Assembly: GCA_024137785.1 (NCBI GenBank)
Contig: JAHRHZ010000016.1
Span: 32,829,962-32,893,961, forward strand
DNA: 64,000 nucleotides
Source of the DNA: Ginglymostoma cirratum
Taxonomy: Eukaryota
Direction of reading: 5' to 3'
Shown here: one piece after another, positions 1 to 64,000 of the stretch
Numbering within the stretch: the first letter of the stretch is position 1
How the letters are laid out: every line of letters starts with the position of its first letter
Made by a program: the position numbers and the translations under genes
Notes under the pieces: model-generated
Told to the model about the DNA's origin: nothing
Database searches by the model: none
The model's input: only the letters and a program-made list of their open reading frames with translations

Positions 1-112
1 CCTTCATCAGAAACCATTTCTGATGAAGGGTTTAGGCCCGAAACGTCAAGTTTTCCTGCTCCTATGATGCTGCTTGACCTGCTGTGTTCATCCAGCCCCA
101 TGCTTGTTATCT
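1..112 (+). mobile_element. Penelope pseudo-LTR-derived short element (fold-back centre at window start)
   Basis: Bases 20-112 match the reverse complement of the Penelope 3' ends at 2205-2295 and 43117-43212. CCTTCATCAGAAA (1-13) is the reverse complement of TTTCTGATGAAGG (17-29), indicating an inverted arm that runs off the window. Confidence 0.8.
20..47 (+). ncRNA. Minimal type I hammerhead ribozyme motif (Penelope-type)
   Basis: CTGATGA-A-GGG(tttagg)CCC-GAAA-CG-TC: core, stem II and palindromic ACGT stem III are present; stem I is weak. Confidence 0.6.
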
Positions 113-429
113 TCCTTGACTGAATACTGCTGACAACTATAGCAATCTACCTGGTTTTGGTGGAATCTGAATGTAGGATCTGAACAATATAGGTCTTGCA
201 GACATTCGTAGCAGAATCAGGTGAGATGGTTGGCGAGAGCTAACTCAATGTTGGGGGTATCTTGTTGCATCTTTTATGTATTTGCCAAGTGGTGAGGAAA
301 GTTTGTTGCTAGAGACTGGTGAGTCATCAATTAAGGGCGATCACGGCTTGTTAAATGCCTTATTAATACTATCACTTGCCTTATTAATACTCAGCTTCCC
401 AACTTACCTAACATACTTAACAAGCTACA

Positions 430-1010
430 TGTCATGAATTTTTGACCTGGAAGTCAGTGTAGTTAGCCAGTGATTTTAGCTCACCTCTGGCTGGGAAGGG
501 TTTCCATGTTGCTCAACACCAAACAACATCTCAAATCATGATCCATGGCCACCAATTACACACCCCTTGTCCATGGACATTGGCACCTGATATTTACCAA
601 TCTCTCACCACCATCATGGCAACTGTCTGATCCACTTACAGGCCACATTAGAAGTACAGACTAACAGTGCAGGATGCAATAACAACTAACATTGAAAGTC
701 TGCTGCAGGGAGGTTTTGCACATAGCGTTAGGCACCCAGTTCACAAATTGGACCAGGTTGCATCTCCGAACTGCTCACTCGCTCTCTTAGGGCTTGACCA
801 GTTAGCATGGAAGCAAAAGGCCCTCAGCACTGCTAAGTTGACGTGTATATACATGCACAGGCACATTCTGTTGTGAGAGTGGGATTAGGGCTACCATCTT
901 GCTCTTATCCAGCACAACAATTTAGTATCTGCAGCATGTGTCAGCTGATTGTACAGTGCATTCATTCAACCAAGTGGCCAACAGGATGGGAGCTAGTCCT
1001 CAGTCCAGTC
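430..1010 (+). mobile_element. Highly decayed PIF/Harbinger transposase-like remnant
   Basis: Scattered peptides (GGFAH...QVASPNCSLALL; WD*GYHL) loosely resemble Harbinger GF..GFP.V.G.IDCTHV and GD.GYPL motifs. Confidence 0.3.
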
Positions 1011-1020
1011 AAGAATTCAT

Positions 1021-1163
1021 AGAATCCCTACAGTGTAGAAACAGGACATTCAGGCCATTAACCCTCTGAAGGGCATCCCACTCCCTTACCTGAGGGTGGA
1101 ATCGAACTCTGGTCCTTGGTGCTGTGAGGCAGCTGTGCTAACCACTGAGTCACCGTGCCTCCC
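1021..1163 (-). mobile_element. HE1 SINE, internally deleted
   Basis: The reverse complement has the HE1 tRNA-like head (GGCACGGTGACTCAGTGGTTAGCACAGCTGCCTCACAG) joined to the HER1-type tail (...ACACTGTAGGGATTCT). Confidence 0.8.
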
Positions 1164-2204
1164 TGAAAGGCACCTATTGGTCCGGGTGTGGGAGTACAGT
1201 CAGTCAGACATACCGGCCACTAACAGTCCTGAGATTTAACAGTGGTCAGTCATCTGTTAGTGGGAAGCTACAAAGACAGTGGTCAGGGTTCTGGTCAGTT
1301 ATGTCAAGGGGCAGTTTGTTGAAGTTGATAAGACATATATATGGCAGCATAAAGAACAGCCTTGGAGGGCACAGTAGGCTGTATGAGTGGGGTTATTGCC
1401 TGTGACCACTATCATGGCCTTCATAGGAGTGATGTAGAAGAGCAGAATGGGCATCATTAAGGTGTAATGTCAGGGTTCGGGGGAAGGGAAGACAGTTGGA
1501 GGGAAAGTCCAATATGGTGGGCTTCCACATAGGAAGATGGGTGAAAACAGACTGGAGTAAGGTAATAGGAGGAATGGATGTTCTGGAGTATGAGCTACCT
1601 GATGACCAGGCAGAGTCCAGTGCTGATGGTGTCATCCATGAGCAGTGTTCCCTTGCTGTTCTCTAGATTTGAAATGCAACTAGAAAATAGCTGGGACAAC
1701 ACCAAGATGGGTGGGGTCAGTTTCACTCTGATGGGCAAAAACATGGACTCGATGTCTGCTAGACACTAAGACATTGAAGGAAATATGTCAAGCAAGAGTT
1801 TGCAAACTGCAGCTACATTTTGGTTTCAATAATTTCTTGAACCATTTGCAATACATGCAGAGTAAACATGAGTAGACATCAGATGTTGGTCAAATATTGA
1901 TTTCACCAGGGAACTGGTGTTTGCAAAACTAACATTGGTAGCACAATGATGCAGAAGTTAGTGGCAATGACACGACAGGAAGTGAATGCTGATCAAAAAC
2001 ATCTCATCACTTATGTATCTTCCAAGGGTGCTGTTGTACAAGGAGAACATTGCTGCATCGTATGTGTCAGTTGGATGGGGGACTCTACTAAATACAGGTT
2101 TCTTGGGTGGTATGTGAGTGTGATGGGTAAGGAATGAAAGCACAGCAAGCCCTCCCTTTTTGATGCAATATGTTGGCCACACAGCCAAATATAAAAGAAC
2201 TGAG

Positions 2205-3539
2205 ATAATAAGGTGTAGAGCTGGATGAACACAGCAGGCCAGGCAGCATCAGAGGATCAGGAAAGCTGATGTTTCGGGTTTGGACTCTTCTTCAGAAATG
2301 GGGGAGAGGAAGGACACTCTGAAATAAATAGAGAGGGGGGAGGTGATGATGGAAGAAAGATAGTGGAGTAGATAGGTGGAGAGAAGACGGAGGGGTCGAG
2401 GAGGCAAGGATGCAGCCAGTACAGGTGATTATAGGTAGGGAGTTGGGATGTGGTTGGTCAGTGAGGAGGGAGGGGCGGGTAGGTGGAAGGGAAAACAGAC
2501 AGATCAAGGAGGTGGGGATGAGGCTAGTAGGTAGGAAGAGGGGGTGGGGGTTGGTCAGTGAGGTGGGAGGAGAGGATAGGTGGGAGAAAAGATGGACAGG
2601 TCAAGGAGGCGGGGAAGAGATGGGCTGGTCTTGGGATGAGGTTGGGGGTGGAGAGATTTTGAAGCTTGTGAAGTCCACATTGAGACCATTAGGCTGCAGG
2701 GTTCCCAAGCGGAATATGAGGTGCTGTTCCTCCAGCCTTCGGGTGGCATCATCACGGCACTGGAGGAGGCCTAGGATGGACATGTCGTCTGCGGAGGAGG
2801 AGGGGAAGTTGAAGTAGTTTGCGACTGGGAGATGCAGTCGTTTGTCGTGAACTGAGTGTAGATGTTCCACCAAGCGGTCCCCAAGCATCCGCTTGGATTC
2901 CCCAATGTAGAGAAACATCGGGAACAGCGGATACAGTATATAACATTAGCAGATGTGCAAGTGAACATCTGTTTAATGTGGAAGGTTTTCTTGGGGCCTG
3001 GGATGGGGTTGAGGGGGGGAGGTGTAGGGGCAGGTGTAGCACTTCCTGCGGTTGCAGGGAAAAGTGCCGGGGTGGTGGGGCTAATGGGGAGTGTGGAGCG
3101 GACAAGGGACTCATGGAGAGAGTGGTCCCTCCGGAAAGCAGATAAGGATGGGGAGGGAAATATATCCTTCGTAGTGGGGTCAGATTGCAGGTGGCGGAAG
3201 TGGCGGAGAATGATGCGTTGAATCCGGAGGTTGGTGGGGTGATAAATGAGGACAAGGGGAATTCTGTCTTTGTTGTTATTGCGGGGAGAGGGGTGTGAGA
3301 GCTGAGGTGTGGGAAACACACGAGATGCAGTCGAGGGCATTTTCGACCACTGTGGAGGGGAAATTGTGGTCCTTGAAAAACAAGGACATCTGGGATGTCT
3401 GGAGTGGAACAGCTCATCTTGGGAGCAGATGCGGCAGAGGCGAAGGAATTATGAATAGGGGATAGCATTCTTGCAGGAAGGTGGGTGAGAGGATGCAGTG
3501 AGAGTGGGTGCAGTCCCAGCATCGGCAGTTCTGAGTAAG
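2205..3539 (-). mobile_element. Penelope-like retroelement, 5'-truncated (GIY-YIG endonuclease region + pseudo-LTR)
   Basis: Frameshifted ORFs 2771-3340 and 2601-2918 give NVIYCIRCSRC / LYIGESKRMLGDRLVEHL...EQHLIFRLGTLQPNGLN. A 14-bp TSD ATAAAAGAACTGAG lies at 2191-2204 and 3540-3553, and a degenerate hammerhead core at 2268-2295. Confidence 0.92.
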
Positions 3540-3569
3540 ATAAAAGAACTGAGTATTGTTTAAATAGGA

Positions 3570-4195
3570 GCAGAAAGCTGCAGCACAGATGCATTTAAAG
3601 TTCACCACGCATGAGTCATAAAATGCTAGCATGCAGTATCAGTGGGTAATAGTGAAGTCAAATAGACTGTAGGCCTTTATTTCTAAAGGAATGGAGTACT
3701 AAAGTAGGGAGGTCTTGGTAAAGGTATATAAGGCACTAGTCATACCACACCTGGAATACTGTGAACAGTTCTGGTTCATTATTTAAGGAAAGATATGCTG
3801 ACATTGCAGGCAAACCAGCAAAGATTCACTGGATTGATCCTGGGTATGGAGGGATTTAGTTACGAGGAGAGGTTGAATAGTTTGGGTTTGTACTCACTGA
3901 ATTGAGAAGAATGAAAAAAGACCTCATTGAAATCCATAACATTTTTAGAACACTTGATAGGGAAGATGTCGAGAATCTAGGTCCAGAATAAGGATTATCC
4001 ATCACAGACAGAGATGAGGAGGATAGTGAATCTGAGAATTTGTTACCACAGAAAGCTGTAGAGGCTGGGTGATTATCAATATTCAAGGCTGAGACAGACA
4101 GATATTTAATCAGTTATGGAATTAAAGGCTATGGAGAAAAGACAGGAAAGTGAAGTAGAGTGTTATCAGATTAGTCACGATCTCACTGACGGAAC
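3570..4195 (+). mobile_element. CR1/HER1 LINE 3' fragment
   Basis: RT C-terminal peptide VYKALVIPHLEYCEQFW and a typical CR1 3' region. Confidence 0.8.
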
Positions 4196-4767
4196 ATGAA
4201 TATCTACCTAGCAGAGAGCCTAGTCAGGATGATATTATTGAGGTAAGGTAGATTTGGATTAAATCATTTGATATGATTCATCGAGAATACTAACCCTTTC
4301 GTCTTCTTATTACAGCATCTATCTATTTCTTCCTCCAGTGTCTGGGAGCAAGTCTATGTCAGGACGATAAGGCCTGGTAGTTAACCATTGTCTGTGTAAA
4401 CAAGATATTCCTCATTAAAAAGTTAAAATATGTATGACTGAAACAGTAATCAATAGAAATAGAAACAATCATCGCAATGAATGGTCAAATAAAAGCAAAA
4501 TACTGCAGATGCTGTAAATCTGAAATAATAAGAGAAAACTCTGGAGAAACTCAGCAGGTCTGCTAACATCCATTTTGAGTCATGTTCCGATCTGTTGAGA
4601 GTTTACAAACATACACGGAAGGAGGTGACAGGGGAATTCTCAAGGTATATGGTTGTATGTGGAACAGCCTTGGAGGGCACTGTAGGCAACATGAGTGGGG
4701 TTACTGTCAGTGACTACCACCATTGTATGCATGGGCATGCTCACACATGCACGCACGAATGAACAAT

Positions 4768-5122
4768 GGGGAGGCGATGGCCTCATGGCATTATTGCTGG
4801 ACTGTTAATCTAGAGACCCAGATAACATTCTGGAGATCTGGGTTCAAATCCCACCATGGCGGAATTTGAATTCAACAAAATATCTGGAATTAAGAATCTA
4901 ATGATGACCATGAATCCATTGCTGATTGTGAGGAAAGTCCCACCTGGTTCACTAATGCCCTTTAGGAAAGGAAATTGCCATCCTTATATTGTCTGGCCTA
5001 CATGTGCCTCCACACCCACAATGATGTGGTTGACTCTGAACTACCATCTGGGCAATTATGGATGGCAATAAATGCTGCCTTGCCAGCGATGCCCTCACCC
5101 TGTTAATGAATAAAGGAAAAAG
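4768..5122 (+). mobile_element. tRNA-derived SINE (second family, SlmI-like body)
   Basis: Head GGGGAGGCGATGGCCT with B-box GGTTCAAATCC, body TGGTTCACTAATGCCCTTTAGGAAAGGAAA and tail AATAAATGCTG..CCAGCGATGCCC. The family recurs at 41484, 51748 and 18680. Confidence 0.8.
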
Positions 5123-6833
5123 AAACACGCACACATACAGTCCCTGAGTGTTTGTCAGGTTGCTGATTGATTATGACCCTGTTTTATGTTGCTGGCACAG
5201 GTCAATGTCAGCACCCAGCGCACAACCCCATATATATTAAAAATCTGAATCATGTTTCTAAGACAGATCAAAGTAAGGTATTTCATAGAGGTCAACACAA
5301 TCAATCAGCCTATCTTTGATGATTCTGCTTTTCCTAATTGAGAAGCATTTGTATTATGAGTAAGGCCCCATAGTGCAGGTCACTATCAAGTCTGAAAATC
5401 GTATGAAAAATGATCATGTAATTGACAATGACAACAAAGCACTTTGCTTAGGATCCTAAGAATCTGTATATTGGAAGAAGTAAATATTTTGAGGTTCAGG
5501 GATTATGTGATGAAGCCTAATTTTCACACAGTGAAGGTATTGTAAGGGACAAAATTATACAGGATACCATATTTGGAGTTTAGAAGGAATAAAGGAAGAG
5601 CAGTCAGAGGAGCATTGTATTGTATTGTGAATTTTACTAGTGGGCTGCAATGGAGAAAAAGGTTTGCGCTGGAAGTCAAAGGTTTTAGCGCTTTGAATGT
5701 AATGAGTTAACTGGATCAAAATAAGGATATGGCCACATAATTTGAAAGGGTTAAAAGTTTCAATGCTAGTCAGCCCTCAAAGCATGTCTGGAGTCAATTT
5801 GTTTGTCTCAAGTCAATCTGTTGCAATAGTTATCTCAGGGGTTGTCTCCTTTGCAGAAAGAAGAAGGGACAAAAATTGTCGTCTGTTTTATTACCACAGG
5901 CCATTAAGCATCAGAACAGAAACAAAGGCCATTAGGTCCATGTTTTCTATGTCTGCTCTTTATTAAAACAATCTAATACTAATCGTACTGGCCTACTCAT
6001 CTAAAGCATTAAGTACAATAAGACCAAAAGATATAAAAGCAGCATTAGGGCACTCGGCCCATCGAGTCTGCCCTGCCATTTGATCATGGCTGATATGTTT
6101 CCCAACTCCATTCCCCTGCCTTCTCCCTGTAACCCATGCTCCTCTTACCAATCAAGAACCTATTTGTCTCTGTCCTAAGTATAGTTAATTACTTGGCCTC
6201 CACAGCCTTCTGTGATAATAAATTCTACAGATGAACTACCCACTGGCTGAAGATGTTTCTCCTCATCTCAGTTCTAAAGGGTTATCCCTTGACTCTGAGG
6301 CTGTGACCCCACATCCTAGCCTCGCCTACTAGTGGAAACATCTTCTTCATGTCCACTCTATCCAGGCTTCTCAGTATTCTATAAGTTTCAATCAGATTCA
6401 TCTTCATCCTTCTTATCTCCATCGATTACAGAACCAGAGTCCTCAACTTCTCCTCAGATGACAAGCCCTTCACGCCCGGGATCATTCTTGTAAACCTTCT
6501 CTGAATTCCTTTTAATGCCAACACATAATTCCTTAGATGGCAGGCCTAAAATTGCTCACGATATTCCAAATGCAGTCTGACCAGAACGTTATACAACCTC
6601 AGCAGTAAATCTCTGCTCTTGTATTATAACCCTCTTGAAATGAATGCTAACAATGCCTTTGCCATCCTAATTGCCAACTGAACCTATATGCTAACCTGAA
6701 GACAATCCTGAACTAGGACTCCCAAGTCCCTTTATGCTTCAGCTTTCTGAAGCCTTTCACTATTCACAAAACAGTTAATGGTACGATTCTTCCTATCAAA
6801 CTGTATAACCCCTCACTTGGCTACATTCTATTC

Positions 6834-6932
6834 TTTTCCTGAAGAAGGGTCTAGACCCGAAACGTCAGCTTTCCTGCTCCTCTGATGCTGTTTGGCCTGC
6901 TGTGTTTATCCAGCTCTACACCTTGTTATCTC
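6834..6932 (+). mobile_element. 99-bp Penelope-derived hammerhead-headed insertion
   Basis: TSD TTCTATTC at 6826-6833 and 6933-6940. The sequence matches the Penelope 3' end at 43117-43212 (reverse complement). Confidence 0.85.
6839..6866 (+). ncRNA. Minimal hammerhead ribozyme motif
   Basis: CTGAAGA-A-GGGTC(TA)GACCC-GAAA-CG-TC; stem I is poorly supported. Confidence 0.6.
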
Positions 6933-9076
6933 TTCTATTCCATCTGTCCCCTGTTTGTCCACTCTCCTAGTTTGTCCAAGTCCTTCTGCAACCTCCCCAC
7001 TTCCTCAATACTCCCTGTCTTCCACCCATCTTTGTGTCATCTGCAAACTAAGCAACAATGCTCTCAATTCCTTTGTCTAGATTGTTAATGTATAACATAA
7101 ATAGTTGTCGTCTGAAAGCTGAATCCTGTAGAACTCCACTAGTCCTTATCTGCCTTTTATCCTCACTCTCTGTCTTCTGCCAGTCAGCCAATCCTCTATC
7201 AGTACTCTGCCCCTAACACCATGGGCTCTTATAGTATTTAATATCCTTTTGTGTGGCAGCTTTTCAAAGGCCTTCTGAAAAGCTAAATAGATTATATCTA
7301 TTGACTCTCCTTTGTCTAACTTGCTTATTATCTCATCAAATTATTTTAGCAGATTTGTCAGCATGATCTCCCCTTTATAAAGCAGTGCTGCCTCAGCCCT
7401 ATTTTCCCATGCATTTCCAAGAACTTTGCAATCTCATCCTTAATAGTGGATTCTAAAATCTCACTAACGAGCTAGGTCAGGCTAATCACCTACAGTTTCC
7501 TCTCTTCTGTCTCCCTCCCTTTTTTAACAGAGGTTTTACATTAACCATTTTTCAGTCCTCCGTGACCCTCTCTGACTCCAAGTGAATCCTGAAAGATCAC
7601 CACCAATCCCTTTATAAAAAGTTTAGCTATCTCCTTCAGAATTCTGGGGCATAGTCCATCAACTTCCAGGTGATTTATTTGCCTTCAGGCCTTTTAGCTT
7701 CCTAAACACCTTCTCCTTGGTGATGGCCACTATACTCACTTCCGTCCCTTGACTTCCTTGAAGTTTTGGTACGTTACTGGTGTCTTCCACTGTGAGGAAT
7801 GATGCAAAGTACCTATTCATTTCGTTTACCATTTTTGTTCCCCACTGCTGTTTCACCAGCCTCATTTTCCAATGTTTACTCTAGCTTCTCTCTTATCCTT
7901 TAAATACCTAAAAAAAACCTCTTGCAATCTTCTTTCATGTTACTAGCTTGCTTACTCTCATATTTCATCTTGTCTTCTCTCCCCTTATTGCTTTTTTAGT
8001 TATCCTCTGCTGGTTTTTTACAGGTTCACAATCGTTTGGCTTCCTACTAATGTTTGATTTTTCTTTCATTATTATTTTGTCCTGACTTCTCTTGTCAGCT
8101 ATGGTTGCCTCATCCTCCCATTATCATGCTTCTTCTTCCATGGGGTGAATTTCTGCCATGCCTCCTGAATTAACCCTGGAAATTCCTGCCATTGCTGCTC
8201 TACCATCTTCCCTGATAGGCTCCCTTTACAATCAATTCTGGCCAGCTCTTACATCTGATTCCATCTCCTCCCTCTCAAACTGCAGAGTGAATTCTAACAT
8301 TTGATGGTCATTGCCCCCATGCCGTTCCTTGATCTTCAGCTCTTTAATCAAGTCTGCCTCATTATGGATCATCAAATCCAGAATAGCCTGCTCCCCAGTG
8401 GGCTCTACCATAAGCTGCTCCAAAAAGAAAACATTTTGTAGACATTCCATAAACTCCTTTTCTTGAAATATGCTACCAACTTGATTTTACTTGCATGATG
8501 AAGTCTCCCATGATTATTGTAATAGTACCTTTCTTACATGTCTTTTTTATCTCCTGATATTTTTTTCCCACATCCTGACTACTGTTAGGAGGTCTGTACA
8601 CAGTTCCCATCAGGGTCTTTTATCCTTGTGGCATATTCTATGCTTTCTGACTCTATATTATTTCTTGCTATCAATTTAGCTTCATTTCTTACTAACAAAG
8701 CAACCCCGCACCCCCGGCCACCTGCCTGTCCTTTCAATAGGATGTAGATTTAGTTTCCAGCCCCGATCTCCTTACAGCCACATCTCTGTAATGCTCACAA
8801 CATTGTACCTACCAATCTCAATCTGCACTATAAACTCATTTACCTTGTTCATATACTGTGTGCATTTAAGTACAGCACTTTCAGTCCCACATTGATCACC
8901 CTCTTCTCATAGTTGTCCCCTTATCTTCTGTGCCTGAAGTTAGATTCCTGACCCTTTCCAAACTCTCTGTCCTATTAAAAAAAACCAAAAGAACTGCAGA
9001 TGCTGTAAATCAGGAACAAAAACAAAGTTGCTGAAAAGCTCAGCAGGTCTGGCAGCATCTGTGGAGGAGAAAACAG

Positions 9077-9114
9077 AGTTAATGTTTCGGGTCCGGTGAC
9101 CCTTCCTCAGAACT
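9077..9114 (-). ncRNA. Minimal type I hammerhead ribozyme motif (minus strand)
   Basis: The reverse complement reads AGTT-CTGAGGA-A-GGGTC(ACCG)GACCC-GAAA-CA-TT-AACT, giving stem I AGTT/AACT and a 5-bp stem II; stem III CG appears to have decayed to CA. Confidence 0.65.
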
Positions 9115-9146
9115 GAGGAAGGCTCACCGGACCCGAAACATTAACT
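9113..9146 (+). ncRNA. Minimal hammerhead ribozyme motif (plus strand, mirror copy)
   Basis: CTGAGGA-A-GGCTC(ACCG)GACCC-GAAA-CA-TT-AACT, with one stem II mismatch and the 5' stem I strand lost. Confidence 0.5.
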
Positions 9147-10447
9147 TTATTTTCTCCTCCACAGATGCTGCCAGACCTGCTGAGCTTTTCCAGCAACTTT
9201 GTTTTTGTCTCTGTCTTAAGACTTGTTCTGGAAACTTTAATAACTTCTGTTGAGCCCTGCCACACTTTACATTTTCCATGAGCTTCCATGCAACTCGTTG
9301 CCCAGAACATCTCCTCCCTTTCCTAGGACTAATGTGAGTATCTTATATATTCAAACCCGTTTCTCCACAAACAACCTTTGAGCTATGCATTTACCTCTTT
9401 AATCTTGTTGACCCTGTGTGAATTTGCCTGCGGCTCAGGTAGCAATCCAGAGATTATCAACTCTGAGCTGGAGTTCCTCAAGCAACGAACCCTTGCTGCA
9501 CAAGTGATCGCTATGAACCGCAGTGGGGTCCACCAACTCCTACAGCATGCAATTACAGCGCATCACCTAGCCCAGAATCACTATTTTAATTACTTAGTTC
9601 TTAATTTGATTTTTAAAACTTTCAGACTGGTCTGTTAGTCTGTAAATATTTCTCCTATTTACCTTCAATCTGTAAGTAACCCATAACAGTCAAATAGGAG
9701 CAATCACCAACCTACAAACTTACAGTTTACCTGTGATGTCACTCCTTTATTCTGGGCCCCTGATCCTTGAATTTAATTATCCTGTTAAAAAAAATCCTTA
9801 CAAGTGATGAGCCAAAAAAATAGCACTGAGCGAGAAATCTGAAGAAATATAGAGGCAGAACCTTTGATTATTCTTTGCCTTTGTTTTGGAGCTTTAAATT
9901 GTGTGTTCAAAATATCCATTTGATACCGGGATGTCCCCTGCCTGAAACATGCCTGGAAATGCAGTAATAGTGATATGGGTTTGGTTTCGCCGTAGAGTTT
10001 CTTGGTGGTCACCTGATATGAATTCTGGGCTGATTACGGCATGTAAACAGAGGTTCTGCCTTATCTTAGGACCCTTTGGGAAATTTTAGGAACAGAGCTA
10101 GGACAGGAGGAGAATAAAAATACGGGAGAGGATAAAATTAATTAACATGGTTGTATTTTGCCCATAAGCAGTGAAAATTGCATCACTGGGGCTTAGAACA
10201 TGAATTTGAAAGTTGAGGGGACAGTCTTTTCTTGACTGTCAAATGTTATGTGTGTAAATGTATTTTGTTAGCTAGAGGTTTTGGGCCTTTCTGGAAATAC
10301 TAATATAAATTCAGGCTAATAAATCCTCAGACTGCCACTTTGTTCTTTTACCTTAATTGAGGAGTATTGTTCAAGATCTTGAATATGAAATCAAAATGAA
10401 CCTTTTTTAACCTATAAACATGGTATTCCTTTGCTGAAATAGGGCCT

Positions 10448-10460
10448 GTTGCTTGGCAAC
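10448..10460. promoter_or_regulatory. Candidate RFX X-box
   Basis: GTTGCTTGGCAAC has palindromic GTTGC/GCAAC half-sites and sits in apparently non-repetitive DNA. This is a motif match only. Confidence 0.35.
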
Positions 10461-11002
10461 AAAATATCATGTTCCCTGGTGGCTGAGATTAAAATGGAAT
10501 AGATAAGAGAGACAGCACAGAGACTTAGCATTGTCTGAAAGCATGGAGGAGGAAAGCCATGATGAATGATAAAGCTGCACATTCATTCCAGGTCTCCAAG
10601 ATGTTTCATCTCAGACTACATTATTTTTGGCACAACACTCCATGCTGCAAAAATCTCTTGTGTTCAGCCACAATCTTCATTCTCTTAACAATGAGCACAC
10701 AATCCCATCCCATTCCAAAGCACTCAGGCCACCTTTAAATTTATTTTCACTCAGTCTGCATATTCTTTGATGTTGTCATGAACCATTCAAAACGGAGACC
10801 CTCATTCCCCATGTTTCCCAGTGGTGTTCAGGAAACCTCTTGTCTTTATGCCATCGCAAGATTCGAAATTGTGTTCACTATTTACAGGTTCACACGTTCC
10901 ACAAACCTCAAGAATGAAAACGGGTCTACTGCTGTCCCCAGAGTACAGCACTTGAAGTGATTCTCCAATCCAAGTCACAAGCATATTTGAAGTGATCAGT
11001 CT

Positions 11003-11335
11003 GCAGTATGTGTCAATGTCCAATTTGAGTCAATGTTCATTATAAGTCATCGCACAGAAAGTCAATGTGCAATGGTGTGATCTGAACATAATGTGAACCT
11101 GTGTGCAGTGTAGGGCAAAGTGCTATAGGAGTAAATGTGCAATGATTACCCTGCAGTGTGAATTAATGTGCAATGAGTTTTTATACAGCCGTGAGGCCAA
11201 CATACAGTAAGTCAACATGAAATGTGGGTCAATGTTCAATATAAGGTTAATATGCAGTGTGAGTAAACATGAGTGGGTGAACATGAATGTGAGTGGATGT
11301 GAGTGTGAACCAACATGCCATGTCAGTCAATAAAC
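11003..11335. repeat. Degenerate ~17-bp minisatellite (GTGTGAGTCAATGTGCA-like), array 1
   Basis: Recurrent gtcaatgtgca / gcagtgtgag units. Confidence 0.7.
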
Positions 11336-12654
11336 TGGATTTTCCGAGGAGTAGTAATCTAATGTAAATTGTCACTCTGCTGTTCATTTTTATGACATGA
11401 AAGGATTCTGTTTTTCTGACAGGAGATTACGAACATGGCTTCTTTGGAAATGTGGAGCCATGCTTTCAATCTGAAAGTTCCCTCATAATCCCGAACTGTC
11501 AAAGATAGAGAAATTATGCCTGATTGATTGGAAAAATACAGTGTCAGGTAGGTAGTATGCCCAGTAAAAAGTGTGCCAAGTGGGTAGGATGCCAAGTGAG
11601 AAGAGATAGTTTTCAGGCTGGTAGGGTGCAAAGTGGGCAGGCTGTCAAGGGTGTAGACCATCACAATGTAGACATTGTGGCAAGAGGCAGTGATGGAGTG
11701 TTGAGGGTCGGTCGGTGGGGGGGTGAGAGAGATTGAATCCACAGGACTGTGAGATCATGTTTGTTGGTCCTGGAAGGGGGTTCAGATATGACAATAGCAG
11801 AGGGAGTGTCATTTCAGCAGTAGGAAAGAGGAATGAGTCCTAGGGGTATCAGGGCTGAAGCAGAGGCTGAGGGATTGAATCAATGGTGGGCGGGAAGATG
11901 CCAGGTCCGGTGCAGATAAAGTAGCGATTTGGGCCTGAAGCAACAAAAAGATAGCAGGTTGGTTCTGGAGCAGTGAAAAGGACAGGAGTTGGTGGTGAGG
12001 AAAAAAGGCTCAGGTCCTTGGTATAGAATGGGGACATTGGGTCTGGTGACATGGAACTGTGGGATCCAGAGAAAAGGGAGTCTCAGATGAGGGGTGGGAG
12101 GATTTTAAAGGCCTGGAGAGGTGTAATTCAAGGTGTGCAAGGTAAATTAGTGGTCAGTTTAATAGTTATGACTTAGATTAGGTACTTCATAGTCTAAATT
12201 CTCCTAAGTAACTATTTAACTAAGTAACTATCTAAATTTCAGCAGACCATCCAAATTTTGTGACTTAAATGGATACTTTTGAGTTTCTGACCAAGGGGAA
12301 GTGTCCAGCAGAATCTGAAATTTAAAATAAAATACATTTAAAAGAACAGTGGATGCTGGAAATCTGAAACAAAAATAGAAATTGCTGGAGAGATGCTTTG
12401 CTGGTCTTGAAACTTTAGCTCTGCTTTTTCTCCACAACTGCACCAGAACTTTGGAGTTTCTCCAGTAATTTCTGTTTGAGAATTTGCAAATTCCTGGGCT
12501 ATACTGATGGAGTTAGAGATAACGGGGATTTTGGGTTGCCAAACTCAACTCCTAGCTATGCTTCAGAAACAGTTATCTGGCCATTGGAAACTCCAGGTTA
12601 ATGTGAGTTAGAAATAATGTGCCATGTATCAATGTGCCCAGTTTGTCAAAGTAC

Positions 12655-13015
12655 ATTGTTAATCAATGTACATCATTGTACAGTGTGGCTCAATGTATAA
12701 TGTTTCAATGTACGGTGTGAATCAATGATCAGTGTGAGTAAATGTGCAGTGAGTGATTGCTCAGTGTTGGTGAATGGGGAGTGTAAGCGAGTGTGCAGTG
12801 AAAGGTCAAATAGGTTGCGTCCATATTCAGTGTGAGTCAATATACAGTCGGTGCCAAGGTGCAACTTGAGGGCAATATGCAGGCATTGTGAGACATTGTT
12901 CAGCTTTTGCAAATGTACAATGAGAATCCGTGTACAGTGCAAGTGAATCTAATGCAAATCAATGTGCTCAGAGTTTTTGTGCAGTGTGATTCAATGCTCA
13001 ATGTGAGACAATATG
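12655..13015. repeat. Degenerate ~17-bp minisatellite, array 2
   Basis: Same unit family, e.g. cagtgtgagtcaatatacag and cagtgtgagtaaatgtgcag. Confidence 0.7.
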
Positions 13016-13099
13016 TTGACTATGGCGTGGGCACTCAGACCAGAAATTAACAGTGTTTGGTATAATTTAGCTCAGTTGAATCTGAATCCCAAACTTCAA

Positions 13100-13450
13100 T
13101 AAAAGGAGAACACCTTGCATGACCTCAAGGCATGTCAATGTTCTCTATAACCAATGAAGTAATTTTGACATCTCGTCTCTGTCATATTGTAGGTTAATGC
13201 ACCAGTCAATGGATGCACATCAATATTCCACAAACATCACGTGAAAGCAGATAATCTGAATGATATCTGAATGATTGCATATTGGCTCAGGACAACTGGA
13301 AAAAACAACTCCACTGTTTTTCTTCAAGAACATATCTCTTTTACAAGCACCTGAAAGAATGGATAGAGCCTTGGTTTAACATTTCAGCTGAACAGTGCAG
13401 TAGGTCCTTAATCCCGCACTGGAGTTTCAACCCATATCATGTGCTTTGCA
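13100..13450 (-). mobile_element. Old Deu-domain SINE (AmnSINE1/SacSINE1-like)
   Basis: The reverse complement resembles the Deu core and L2-type tail (GTTAAACCAAGG...CAGGTG..TGTAAAAGA; CAGATTATCTG; ACTTCATTGG). Confidence 0.6.
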
Positions 13451-13629
13451 ATGGGACTTGCATACACAATATTTCATTCAGGCTACCTTGCAATTTCTGT
13501 TGAAAGGCCTATACAGTTACTTGTACGTCACAACTGATTACATGAGTTTTGTCAGTGAAAGTTGGCATCTTAACCTGAATGTAGTGGGCATTGAAGTTGC
13601 GTTCAATTATTTACTTACACATGCATTTT

Positions 13630-13884
13630 TAAGCTGGGGTCATGATGATGGGTTGTGCTCTAAATGCAAGTTATCAGCTTTTCTTTTAAATATACATGTG
13701 GGGGATTTTCAAGTAAACCTATGCTATTTACCAGTATGAGAGTGGTAATTCTGTATTAAGCTGGGGTCATGGATGATGAGTTGTTCTTGAACTGTAAGGT
13801 ATCAGTTCTTCTGTTAAATGAACCTGTGGGGGATTTTCAAGTAATTGATGCTATTTACCAGTAAGAGAGTGGTACTTCTAAATT
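13630..13884. repeat. Tandem duplication, 2 x ~127 bp
   Basis: TAAGCTGGGGTCATG...TGTGGGGGATTTTCAAGTAA...TGCTATTTACCAGTA.GAGAGTGGTA occurs at 13630 and 13757. Confidence 0.85.
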
Positions 13885-14166
13885 AAAGAACAAACCGAAA
13901 AAAAAATAGAAATAGAGATCATTTGATGATTTTTCTGGGCAACAAAGTAGTAAGAAGAATTTGAAAACCACATGAAAAATGGTCAGACACAATTTGAAGC
14001 AGAATAGAAGTTACATTTACACTGCCACACTAGGAAACAGGAAAGCAATCACAAAAATGATACTAGCTAAACAGTGAGTACTTGATCCGTGAACTGGTTA
14101 AGTAAGTGATCTGGTGTGTGGTGAGTCAGTTCCAAATTGGGATACAGACCGTGCAGAACCATCAAA

Positions 14167-14468
14167 AAGAACAAAGAACAAAGAAAATTACAGCACAGGA
14201 ACAGGCCCTTCGGCCCTCCAAGCCTGTGCTGATCCAGATCCTCTATCTAAACCTGTCACCTATTTTCCAAGGATCTGTATCCCTCTGCTCCCTGCCCATT
14301 CATGTGTCTGTCTAGATACATCTTAAATGACGCTATCGTGCCCCCCTCTACCACCTCCGTTGGCAAAGCATTCCAGGCGCCCACCACCCTCTGCATAAAG
14401 AAATTTCCATGCATATCTCCCTTAAACTTTTCCCCTCTCACCTTGAAATCATGACTCCTAGTAATTGA
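14167..14468 (-). mobile_element. CR1/HER1 3' fragment
   Basis: ORF 14256-14474 (FFMQRVVGAWNALPTEVVE) and a (GTTCTTT)n tail. Confidence 0.88.
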
Positions 14469-14510
14469 AGACAATCAAGACAAGCTTAGGTGCCATCTTC
14501 CAGATTGAAT

Positions 14511-14945
14511 CTCAATGCATAGTGTGATTCAATGTTCCGTGAGTCAATGTGCATTCTGAATCAATATGCAGTACAGGGTCAATATACAGTATGAATCAAT
14601 GTGCAGTGTGTGCCGTTGTGCAGTGCAAGGTCAGTATGCAGTGCTTGTGAGCCAATACGCAGTGTGAGTCAATATACGTTGTGAATTAATGTGCTGTACG
14701 TTGATGTGCAATAAGTGGTCCATATGCAGTAAGTCAATGTGCAGCGTGAGTGAATGTGCAGGCCAAGTGAATGTGCTATTTGAGTCAGTGTACTGTATGA
14801 GTGAAAGTACAGTGTGAGTCAATGTGAATCAATATAGAGTGTGAATGAATGTGCAGTGTGAGTGAATCAAAGTATGGTGTGTGTCAATATGCATAGTGTG
14901 ATTGTACAGTGTTAGGTCAAAATGCATGGTGTGAATGTGCAGTTT
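14511..14945. repeat. Degenerate ~17-bp minisatellite, array 3 (best conserved)
   Basis: Many units such as gtgagtcaatgtgca and cagtgtgagtcaatatacg. Confidence 0.75.
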
Positions 14946-15051
14946 GATCAAGAGATTAAGCAAGATCCTGATATGAAGAAGTAAGAGGGTAAGATGATTA
15001 TCCTTTGACCTGTTATTTTGGTGTATCATTTGAGAAGAGGATATTAATCAA

Positions 15052-15275
15052 AAGAAAAATATTGCAAATGCTGGAAATCTGAAATAAAATAAGAAAATGT
15101 TGGAGAAACTCAATATGTCTGGCAGTGTCTGTGAAGAGAGAAGCAGGGTTAATATTTTGAGTCCAAAGGCTCTTCTTTGGAATTCCAAAATAGGATCATT
15201 GGACTTGGAATGTTAACTCTGCTTCTCTCTCAAAAGCTACTGCCAGATCTGTTAAGTTTCTACAACATATATTCT
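15052..15275. mobile_element. Older fold-back Penelope-derived element
   Basis: Diverged inverted arms around the palindromic centre TTTGGAATTCCAAA (15176-15189); the arms resemble 8978-9208. Confidence 0.65.
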
Positions 15276-16934
15276 TTTTTAAGTTGGGAACTATATTGTT
15301 ATGTGTATGTATACACTCTGTATCCAGAGTGCCAGAACAGGAACTACTGCATGACAGTCAGTGTGCCGAGGTATTATTATATCATTCTGCTCCTCAAGAT
15401 AAAATTTAGAAAAATGCATTGATGAAAGCTCCAATATTTGTGTCTGAAATTATGATTGTATAAAACTTCTGGGAGTAATTGTTGGATGTAACATTATACA
15501 TCAACAATATGGTTACCTGTATTTTTGATGCATCATACTTTTGTAATGAGTCCATTACAAAAATAAAATCAATTGGTTTCACTGCAAATCGCATTGCTTT
15601 CCATTTGCAGAAGCTTGAAAGGGGCACAAAACTGCAAATAGTGGTGATAGGAATTGTCTGTACAAAAATCTCTAGCTACCACAGTTATCAGTGTCGCTGG
15701 ATGAATCAGCTGCGCATTTACTGCCCATGATCTTGATAGACTTGTTCATTCCATTCCTCAAGGACAGTATTATAAGTTTGAGTGGTTTCTTACTGGCAAA
15801 AGTAAACTTTACAACTAATTCAAAGAGGGTCTGACCAAAAAGACCTCTTTCTAATTGCTTAAAAAAAAGAATTTTGTAAGCTATGTAATGAGGTGTGACC
15901 ATTTCTCTTAGCATCCCTGAGTTAGAAGAGGTAAGTGACCATCCAGTATCCCGCACCTGATCACGTTCCCCTGAGGCCCTTTGGAAAAGGTTGTGTGGGG
16001 ATATCTGGTGCGAAGAGATCCAGCCTCAGCTGTAATCACTCAGCTACTCTGCTGAAGTTCCCATACACTATAATGAGTCATTGGAGAAATGCCAGCGTTC
16101 GATGAACTATACCCCAGTAAGTTGTAGGAGAAGAGAGAGGAAAGTGGAAACAAAACCATTACACAGAAATGTCAACAGCTGAATTTCTCTTAAAACCAAA
16201 GCATGTCAAAAATAACAGAGCAAGGCAAAGTGCATTACTGACTAATCTTCCAAATATTTTATCAGCTTCTGAAATTAAGTACAGCCCTCTTTTAAATATT
16301 GTGACCATTTCCAAAGAAAATAGTGGAAAAATCTGAATATTTATGAAATACAATTTCTCCAGATCCACACGTAACGATATGACTTCTTCCTGCACATGGG
16401 ATGTGCTTTCTGTTGATAAGAACCAATGTATCTCACCCATATGAATGAAATTCACTCAAGTGTTAGATTGCAATATGAAAGAAAAGTAAACTTCCAATTT
16501 CTTGCAGTCACTGCCTCTGGTAACAGCCTTAGTTAAAACATTATCTCCACCTCACAGATGCATGAAAAGAAGCCATTGAGACAGCACATGCAATGCCTCA
16601 ATGGGTAAGTGCTGTACCTGTTCAGAACAGAGACTAGTTCTCAGGTTCAAACTTTGGTCTAGCCTCACCTAGCTGATATCTGCCAAGGCAAATGGGAGCA
16701 AAATGATTGGGTTCTGTGTCTCTGCAATAAAGCGGTAAACAAATTCTGTAAAAGTTCCTCTTTCCAGTTATTGTCATTTTGAGTCCTACTGGGTAATAGT
16801 TTAGGCCAAGGACAAACCTTGAGTTGAGCTCAGATGTGATAGCCCCAGTTGACTACAGTGTGGGCACTCTGGCCAGAAATTAACAGAGCTTGGAATAACT
16901 TGGGGCAGAAAGCATGTGAGTCCCAGATTTTCAA

Positions 16935-17190
16935 TAAAAAGGGAACACCTTGCGTGACCTCAAGGCATCTCAATGTTCATTTGAACCAAAGAGAAACGTT
17001 TTGAAATCTCATCTCTGTCATAATGTAGATAAATGCGTCAGCCAATGGATGTGTATCAATTTTCCACAAACATCATATGAGAGCAGATAATCTGCATGAG
17101 AATGCATATTGACTCAGGACAACCGGAAAAACTCCACTGCTTTTCTTCCAAAATATATTCCTTTTACAGGCACATGAGAGGGCAGATAGG
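16935..17190 (-). mobile_element. Deu-domain SINE fragment (duplicated copy of 13100-13370)
   Basis: Colinear with 13100-13370, including the upstream flank. Confidence 0.6.
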
Positions 17191-17215
17191 AACATCAGAA
17201 CATAGGAACAGGAGT

Positions 17216-17353
17216 AAAAACCGAAAAAACTGCGGATGCTGTAAGTTAGGAACAAAAACCAAGTTGCTGGAAAAGCTCAGCAGGTCTGGTAGCATCTGTG
17301 AAGGAAAGAAACAGAGTTAACGTTTCGGGTCCGGTGACCCTTCCTCAGTGTCT
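17216..17353 (-). mobile_element. 138-bp Penelope-derived hammerhead-headed insertion (family B)
   Basis: 14-bp TSD ATAGGAACAGGAGT at 17202-17215 and 17354-17367; inserted in a CR1 3' tail. Confidence 0.88.
17315..17348 (-). ncRNA. Minimal hammerhead ribozyme motif
   Basis: The reverse complement reads CTGAGGA-A-GGGTC(ACCG)GACCC-GAAA-CG-TT-AACT, with an intact core, stem II and AACGTT palindrome; the 5' stem I strand is truncated. Confidence 0.6.
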
Positions 17354-17934
17354 ATAGGAACAGGAGTGTCCATTCAACCTCTCCTACCTCTTCTACCACT
17401 GAATAAAATCATGGTTGATCTTTGGCCTAACTCCAAATACTTGCTTTCGAACTATATCCTTTAATACTTTTTTAAAAAATCTATCTTTCTCAGATTTAAA
17501 GTTAACAACTGATCTAGCATTCACTGCCATTTGTGGAAGTGTATTCCAAAAATTTCCCACCCTTTGTGTGTAGAAGGGCTTCCTAATATCTCTTCTGAAC
17601 TTACTGTGAAAACCACAGAAAAAGGCCTTAGGTATGATTTGAAGCAGTACTGAAGTTACATTTGCACTGGCACCCTAGAAAACAAAAAAAGCTGTTACAA
17701 AAATACTAGTAGTTAAGCAGTGACTACTTGAACAGTGAACTGGCTCGATCAATGATCTGTCAGGCAGTGAATCAGTCCCAAATTAGGAAATGGATGCTGC
17801 AGAATCATCAAGACAATTGTGGGTTCTATCCAGATGCAAAAAGAGAAAAATGTACCAATAAAAATGTCAGAGTTACATCAAAAAATAGCAGGAAATTTTA
17901 AAAAGGAGAAGCACAGCATGTATTTTTTTTCATT

Positions 17935-18243
17935 AGAATCCCTACAGTGTGGAACCAGGCCCTTCAGGCCAATAAGTCCACACCAACCCTTGGAGCATTC
18001 CACCCAGACCCATCCCCCTATAACCCACACACCCCTGAACACTATGGGCAATTTAGCATAGCCAATCCACCTAGCCTGCAGATCTTTGGACTGTGGGAGG
18101 AAACTGGAGCACCTAGAGGAAACCCATGCAGACACAGGGAGAATGTGCAAACTCCATACAGACAGTCACCTGAGGCTGGAATTGAACCTGGGACCCTGGT
18201 GCTGTGAGGCTGCAGTGCTAACCGCTGAGCCACTGTGCCACCC
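17935..18243 (-). mobile_element. HE1 SINE, full length
   Basis: Head GGGTGGCACAGTGGCTCAGCGGTTAGCACTGCAGCCTCACAG, V-domain and HER1 tail. Confidence 0.95.
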
Positions 18244-18364
18244 AATTTATATTTAATACCACCCAAATATTGCTGAATCTCTTGTAGTCTCGCTATTGTA
18301 AATCCCTTAAACATCAAGAATATTTTTTATAAATGTCAGAGTTCATTGGGAAGGGACTTCCAAA

Positions 18365-19270
18365 TGCCAAGGAATGAATTGGAAGGCCACAGATGTCCAA
18401 ACCAAACTTAGGCTATTTAAACAAAGGATTGAGCTATCCTTCCCAGACTTAGATATTGCTCAAGCAGATAAGCATAGCTTATCAGCCAGAAATATCAATT
18501 CGTTAGTTCATCACTAGGTGACATCACATGGTCAAGGACTATGACTTCTCAGACGGTCAGCTGTCTGAACAGGAAATGGAGGCAGTTACAGCTTTAATGC
18601 CCTTCAAAGATTCCCACAAAGACATCTTAGACAAAAACAAAGCTAATGACATTTTTTTTCTAACAGGTGATACTACTGAATGGCTTGCTAGGCTATTTCA
18701 GAGGGCAGTTAAGATTCAACCACATTGCTGTTGGGTCTGGAGTCACAGGTAGGCCACACCTAAGTAGGTAAGTATGTTAGTTTCCTTCCCTAAAAGAAAT
18801 TAGCGAACCAGGTGGATTTTTACAGCAATTGATTCGTGGTCATCATTTGACTTCTAGATCCAGCTTATTATTGAATTCACATTCCATCATCTGTCCTGGT
18901 GTGATTTGAACATAAGTCTCCAAAATATTGTCTGCATCTCTGGATTATTAGCCAAGCAAGCGTACCACTAGGCCATCATCTCCCCCAAATCCTCATAGTG
19001 CTAAAAGACAACTGAAAATTTGAAGCCATTGTAGCCAGAAAATAACGTTTGCAGGCATTAGATCCAGTAATATCACATTATTGGTTTAGGGCACGACAAA
19101 GAAGCAAGACATGTGGGAAGTGTATTCTGTTGTACCCACCCCAAAAGTGTCCGGCATTTCAAGATATTTGCAAGTTATGAAGTGGAAAGGATATTGAGCA
19201 TTCATATGACAAGAATTTAGCTCCAGAGTTGCAACCAAAGGCTAAAATAGGACAAAACCAAACAAAAAAC
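18365..19270 (+). mobile_element. Decayed Gypsy gag fragment (interrupted by a SINE)
   Basis: PRMNWKATDVQTKLRLFKQRIELSF N-terminus and a Zn-knuckle-like CGKC..YPPQKCPAFQDIC at about 19110-19190. Confidence 0.65.
18680..18987 (-). mobile_element. tRNA-derived SINE (same family as 4768-5122)
   Basis: The reverse complement starts GGGGAGATGATGGCCTAGTGGTA and contains GTGACTCCAGACCCAACAGCAATGTGGTTGA. Confidence 0.75.
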
Positions 19271-19289
19271 ATGTACTGCATGTTTGGAG

Positions 19290-20373
19290 GCAAGATGGGC
19301 CAAAGTGAGAAGAGAAAACAGAAAGCAAAGAGTGGGCATAAATGAGTGTTTTTCTGGTTGGCAATCAGTGGCTAGTGGAGTGTCTCAGTGATCAGTGTTG
19401 GGACTGCAATTGTCTACAATTTACAAAGGTGATTCAGAGTTGAGGACCAAGTGTAGTCTGTCTGGTAAAATCATTGTAGAGCAAAGTGGGCAGAGGACAC
19501 TGAAAGTCTGCTCAGGGCTATAGATAGGTTAAATCAGAGGGCAAGGGTCTGGCAGATGGAGTACAATGTTGGTAAATGTGAGGTCATCCATTTTGGTAGG
19601 AATAACAGCAAAATGGACTATTATTTAAATGTTGAAAAAAATGCAGTTTGCTGTTGTGCAGAAGGACCTGAGTATCCTTGTTCATGAATCACCAAAAGTT
19701 GGTTTGCAGATGCAGCAGGTAATTAAGAAAACAAATTGAATATTGTCCTTCAGTGCTAGAGGGATGGAGTTTAAAAAATAGGGAGATTGTGCTGCAGCTG
19801 CATAGGGTACAGGTGAGGCCACACCTGGAGTGCTGAGTACAGTTTTGCTCTCCTTAGTTGGGAACGGATGTACTGGCAGTGGAGGGAATGCAGAGGAGGT
19901 TCATAAGTTAATTCCGGAACTGAGAGTGGCTTAAGAAGAGACATTAAGTAGACTGGGACTATACTAATTGGAATTTAGAAGAGTGGGCGGGGATCTTACA
20001 GAAACATATAATATTATGAAGGGAGAAGATAAGAGAGAAGCAGGGAGGTTGTTTTAACTGGCAAGTGAAACCAGAACTAAGAGGCATAGCCTCAAAATAA
20101 AGAGGAGATTTAGGACTGAGTTGAGGAGGATCTTCTTCACCCAAAGGGTTGTGAATCTGTGGAATTCCCTGCCCAGTGAAGCAGTTGAGGCTGCCTTGTT
20201 GAATGTTTTTTAAGGCAAAGATAGATAATTTTTTGAACAATTAGGGAATTAAGGTTTATGGTGAATAGGAGGGGGTGGAGCTATGTCCACAAAAATGCTA
20301 TGATCTTATTGAATGGCGGAGCAGGCTCAAGGGGCCAGATGGCCTACTCCTGCTCCTGGTTCTTATGTTCTTA
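19290..20373 (+). mobile_element. CR1/HER1 LINE 3' ~1.1 kb
   Basis: WQMEYNVGKCEVIHFG and FFTQRVVNLWNSLPSEAVE peptides; tail CCTACTCCTGCTCCT..TTCTTATGTTCTT. Confidence 0.9.
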
Positions 20374-20839
20374 ATTCAGAGCAAAAAGAACTCCCAAGGT
20401 TGGAGAATTTCCACATTGTGAAGTTGACACATTGGCCTGAATCTTCTGGTCTGAATTGAAATGTCTATTCGGATCCAGACCAGATTAAAAATTACCCATT
20501 TACGTTTTGTGCTTTTTTTGAGTGGGTTTCTAACCTAGGATCCTTCCAAGCTGAAGAAGGGTAATTGAGCCCTGAAGTCCACAAAGACAGGAACAGGGAA
20601 CATAAAAATGGAAACCACACCACTGTTTTCAGCAGTTAGTGACTTATTCTATGGTTTACATGCCTAGTAGCTACTTTGGCAGCTATTGAAAGAAGGTATG
20701 TGCGAGAATAGGGTGAATGGGTAGGTCGAGAGTACTGAGCGCGGTAACCATGAGAATTGGTGATAGAAATTTGGAGACAGATAGCTGAAGATGTCATGGA
20801 GGTAGAGTGCAAGATGGGTGAGTGTGATTAGGGACTGGA

Positions 20840-21155
20840 GTTTTCAGATTTTGACCCAGTGAACATGAAGAGCTGATGGTACCTTTCCAAGTGAGGATGG
20901 CATGTGGCTTGTCAAGGAAACTTGTAGGTGATGTGTTCCTATGTACCTGCTGCCATTGTCCTTCCAGATAGTAGTCACGGGTTTGGAAGATGCTGTCAAA
21001 GGATCTTGAGTGAATTTCTGCAGTGCACTTGTAAATGGTATACACAGCTGCTACTGAGTGTTGGTGGTGGGGGGAATGAATGTTTATGGATGTGATGCCA
21101 ATCAAGGGGGCTGCTTTGTCCTGAATTGTGTCAAGTTTCTTAACAACAGCTAGCA
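20840..21155 (-). mobile_element. CR1-clade LINE fragment (second family)
   Basis: KKLDTIQDKAAPLIG...IHSPHHQHSVAAVYTIYK; homologous to 47955-48580 and 57610-58600. Confidence 0.7.
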
Positions 21156-21302
21156 CTAATTAAATGTAAGTAACCAACCCACATACAATTTGGAAACAAG
21201 CAAGTGAGAAATTCCGATCTCCAGAAGGTTGTACCATCCTAAGATCTGAGAGGATTGTCAAAGCACCTCTTTGGTATAAATCCTCTTACACATGTAAATT
21301 TT

Positions 21303-21429
21303 TTCTGAGGAAGGGTCCAGACCTGAAACATTAGCTTTCCTGCTCCTCTGATGCTGCCTGGCCTGCTGTGTTCATGCAGCTCCACACCTTGTTATCTCAG
21401 ACTCCAGCACCAGCAGTTCCTACTATCTC
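21303..21429 (+). mobile_element. Penelope-derived hammerhead-headed insertion (family A)
   Basis: TSD TAAATTTT at 21295-21302 and 21430-21437; core CTGAGGA-A-GGGTC(CA)GACCT-GAAA-CA-TT starts at 21305. Confidence 0.82.
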
Positions 21430-24004
21430 TAAATTTTACATATTTGTTTCTGTGTAAATAGGTTGCAACTGCCTAATAGACACATAATTTCGTTCGGTGC
21501 ATGCAATTTTATCTTAGAGAAAAATGGCATGTTGTCTTACTGCTTTAAGAGCTGAATATGATAATAATGTAAAAATCCACCAGAAGGTACGACAAGGCCA
21601 GCAGCCATGATGAGTCTGAGTATCAACATTACAGGCTAAAGATACGTAGAGAAATTGCTCTCACTGCAAGTTGTCAGTTTGTCTGCTAAGTAAACCTTTT
21701 AAGTAAACTGAACTATGCTACTTACAAATCCAGCATTGGGGTGGGAATTCTGTGTTAAGAAACATAACACCAGAATGCAATAATGGATACCTACCAGAAT
21801 AATGATTTTTGCTCTCACTAGCCCTGATCTTGTTTCTTCAGGTGCCTTTTCATTCTCTGTGCCCAGAGGCAGAATTTCCCCAATCTCAAGACAGTGGGTG
21901 TGAAAGCAATGGGGGGGTCCCTTGGCAGTGAGCTGTGATCATAGGAGTCCTTGACACATTCTGTCACTGGGGAATGTCCTAAAAACAGCGCAGAATATTG
22001 ATATGCTAGAGGTGAGTGGCCAATTTAAATTCAGAGCAATTGGAATGGCCTGTTGGAATGTTACCAGTGGTGGAGCAGCTCTGTGGTCCACACATGGGAA
22101 CTATCACCTCACTGGAGCCAGTCTTCCTGCAATAGAGTGGGGGCCCATGAGATCCAAAGGTTCCATGCTCAAAAGACAGGACATCCAGCAGCCGAAGACC
22201 TGCCACCTGAGGGTTCTCTGCACCAAGTAATCTGCTTGCTTGGCATCTCTGAACTTTTGCTTTAAATGTACATCTTGGGGTCTTTATTTTCAGCCTGCCT
22301 CAGTAATGCCCATTTCACAGACTGGGCCAATTGCATTGGGAGCCTTCCTGTTGTCCTCAGATGGTGTGATTGGAGATGATCAATTAATAGGCTATCTCCA
22401 AAAAGATAGCTCCTTCTTGGGTTGAGAAACATTTTAGCCATGATTGAATAATGGAGCAGACTCAATAGGCCAAATGGCCTCATTTTGCTCCTTTATCTTA
22501 CGGTATTATGGTCTTGGTGCCTGACAAGCGTCAGCTGGTGAAACCTAGCATCAAGGTTTTAAAATCTGTGGGGGAAATGCAGCTTCACATATTTGCCATG
22601 TGAACAGTGAACTCCTGTCTACCATTCTCAACTTTGTTCAATAAACCATTGGCTTATCAGGTAAATAGCCAAATGAGTGGAGAGACATTCTACTGTAATG
22701 AGGGATGAAGGGTGCCAACAGCATTGTTTCAGATGTGTTTTCTAATTAGTCCAGTTTCTTTTAACTTGAATCCCTTACATTGGGATCATGAGGGGTTAAC
22801 TCTATACCACAGGACAGTTAATCTTGAGGCTGTTTGTTTTTCAAGCAAAAGACGAAAAGTGTAATAATTGCTAATATAAGAAAATACATAAAAGAGAAGA
22901 GGGCAATTAAGAACGTGTCTCCAGGAATGGGTGAAGTGATCATTTCTGCTGAATGGCTTCATTTTGCCTGTAATAGGTTTTATCTCCGCTAATATAGATA
23001 GGAAGTACCTGAGACACCTGCGGCCTATATTACACAACGCCAGACTGTTTATGACCTCCAAAGCTCTGTAAATCCAAAGGGTGAAAGTGGGGGAGGGGTG
23101 TTAGTGTCTGGTGAAAATACTGTAAGGACCAAGCCTCCTGGATAATATTATTTCAGCTCTCATTCCCCTGTTGATTCTTTGAGATTCATTAGCTACTTTC
23201 ATCAGTATCGGAAGTTAGACTTATTACCCTTTTTAATTTAACAAAATTAGCCTGGAGACACCAGTTATAATTCTTCATAAGTGGAATTTTAAATCACCAA
23301 TGTGCTTGATACTTTGCCTTGTGGGCATTGAACATAAATTTATGCAGTATCCTATTAAAAAAGCAAAAAACATCTGAAGTTGCTTCCACTGTTTGTAGCC
23401 TAGAATATTCAGTGGGGGATCCAACATTTATTCCCGACTGCCTACATGAACATATCTACTTTCACGCTAACTCGAGGTTAAATGCATGTTTTATATGGAG
23501 TCACCTTTTCAACCTTTAAACATTTACCAAAGGGATACCAAGAATTTTTTGACAAACCTCCTCTCTCCTGTTCTATTATATTGCTCTTTATCAGTTATGA
23601 ACATGCTCAAAAAGAATCTGAGATGATTTTAGGTCAATATCATTGTGCTTCTTTGTGGGCAGAATGGAATAGTGAAATCTATTGGTTAGGCTTTATCTGA
23701 GCAGCATTTAGAGTCATAAAATTGGGCATACCCAGGTCCAGAAAGGGGGAAATGACCCCTGTATCTGATCACTATCCTGTGATCCAGACCAAACAGCGCA
23801 TGGTTAAATATACAGAGAGGGCCAAATCAGTTCAAATGGCATGTCTTAGAGATGCTTGGTTCCATTTTTTAATGGACCTAATGAACAGTTTGGCAGGTCA
23901 GTGATCAGTCTGAACTCTCAAAAGGTTGAGAACAGAAGGTGTGGTCCCCAGTCACAAGTTCCTAAATTGAGTGGAAGACCTGGTTAAAATACATAGGCAG
24001 TTTA

Positions 24005-24676
24005 AGAAAAAGGAGTAGGTGTAGGACATGTAGTGTTTCGAACTAGCTTTGCCAATCAATAAAATGGTGGTTGGCCTGATCCATCAACTCCATTCTCCTA
24101 AATATTCAGAAATATTTCAAACTCAGCTTTGAGTTTACTCAATGACTGAGCATGCTGACCGTCAGGCAGGGAATCTTATAGGTTCACAACCCCAAATGAA
24201 GAAATTTCTCTCAATGTCCTAAATGACCAGCCTCATAGCCTGAGATAATGACTAGTTCTAGGCTCCTGAGACAAGGGAATCCACCTCACAGTATCTACCC
24301 TCAGTAGAGTTTTATGTGTTTCCATTAAAGCACTTTTCATTTTTCTAAACTTGAAGAATGGGTTGAGCTCCCATTAAAACCCATTTACTTACTCTCTGCT
24401 TGGAGGACAGTTCTCTTATCCGGAGAATCAATTTAGTGAACATTTGTTGCACCATCTCTCTCAGTCAAGTATATTCATTCTTAGGTAAGGAGACCAAAAC
24501 TTATCCTACAAGTGTGGGCTCACCAAACCACTATACAGGTACAGCAAGACTTCCTTACTTCATACTGCAGCTCCCTTGCAATAAAGGCAAGCGTACCATT
24601 GCAGTCCTGATTGCTTGCTGTTCCTGAATGCTAGTTTTCTTTGAATTATGAATAAGGACACTCAAAGTCCTCTGAA
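24005..24676 (-). mobile_element. Old CR1 3' fragment
   Basis: Colinear with the 3' portion of the CR1 copy at 6020-6760. Confidence 0.65.
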
Positions 24677-26515
24677 TCTCAACACATACCAGTATCTCAC
24701 TTATGGCTGAACCAGGAAATCCACTGTCTCCTGAAGACCAGACGCGCAGCATTCAAGTCGGACAACACAGGCCTATACAGAAAATCCAGATATGATTTCC
24801 GCAAAGCTATCAGAAATGCCAAGAGGCAGTACTGGACTAAGGTTGAGGCCCAAACCAACCACATGAACATCCACTGCCTGTGGCAAGGCCTACACAACAT
24901 AATGGAATACAAGATGAAGCAGAACAAGATAGCAGACAAAAACACATCCCCCACTGATGCGCTCAATGCTTTGATCGCTCGGTTTGAGCAGAGTGCCAGC
25001 ATCACAGTATCACCTGCCCCGGCAGCCCCAGATATACCTGTTCCGTCAGTCACCACTGCAGACACCAGATCGATCTTCCTGAGAGTCAACCCAAGGAAAG
25101 CGATGGACACAGGCAGAGTGCCCAGTCATGCACTTAGATCCTGTGCAGATCAGCTGGCGGGGGTATTCACCAACATCTTCCAGCTCTCCCTCCTACTAGC
25201 CGAAGTCCCCACCTACTTTGAGAAGACCACCATCATCCCAATACCCAAAAAAGCACATGCAAAGTGCCTTAATGACTACCACCCAGTGGCTTTGACATCC
25301 ATAATTGTGAAGTGTTTCGAGAGTCTGGTCATGGCCCACATCAACTCTATTCTCCCAGCTTGCCTTGATCCCCAGCAATTTGCCTATTGACATAACAGGT
25401 TCACTGTGGATGCCATTTCCCTAGCCCTGCACTCATTCCTGGAGTATGTGGACAACAAGGGCACCTACCTCAGACTCCTACTCATTGAATACAGCTCTGC
25501 CTTCAACACCATAATCCACCCCAGACTAATCTCAAAACTCTGAGACCTAGGTCTTGGCTCTGCCCTCTGTGACTAGATCCTCAGCTTCCTGACCCAGAGA
25601 CAACAATCAGTGAAGATCAACAACTGCACTGCCTCCACGATAACCCACTACTCTGGAGCCCTGCAAGGATGTGTTTTCAGTCCCCGACTGTACTCCCTGT
25701 ACAACCACGACTGTAAGAGAGGAGATAAAGCACTTGGTGTCAAGGTGCAACAGTAACAACCTCTCTCTCAATGTTGGCGAAACTAAAGAACGAATCATTG
25801 ACTTCAAGAAGAAAGGAATAGGACATGTCCCCATCTACATCAACAGAGCGGAGGTCAAGAGGATTGAGATAGTCAGGTTCCTCGGAGTGACCATAACCGA
25901 CAACCCGTCCTGGACTTACCACGTAGATGCGATGGTAAAGAAGGCACAACAACACCTCTTCTCCCTCGGGCAGCTTAGGAAATTCAGCCTATCAATACAG
26001 ACCCTCACCAACTTTTACAGATGCAACATAGGAAGCATACAATCCGATTGCATAGCAGTTCTGCCTAGGACCATAAAAAATTACAGAAGTTTGTGTGCAC
26101 AGCCCAGACCACCACAATAGCCAACCTCCCATCCATGAACTCCATTTACACTTCTCGTTGCTGCTGAAAGGCTGCCTACATCATCAAAGATCCCTCCCAA
26201 CCCAGTAATGCTCTCCTACAATCTCTTCCATCGAGCAGAAGATACAGATGCTGAACCCACACATCAACAGGTTCAAGAACAGCTTCTTCCCTGCCACTAT
26301 GAGACTGATGAATGGAGTTTAGAACTTCAAATAATGTTGATCTTGTGCATGTTGATCTTACTTTGCCCACCTCCTGTGCAGTTGTAACCTGTATGCCTCG
26401 GTCTAAGTACCCAATGCTCTGTATGTCCTGTTTGCTGTGGTCTGCCTGTACTGGTCACAAAACAAAGCTTTTCACTGTACTTAGATACAAGTGACTACAA
26501 TAAATCAAACCAAAT
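24677..26515 (+). mobile_element. Rex1/Babar-clade LINE, 5'-truncated and decayed
   Basis: [59 protein letters not shown] and GALQGCVFSP peptides; tail TTTTCACTGTAC...AATAAATCAAA. The RT catalytic segment is deleted. Confidence 0.92.
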
Positions 26516-26534
26516 AAAAATACTTGCCTCTTTC

Positions 26535-28110
26535 AGCCAAAGTTAATTGTGAGCACTCTGCATAGTCAACTCAACTGCCCTTAAGTTCCCAGACGAGGAA
26601 GTTGGTGATGGGCTCTAACCTTAATGATGTCATTTTCATGGCCTTGGGCAGTTTGGAGATTGCATTTGAGCAGGGGTGCAGCTGGTAATGGTTTCCCGTC
26701 TGCCAAGCTGAATCCTCTAGCTTCCCACAGTGGCAGGAAGTTAGTTAAACTGTTGCAGACATACGTGCTGTCTAAAAGTATGTCTGCTGATGGGGGGCAT
26801 TTTTCCGACTGGTTGATGAAGTAAGCTATGGCTGCTAGCTCAGCAGCCCTAGTGCAGGGGACTTTCAGTGTTAACTCTTTTAGGGGTTCGTCTCTGTGGT
26901 TCTCCATATGCATACCACATTCTGTCTTTCAGTGCCCATCCTTCACCGTAGAAGATCCATCTATGAATATTCTTATGGGGCATCTCTTTCGTGCTCCCCA
27001 GGTTCCCTTGGGTTTTCCCTTGTTTTGTTTTGGCACAAATGGTCCCCTGGGGATATTTGTTACCACTATCTTACACTCCTGGAGTTCTCCTCTGTAGCTC
27101 TAGTTGTTGGCTAGAGAGGTGGGCACTTTGGTACATTTCATAACAATGTCACGACTCTGTCACATTAAGGCCCAGTGCGTTAAGTGGTTTTGGCTGACCG
27201 TACCATCTTTAACCCTGCCATCCAGCAAAAGTTGAATGGAAGTGTGCTGTCTCTGAATGGTTAGGGATTCAAATCAATAATATTGGCAAATTGTTGTACT
27301 GTATGTAACATGGTTAGCAAGTGCTTCTCATGTGTAGAGAATCCCTGCTCTCCTGGTGAAAGAGTCCAGGAAGTATAGGCTACCAGTCTGAGTTTATTTT
27401 GTCATTCTTGAAGAAGTGCAGCTGCCAGTGTGACATCTGTGGCTGCAACTTTTAAGGTGGAGGGAAGATCTGGGTCGGGTACCTGCACTGTGGGAGCCTG
27501 TGCTAAGGTGTGTTGTAATTCAGCAACAGCACCCTTACGCTGTCCAGTCCATTCCCGCACAGCATTCTTTTAAGGATGTCGGAGAGTGGGATAAGTTTAC
27601 TGGTCAAATCATCAATGTGGTTCTGACAATATCCCACTGAGCTCAAGAAGGAATATCCCTGGGGAGGAGCCAAAGTGTTATGTCCTCAATGTACTTCCTT
27701 TCTATCTCATGTTTCCCCCGAGTTATCAATGTTGCCCAAGTATGAGACCTAGGACCTCATGATCTTTGCCTTAACTTTTAGTCCTAAGGCAATGAGGAGA
27801 GTTAACAGTTCCTTTAACAGTGTCAAATGTTCAGTCCTTCACTCTGTCTGCTGGAGGAGATCATCCATGGACTATACCAAACAGGCCAGACGAGAAACTT
27901 CTCTAACCCTTTAACCAGCCTCTGATGAAATATTGATGGAACATTATGAAAACCCTGGGGCAAGCAGGTCCATATGTGTTGCTGGCCCTAAAATGTGAGG
28001 GTGAATTTATATTGGCAGCTTTGGTGGAAAGGGGTGAACCAAAATCCATTACTAATGGCCAGTACGGTGAAATATTTTGCTTATGGTACCTTGTCTCATT
28101 ATGATTAGCT
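26535..28110 (-). pseudogene. Endogenous retrovirus-like pol (RT - tether - RNase H), loki/spuma-like, decayed
   Basis: Minus-strand peptides: AKYFTVLAISNGFW, HIWTCLPQGFHNVPSIFHQ, CLV*SMDDLL (YVDD position), SFLSSVGYC, tether QAPTVQVPDP...VAYTSWTLSPGEQGFSTHEKHLL, and RNase H IFIDGSS, AAELAAI, DSTYVCN, WEARGF, IIKVRAH, GNLRAVEL. Confidence 0.85.
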
Positions 28111-29279
28111 CCATACCTCTGAGAAAGGGTATTTCCCACAAGATCCATGTATTTGAGCTGGGCCTTTACTCCGTGACGCAGAACTGGCTCACTTCCACGA
28201 AGATGGGTCTTGCAGGTCAGGGTAGATCTTCTCCTGGGTTTTCTTGGGTTGCTGCATGATGTTCTGGCATGACTCTTGCTGTAAGAGGGCAACTTCCAGG
28301 TGTTTGTTTTTATCCCCCTCATCCAGATCCTTCTAGAATGTTCTGTGACCTTTTGCCAATGTGGTCATGAGCTGAGTTCAAAGTGTCGAGTAGAATCATG
28401 CCAAAACCCTTTACTGTTGCCATGTGAGGGAGGTGTCAAGTGCACATACTCAGGAATTGGCTGGAAGTCAAGGTGCCAGAAAGTTTGATTGATTCTTCTT
28501 CAATACACGACCTTGGGTTGGTTATAACTCATACCCCTTGTACCTTTGTGACCTCTTTGACCTTGGTTTCCACTGTTCTCTCTAGCTGATAACTGTTGGC
28601 TGCTATGTAATTTAGTTTAGGTAATTTTCTGTCGGGTCTGATCTATTCAGCTGTGGGCCAATTTAGAATGTCCAAATTTAGACCCGTGGTTGCTTGACAA
28701 CATTCTTCATGGAAACAAAGTGTGTCTTCCTTGCTGCTATATCCACACCTATAGCTATTTTTTTGTTTCTAACGTAATGTGTTGACCCAAGGCCTTGCCA
28801 GAGGCCATGTCTGTGCTGACAGAGCGAACACAACACCAAAGCTGGACATTGTGGTGTCTTTATATGCACTGTATCTGTCCAACATCTAGGTTCTCCTTAT
28901 TAAATGTTAAAAAATAAGTTAGTAGGTCTGTTCAGACAATGACAAGTTGTATTTCTGGGGCCAAAATGCACAAAATGTAAGCAAACCAAGCACTGGACTC
29001 CTTTATATAACTTTAACAATGTGAAACAAGTTCTTAGGAATCAGAATCAGGGGCTTCAATAATGGCAACACAGATCCCAACAGAAGAGGAATGTGAGGCT
29101 TAGTTCCTCTATTTTGACCGCCACAAGAATACTTTCTTCTCCATTCATGAAAGGGTTATGTTTGATGCCAACTTTGGTTCATTTTCAGTCTGAACTCTCA
29201 CTGTTTCCATGGAATAAATGTTATATTTGAGTGCTGTACCAATTCCGGTATAGGATTCAGTCATTGTTGCCACAATACT

Positions 29280-29700
29280 GATGATATCAGATTTCAAGGG
29301 TATTGCCTTGTCTGAAATTAAGCAGCACAGCCGCTGATGGATTCCAGAGTCACATCAGCCTAACTCCAGAGTCACACTGATTCTGTGCGAAAATACACTG
29401 ACGGATAAATTCTCTGCCACTTTTACAATGAGATCATTCATCAGTCTTTCCTCATTTGGTTGTTAACCCATGGAAATGGTAATTCACAATTCCTTGAAGA
29501 AAATGTGCACAGAAACACTGATCTCTCTTACTGCCCGAAATACAGAGAAGCAAAAGGCAAGGTCAGTTGGCCAAACTATTGACTGACAGGATCAGTTCTA
29601 CAATGACTCTATAGCCTTGTCGTACCATACTTACACATAGAAACCTGCCTGCAGAGCATCTGGTGAATTGTTTGAAGCATGTCTGAGAATTGCCTTTATT
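29280..29700 (+). mobile_element. Very decayed Gypsy integrase-like remnant
   Basis: PMEMVIHNS resembles P..VVSDNG, and ALSYHT..PAEHL..LRI resembles ALL.YR.TP..PAELL..LRT, across frameshifts. Confidence 0.3.
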
Positions 29701-31573
29701 TTGCCATGGTTCTTAGATTACTGCTTTGCGTTAAATAGAGCAGTTGATTTCTCTGACTGTTTTCTCCTTCCAATCCTTGGTTGGGGTGGGGGGTAGTGGG
29801 AGGGACATTCATGTTGAACATGAACATTAATATTTAGTACTGAATTCCATCACACAATGCCTCCAGACATTTTTGCTTTTTAACATTTTCTAGTATATTT
29901 TTGGTCTGTCAACTCATTTCATGTTTATGTAAATGGTAATTCCAGTTACAAAAATAGTGTATTGAAAAGTCTCGCATTGCATATCAGTCTGCACTCCACT
30001 GTGTAATCAGATAACAAGGCACACCGGAAAATGACCACTGCATTTGTGATTTATTATCATGTATAAATTGTATAGTGGTCATCTTCTGAATAAACAGGTT
30101 AAAAATTCAGCAAGGCTCATGAGCTTCAATGCTTATATTTAAGTGTATTGATCTAATAGGGCTGTTTGGAGAAATGCAGTTTTAATAAGGAATAGTCCCA
30201 TAGGACTTGTGAGAAACTTTAAAAGTATTTGGTGTTCTAATTTTTAACTCTGATGATGCTATGACAAATGTTAACCTCAGTATTAGTTTGTACTATCTAT
30301 ACCTCGACCATCCCTTGTATCCGTCTGTGTACAATAGCCATGATTCAAAAGACTAGGATCATGCCCTCCATCTAGCCACTTTTTTTCCAAATAAATAAGT
30401 TTAGATTTGTAAATTTCCATTCATACTTTAGAAATTCCCTGTTCCATACTCAAATAATAAGGCAAGATATTCAGATTTAACACCAGATACTGTGAAAGTG
30501 CTTTCCAGTACTTGCTTACCTGTGTGATGGGAGGAAGAAGTTCCTAAGAGATATAGACAGATTAAGTGAGAAGGTAAATTGCTACTGATGGACTAATTTG
30601 TGAAGCAGTCTTAGACCATACACTTTGAATTCATATTTTCTTCATAAGGGGAGCAACTGTGATTTGTGGAGGAGCAAGGGAATTGGGTTGTTTGCATACA
30701 CAGACCACTGGAAGCTCATGCACCATGACAAAATTTAATTGGAAACTCTATTTGAACCTTAACGTTGATCAAAATTGTGTTGAAATTGAAATGTGCAGAA
30801 TAGATGTTTCAGTTTGACACAGTCCTGGTCCCACTCCACTTGGAATACTACTTTCATTTTTGGCACTATAATTCAGAAAAACATATTTGCCTTGGAAGGA
30901 TTGCATTATCTGTATGTCTGATGTTTTAGTTTGATTGCATCTAGAAGTGAGGCTGATAAAGATTGTAGGAGGCTTTGTGTTGGTAAACATTATGGGCAGA
31001 ATCTTACATGGGTCTGAGCAACAAAGTCAACAGTGAAATTTGTAGCGGAATCAGATGAGAAGTCAGGCAAAGCTAATCTTGATGTCGGGAGCCTTGCATC
31101 ACCATCTTTTATAATTTTGCTAAGTAGCAGGACATGTTTCTCTCAAGGCAGCAGTGAGTTGTCAATTATGCTACCATTGGTCACTGGCCAAAAGGCTTCA
31201 GATAGGTGATTAACACAGCATCGATTAGCAGCACCCAAATTAAGATCTATTTATAGGGGTAGGTGGGATGTGAGTAGACAGAGAGAGAGGGAGAGAGGAT
31301 CCAGGGGAGAAAGCCATCACCTTCTTGGGAGAAGGCCAGGAGTTCCCCTACATTAACCTGAGGGCAGAATAAAGATTGTTACCACTGAAGACTACCACCA
31401 AAGAAAACCCTCCACCACGTTAAAACCATATGGGTCCACTGCCTATGCTTCTCCTTTCTACAGGACAGATTTGGGACTGATAAAGCAATCTTATCTATGA
31501 CAGGTCATACATTTCCTCTCCAATTACAAAATGCATCAAAAACAGAAATTGCTGAAGAAACTCGGCAAAAAAG

Positions 31574-31801
31574 TGAAATAATTTTACAGAGGCCGGTATC
31601 CCATCACTAAGTCACCTTTTATTTACACATGGAGAGTCCTTGACACTGACCCAGCACCCCTCAGAGCCAACTTTCAGAAAGAACAGGATATCTGACACTC
31701 CTGTTCTTATCTGTCAGCCAGGGCTCCCTGATTGGATCACATTAACAACTCCTATCAGAGTACTCATGTTCGATGAGTTGCACTTGGCTGACTTCATTAC
31801 A
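31574..31801 (-). mobile_element. Probable solo LTR
   Basis: TG...CA termini; the minus strand starts TGTAATGA and carries CCAAT and AATAAA. It interrupts a Penelope-derived short element. No TSD seen. Confidence 0.5.
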
Positions 31802-31884
31802 ATCATTGCAGGAAGCAGAATTAACATTTCGACTTTGGTGACTCTTCACCAGAAATCTCTTTGTTTTTTTTTATTACATTATGT

Positions 31885-32855
31885 TTCTGCTGTTTGTGAT
31901 ATATATAATGACATAGATGAAAATGTAAATGTGTGGGTTAATAAGTTTGCAGACGATACAAAGTTGTGAATAGTGTAGAAGTTTGTCAAAGGATACAGCG
32001 AGATATAGATCTGTTGCAGATTTGGGTGGAGAAATGGCAGATGGTGTTTAATCAGGGTAAGTGTGAGGAGGTGCTGCACTTTGGGAGATCAAGTGTTAAG
32101 GAAAAGTATACAGTTAATGACAGGACTCTGAACAGCATTGATGTACAGAAGAATCTTTGGGTTCAAGTCAATAGCTCCCTGAAAGTGGCCACGCAAGTAG
32201 ATAGGGTAGTAAAGAAGGCATATGACATGCTTACCTTTATTGGCCAGAGAACTGAATACAAGAGTCAGGATGACACGTTGCAGCTTTATAAGACTTTGGT
32301 TAGGCCACGCACTTAGAGTATCATGTTCAATTCTGGTCACCACATTACAGGAAGGACGTGGAGGCTTTGGAGAGGGTGCAGAAGAGATTTCCCAGGATGC
32401 TTCCTAGGTTAGAGGGTATGAGCTATATGGAGAGGCTAGCAAAACTCGGGTTGTTTTCTCTTGAGTAGCAGAGGCTGAGGGGAGACTTTATAGAAGTCTA
32501 TAAAATTATGAGACACACAGATAGGTTTGAAGGTCAGAACCTTTTCCCCAGAATTGAAATGTCTAGTACAAAGGGACATGCATTTATGGAAAGAGGGAGG
32601 AAGTTCAAAGGAGACGTGAAGGGCAAATTTTTTACACAGAGACTGGTAGGTGTCTGGAACACACTCTGGGGGTAGTGGATGAGGCAGATAAAATGAGGAC
32701 ATTTAAGGGACTTTTAGATAAGCACACAAATATTGAAGGAATGGAGGGATATGGACCAAGAGCAGGCAGCAGGGATTAGTTTAAATTGGCACTGTGTTCT
32801 GCATTACATCGTGGAATGAAGGGTCTGTTCCTGTGCTGTATTGTATGTTCTATGC
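31885..32855 (+). mobile_element. CR1/HER1 LINE 3' ~1 kb
   Basis: VNKFADDTKL, WVEKWQMVFNQGKCE and LYKTLVRP peptides; tail CCTGTGCTGTA..TGTTCTATG. Confidence 0.92.
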
Positions 32856-33099
32856 ACTAAGTTCTATCATACCTAATATACTGCTTCTTAACAAACTCAA
32901 TAAATGGTCTGGAAATTATTTATGAGTAGTTGTCTGCCTATATTAAATAACTGTGATCACGAATCCTGAAAACCTAACAATGATGTCAGAAGTGAGATAT
33001 CACCAAGGTAACATATGCTGAAGATTAATTGGCTTCAAACTTGAGAAACTGAGAAGCAGTGGTCTTCGATTGTAATTACACCTGTTGAGTAATTCTTAG

Positions 33100-33960
33100 G
33101 TGAAATAAGTAGGGTACAACAGGTGGTACTTGCTAGACATCAGTTGACAGAGAAGTTGTTTACAAAAACTGGGGCAGCTGGAAGGAAAGGTGTATTAGGA
33201 GAGCTAGAGGACTGTGATGGGGATTATGAATTTTTTTGTTAGACTCTCTAAGGAGGTTCAGAAAGACCAGATTAAGGTAAAGGAAGTTATCAATAAACTG
33301 GCCTTTGGGGCCATTTCTGTGCGTTACAGCTGAATAAAAAATACAAGGAGTCTAGGGAACAAATTACGAAGTTACAAAGAGAAAATGACAGCTTACATGT
33401 ACAGTAAAGAAGGGAGCTAGAAGCATGTAATGAGGCAAACTATAAAAACAAACAAATTGTGAAAATATTCAAACAAAACACTGAGTTGCGAGCAGACAAT
33501 GCAATATTGGGGGGAGAACTGGAGGATACAAGGACTACTCAGGGCAAATAAATTTGACAGTAAAGGGGTTGCTAACTCCTAAAGCAGACCACATCTTTTG
33601 TACAGCCAAAATTAAACAACTCTTGACAGAAATTAGCCAACAAAGAGCGATGATAACTGCATTTTCACATCGTAAGATAAGCAACATTGATAGGTACTGG
33701 GAAAGAAAGTGGCTTGCCTAGGGATTTCAGGTGTGTTGATACAGTAAGGTTGAAAGCAATCCCTCCCCTCACTTGTACAGTGAAGCCAAGCCATTGTGTG
33801 TGGTCACAAGATGCATGATGAAAACTGAACAAGGAGGAGGTGAGGAAGGAGCACCTGCTGTGATTAAAGAGGAGTTCACAATCACTCACAGGCCTCTGTC
33901 ACCAGCTGAGGTGAACACCTTAAGGGAAGAACTGAGTACCGCAATTGATATGAGTTCCAA
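33100..33960 (+). pseudogene. Decayed gag-like fragment with coiled-coil N-terminus
   Basis: E/K/Q-rich heptad-like stretches, ADHIFCTAKIKQLLTEISQQRAMITAF and THRPLSPAEVNTLREEL, broken by stops and frameshifts. Confidence 0.45.
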
Positions 33961-33989
33961 CATTTACCTCCTCATGTCCTTATTCTTAT

Positions 33990-34273
33990 AATCTCTACAG
34001 TGTGGAGACAGGCCCTTTGACCCAACAAGTCCACACTGACCCTCAAAGCATCCCACCCACACCCATCCCCCCTTATAACCCACCTAACCTACAAACCCAT
34101 GAACACTACAGGCAATTTAACATCACCAGTCCACCTAACCTGCACATCTTTAGACAGTGGGAGGAAACCAGAATACCCGGAGGAAACCCACACAGACACG
34201 GGGAGAATGTGCAAACTCCACACAGACAGTCGCCCGAGGGTGGAATCAAGCTTAGGCCCCTGGCACTGCCAGG
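33990..34273 (-). mobile_element. HE1 SINE, head truncated
   Basis: V-domain GGAGTTTGCACATTCTCCCCGTGTCTGTGTGGGTTTCCTCCGGG and HER1 tail on the minus strand. Confidence 0.9.
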
Positions 34274-34279
34274 TAAGGT

Positions 34280-35180
34280 GCTTTTCTAAACTTAGAAATT
34301 TATACAGAAAATGTGTCAAAACAGCTGAAGAGGTACAGCCAGTTCAAAAATTGAAACATGTATCAATTAGCTGTGTGATCGGAAACCATAGGCTTGTTTT
34401 GATGTTTTTGGCAACTAGCAACTGGCTGGAATTAACCAATTAATTTAAACCAAACACTTAGTGATTAAAAGCCAATTGAATTTAAATCTGATGGCTTTGA
34501 CAACCTCAGACCAATGCTATTGTAAGAAAATTGATATGTCATCTAAGGTATATAAGGAGAGGGTTTTTGAAAATCATTGTAAGAACAAACTACCGTCTGA
34601 GAAATAAGCATTTAGCTCTCACAAGAAATCACTAAGCTCTCTAAGAAAGCAACATATATCCATAAAAGGTACATGTCACTTTTAGCTAAGAGTCCTCACG
34701 GAAGACTTCACAGAAAACACATCCTTGACAGCCGGATCAGCGGAAGAAGGGTGGTTTTGACTTGAGAACAGCAGGAGAAAGGCATGTAGAATTTGAGAGA
34801 CTAAGTTTTAATTTATTTTCTTATTTCTTTCATTTATATAAGTAGGACTTATGTTTATTGGAACAGTGTATCAGTAGAATTTAGTTCAGTTGGGGAATAG
34901 TTAGTAGTTAAAGGAGAATTGTTTGGTTTATTAAAAATTTTGTTAACTTGTTCACAATAAATAAATTGTTACCTGTTATTTATAAAGTGAATATCAGGGA
35001 TTTTCTTTATTTAACTTTCCCTTCTCTGTAACAGTTTAACAGATTAGGCAAGGTGAGGCAAACTTCCCTGGGTGTTTCAGGTATAATTATTAGAAGGGGA
35101 CCTCTACTCCAACTTTAACAGTTTGGGGGCTTGTGTTTTGATTTTAATTATCAGAGTGGTTCAACCTCCCCTTCCTAACA
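34280..35180 (+). mobile_element. LTR-like sequence with degenerate tRNA-Pro primer-binding site
   Basis: CCAAT (34511), TATATAA (34549) and AATAAA (34956); ...TAACA end at 35120 followed by TGGGGGCTTGT, 10/11 identical to the start of the tRNA-Pro PBS. Confidence 0.5.
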
Positions 35181-36555
35181 TAAGCTTTTCATGCTGTTAA
35201 AAGCTTAATTTGTTCCTAGAACATACAGATTAGATGAAGTTGGCTGACAACCAATTTGAACACAGAATGTGGAAATTGTTTTAAGGAAAGAAAATAGCAA
35301 ACCAAAGAGATATGAGAAATATCTAGTCCATATGCTTGCATGTAATTGAGGGTGGTCTTAAAGCAATGCAAAAAGATTTTAGGATGTGGAATGTCTGAGC
35401 AAAGTCAAAGAAAAGATGATAAAGATTGAAAAAGACAGTTGAAACTATCAGGAGATTTTGAGGAATTTCTTTAAACAAACTACATAAAATTGCAACGTGA
35501 CATCACTTGGCGACTTGGGTTCACCCCTCTCAGGTCAACAGAGAGTTAACTCTTTCGGCTGACTGCTTTTTTTCAATTTTACCCTGTGCCTTCCATATCG
35601 CTTGATGTATGGTTTTGGGAATTACTAAATTTACAGATATGATTGGCCATTCCTGACCTATTGGGCTTGTGGCCAGAGCGACAGTGGATTTTGGTTTTGT
35701 GTTTTAAGCTGGTCTCAAGAGGCACCTAAGTACTAATACCACAGCCATAGAACCAGGAGTCTTGCAGATTCAAGAACTTACATACTGACATCAAGTTTGG
35801 ACTAAATGCTTTGTGACTCAGCGTCTTGGCCTTGACCAGTCAGACCACTTGTTATCTTCTCAGACAAAGTACTTGAAAATGGAAGAATACTCAACTGACT
35901 GTGATCATTTGTGTATTTGATATTAAAAGCACTATTTAAATTCACCAGACGTGGAGATAATTGTCTCAACATTGGGATTGATAAAATAATGATACAAGTT
36001 GCTATTTCAAGCATTCAGTGGGAAATTTATGAAGTCAAGGAAACAAACGCATTTTAAATTTGAATTAAAAAAAAAGATGCAGCCTTTTCAGTGGTTTTAA
36101 TTTGTACAAAAAAAGGAAAAGATCATTTGGGAAGAAGTAACGGATTATATATTTCCTTTCCAATCGAACAATACTTAAACTGCTGCTTCTTAATGAGCAC
36201 AATAAATTGCTTAGAAATAGTTAACTGCCTTCGGTAAGTAACTATGATCATGAAATCATAAAAACTAACACTCATAATAACGGGATTTCTGGGTGTATCT
36301 TAACGAGTCTTCTTTATTAATTATTTAATCCTCCCCCATGGTGTCGCTTGTATCTGACACTATCTTCATCTTATCACACAGCGTACCCAGGACAACTCGC
36401 CACTCAGCAATTACCCACCAAAAGACCAGCAAGCCTGGTGCCCACATCATATCTAAACGCCTCTGTGCATCCTGATGAACACTGGTTTTTCCGAGTTGTT
36501 GGGTACAGTGACAGACAGAGCCTGCGCATGTTGGAGAAGGGGAAGATAGTGCCAT

Positions 36556-36918
36556 GATTATCTTGAGGTTCTTAAAATCATGAGGGTCATAGATAAGGTG
36601 AATGGCAGATGTCTTTCCCCGAGAGTGGAGGATTTCAAGACTAGAGGGCTTATTTTTAAGGTGAGAGCAGACAGAATTAAAAAGTACATGGGAAGCAACT
36701 TTTTTATGAAGAGAGTAGTTTGTGTCTGGAATGAACTTCCAGAGGAAGTGTTGGATGCAGGTACAACGTTTAAAAGGCTTTTGGACAATTACATGAATAA
36801 GAAAGGTTTGGAGGGATATGGGCCAAGTGCAGGCACATGAGATTAATTTAGTTTGGGATTATGGTCAACATGGACTGGTTGGACTAAAGGGTCTGCCTTC
36901 ATGTTGCATGACTCTATG
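36556..36918 (+). mobile_element. CR1/HER1 3' fragment
   Basis: FFMKRVVCVWNELPEEVLDAGT peptide and a HER1-like tail. Confidence 0.85.
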
Positions 36919-36939
36919 AATCTACGACGTTTTGAATCT

Positions 36940-37105
36940 ACAATAGTGACCTAGATGGAGAGGAGAGGCATCTTGTGCTCCAGGAGAGATGCCACAATAC
37001 CAGACCCTGACAGCCTTGTCTGAGGTTACTAACCAGGTCAGTGTCATTTTAATAGTCTGGAAATGCCCAGCAGTGCCATGGGAAGATCAATGACCTTTCC
37101 CCTTT
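36940..37105 (+). mobile_element. Harbinger Myb/SANT-like ORF remnant
   Basis: MERRGILCS...LTALSEVTNQVS...NAQQCHGKINDL resembles the AW.EVA..VS...R...QCRK..NDL trihelix motif. Confidence 0.55.
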
Positions 37106-37789
37106 GGTCTCTGATGCCGTACATTCACTCCATTATTTCTCCAACACCCACCTCCTGCCTTGGCTCATGCTCCATGACTCTCACTATTGCCTGCAACACC
37201 TTCTCTTACTCATTCTCAAATCCCCTCAGTCTCCCAGACCAGTAAACCCGCCTTGTCCAGTTTTAGAAAATCCTCTCTACTTTTATATTCCATCCCCTTT
37301 GAAATAAAAGCCATCAGTGCTGCCTTCTCACTCTTTCGGAACACCTCAGCCCCTTTCCCCTACCTACACCAGAACTAATGGATTTGCCACCACTTCAATT
37401 TCACTTGATTCCTCCCAGGGGGCAGCACATAATAGGGCAGACAGGGCTTAGACAAGTGGAGAGGGCTCTCCATTAAGCTCCTCAATCCTACAAGAAGAGA
37501 TTCCTCTCAGGAGAAGATCGAGGCGACTCTTGCAGGCTTGCTGAGGTATCCATCCATAAGCAAGTTTCCTAATAACTCCACAATCAATCTCATTCATAAA
37601 TTGCTAATTCTAACCATTTGGAGGGGATATTTATCTTACCAAGACTGTGAGCACGACCTGGTTAGTATCTCTCTGCGACAGCTTTGCCGTTGACAATGAA
37701 AATATGTCCTAGACCATTGGCACTTGGAGCATTGCCAGACACCAGGTACCTGCTTAGCATCAGGCAGGAAGAGGACGCAGTAGTGTCAG

Positions 37790-38620
37790 CAATAAGACCA
37801 TAACATCATTAGATATAAAAGGAAAAGTAGGTCAATCAGCTTGTCAAGTTGGCTCTGCCATTCAACTCCATTTTCCTCATAACCTTTGATTCCCTTACTG
37901 ATTAAACATCTGTCTATCTCAGCCTTGAATATACTTAATGACTCGTCCTCAACAGTGGTAAAAAAATTCCATAAATTCACAACCCCCTGAAAAAAGAAAT
38001 TCCTCTGCATTTTAAATGTGTGACCCCTTTTTCTGAGATCACACCACTTGGACCTAGACTGTCCCACAAGGGAACCTTTTCGCATCTACCCTGTCAAGTC
38101 CTCTATGGATCTTATATGTTTCAATGAAGTCGACTCCCATTCTTCAATAATCCAATGAATACATGCCCAATTGACTCAATATCTCCTCATAAGAAAGTCC
38201 CTTTGTAGCTGATGTCAGCTAAACTAAGCTTTTTATGACTGCCTGTAATACTTTTCTTAGATAAGGGGCCCAAATCTGTTCACAGTATTAGAGCTGTAAA
38301 CTGACCAGTGCCTTGTCCAGTTTTAGAAAATCCTCTCTACTTTTATATTCCATCCCCTTTGAAATAAAAGCCAACATTCCATTTGCTTTCCTCATTACCT
38401 GTTGCACTTGAACGGCAACTTTCTATGAATGATGAACAAGGGCCCCTAAATCCCTTTGTTATGTAGCTTTCTGCAATCTTTCTCTAGTTAAATAATATTC
38501 AGCTCCAAAATTGTCCACTACATCTACTAAATGCTCAATCTCACATTTCTCCACATTATATTCCATCTGCAAAGCTTTTGCCCACTAGCTCTTGTCTGCC
38601 CATCTGACCTCTCAATGGCA
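37790..38620 (-). mobile_element. CR1 3' fragment
   Basis: RNFFFQGVVNLWNFF...SLSIFKAEIDRCLISKGIKGY. Confidence 0.85.
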
Positions 38621-38799
38621 TCTTTGCTAATTCTTTATCATTGAATCACATAACCCAATGTTTTCAGTTTATATCATTTGTGAACCCAAAACATTATCTG
38701 AAAACTTCTCAGAAGACCAAGTAGCAGCTACTGCCACTTTCTTTCATGAACCTTTGCTCTGTTTGAGTCAAAAGTGAGAAGCACAGTACACTGTTAGAG

Positions 38800-41342
38800 C
38801 AAAGAACAAAGAACAAAGAAAATTACAGCACAGGCCCTTCAGCCCTCCAAGCCTGCACCGAAATGCTGCCCATCACAACTAAAACCCCTGACACTTCTAG
38901 GGATCATATCCTTCTATTCCCATCCTATTCACGTATTTGTCAAGATGCCCTTTAAAAGTCACTATCACATCTGCTTCCACTACTTCCCCAGCAGTGCGTT
39001 CCAAGCACCCACCCTGTGTAAAAAACTTGCCTCGTACATCACCTTTAAACCTTGCCCCTCGCTCCTTAAACCAACGGCTCCTAGTCACTGACTCTTCAAC
39101 CCTTGGAAAAAGCTTTTGACTGTCCACTCTGTCCATGCCCTTCATTATCTTGCAGACCTCTATCAGGTCACCCCTCAACCTCCATCATTCCAATGATAAC
39201 AACCCAAGTTTCTCCAACCTGCCCTCATAGCCAATGCTCTCCATACCACACAACATTCTGGTAAACCTGTTCTGTACCCTCTCCAAAGCTACCACATTCC
39301 TTTAGATAGTGCGGCAACCAGAATTGAACATAATATTCCAAATGCAGCCTAACTAAAGTTGTATAAAGCTACAACATTTCCTATCAATTTTTAAACTCAA
39401 TGCCCCAGCCATTGAAGGCAAGCATGCTATATGCCTTATTGACTACCTTCTCCATCTGCATTGCCACTTCAGTGACCTATGTACCTGTACACCCAGATCC
39501 CTCTGCCCAAAAGTCCTCTTAAGGGTTCTTCCATTTACTGTATATTTTCCATCTGGATCAGACTTTCCAAAATGCATTACCTCATATTTTTTTCCGGATT
39601 AAACTCCATCTGCCATTTCTCTGCCCAAGTCACCAACTATATCCTTTATCCTTTGACACTGTATTCTTTGAAGGTCCTCATCGCTATCCACAATTCCACC
39701 AACCTTTGTGTCATCTGCAAACTTACTAATCAGACCAATTGCTCCAAATCATTTATATATACCACAAATAGCAAACGCTGATCCCTGACGAATGCCACAA
39801 GTCACAGTCCTCCATTCAGAAACACACCCTTTCACTGCTACTCTCTGTCTTCTATGGCCGCGTTAGTTTTTTATCCATCTTGCAAGCTCACCTCTAACCC
39901 CATGCAACTCTAGCTTCTGTATCAGCCTGCCATGAGGAACCTTGTCAAAGGCCTTATTGAAGTCCATGTAGACAACATCTACTGCCCTACTCTCATCGAT
40001 CATCTTCGTCACTTTCTCAAAAAAATCCAACCAAGTTAGTGAGACATGACCTCTCCTTCACAAAACCATATTGCCTCTTGTTAATACTCCCACTTATTTC
40101 CAAATGGGTGTAAATCCTGTCTCGAAGAATCCTCTCCAATAACTTCCCAACTATCAACATAGGCTCGCCGGCCTGTAATTAGCTGGATTATCTCTGCCAC
40201 CCTACTTAAACAAAGGAACAACATTGTCTATTCTCCAATCCTCTGGGACCTCCCCTGTAGGCAGTGAGGATACAAAGATTTCCCTTAAGGCCCCAGCAAT
40301 TTCCTCCCTTGCCTCACTCAGTATTCTGGGATATATGCCATCAGGCCCTGGGGACTTGTCTACATTAATTTTTTTCAAGACCCCCAATACATCCTCCCTT
40401 TTGATCTCAACATGACCCAAACTAGGTACACACCCTTCCCCAGACTCATCTTCCACCAAGTCCTTCTCTATGGTGAATACTATGCAAAGTACTCATTTAA
40501 TACCTCGCCCATTTCCTCTGGCTCCACACAAATTCCCTTCCCTGTCCTTGAGGGGGCCAATCCTCTCCCTGGCTACCTTGTTCCTCTTTATATATGTATA
40601 AAAAGCCTTGGGATTTTCCTTAATCCTGTTGGCCAATGATTTTTCATGACTCCTTTTAGCCCTCCTTACTCCTTGTTTCTTTCGACTTTCCTTGTATTCC
40701 ATACTTTCTTCATGTGTCCCCAGCCTCCTAGCCTTGATAAATGCTTCCTTTTTCTTTTTGATTAGGCCCACAATATGTCTCATTATCCAAGGTTCCCTAG
40801 ACTTGCCATACTTATCCTTCATCCTTGCAGGAATGTGCCAGTCCTGAGTTCCCAGCAACTTACACTTGAAAGCCTTCCACACACCATATGTTGATTTGTC
40901 CTCAAACATCTGCCTCCAATCTACATTCTTATAATTAGCCTTGCCCCATTTTAGCACTTTTATCTGACAACTACACTTATCTTTATCCATCAATACCTAA
41001 AAGCTTACTGAATTGTGATCACTGTTCCAGTGCTGCTCCTCTACTGAGACGTCGACCACCTGGCCAGGCTCATTCCCCAAAACTAGGTCCAGCATGGCCC
41101 CTTTCCTAGTTGGGCCATCTACATACTGTTTCAAGAAGTCCTCCTGGAAGCTCCTTACAAACTCTGCCCCATCTGCACCCCAAGCAGTAAGTGAGTCCCA
41201 GTCAATATATGGGAAGTTAAAATCATCCATGACACAACCTTGTTACTTTTACACTCTTGCCAAAATCTGCCTACATATCTGTTCTTCTATCTCCCTCTGG
41301 CTGTTGGGAGGCCTATAGTAAACCCCAATCATTGTGACTGCC
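38800..41342 (-). mobile_element. CR1/HER1 LINE, 2.5 kb ORF2 (APE C-terminus to RT), decayed
   Basis: DDFNFPYIDW, LDLVLGNEPGQV, NSDHN, KENPKAFYTYI, KSPGPDGIYPRIL and RGDLIEVCKIMKG peptides; (GTTCTTT)n tail at about 38800. Confidence 0.95.
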
Positions 41343-41483
41343 TTTGTGTTCTATGGTTTACCATCCCTCTGAATCTGGGAAAGTATAGCTCCTAATCCAG
41401 ACAATGAGAAATCAAGGGCAATAATCATTAGAATTTCTGGATCGTAGTGAACTAACCAAAGAAGTTAACATTTGTTTGATTAT

Positions 41484-41843
41484 GGGAGGTGATAGTCTAA
41501 TGTTATTATCACTGGACTGTTAATCCAGAGACTCAGGTCATGTTCTAGAGACCTGGGTTCGAATCGCGCTCCGGTAGGTGGTGGAATTGGAATTCAATGA
41601 TAATCTGGAATTAAGGTTCTAATGATGACCATGAAACAATTTGTAATTGTCAGAGAAACCCAGTTGGTTCACTAATGTTGTTTCGGAAAGGAAATTGCCA
41701 TCCTTCCCTGTTGTGGCCTACAAGTAACTCCAGACCCACAGCAATATGGTTGACTCTTAATGGCCATCTGGGCAATTAGGGATGAGCAATAAATGCTGTC
41801 CTAGCCAGCAACATCCTCATACTGTGAATGAATTTGAAAAAAA
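41484..41843 (+). mobile_element. tRNA-derived SINE (same family as 4768-5122), full length
   Basis: B-box GGTTCGAATCG, with body and tail colinear with 4768-5122. Confidence 0.85.
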
Positions 41844-43116
41844 TCCTTTCAAACAATAACTGTTAAACCTCTTCCCTGCATTACACTTGGCCTTGTCTTA
41901 GTAACTGACAATTGGTTCATTTATATTCTCCAAGCTGAGTAAGACAGTATCCACCTGATTTACCACTGCCATAAATTAGTGATATTCTGGGACATCACAA
42001 ACGTTGGAAATTTCTTCAATGCTCTGGTTTTCTGAGATCGACTCTGATACCTGATACATGTAGAACATCCCATAGGAATTTAACAGTTGTCTGTTAATGA
42101 TGGTAAGTACTGCTTCTTGTATATGTTCTACCACAGCTTTCACTCAAGCATCTCACTCACATGAAACCATACATGTGATAGATTACTCCTTCCAGTTCTT
42201 CCAGGAGACTTATCATCATCCATTGTGAAATCTCTGGTGCAGACATGATATCAAAAGGTGATCAAATGAAACAATATCTCACAAATGGAGTAATGATAAC
42301 TGGAATTAATATTGATTCCTGATCTAAAGGTCATTGTCACAAGCCACTATTCACATCTGGCTTGGTTTAAATTGAACTCTCTCCAGTTTTGCTAAGCTCT
42401 CATTCATTTGCCATTGGAAGAAAGTTCCTTGTAACTATTTTTTTTAACTATGTGATAGTCACACAGATTCGCAATGACTGACTGATTACATCACTGAAAC
42501 TATAGACATACAGGCTTGTTTTCTGGACATAATGTGTTGTGCTAAGCATCCCAGCGCTTTGAACAATTGTGGAAATTTCAGCCTAAAATCTTAGGGCTTT
42601 CCTTGGCTTTCTAATTCTTCCATTTTGTAAATTCAGCGTATATTTGTGCAAGGTCTTCCATTTAAAAGTGAACAATTCTGGTTCTAGATTATATGTAATG
42701 TTTCTGTGTTTTTTTTCTCTTCATATTAAAGTGCATCCATCCTATGACTTTAAATTATATGCCTCCTGGTCCATGGAGCATTATATTTGATGGTTAGAAA
42801 AGATCTTACTTTAATCCTGATTCTGTGTCAGAAGGAACCAAAACTCTATCTCCAGTATCCAGTTTAAAACTTGTTTTATGTTCATTAAATAAAATTTCTG
42901 CACTCAGCAGCTTCCAGTGAGCTAATAATCTTGGGAAGGAACGGATTTTCCATTTTATTGACATATTTGATCACTTGATTTTGATTAGCCTTTGTGGATT
43001 TTTCTTTTTGTTTTGCAATGTTAGTTTCCTGGATCAACATGTTGCTTTAAATTGGCATGATTTTTTTACAGGGATGGTATTCTGCGTTTTTAGTTGCACA
43101 ATCTTTGCACCAATGC

Positions 43117-44141
43117 GAGAGATAACAAGGTGTAGAGCTGGATGAACACAGCAGGCCAAGCAGCACCAGAGGAGCAGGAAGGCTGACGTTTCGGGCCTAG
43201 ACCTTTCTTCAGAAATGGGGGAGGGGAAGGGGGATCTGAAATAAATAGGGAGAGAGGGGGAGGCTGATAGAAGATGGATAAAGGAGAAGATAGTGGAGCA
43301 GAGACAGATCGGTCAAAGAGGCAGGGATGGAGCCAGTAAAGGTGAGTTTAGGTGGGGAGGTAGGGAGGAGATAGGTCAGTCCAGGGAGGACGGACAGATC
43401 AAGGGGGCGGGACGAGGTTAGTAGGTAGGAGATGGGGGTGGGGCTTGAGGTGGGAGGAGGGGACAGGTGGGAGGAAGGACAGGTTAGGGAAGCGGGGACG
43501 AGCTGGGCTGGTTTTGGGATGTGGTAGTGGGAGGGGAGATTTTGAAGCTTGTGACGTCCTCATTGATACCATTGGGCTGCAGTGTTCCCAAGCGGAATAT
43601 GAGTTGCTGTTCCTGCAATCTTCGGGTTGCATCGTTGTGGCACTGCAGGAGGCCCAGGATGGACATGTCGTCTGCGGAGTGGGAGGGGGAGTTGAAATGG
43701 TTCGCAACTGGGAGGTGCAGTTGTTTAGAGTGAACCGACCATAGGTGTTCTGCAAAGCAGTCCCCAAGCCTCCGCTTGGTTTCCCCGATGTAGAGGAGGC
43801 CACAACGGGTACAGCGGATGCAGTATACCACATTAGCAGATGTGCAGGTGAACATCTGCTTGATGTGGAAAGTCTTCTTGGGGCCTGGGATTGGGGTGAG
43901 GGGGGAGGTGTAGGGGCAAGTGTAGCACTTCCTGCAGTTGCAGGGAAAAGTGCCGAGTGAGGTGGGGCTGGAGGGGAGTGTGGAGCGGACAAGGGAGTCA
44001 CGGAGAGAGTGGTCCCTCCGGAAAGCAGGTAAGGGTGGGGAGGGAAAAATGTCTTTGGTGGTGGGGTCGGATTGCAGATGGCGGAAGTGTCGGAGGATGA
44101 TGCGTTGGATCCGGAGGTTGGTGGGGCGGTACGTGAGGAAA
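43117..44141 (-). mobile_element. Penelope-like retroelement, 5'-truncated, open GIY-YIG frame
   Basis: ORF 43484-44263: CNCRKCYTC...NVVYCIRCTRCGLLYIGETKRRLGDCFAEHL...NHF...EQQLIFRLGTLQPNGIN. 11-bp TSD TGCACCAATGC at 43106-43116 and 44142-44152. Confidence 0.95.
43185..43212 (-). ncRNA. Minimal hammerhead ribozyme motif in the Penelope pseudo-LTR
   Basis: The reverse complement reads CTGAAGA-A-AGGTC(TA)GGCCC-GAAA-CG-TC, with a mismatch at the base of stem II. Confidence 0.5.
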
Positions 44142-45541
44142 TGCACCAATGCAGCCTTTTCTTGACACTGAGAACACAGGGTTACCGGGGTTGTCACATC
44201 CTCTTTGTGGTTAACCTGTTCCTGTTCAGCCATGCTTCCACTCCAGACAGCAACAAACTGCACAGTTAGCCGTTTTGTCCAAGGCAGCTTAAGTCATCTT
44301 GAATGACTGTATTTTATTTTCGTAATTTCCATTTGCCTGGTTAACTGTTCAGTCCTTGACAATGTCAAGTCTTCTCTCAATAACAAGAATTCTGATAATG
44401 TCTCTTTTAAGACTCCCACAAAGTTTTGAATCAGATGTTAAATTTTCATTTAAATTATTGTGTTCACAACTATCTACCTGTTAGCATGAATCATTAATAA
44501 AGGAGCTGACTCTCCCAGTCGTGGGTGTGCATATTGAACTTTGCCTGCTTAGTAGAGGTGTTTCTCCTCAGAATGAAACAAACATTGTGTCTTGTATTAA
44601 GTACTTTCTCGTATACAATTGTTTTTGCATTGATCGCTGCCTGATAAGTTGTCGTCTTTGCTAAAGCCCACGCCATAAAAACTATACTGACCTGTTCCTT
44701 ACTTGACTTTGTGTCCAGTCCCAAGGTAGTGCACAATGTTAGACATTTGCCAAGGTACCAAATGTTGGACTACCTAATGAGACAAGAGCCCATGGCATTG
44801 GAAGTTTGTATGTTAGCATAGATAAAGGATTGGCTAACTGATGTAAAAGCGAGATTTAGAGTTAGGGAGGCACTTTCAGGATGACAACCTGCAGCTAATG
44901 GAGTGTCGCAAGTTATTGGGAAAAGAGCAGGAAAATGCAGTCAAGAATTATCAGATCAGCCAGGATTTCATTGAATGGCAAAGCAGACTTGAATGAGTTG
45001 AATGGCCTACTTCTACTCGTACATCTTATGGTCTTAAATCTGTGTGTCAGTTCAGCCATTACTCATCTGGTTTAGGCCTGCAATATGTGAAGTGCTCCAG
45101 TGTAAGTCATGTCTTCTCTATTGTTTCTCTGTACTGTTGCTGCGCTCTATGTTTTGCGTTTTCTTATAATCCTTAGTTTATCACTTTTTTAAAATTTCAC
45201 CTGCTGGTCTTTTCCTGCTGCCACCATCTACTGTTCTGTCATTGTTGTTTGGTCATCAGCAAAACTTATTCAACATGGTAACTACTAATTATGTACATGA
45301 AAAGATTGCACACAAGACAGCTCGAGGAACATATCTTAAAGTAGACAAATCGTCATGTCGTCACGTAGTCATATTGTCCTGTATTCTTCCATCACTTTCC
45401 AAGATAATGTCAACTATCTTATTTACATATTCACATTGGTCACACCCCATGATAAAGATTGAACAAGATGACACCAGAGATTAAAACATTAAATTATGAG
45501 AATAGGTTGTATTTAGAAGATTGAGACACAATCTTAGAATC

Positions 45542-45847
45542 AGAATCCCCACAGTGTGGAAACAGGCCCTTTGGCCCAACAAGTCCACATTGACCCTCGA
45601 CCATCCCACCCAGACCCATCCCCTTATAACCCACACACCCCTGAACACCATGGGCAATTTAGCATGGCCAATCCACCTAACCTGCACATCTTTGGACTGT
45701 GGGAGGAAACCGGAGCACCCAGAGGAAACCCATGCAGACATGGGGAGAATGTGCAAACTGCACACAGACAGTTACCTGAGGCTGGAATCGAACCCAGGTC
45801 CCTGGCGCTGTGAGGCTGCAGTGCTAACCACTGAGCCACCATGCCAC
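45542..45847 (-). mobile_element. HE1 SINE, full length
   Basis: Head GTGGCATGGTGGCTCAGTGGTTAGCACTGCAGCCTCACAGCGCCAGGGACC, V-domain and tail. Confidence 0.95.
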
Positions 45848-45997
45848 TCTGATGAAGCTCTGTAAAATGATGAAGGGTTGTAATAGGAAGCTATTTTCCC
45901 AGGTGTGGAATCCAAATGAGGGAATGTAATCTAATAATTAGATTTAGACCAATTAGGAGTGAAATCACAAAAAGGGGAAACAAAAAAACCAGAACAC

Positions 45998-46560
45998 CAG
46001 CCTGGTTCGACCACATCTGGAATATTGTGTCCAGTTCTGGTCACCTCATTACAGGAAAGATGTGGAAGCATTGGAAAAGGTGCAGAGGAGATTTACAAGG
46101 ATGTTGCCTAGAATGGAGGGAACGTCTTACGAGGAAAGGTTGAGAGAGCCAGGGCTTTTCTCTTCAGAACGACGAAGGATGAGAGGTGACTTGATAGAGG
46201 TGTACAAAATGATCAGAGGTATAAATAGAGTAGACAGCCAGAGACTTTTTCCTCGGGTGGAGGTAGCTTTTATGAGGGGACACAGTCTTAAAGTGAAAGG
46301 AGGTAGATATTGGGGAGACGTCAGAGGCAGGTTCTTTACTCAGAGAGTGGTAGGGGCGTGGAATGCATTGCTGGAGAAGGTAGTGGAGTCGGCCTCATTA
46401 GGAGCATTTAAGCGGCTATTAGATAGGCATATGGATGATAGTATAAGGTAGCGGTGGAGGTTACATAGATCTTAGGCTTCGGGTAAAAGTTTGGCACAAC
46501 ATTGTGGGCCGAAAGGCCTGTACTGTACTGTACTGTTCTATGTTCTATGTTCTATGTTCT
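45998..46560 (+). mobile_element. Young CR1/HER1 3' fragment nested in an older CR1 (about 45862-46780)
   Basis: ORF 46062-46451 (ALEKVQRRFTRMLP...FFTQRVVGAWNAL) and a (TGTAC)n(TGTTCTA)n tail. Confidence 0.9.
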
Positions 46561-47954
46561 GACTAAGAGAATGGAAATCTGAAACTTTCTCCCTCAAAAG
46601 GGAATGGATGATAGCTAAATGAAGGTTTTCAATCTCAATATCTATAGAGTTTTATTAAGTAAGGTTTTCAAGGGATTTGGATCAAAGGCTTCGAATGGTG
46701 CTACAATACAGATCAGCCATGAACAACTTGAAAGGTGGGGCAGGCTCAAGGGGCTTAATGACATATTTCTGTTTATAGCTTCTCCGATGGTCATATGAAC
46801 TCATCGGAATTGTGTTAGAGATTCTTTCCCTTCCTTTTCTATATCACACAATCTGCACTGGTAGGATCCGGTGGAAAAAAATCAAACCTGATTTTATATG
46901 AGTTGATAGCTCCTTCACCACTTCAATTTATTTGCCACGTGAATCTCCGCACATTAAGCACTTATCTAATCTGTACTGTAAGAGAACAAATCTCCAACAC
47001 ATAACTCATTGGAACCCTAGAATTAAAGATTCATTGATGACATAGGTCATTCCTTAGAGTTTGCCTGCATTCCATGCTTTTCTTTCTCTATTCTGCCAGA
47101 TCAGGATGAAGCATCCAAGAGGAAATTAGGTAATTTTAATATAATAACAGATACCAAGTTGTGAATCATGGACCGGAATCTAACTGAGGAGTTGGAATGG
47201 TTTCTATGTGAGTGATGGATACTCAGATGGGAGTTACAGGCTGCAAACTCATCACAGAGTTTGTCCAGGCTACATATGACATAACGGACTTGGAGCTGTA
47301 AAACACAAGCTGGAATTTAATCCAAAAGTTCGGATGGTTCACATATAAAGGGGAAAGGTTCTATTTGCATACTCCCAATGCAGAGCATCACCCACAAAGA
47401 ATGCACATAGGGAAAACATGCAACCCAGCTTTTCTAAATATTAATTTTAATGCATGGAAAATAATGCACTGTGTACATGTGATTTCGTGACATGCACATC
47501 CAGCAGGCATAACTCTATGCTTCAAGCGAGCAAGCGGAAAATTTATTCTACACAATAATGGATAACTGAAAATTATCAGAGGGATGAAGGACCCGTTCAT
47601 ACATTGTCTGTCATTTCCAGAATACTTTCTCTTACAAGGACATCTACCAGAAATACAAAATTGGCACAGTCTGTAAACAAACTGCTCTTAACAGTCTGTC
47701 TCTTAATTTGAAGTATTAGCATTTCAAAAGGACTTAGCATCATTCAATTATTTCACTCATTTCACTCTTGTTCCATAGTTTATCTAGATCCGCTCCAGTT
47801 CACATCAGTCCTCCAGTTCTGCTGCTTGCCTACTGTGATATTCAGCATTGCATGGATGAGTGCAGACAACAAACAATGGCCAGGGTAATATGTCAGCAGC
47901 AGAGTCTCAGATTTAAATTTCAAAATAACTGCACAAAAACTAAATCTGAACAGT

Positions 47955-48580
47955 TTTACATTCATTTATGGGATTTGAACATTGCTGGAAAGGCTAGAAT
48001 TTATTTTCCATCACTAATTACCATTTAGAATGTGGCAGGAAGCCATTTTCTTGAACCATTGAAGCTCTGTGGGTCTCAGGGAGGCAGTTCCAGAATACCT
48101 TACCCAGCGATATTGTTCCAAATCAGAATTTGGTATAACCTGGTGGAGAAATTGTAGTTGGAGACATTCCAGTGTGTTTACTGTCCTTGGTGATAGGGGT
48201 CATGGTTTTGAACAGAGTTGTCAAGAGAATTTAGGTGAATTTCATCATCCATTTTGTATATGGTATACACTGCTGCCACTGTATGATATAGGTCAAGGGA
48301 GTGAATGTTTAAGATAGGGGTGCCGATCAAGTGGGCTGCTTTGTCCTGTATAAGTATTGAGTTTCTTGAATGTTGTTGCAGCTGCACTCATGCCAGCAAG
48401 TGAAGAATATTCCATTTCACTCCTGACTTGAGTCTTGCAGATGGCTGGCAGGCATTGGAGAATCGGGAGCTGAGCTATTCAATGCAGAACTCCTCGTCTG
48501 TGAGCTGTGATTGTAGCCACAGCATTAGCATGGCTGGATCAGTTAAATTGCTGGTCAATGGTAACCACCAGGATGTTGAA
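47955..48580 (-). mobile_element. CR1-clade LINE 3' fragment (second family)
   Basis: IQDKAAHLIGTP..NIHSL..YHTVAAVYTIYKM; the 3' end resembles the SINE tail at 5050-5110. Confidence 0.7.
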
Positions 48581-49364
48581 TTTGTAACATTAGTGTGCAG
48601 GCAACAACAGTATGCACTGCATGTAAAAGAGAATTACCAGCAGTATTTTAAAAATACAGACAAGCCAAAAGCCACAACAGAAAAGTGCACTGGCGTAAAC
48701 ACGAACTGAAAAGAACAGATGACCAACATGGTATTAAAAGAACATTGACAGCTATCTCCAGTATATGCGTAATACCGAATAAGTGGAAAGGTTTAAAAGT
48801 TGTAATCCAATCAAAGATTTGAACAGTTTAGCCTGATATTCCACGTCAGCACTTTGTCATGCAGTTGGAACATATATCCGGAAAGTTAGGTCACTGAGCT
48901 TCACTCTGGAAGATATCTGAACAGGTTTATTTTGTCCATATTTCTGAGTCAGTAAGCTCAGGTTTAAGTCCAATCTGCTCCAGATATGCATTATAACATG
49001 TCAGAGCAGTTTGGTTAGAAATACCTACAGTACTACTACCTGGTCCTTGAGGACAGTCTCTGGGAATTGACATACCAAGCTGCTGCCGTCATGCCCTTCA
49101 GAGGGATTGTTTTGAGGTTTCCTGCTCCTTTGTGCAATCCATTGGTGGAAACTTCTGGTCTTAGATACATTTCAGGAAACCATATCATTCCCAGGCCCTA
49201 ACTCTACTCTGTCAGAAATGTGCCAACTGGAGGAATCTTGCAGAAGGCGGCCAATTCTAAGACCACCTCTCTGCTTGCTGTCCAGTTCAGTATGACAGAC
49301 ACATTCCCATGGTGGAAGTACAGGATGTTGCAGCTCCCCCCACTGCCACAAGGAGCACTGCTAA

Positions 49365-49473
49365 AATCTACAAAAACAGACGTTGTTGGAAAAGTTCAGC
49401 AGGTCTGGCAGCATCTGTGAAGAAAATAATCAGAGTTAGCATTTTGGGCCCGGTGACCCTTCCTCAGAACTGG
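49365..49473 (-). mobile_element. Penelope-derived family B short element with mutated hammerhead
   Basis: The reverse complement reads AGTT-CTGAGGA-A-GGGTCACCGGGCCC-AAAA-TG-CT-AACT (GAAA mutated). Confidence 0.7.
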
Positions 49474-50639
49474 TAGGAGCTAGACTGACAGATTCAGGGA
49501 GGTTTTGCCAATGCCTTTAACACCCATAGAATACCTGAAAAGATGTCTAAATATGGTGAGTGGAACTATACGATGTCAATATCCCACAGTTCAGTGGCAA
49601 GACTCCAATATGGGTAGATTGCATTTCTGCCATAGAACACCCCCTCAGTACCCTCTATATTAATGACACTGTGCCCTCCCACTGCGAGACTGCCTCCCCT
49701 CATTTGTTTGGGGCCCGTTCTGGCACTGGGCTGTTGGAGGGATATGGTGGAGTGTCTTGTTACAGCATTCATAAGTTCTCATTCTCACTTACATTCTATT
49801 CAACCATTTTAGATTCTATTTGGTTCAAAAATTCCAGATTCTCCATGAGTTAGCCTAAATGTCTGTTTATTCCTGACAGATGCAAAATTCTGGGGAGATG
49901 ATCTGACATACAGCTTTCTAAGTTTACTGTCATACCACCTTCAAATCAAACACCTTAAGCAGTAACTGACATTGTTTCTTGGTTCAAACACCTCTGCCAG
50001 GATCATATGGTCTGAGTGCTGTCCGATATGTCAGCTCACATGACACAAAATAAAATAATTAGATTCTTGTTGAGTCAGATATCTTGAAGTTATTTGACAG
50101 CACTAACTATTTACGTTGCTATAGTATCACAGATTATACCTTATTCCCTTGGTTCTGATGTTCTGATGCTTACTAATGTTACTGTATATTACACAGACAT
50201 AACTGACTAACTGAACACACTACACTGACTCCATTGAACTGATAGTGTGACTGAAGGTGAAGTACATCTTTCTATTAGAATATGACGTGTATCATGGCAT
50301 ATAAATGTGTACACTGCTTCTCTGGTCTGAAATCTCTGCAATAATGCAACATCCCCTTCTTCCTTTTCAAGGATAGGAACCCTTTCCCGATAACGTGTAC
50401 ATGCATACTGACGCAATGTCTCTGCACATTTAAACAACTGGATCTAATACAGTTATCATAACATAACAGTGTAGCCTCACGCTGTGGTATGCAGTCTATC
50501 ATCATGGATGGATATGTATAATTTGTCGGACTTGTATGGTTGTTGGCTGGCATGATACCTTCAGTATCCAAGTCATCAAACTGTGTGACAGGTGATTAGT
50601 CACATGAACTTTGTCTCCGGTTTCTTCATAGGACTTGTC

Positions 50640-51620
50640 CAAGGCTCATTATAACATTTTGACCTAAACATGATGCAATTACATAGTATGTTACCATGAA
50701 CTCATTTGTCCATATAAAATTCTCGAATTATTATGCTTTGTCTTGGAATAATTGTCTTCAAACTCATTGAACATGCTTTTGTGCCATTCTCTCCATCCTT
50801 TCCAACAATGCATCATACGCCTGTAGTTGGGTCTGGAGATTGTGAGAGGCAAGAACTGCATGGATCTGTCTCCCAACATGAGAGATACTGGTGAGGGTGA
50901 ATTGTTGCCTTGAGGAGTAGAATATAGATTCAGCATAATTATCCAAAAGTCTTGACAAGTCATTTTCAATTTAATGATCTTAGGTTGTACTATACAAACA
51001 ATGCATTCTGTAAGATCATTAGGCTGAGAGTAGTAAGGAGAAGAGATAATGTGTTAAACATAACTTCCTTTATGTCTAGGAAGGATGCACTTGTGTACTA
51101 TGGGCCATGTCAGACAATTTGTTTGGGAATTTAAACACACTAACTATGATAATGAATGTACACCAGTGGTATCTCTGATTTGTCTCATATGAAAAAAAGG
51201 GGGAACTAGTTGCCAGAATGTAATTATGTCCTTCGATATGGAAAATAAAAGTCATCGCTCAGAATCAGATGTTTGGAAAGAGAGGTTCTAATGACTATTG
51301 AGGTTCGTGGATAGACTGACTGTTAGTGTTGGACTAATGTGTTTCTCACCTCATGGATCATAATAATATATAGACTCATGCATGTTGGAAGTTTAATGAT
51401 AGAGTCACTTGCTACATCAATGACTTCAAAAGATTTGTGTATTCATCCCAATGATCTGCATTGATATTGGAGATGAATTATGCCAATGAAAGATCTCTTT
51501 AAGCAATTAGCTTATGATGTGTGGAGTGCATCACATTGTGCAAGTTTCCTTGTAAAGCATGCAAAGGAATGATATTTGCACATGGTCCCATACAAATCTT
51601 GACATTTAGTGCATGTTGTC
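50640..51620 (-). mobile_element. Decayed Gypsy integrase region
   Basis: Across frameshifts: IV(SDN)GP.YTS...HIISSPYYSQPN..TE and IIMLNLYSTPQGNNSPSPVSLMLG / GRQIHAVLASH. Confidence 0.6.
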
Positions 51621-51747
51621 CTTGTTTTTGATTCATTCACAGGATGTGGGTTCAGTGGTTAAGTCAGCATTTACTGCCCATCTCTAATTGTCCAGGAATT
51701 AGATAAGGGACAACCACATTGCTGTGGGTGTGTAGTCACATATATGT

Positions 51748-52005
51748 CAGATGGTGGAATTTGAATTCAATAAAAATCTGGAAGTGAGAATCTAATGATG
51801 TCTGTGAATCCATTTTCAATTGTCAGAAAAACCCATCTGGTTCACTAATGTCCTTTAGGAAAGGAAATTACCCAGTCTGGCATATATGTGACTCCAGACC
51901 ACAGCAATGCAGTTGACTCTCAACTGCCCGATGAGTAATTAGGATGGGGAATAAATGCTGGCCTAGCCAGTGTCTCACCTACATCCCATGAATGAATTAA
52001 AAAAA
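51748..52005 (+). mobile_element. 5'-truncated SINE (family of 4768-5122) inserted in an oppositely oriented relative (51628-52100)
   Basis: GGAATTTGAATTCAA...TGGTTCACTAATGTCCTTTAGGAAAGG...AATAAATGCTGGCCTAGCCAG; the flanks carry reverse-complement tail and body. Confidence 0.75.
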
Positions 52006-52353
52006 GGCCTGATCAGGTAAAGATACCAGGTTTCTTCTCTAAAGAACTTTAATGAGCCAGGTAGGTTTTTATGAGCAACTGACAACAGTTTCATTGTTCA
52101 TACGTTAAAGCCTATTGTGATACTAAGAATATACTCAAACTCTGCAGCTGGAGAAGGAGTTAGTTTTCCATTGAGAGAGTTCAATAAAGCCAAAGTGTTA
52201 GTAAGTAGGATGGATAGAAAGTATATCCTGGATCCATTGTACAAAAGGCAATTGTAAAGTGACTTGTGGCAGTCTGGGTAATTAAGAAATCAGCTGTGAA
52301 TAAAGTGGATTCTCTTCCCTTTTGATTTGGCTTGAGTGAAAGTGGCGACCTCA

Positions 52354-52675
52354 TAAGTTCTCTACATTGTGGAAGCAGGCCATTCAGCACATCAAGTCCA
52401 CACTGACCCTCCAATGAGCATTCCACACAGACCCACCCCTCTACCTTATCCTTGCATTTCCCATGGCTAATCCACCTAGCCTACAAATCGATGGACCCAA
52501 TGGGCAATTTAGCATGGCCAATCCACCTAACCTGCACATCTTTGGACTGTAGGGTGAAACCCACACAGACACAGGGAGAATGTGCAAACTCCACACAGTC
52601 ACCTAAAGGTGGAATTGAACCTGGGCCCCTAGCTCTGTGAGAAAGCAGTGCTAATCACTGAGCCACCACATCACC
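52354..52675 (-). mobile_element. HE1 SINE
   Basis: HE1 head, body and tail on the minus strand, inserted in the Gmr1-type element. Confidence 0.9.
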
Positions 52676-53359
52676 TGCATTTATAGACCTGGAAAATCCA
52701 ATTGAAGCTAAAGAAACAGATACAAAAAATTCTGGGTAAATTTCTACCATGTAGTAATCAGAGCAATGGTTAAATAATGTCCATCAGTAGAGGGCACAGT
52801 AATAATGTAGTAAATGTTAGCATAGCTAAAACGCTATTTTGGAATGAGGATAATTCAGAGGAAGTGCTTGGCATTGAGGCTCAGGAAGCAGTTCCAGAGT
52901 TAAATAAGTTAGCGCAGACAGCCCACACTAAAGCTGAAGCTAAAAGGGTTCCAGAGTTCTACTATATTAAGACAAAATTCACCCTTACAATCCTACAAAT
53001 GAAAATGAATGGATCTTCATCAAATAGTGGCACAGCCCAGACATCATAAACATATAGTGTGAGTAGTGCATGAAGCCTCTATAGCAGGAATATGAAAAAT
53101 GCAAGTATCAATAAACAGGCATTTTAACTGGCCAAGACTTCACAAAGACATAATGCTGTTCTATAAAATTTCGTACATGTCAGGCCGTAAGAAAAACTCA
53201 ACATGAATTAAACCAACACTTCTTATACCATACCACATTTAGAAAAAAAAAATTCAGACAAGTCTTAGCAGTTTGTGTACCAAAAGTACCAAAAGTAAAA
53301 ATAGGACACCAATAGACTCTTACAATTATGGACATAACCTACATTATGGATATATATTT

Positions 53360-54370
53360 ACATCAGGCTCCTACTCATCGATTACAGCTCCACCTTCAAC
53401 ATTATAATCCCAACCAAACTAATTTCTAAAATCTGAGACCTCGGCCTCATCTCCACCTTAAACAACTGGATGCTCACCCTACTGACTCACAGACTGCAAT
53501 CAGTGAAGATAGGCAGCAGCACTTCCTCTATGATAATCCTCAACACTGGCACCCACAACAACGCTTACTCAGCCCCCTATTGCACTCCCTGTCCACTCAT
53601 GACTGTGTGGCCAAATTTCATACAAATGCCATCTACAAGTTCATTGATGCCACCACTATTGTAAGTTGCATATTAAATAATGATGAGTCAAAATACAGGA
53701 AGGAGATAGGGTGCTTGGTGTTGTGGTGCAATAATAACAATCTGTCTTTCAATGTCAGCTGAACAAAAGAACTGATCATTGATTTCAGGAAGAAAGGAGG
53801 AGGACATGTCCCTATCTACATCAATGGAGCCGAGGTGGAGAGGGTTGAGAACGTCAAGTTCCAATGAATGATGATAACGAAGAATCTGTCCTGGACCTCC
53901 CACGTAAAAGAAGGCACAACAAATATCTTTTCTTCCTCAGGAGGCTGAGAAAACACAGCAGCATATCCATAAGGACCCTCACCAACTTTTATAGATGTAC
54001 CAAAGAAAGCATTCCATGTGCATCACGGCTTGGTATGGCAACTGCTCTGCCCAGAACCGTGAGAAACGACAGAAAGTTGTGAACACAGCCCAGACCATCA
54101 CAAAAGCCAACATCCCATCTATGGTTTCCATCTATACCCTCTGTTGCCGCAGAAACGTTGCCCACATCATCAAAGACCCCTCCGACCCTGGTACTCTCAT
54201 CTAAACTCTTCCGTCAGGCAGAAGATACGGACATCTGAGCACACATACCAACAGGTTCAAGAACACCTTCTTCTCTGTCCTTGTATGATATGATCTGCCA
54301 GTACTGCTTGCAAAACAAAAGTTTTCACTGCACTCAGGCACTTGTTACAACAATAAATCAAAGCAAATCA
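53360..54370 (+). mobile_element. Rex1/Babar LINE 3' fragment
   Basis: IDYSSTFNII, THDCVAKFHTNAIYKFIDATTI and ITAWYGNCSAQ peptides; tail TTTTCACTG...AATAAATCAAA; homologous to 24677-26515. Confidence 0.9.
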
Positions 54371-55248
54371 ACCTGATTTCCTGAAGCTATTCCTTGAAGT
54401 ATCATTATAGCTAAATTTCTGGTGGAAAAGTTAACACTTTTTACTTGTTATGAGGCATTCAGTTGACGTACAGCTTGATCAGAGTTCTAACTTTATGTCA
54501 GAAGTTTTTGAGGCATTCATTAACAGTTGAAGTCACACTCCATATCATCCACAAATACTGGGAGATTTGAGAGATGCCAATGACTCTCAAAATCATGGTT
54601 AAGGCATGCTGTCATAAATACCCAGAGGATTGGAAAAAAGAACCAGGGATTGTCTAAATAAATCTAAAGGGTTCGGTCCATTTGAATTATGGCCCTGAGG
54701 TTAGAGGTCCATTTAAGTAGATTAGGGAAAACTTTTTGATCCAAAAAGATGAATTCTCAATGGTGGGTAACGTATCCATGCTTCTGGGTGTTGGGATGGG
54801 GGGGGAGGTGCGTGGGGAGCGGGGTGCCTCTCGGGAGCATACACAATAGCAGAAGAGCATTTGAAGTCTTTACAAGTGGAAATGAAAGAATGGGCTGATA
54901 AATATTCCGTTACTAGAATGTTTCAAGTCGGAGATGAAGCAGTTAGTATTTGTTACCTTTTCGAGGTGAACCTCTGAAAATGAAATTCAGTGAGTCATTC
55001 AAAATCATTAAGGATGTTGACAAATTGACTTATCTGGGAAACACTCTTGCTTGTCGGAAGAAGAATTGGTTATGTTACATAAACATGCTGAAACAGTATC
55101 ATCACAGGGAGGAGGATAAGGAGAAATAATTGTGTCAGATCAGGTAAGAATAGTGAAGGATGGCAGAGACAATAAGAGTCAGTGGAAAAAAACGTAAATA
55201 GCATTTCTCCTACAATTTCATTAGTCAATGCAGAAATACTACAACAGT

Positions 55249-55392
55249 TAGACATCATGTTCTCATACTTAGATAAAGGACAATGGGCAGATCTTGTAAA
55301 TCTGCTTGGGAAGTTTAAGGTAGACATCATGTTCTCATATTTAGATAAAGGACAATGGGCGGATCTTGTAAATCTGCTTGGGAAGTTTAAGG
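55249..55392. repeat. Tandem duplication, 2 x 72 bp (in frame)
   Basis: 55249-55320 and 55321-55392 differ at 2 positions, giving DIMFSYLDKGQWADLVNLLGKFKV twice. Confidence 0.95.
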
Positions 55393-56349
55393 TAATCAGT
55401 AAAATATATCTTGGTGTAATACATAGGCTAGTCAATACCGATAAAATAGCATCTCTTCCGGTTAAGCCCAGACAAACAAGTTCAGTTAAAGCTCAAAGAT
55501 TCAATATGTGGTGGAAAATCACTTGAGTTCACCTAGTCAAAGCAACTGGAGTGCACTAATTGTTTTAGTTCCTAAACAAGATTGATCAACTCTGTAGACT
55601 ACAGAAAGCTAAATGCAGTTACGAAAACAAGTTTGTACCCAATGATACAGTTACAAATAAAGACATAAATTATTGACGAAATTCCTGTGCAAACAGAAAT
55701 AAGATTAACATTTGAGTCTGTTACGACTCCTCGTCAGAACTTCTTCAGCTTTGATACATTCAAACTTAAATATTAACACAGTTTCTCTCTTCACGGATAT
55801 TGCTAGGCCTGATGAGCTTTCTTCATTTCTTCTTTTTTTTCAGATTTCCAGCATCTACAGTATTTTGCTTGTATTTAAGTATTTAAGCCAGAGTAAGAAA
55901 ACTTTTGCAATAGGGATTGGTACTGCCTCACTCTTTTCTAAAATTGATCAATTGAATGTGCCATTAATATCAAGGTCTAAGGAGATATCCATATTTGTCA
56001 CGGCATATAGGTTATGCTATTGTTGAGTGATGCTATTTGAGTTAAAGAATGCCTCAGTTATATTCCAAATACTTATGTATCATGTCATAGCTGAGGTCCA
56101 TAACTGTGGAGTTTATCTAGACAATGTCAGAATATATAATGACACATGGGAAGAGCATACAAGTCAAGTAGAAGACCGGTTTAACCAACTTTTTGGCTGC
56201 CTTAGTAATAAATTTAGCAAAAATAAGGTTGTGAAAGCAAGAGTTGCTTATGCATGACATAGTGTAGGACAAGGACTATTTTAGGACAGGATCGAGTATA
56301 ACCAAGGGCTGCAAAAGTGAACTCTCTAATGGTTTTCCAGTATGTTACC

Positions 56350-56560
56350 CCAGTGAGGAATGACAAACATCACTTGTCATGATTTCATGTATCTGTCTGA
56401 CAAGTACAATACCTTTGTTGATCTGGAATCTATGAAATAGCACAACAGTAAGCATCCAGCCATTGTTCCCAGTCCATCCCATGTATTAATGTCTCCAATG
56501 CTTCATTGGAAAACCTAAGAGAGTTCTCTCTTGTCTGTTGCTCCATTTGCTGTGTTTTTG
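56350..56560 (-). mobile_element. Harbinger Myb-like ORF N-terminal remnant
   Basis: MEQQTRENSLRFSNEALETLI resembles the R.PRFS..ELE.L Myb/SANT-like start. Confidence 0.4.
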
Positions 56561-57349
56561 CTTCCTCCAAGCCTTTGACAAACAACTTGCACTCACTTCT
56601 GTGCAATCAGTGCAGTTCCTTTTTAAGAAGGGTCAGCAGTTTTTTTTTAAACAAAATGGTCAGCTAAAACTTGCATGAGCCATGGATAGTGCTGAGCTCT
56701 TCATTCAGTGTGAAGTCAGCTCAATGTATTTTGCACTGGGCTGTATGTTGAAATCATTTAGAAAAGGAAGGAGCACAAAGTCTGCATATTGCCTACCTAA
56801 ACAACTCTGAGTGCTGATGCTCATTTATCACAATCCCCATGACTGAAAACAAGCCCAAACAAACATTACCCCACAAGGACTTCCTCTTCACTCTAGCAAA
56901 ACTCATTATGATATTTTTAGACTTACTTTATACACTGCCTTGGCTTTCTCTCCCTTGTAGATACAGTCCCAATATCTCAGAACATTCTTAATAACAATAA
57001 TTTCTCATCCCTGATGACACCCCAGTGAATCTGAATTTCATTGTTACTGTGGCTTTGATGTCTTTTCTCTAATGAGGTGTCCAAAACCACTCATAGTATT
57101 CTAATTACAGTTTCAACTTGGCTTTGCATGAATTTGACTGAACCATTTCACTTCTCTAGTTAGAAAATGTACTAATCTATCTTATACCTTCATCAAACTA
57201 CATTTTCACTACTAAAGAATTATGTAATAATGTCATAATAATATGTCAAAAGTTGCCTAATGACCTTGATTATAGTGAGTTACATTAAACGGTTGTCTGT
57301 AATAATAGGTGGTATTTAGGAATAATTAACTGTGACAAGAAAGTTGGGT

Positions 57350-57555
57350 ATTAGTTAGCTCAGTTAACTCAGTTGACTGGGTAGTGGTTTTGTTAATGCT
57401 AAATGACACTAATGGTGTGGGTTGAATCCCCATACCAACTGAGCTCATCAAGATCTTGCCTTCTCAACCTCAGGTGTTTTAACTCTTAGGTTAAACTCAC
57501 CACCAGGTACGTGTTTTCCTCTAATGAGGATCTTAGACAGTAGTGACTTTACTTA
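57350..57555 (+). mobile_element. Old tRNA-derived SINE (third family)
   Basis: A-box-like TAGCTCAGTT and B-box-like GGTTGAATCCC, followed by a non-tRNA body. Confidence 0.5.
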
Positions 57556-57609
57556 TAATGATAGAAATTAGAATTTTCCCTCTCTTGACTAAAATGCATT
57601 TTTAATTTA

Positions 57610-58600
57610 AAACAAAAGCCTTATTTATTCATACCATCTATGGATTGCTGGCAGAACCACTCACACCCGATTACCCTGAGAAGACGATGGTCAGTCTCTT
57701 TTGGACTCTTTTGCAGTTCATGATGTTAGAGAGGTCAGTTTCAGGAATTAGAATCTGCAAAATAAAAGGAATGAGGTAAATTTAAAATCAGTGTGGTGAG
57801 TCACTTGGAGGGAAACTTGAAGGTAATAACAATCCCCTATTTGCTGTCTGTTTCCTTCTAGGTTTCAGAGATCCAGTTTGGAGGATACTATTGAAAGAGC
57901 TTTGGTGAGTTATTTTAGTGCACCTTGCAGATGATACGCATTGCAGCCACTGGGAGTCAATGGTGGAGGAAATGAAAATTTAATGAGGTGGCTAGGATGC
58001 AATCAAAAAGGCTGTTTTGTCCTGATGGTGACAAACTTCTTCATTGTCATTGGACTGTACTCCTGACTTAATTGTACATTCTAGATAGTGGGCAGATCAA
58101 GTTAAGACGAAAGTCACTCACTGCGGAATTGCTAATTGTGACCTGGTCCTGTGATATTTGTAGGGCTGCTCATGTTAAGTGTCTTGGCAATGGTATTCTC
58201 AAGGGTGTTGATGTTGAGGATTTTAGCAATGGTAATGGAATTTGATGTCAAGGGGTAATAGTTAGACTCCTTTTGCTGGAGACATTCATTGTTGGCACTT
58301 TTTTGATCCAAACGTTATGAATGAGTTTTCAACCCATTCCAACTTCTGGCATTATGAGTTGCAGAAGGTCATTGGTGGTTTGCTTAAAACATAATCCTGA
58401 GGAATTTCTCTTGTGATGCATGGGGACTGAAATGATTGATCTCCGCCACTCACAACCAACATCCTTTATGCACGATTTTACTTCAAACCATTGAAACATT
58501 TACTCCCATTTCTCATTGGCTTTATTTTTGCTTGGACTGCCCACTGTAATTTAAATGCTACTTTGATCTTCAGGACACTCTCACCTTAGCCATGGTACCC
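57610..58600 (-). mobile_element. Old CR1-clade LINE fragment (second family)
   Basis: Colinear with 47955-48580 and 20840-21155. Confidence 0.6.
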
Positions 58601-59177
58601 AGTTGTAACACACATTCAAAAGCAAAAGCAGTTTGTTGTAATCAGAGATAAGAAATCCCACAAAAAAATGGATCAGATCAAAGCTCTAGAGTCTTGCCAT
58701 ATCCTGACATTATAGTGGTGGGCAATTAAACAACCGGTGGGAGGCCAAGGCTACACAACCATCCCTTTTCACAATTATGACAGCACACAGAGTACAAATA
58801 ACAATGCTAAAGCATTTATAAGATCCTGCAGCAAGGGCGATTAAGTTTTGACCTCATTGGTAGATCCTCAACATCAGAGAAGTCTATCTTCAACCAAATG
58901 TGATATGAAAAAAAGAGTTTGAGCATACTGGATAAAGCAAATTTTAAAGATGCTTTCAATGAGCTACTTGAAGTATCTGTGGATTGATGCTTATGAGTTG
59001 GCACAAAAGAGAAGTTGAGATCTGGTCCAGGTCGGCCACAATCTTGTGGAATTGAGAAGCAGGCTTGATTGGCCAAATAGTTTACTCCTATTCTATGTTC
59101 TCACACTCTTATGATCCACTTTGGGATGTCAGCTTGTGACACTGGTTGACTGTCACAGGCCATCTCTTCTGTTGAGT

Positions 59178-59340
59178 TCAGAAATCACATGACACTAGAT
59201 TACAGTCCAACAGGTTTACTTGAAAACACAAGCTTTCGGAGACTCACTCCTTGTGATTTCAAATAAACCCGTTGGACTATAACCTGGTATCGTGTGATTT
59301 CTGACCTTGTCTACCCCAGTCCAACACTGGCACCTCCACT
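59178..59340. mobile_element. Fold-back Penelope-derived element (family C)
   Basis: Inverted arms 59178-59232 and 59250-59304. The minus strand retains the 3' half of a hammerhead (GGAG..CTCC-GAAA-GC-TT-GTG). Confidence 0.7.
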
Positions 59341-59751
59341 TCTTTTGCGTGATATTTATCTTCTATATTCATTCTTCTTTCAACTATACCAAATCACTAA
59401 GAATCGTTGTGTATTAACCCTTATTATCCACCATCATTCAGTGTATGATCAAAGACATTCTGAGCTCTGTCTGATTAATGCATGAACAGTTCATAGTCAA
59501 TCTTGTATTGGTTATGTAATGCCTGCTCAATTCTTGTTTGTGTCTTTTAAAGCTAATGATCATCTTATTGACATCACTTCCTACTGTTTCTTCATTCATT
59601 CATTGACATAGCCTCATGATATCTTACTCTGTAAAATCATCATTTTCCTTTTGTGATAGTTTGCATCTCATAGCTTATCAACTCCATTGATCCTTACCAA
59701 GATAAAGTAGCACCAATGAACAATTTTATTTTTTTGTTAACAAGTTGTATC

Positions 59752-60345
59752 TGATTGATTTATCATTCCACGTATCTTGTTACAAAATACAGTGAAAAGT
59801 GTTGCAGAGCGTCACGAATCTCCAGCACCATCTTAAAACTCAGAAAAATAAATGAAAACATAGAATATAAAGGCAGAAAAATGAAGAAATTAAAGAAGTG
59901 TCCAACTTTACCATCCTTCTGTGCCATTGCTGGAATGAAAGTCACCACTGTTTGGCACCATCTCATTCCCCCAATGTCCTTGCCACTGAGTCCTCCACTG
60001 GATCTCCCCAATGCAGATGCCACCCAATGCTGCCAGGTACTGAACTGGCCCAAAACCAACTCTGTTGTCGCCAAGAGTCTGCTTTGGGCCCACCTCACCA
60101 CCAGGAATTCAAAAATGCCTCCACAGCAGCCGCTATTAATCTGCACTGCTGGGCCTACTCAAGTCCGCACTGTTGGGTTTACTTGCCATTGCTGCCACTG
60201 CCAATGCCATTGCTGTGGTGGAGCCCTTCACTAAGAGGTAAGTAGAATAAAATAGAAGAGAAAATAAAAGAGAAGAGCGAGAAAAAAAGAACAAAAGAAA
60301 GGTGGATGAGCCCTGGGCTCTGAAGCCCTACTCCGTAACCATCTA
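59752..60345 (-). mobile_element. Non-autonomous element with a Rex1-type 3' tail
   Basis: The reverse complement ends CTTTTCACTGTATTTTGTAACAAGATACGTGGAATGATAAATCAATCAG, like the Rex1 tails at 26470-26515 and 54320-54370; no RT coding is visible. Confidence 0.55.
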
Positions 60346-61877
60346 CCAGAAGATCACCTCCCAGTGATTAATTATCATCCCAATATCCAAACTGATACAT
60401 CAAAATATTTATGAAGACTATTAATGTCCTTTAATGAAAAGAACAATGTATGATGCCACCACTTTAATAAATACAATAAATTCACTGACATTATTTTCCA
60501 AAGGTCATATGTGCTTCTTTGTTCTCCAAATCTCCAAGACTTGTTACATACTTTAATCTTCAAATCTAAACCATTTTAACATGACATTTCATTGAGTGAA
60601 ATATTTTTACCTCAAAACAGTCTCACATTTGTTAGCCCAAGTTCATACTAACCCGAGTCTTAAATAGAACCATAAACCCATGACTTTTCTTTTCACCTGG
60701 GCCACCTGGTTTTCTTCATATAGAAACTGTCGACAACCAACTCCAAGTAAACAAAACATAATTTAACTCCCCGCTTGCTTAGTCAAATCAACATTATGAA
60801 TCACTGAAAAATAATTCAACTCTACATGGATGCCAATTTTAATCTGCTAGTCTTGGTCTGAACTTATGCCATTCAGCACAGTGATATTGCCATACAACAG
60901 AACCAATGATTTGCTCACAGTCTCAATCTTTTGGAGTCATTGTGAGAATATGGTTCTTTATCACACCTGAGAACACATGGCAGTAATTTTAATCACCAGC
61001 AGTTTTCCAGGAGAAACCTCCTGGCTTCAAATAGATTCCCACGCCCACCACCCCTTTCTGCTGGGTTCATTAACGTGAGCAGCCAACTTCCGATTTGGAA
61101 TATGTGTCAAGTAGCCTGGAATAAATTGTCAGGTTTCAGGCAGCCTGTGGCCACCAGTCCTGGATGTAGGAGAAGTATCTCCAGGGAATCGACGTAAAGA
61201 AAGGAGTGAGGCCATCATAGTCCTTGTGGGGCCAAGAGGAGTACTCCAGCTGAAAGGTTCATTTCCTGCTCAGAAAATTGATGATGGCAAGCTTCAAAAA
61301 TTGAGGGGAAACATTGGTCAGCTTTTCAATTTCAACTTCTGGACCAATTAATTCCCATTGAGTGAGTCAAGCTAAGATTGACCTGAACCACTTATTCCAT
61401 TTCATTTACGTGGAGGTCTGAGCAAATCGGGTGCTCACGTTGCAATAGTAATCCTGTGGGCAGCTCAATAGAATACTTTCAGCAACCCAATGACCTACTG
61501 GGAGAACTGCTGCTATCTTGCTCCTGAATTGAGAAACAAGACTGTGTTTCCACAACAGTTTTAAGAATTGAAACCTCATCTTTGTATAGCTAGCCAGCAA
61601 TGGTGAGTGAGAGTTAATAACTTGTATTGTTTTCCATATCCAGTAGTGGCATTCTGTTTCACAGATGATGGGGGCTTCAAGCTCAACTTCAGTTAATTCA
61701 GGCAAGTGGAGACTCAAACATCAGCTTCTAATACTGAGTCGATTCACTCGGAGTACATTTTCATGCAAGGAATGTGCTTGTTGAATTCATAATAAGAAGC
61801 TTATTAAGGAAAAAATACTTTCTTAATACTGCAGACTAAACTACATTCTTGTGTATAATAATGTTGAAGTGTGTTTA

Positions 61878-62198
61878 TAGAATCCCTACAGTGTGGAAAC
61901 AGGCCATTTGACCCAACAAATCCACACCACCCTTTCAAAGGGCATCCCACCCAGACCCATTGCCCTGCACTTTCCCATGTCTAACCCACCTAACCTAAAC
62001 ACCCTGGGCACTACGGGCAATCCACCTACCCTGCACATCTTTGGACTGTGGGAGGAAACCAGAGCACTTGGAGTAAACCCACACAGACATGGGGAGAAGA
62101 TGCAAACTCCACACAAACAGTTGTCCAAGTGTGGAATTCAACCTGGGTCCCTGGTGCTGTGAGGCAGCAGTGCTGACCACTGAGCCACTGTGCTGCCC
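61878..62198 (-). mobile_element. HE1 SINE, full length
   Basis: Head GGGCAGCACAGTGGCTCAGTGGTCAGCACTGCTGCCTCACAG, V-domain and tail. Confidence 0.93.
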
Positions 62199-63689
62199 CT
62201 ATGTGTTAGTGATGAAAAATACATCTGATGTTGTTGTAACTAAACTTTGTTCTGATTGTTTTGAAATCCACATTTAACTACTTATAATCACTTTGTATGA
62301 TTGTTCTTTAAAATTCTTAATAAATGGACCCTTTTTCTTTGACAGTTAGTTACAGGCTAGGATATAATTGCTGGGTTGTATAGAAAAATAGATGCCTTTG
62401 AATGGGTTAGAATCCATTTAATAAACTTGATGATTTCCATATCAGTCAAATTATGTGAATAAATTATAGGGTCAGTTTACCAGATTACAGTGGTGGCTTC
62501 TTTTCAAGCCACTAGAGAGATTTGAGAGTCCTGGTCTTTTCTTTTTATTTTGTAAATTAAACACTGAATTTTTAGACAGTTTCAGTATTAGGTCAATTTC
62601 TACATCAGAACTTAATCCTGTGCACCCACCCATAAGTGGCTGGTGGCCAGTTAAAATAGCTAAATTGGTGAATTACCTTCTTCAATCCCACCGCCGTCCT
62701 TTCAGATAGATGCATCAGGACAGCCAGCAGAAGGCAGTGAGGTCCTCTTTAAATATGCAGATCAGGGTCTGATGACAACTCAAAAGCTGCATTGGCTTCC
62801 TATCAGGCCACCCTGAACATCCAAGGAGCCAGAGATGGAAAAGAAACAAAAAGTTAGGAAAATTATTTTTAAACATTGAATTAGGAGGAGCAGGAATGCT
62901 TCGGATTCGATCATAAAATCTTATAAAAGGAAAGTGGCACTGGTCTCTGCTTCTACCTTTACTTTCTACTATTTAAATGAACACCGGGGATATAGCCCCC
63001 AGGAGTCACTTCTTTGTTCCTGACATCCTGCTCCTGTCTGCTGATGAGCTACCACTTCCCACCAGGTTCACATGGGAGGGAGAAGGAGTCTTGGCTGATG
63101 AGACCTGGGAGTTAAAATACCTCAGGCATCATCACACTACAAAGTGAACTGTTGGCTATTCCCCTTAGCCCCGTCTGCACCAACCACACCATGGAATTAA
63201 CATCAGTGTCATAAAGTTCAGCAGCATATCTACCAATCCAAAAGGAATATCAGATTTATCAGAATTAATACATGGTTTCAATGATTCCCAGATTCACTTG
63301 CTGCACCAAGTCAGAATGAATAAATGAGCTTCACAGCAGCAAGTCTGCCTACCTAATTAGAACACTCTATACATTTCCGAACAATTCCCAGCACAGCTAT
63401 TCATTGTGGCTCAGAAACAAAGCTTGTCACCTACAGCCTGGCTATTTCCTTTGACTCAGCTCCCCTCTTCTCATCAATTCCTCAAAAGCAAGCAACTATA
63501 TTCAGGAAAATCTCCCAATAAAATCACTTAACAAATGTACCAAAATATTTAGCCAACCCAGATGTTAATTATATTGGAAATTATCTAACTGTACAAAATT
63601 AACTGTGCCCATCTGTTTTCATTAATATTTGCATGTTAGGTGACCTTCAGTCATGACCTACCCAAAAATGCAGATAACATCTGTTTACA

Positions 63690-63940
63690 AAAACTATCTG
63701 TGACACAAAGCTTGCTCCCTTGTCAATTAATGTTTCAGTTTCAAATGCAGGGATTGTTTCTATATTTAATTTCCTTCAATTAAATGTTGGGAAGAGTGTG
63801 GCCATTGTCTTTGGGCTCCATTATAAATTCCGCTTGGTAGCTACCTCCCTTCCTGCCAACTATCTGAGGCTGAAACAGTTTGTTTTCTACTTGACCCAAT
63901 ACTGAGCCTCTGATCCAACTCCCTTTCTTACAAAAAGTTC
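63690..63940 (+). mobile_element. L2-clade LINE remnant
   Basis: NFLQLNVGKSVAIVFG resembles the NFL.LN..KTE RT C-terminal motif. Confidence 0.5.
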
Positions 63941-64000
63941 ATTGTTCGTCATGCAGCAATCCAATCTAACATATTATGTGATTAAGGTCAAATTTTGGTC

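Follow-up and report, generated by a model that had tools for sequence, protein, structure and literature searches.

Short hammerhead-headed insertions in the nurse shark genome: end-pieces of Penelope-like elements with a fixed 5' edge that likely marks an mRNA start

The window analysed here, a 64,000-nt stretch of a nurse shark (Ginglymostoma cirratum) contig, carries a number of short insertions that begin at the core of a hammerhead ribozyme, together with longer copies of one of the two families, A and B, to which they belong (Table 1). Throughout, positions within the elements are numbered relative to the C of CUGANGA, and edge copies are those with a 5' end in -8..+3. A sequence-only reading of the window had described three short insertions with clean target-site duplications (TSDs) and a 5' boundary 2-5 nt before the core, and both descriptions hold: the duplications are exact (8, 14 and 8 bp), and 5, 5 and 2 nt separate core from TSD. 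The five nucleotides in the family B copy (17349-17353) have no match to the family B template and are as such regarded as untemplated filler, and the UH triplet of the 21303 copy is mutated. The similar boundaries proposed at 20, 9113 and about 49470 belong to real copies as well, the last at 49467, for which a TSD was looked for and none above 6 nt was found. The 9113 copy is one arm of a head-to-head pair, joined at an imperfect palindrome around -1/0 and flanked by a candidate 8-bp TSD (8964-8971 / 9208-9215). The long family A copy at 43119 bears an 11-bp TSD, and its predicted +1 is the A at 43216, which lies 4 nt before CUGA and is the first base of hammerhead stem I.

Table 1. Insertions, duplications and promoter-like motifs in the window
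Feature	Position	Strand	Remark
Family A copy	14..112	+	Start at -6; remnant of inverted arm before it, at window edge
Second long family A copy	2200..3252	-	Extends past 3252
TATA-like box of the 2200 copy	2325-2330		Predicted +1 at 2299
Left TSD, 8 bp	6826..6833	+	Of the 6834 family A short copy
Family A short copy	6834..6932	+	Core from 6839; 3' end at first RT start site (+94)
Right TSD, 8 bp	6933..6940	+	Of the 6834 copy
Family B short copies, head-to-head pair	8980..9208	.	
TSD, 14 bp, 3' side	17202..17215	+	Of the 17216 copy
Family B short copy with tail	17216..17353	-	Ends +132; core C at 17348
TSD, 14 bp, 5' side	17354..17367	+	Of the 17216 copy
Left TSD, 8 bp	21295..21302	+	Of the 21303 copy; T-run overlaps template start (microhomology)
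Family A short copy with 30-nt tail	21303..21429	+	Ends +124; core from 21305
Right TSD, 8 bp	21430..21437	+	Of the 21303 copy
Long 5'-truncated family A copy	43119..44139	-	GIY-YIG C-terminus, 3' UTR, pLTR
Initiator-like CCATTT	43213..43218	-	Putative function
TATA-like box TATTTA	43242..43247	-	First T 31 nt upstream of predicted start A; putative function
Family B short copy	49370..49472	-	Start at -5

The motif has the features of a minimal type I hammerhead, namely CUGANGA, the GAAA..UH core, the bulge, a G-C base of stem II and a palindromic 15.2-16.2. Among 71 parsed motifs, stem II pairs 1-5 were paired in 87-96%, and the palindrome was CG in at least 41 of the 71, with most of the remainder CA/TG, as from CpG decay. 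Stem I pairing stops at -4 and is weak in a family A subfamily with AGCY. No covariation of the stems in excess of shuffles was detected, because the columns hardly vary; by eye, stem II of older B-like copies carries a G-C to A-U swap, and stem I has U-G versus G-C between the families. The family B triplet is GUU, which we take to be usually a poor cleaver. Scanning the window with the Rfam hammerhead models returned no match at E values up to 5, and the Rfam scan otherwise gave only hairpins of inverted pairs that resembled miRNA models, with scores well short of the gathering thresholds.

Families A and B each represent the 3' end of an autonomous Penelope-like element (PLE) that encodes a GIY-YIG domain, and ORF-bearing long copies are present in both; the sequence-only reading had recognised this parentage for family A and missed it for family B. 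A 495-aa frame (L182) contains RT motifs followed by GIY-YIG, with a PF01541 score of 26.5 bits (cut-off 22.6) and an RVT_1 match (E 0.008) that falls below its own cut-off, while a family B frame (L208) gave a GIY-YIG match (E 7e-4) below the cut-off. A Pfam search with the 176-aa piece from the window alone found no match, and a PDB sequence search with the L182 frame yielded only two weak matches, to an unrelated protein. In both families a C-X4-C-X2-C finger lies upstream of GIY-YIG. According to the available text of PMC8557442, a CX2-5CxxC finger in the RT-EN linker marks Neptune/Nematis and is absent in Penelope/Poseidon, and the finger seen here points to a parent of Neptune/Nematis type; a Poseidon label for the ORF was dropped on this ground. 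The insertion marks of EN+ PLEs were also found, including an optional tail, inverted and partial-tandem copies and a variable TSD.

The 5' edge was examined in a genome sample of 1,039,424 unmasked bases (1.04 Mb), in which edge copies of the two families occur at about 74 per Mb. That the boundary is not random, as had been claimed, is borne out by a sharp pile-up at -8..+3 in both families. In family A (n=108 scored ends, 18 of 126 matches having been left out as N- or edge-censored), 43 ends fall in this interval against 5.5 expected from background for the 71 at risk (p 8e-30), and in family B (n=64) 34 do so against 2.4 expected for 43 at risk (p 5e-35). Truncation at the pile-up runs at roughly ten times background: copies are lost at 5.0%/nt (A) and 6.6%/nt (B) within the interval, and at 0.1-1.2%/nt elsewhere. 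The edge is one-sided, with no ends at -9..-20 in the sample (0/28 in A, 0/9 in B). Structurally, the 77 edge copies comprise 55 solo, 21 inverted and one tandem, and the edge is present when solo and inverted copies are taken separately. A TSD of at least 8 bp accompanies 20 of the 55 solo edge copies versus 2 of 209 shuffled pairs, and TSD lengths range over 8-19 bp. Genome-wide, the exact 27-nt family B core occurs in 4,979 copies, of which only 737 still match exactly for a further 8 nt upstream. The 3' ends are bimodal, 30-36 nt apart, at +92-94/+124 (A) and +93-98/+132 (B), and match the two internal RT start sites described in the available text of PMC11167929. A fixed 5' edge of such copies was not found in the literature searched.

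Several simple origins of the edge were discarded. The boundary had been said not to be the hammerhead cleavage site, and this is correct, as only 3 of 108 family A ends lie at +28 and the edge is some 30 nt upstream of the cleavage site. T-run microhomology as a sole cause is contradicted by other upstream T-runs, which catch 0-1 ends. A splice-acceptor origin was rejected because each copy has its own flank, which adjoins the TSD, because AG does not precede the edge in A, and because the one spliced-junction pattern searched (family A) had 0 matches across the fetched loci.

The short copies correspond to the last 95-135 bases of the two elements. It is probable that the edge is the 5' end of the element mRNA, and that the short copies are run-off, strong-stop-like cDNAs. 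In the long copies an initiator A stands 4 nt before CUGA; counted from this A, family A has TATTTA at -31 and the initiator CC-A-TTT, and family B has TATAAA at -29 and the initiator TC-A-GTT. A TATA box canonically lies about 30 nt upstream of its initiator, and the occurrence of a TATA-like box and initiator at this spacing in two families with different upstream sequence supports a transcription start at the edge. On the core scale, a YATWWA starting at -35 is found in 21 of 34 long candidates labelled A (a list that holds a few inverted or mislabelled rows), a YATWWA-type box lies at -33 to -36 in family B long copies, and a YATAAA-type box sits at about the same place in older B-like copies with diverged flanks. 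Promoter activity of these motifs is likely, as is an RNA 5' end at the initiator A. Against this stands that the motifs resemble splice acceptors too and that the one in A could be taken for an AATAAA on the antisense strand. The layout is also not general, since the D. virilis promoter is TATA-less and its hammerhead follows an intron beginning 46 nt after the start.

The order of events would likely be as follows. The TATA box and initiator of the pseudo-LTR (pLTR) would direct transcription from the A that opens stem I, four bases ahead of CUGANGA; the element endonuclease would nick AT-rich DNA, and RT would prime inside the RNA at either of two sites (+94/+124 in A, about +96/+132 in B). 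Internal priming at two sites has been shown in vitro for an anole element (PMC11167929, available text). Upon priming on the 5' pLTR copy, RT would cross the uncut hammerhead and meet the end of the RNA after about 100-135 nt. The run-off cDNA could then be joined to the target with a TSD, in many cases after the addition of filler or after the start of the template had been briefly copied again, or it could pair with a second cDNA into a head-to-head pair, or RT could jump to another RNA segment and leave a tandem. Short copies, having no TATA box, would be dead ends.

Junctions of other kinds bear on this run-off reading. Among 29 fetched ORF-start loci, 25 were anchored (4 were not) and 10 of these reach +3, of which 6 end in -8..+3 and 4 extend at least 125 nt upstream. 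At tandem junctions, 9 of 17 downstream copies start at -8..0 and are joined to ORF fragments of variable length, and RT therefore appears to leave its template there; the remaining 8 start at -52..-102, which requires longer RNAs or internal deletion and counts against run-off. A further point against it is that -3, one base inside the predicted start, is the modal end in family A (15 versus 9 at -4) and exceeds -4 in exact family B counts (1,166 versus 714). The base before the edge was inspected for a cap-derived G, which precedes the -4 edge in 45 of 100 and the -5 edge in 24 of 100 among the family B matches listed, the counts having been made by hand on the first 100 listed out of 714, 1,166, 292 and 1,356 matches. 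This G excess is confounded, since most of the inspected cases are explained by re-copying of CTG, by microhomology or by a G that belongs to the TSD, and a clean TSD+G+start arrangement was seen in only 2 of 30 loci in family A and in none of 30 in family B. CTG precedes 9 of 30 family B loci starting at -4 (background 2%), and resembles re-copying at the template end. In contigs from four sequencing runs, loose ends on family B pile at 1630-1632 (-3 to -5) in all four, repeating the genomic edge; the summed depth drop across it, 18-44-fold in three runs guessed to be RNA and 7-fold in a large run of uncertain kind, is not counted as evidence, as contigs cannot show RNA starts or levels.

An edge of this kind might instead be a preferred truncation site, where RT, working on the 3' pLTR of a long RNA, is stalled by a hairpin between -30..-23 and -7..+4, or where the cDNA snaps back or anneals at the CUGA palindrome. 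Such hairpins, of 7-8 bp with -4.3 and -7.3 kcal/mol and a 3' arm on the edge, are present in both young families, and the palindrome is where head-to-head copies meet, both in the window pair (at 9111) and at many loci; inverted pLTR junction palindromes are likewise described in the available text of PMC3846280. However, stem II (-5.1, -8.4) and the tail fold (-11.9) are both more stable than these hairpins and are crossed at about 1%/nt loss; the ends fall within the hairpin stem, 2-4 nt in for B and about 7 nt in for A, rather than at its foot; 55 of the 77 edge copies are solo rather than fold-backs; and in older B-like long copies the TATA-like box is retained, but the hairpin, judged by eye, is not clearly so. 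We consider this explanation unlikely. Stalling at the ribozyme fold itself, which had been offered earlier, is a poor fit, as the edge lies 5' of the entire fold and loss across stem II is about 1% per nt, and a TATA/initiator pair coincides exactly with the edge.

The RNA 5' end at -4/-3 could also be real but made by processing, through trimming to stem I or a protein footprint or through other cleavage. The coincidence of the edge with the 5' end of stem I is in keeping with this, as is the lack of a clean cap-G signal, but processing would not account for the canonically spaced TATA and initiator motifs that both families share, and stem I is weak in the AGCY subfamily of A. To our knowledge no such activity has been described, and we regard this origin as improbable. 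The sequence-only reading had proposed a discrete non-autonomous retroposon with a ribozyme at its head, which Penelope would mobilise in trans. Fixed size classes, TSDs and the density of edge copies speak for such a retrozyme- or SINE-like element that propagates itself; published examples of both PLE-derived retrozymes and other non-autonomous derivatives of PLEs exist, and so do rare tandem units of about 220-330 nt. Yet the short copies are not a separate retrozyme, because they hold no private variants: identity is 0.851/0.827 between short copies and 0.861/0.825 between short and long. Furthermore, only one edge copy is tandem, the unit does not span from cleavage site to cleavage site, and both families have ORF-bearing parents sharing the same edge. 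The proposal of a discrete retrozyme is accordingly very hard to sustain, although short read-through RNAs from promoter-bearing solo pLTRs may be mobilised in trans.

In sum, the short insertions are real and very abundant end-pieces of Penelope-type elements, and their left edge clusters 3-4 bases ahead of the hammerhead. The mRNA probably begins at this point, where RT would run off its end, and the copies would then record the promoter and the initial round of copying and would not be a mini-element in their own right. Tentatively, and with considerable doubt, one may go further and postulate that these elements make a strong-stop cDNA in the manner of LTR elements, that -4..+94/+124 is an R region at both RNA ends from which a template jump rebuilds the pseudo-LTR, that the hammerhead starts at mRNA +1 and would fold only there, its stem I and core being sequestered by the upstream complement in read-through, and that hundreds of thousands of abortive products have been integrated. 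The edge bears on pseudo-LTR regeneration in PLEs and on the role of the hammerhead. Were it the RNA start, the genome would preserve, on a large scale, natural traces of how reverse transcription begins, and would permit promoter prediction at the level of the base; the mRNA would open with the ribozyme, whose cleavage would take off the cap together with about 32 nt, and uncut RNA would be what is copied. It would also explain the abundance of solo minimal hammerheads in such genomes, and would caution annotators not to label them SINEs or retrozymes. The derivation of solo minimal hammerheads from truncated Penelopes is already published and all of the parts are known; the new lead is the link between them.

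EN+ PLEs of Neptune/Nematis type, as far as the available texts of PMC8557442 and PMC3846280 describe them, have a pLTR, an optional tail of 30-40 bp and inverted 5' copies. They share with the present elements a single ORF in which RT precedes GIY-YIG, a linker with CX4CxxC, a pair of 3' ends some 30 nt from each other, insertions in head-to-head or partial-tandem form and variable TSDs; putative TATA/Inr motifs in rotifer pLTRs are noted there too. In those elements the upstream copy is variably 5'-truncated, whereas in the nurse shark about 60% (A) and 80% (B) of core-reaching copies stop within one 12-nt window, at a site that resembles a promoter. The minimal type I hammerheads of metazoan PLEs (Cervera and De la Pena 2014, PMC4209133) have the same core boxes, bulge before stem II, G10.1-C11.1, palindromic 15.2-16.2 and short stem I, and most occur singly, "probably related to truncated PLEs"; the available text of that paper mentions neither a fixed 5' edge nor TSDs, and draws no connection with transcription start. 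For the anole Poseidon, the available text of Frangieh 2024 (PMC11167929) describes two internal RT start sites that define the tail, AT-rich targets, nicking and extension of both strands and uncut RNA as the main substrate; its ORF starts inside the hammerhead, whereas here the ORF starts about 165 nt downstream, and the 5' ends of its products are not mapped to a transcription start in that text. Non-LTR retrozymes (PMC7229834; bioRxiv 10.64898/2026.07.22.740005, available text) are likewise non-coding, hammerhead-bearing and derived from PLE pLTRs, but they are defined by circular RNAs and by tandem arrays of 150-450 bp in which successive units each carry a hammerhead, in contrast to the dispersed or inverted monomers seen here. 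Tandem units account for 1/77 of the edge copies, and neither a lineage of their own nor a unit bounded by cleavage sites was found. In the minus-strand strong-stop DNA of LTR elements, synthesis is primed internally near the RNA 5' end, runs off at the cap and continues by a template jump. The likeness is one of analogy and not of membership: neither RNase H nor integrase has a part in the present case, in which nicked target DNA, rather than tRNA, would serve as primer and the product would be integrated directly.

The short insertions of families A and B, each headed by a hammerhead core (CUGANGA), share a 5' boundary that is also reached by the copies from which they derive. In the window, all three short insertions are enclosed by exact target-site duplications (TSDs) of 8, 14 and 8 bp with the core lying 2–5 nt inside them, as the sequence-only reading had described, and the further copies, at 20, 9113 and 49467, are real. 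The genome containing the window measures 4.36 Gb, and 5' ends were collected from a hand-picked, non-random sample of the window plus eight blocks (1,039,424 unmasked bases; four of twelve fetched blocks were wholly N and were excluded). Copies were anchored downstream of +30 at no less than 80% identity, counting from the C of CUGANGA in element orientation, and then extended upstream against one long copy. For family A, 126 matches less 18 censored by N or edges left 108 usable ends, 43 of which fall in -8..+3 (the edge), with 15 at -3 and 9 at -4; for family B the figure is 34 of 64, with 9 at -4, against background expectations of 5.5 and 2.4, respectively. Per-nucleotide loss is 5.0% (A) and 6.6% (B) within the edge and 0.1–1.2% elsewhere, neither family has a single end at -9..-20 in this sample, and upstream T-runs hold only 0–1 ends each, so that the earlier suggestion of a fixed, non-random start is borne out. 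The peak is present in solo and in inverted copies, each taken separately. The 77 edge copies (55 solo, 21 inverted, 1 tandem) include 20 solo copies with a TSD of 8–19 bp, versus 2 of 209 shuffled pairs, and their density of about 74 per Mb would extrapolate, from this small sample, to roughly 300,000 genome-wide. In line with this, the exact B core occurs in 4,979 genomic copies and 737 are exact through to -8, a drop that is partly mutational.

Features of the window and their positions
Feature	Position	Remark
Head-to-head pair of short copies	8980-9208	candidate 8-bp TSD
Long copy	43119-44139	11-bp TSD
Diverged, older family B-like copies	15056-15280, 4497-4570, 55773-55878	
Third short repeat family	59175-59307	inverted pair
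Other dispersed repeat family	51620-52007, 41484-41843, 4768-5111, 18699-18985	inverted pair at 51620-52007
Dispersed repeat of ~310 bp	17932-18243, 33986-34268, 45539-45852, 52359-52668, 61878-62193	SINE-sized, five copies

Two of the older B-like copies lie head to head and meet at a short palindrome, and in stem II of related old copies a compensatory change turns G-C into A-U. The third short repeat is possibly a third Penelope family; a tail similar to it follows a different hammerhead-like motif near 65144 of sampled block B16.

Parentage was traced for both families. The window's long A copies encode a GIY-YIG C-terminus, in keeping with the earlier assignment of family A to the 3' end of a GIY-YIG Penelope, one fetched locus (L182) holds a 495-aa frame with reverse transcriptase (RT) motifs and, scoring above the Pfam cut-off, a GIY-YIG domain, and long B copies likewise run into a GIY-YIG frame. 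Sampled 3' ends of both families are bimodal with a spacing of 30–36 nt; this extra segment is the optional tail of Penelope-like elements (PLEs), which PMC11167929 links to two sites of internal RT initiation. Copies that continue beyond the tail as far as the beginning of the ORF (29 loci, 25 anchored, among them the locus of the query itself and two arms of a single insertion) have the same edge: 10 of the 25 reach +3, with 6 ending in -8..+3 and 4 extending at least 125 nt upstream. Among 17 tandem junctions, which join a downstream copy to ORF fragments of variable length, the start of that copy falls within -8..0 at 9 and within -52..-102 at the other 8. Short copies carry no private variants and are as identical to long copies as to one another, which argues that they are not a lineage of their own; of the retrozyme-like element envisaged earlier, the fixed Penelope-derived start away from the cleavage site stands and the separate non-autonomous lineage is not supported.

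In long A copies, TATTTA lies at -35 and CC-A-TTT has its A at -4; in long B copies, TATAAA lies at -33 and TC-A-GTT likewise has its A at -4. Hammerhead stem I begins with this A. The distance from box to A is thus 31 nt in A and 29 nt in B, as is canonical in TATA/Inr promoters, and older B-like copies retain a box of YATAAA type similarly far upstream. We consider it probable that the edge marks an RNA start at or next to -4 and that the short copies are run-off cDNAs, which is the most economical reading. Nicked target DNA would prime RT at the internal start site in the 5' pseudo-LTR (pLTR), and RT would copy the uncut hammerhead and run off the RNA end after ~100–135 nt. The end of the cDNA would then be attached to the target, in many cases with filler between them. 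Alternatively, the cDNA might meet another cDNA at the imperfect palindrome that surrounds CUGA, or jump to a different RNA segment. Priming on the 3' pLTR would account for long truncated copies. Templates could be ORF-bearing mRNAs or short read-through RNAs of solo pLTRs with a putative promoter. What the data show directly is the boundary, with its TSDs, the tail sites, the parentage and the positions of the motifs; promoter activity and the RNA end are inferred. CTG precedes 9 of 30 B loci with a -4 edge, much like a re-copied template start. Many family A junctions (L002–L030), in loci found with a query that favoured such copies, show an extended T-run ahead of the core, which suggests that RT stutters at the template end or that A-tailing occurs there.

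Some observations sit less easily with an exact start at -4. The commonest end lies one base inside it, at -3, in the family A sample, and exact B matches are likewise more numerous at -3 than at -4 (1,166 versus 714). Among the first 100 matches listed for each B edge, the preceding base is G in 45, A in 42 and T in 13 at -4, versus G in 24 and A in 76 at -5 (Fisher p 1e-4 for the G excess); at the A -4 edge it is G in 29 of the first 100 listed. Inspected G cases are mostly re-copies, microhomology or TSD, which confound a cap-derived G, and TSD plus one G plus the start was seen in 2 of 30 A loci, 0 of 30 B loci and one further B case in the genome sample. Stalling of RT at a hairpin overlapping the edge would also fix the 5' end, and the weak hairpins with the 3' arm over the edge that both young families have (-4.3 and -7.3 kcal/mol) speak for this rival, although stronger downstream folds are passed with little loss. 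Just behind the TATA-like box lies sequence that can pair with stem I and the core of the hammerhead (A, -29..+4; B, -30..-1; window 43208-43241, minus strand). Instead of stalling RT, this same pairing could sequester the ribozyme in read-through RNA, but not in RNA starting at -4.

The motif matches the minimal type I hammerhead described in PMC4209133; Rfam models detected no hammerhead in the window, and no stem covariation is demonstrable between families as close as A and B. Solo minimal hammerheads from truncated PLEs (PMC4209133), putative TATA/Inr elements in rotifer pLTRs, start sites inside pLTRs and PLE-derived tandem retrozymes are already published; literature searches, which took in few subscription papers, turned up neither PLE strong-stop products nor a 5' edge fixed at a transcription start. 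Only 3 of 108 sampled A ends coincide with the cleavage site, from which the boundary had rightly been distinguished, and this scarcity agrees with the uncut RNA substrate reported in PMC11167929. The Penelope of D. virilis has a TATA-less promoter and an intron ahead of its hammerhead, so the layout seen here is not universal. Both families share a CX4CxxC linker finger, which PMC8557442 attributes to Neptune/Nematis and not to Penelope/Poseidon. Lastly, internally deleted pLTR–ORF start–pLTR units of ~220–350 nt, some of them in tandem (L151–L179; block B29, 50757-51277), resemble non-LTR retrozyme arrays, with L152 holding several units that each have a hammerhead and a TATA box, but their junctions vary from locus to locus and they thus look like independent template jumps.
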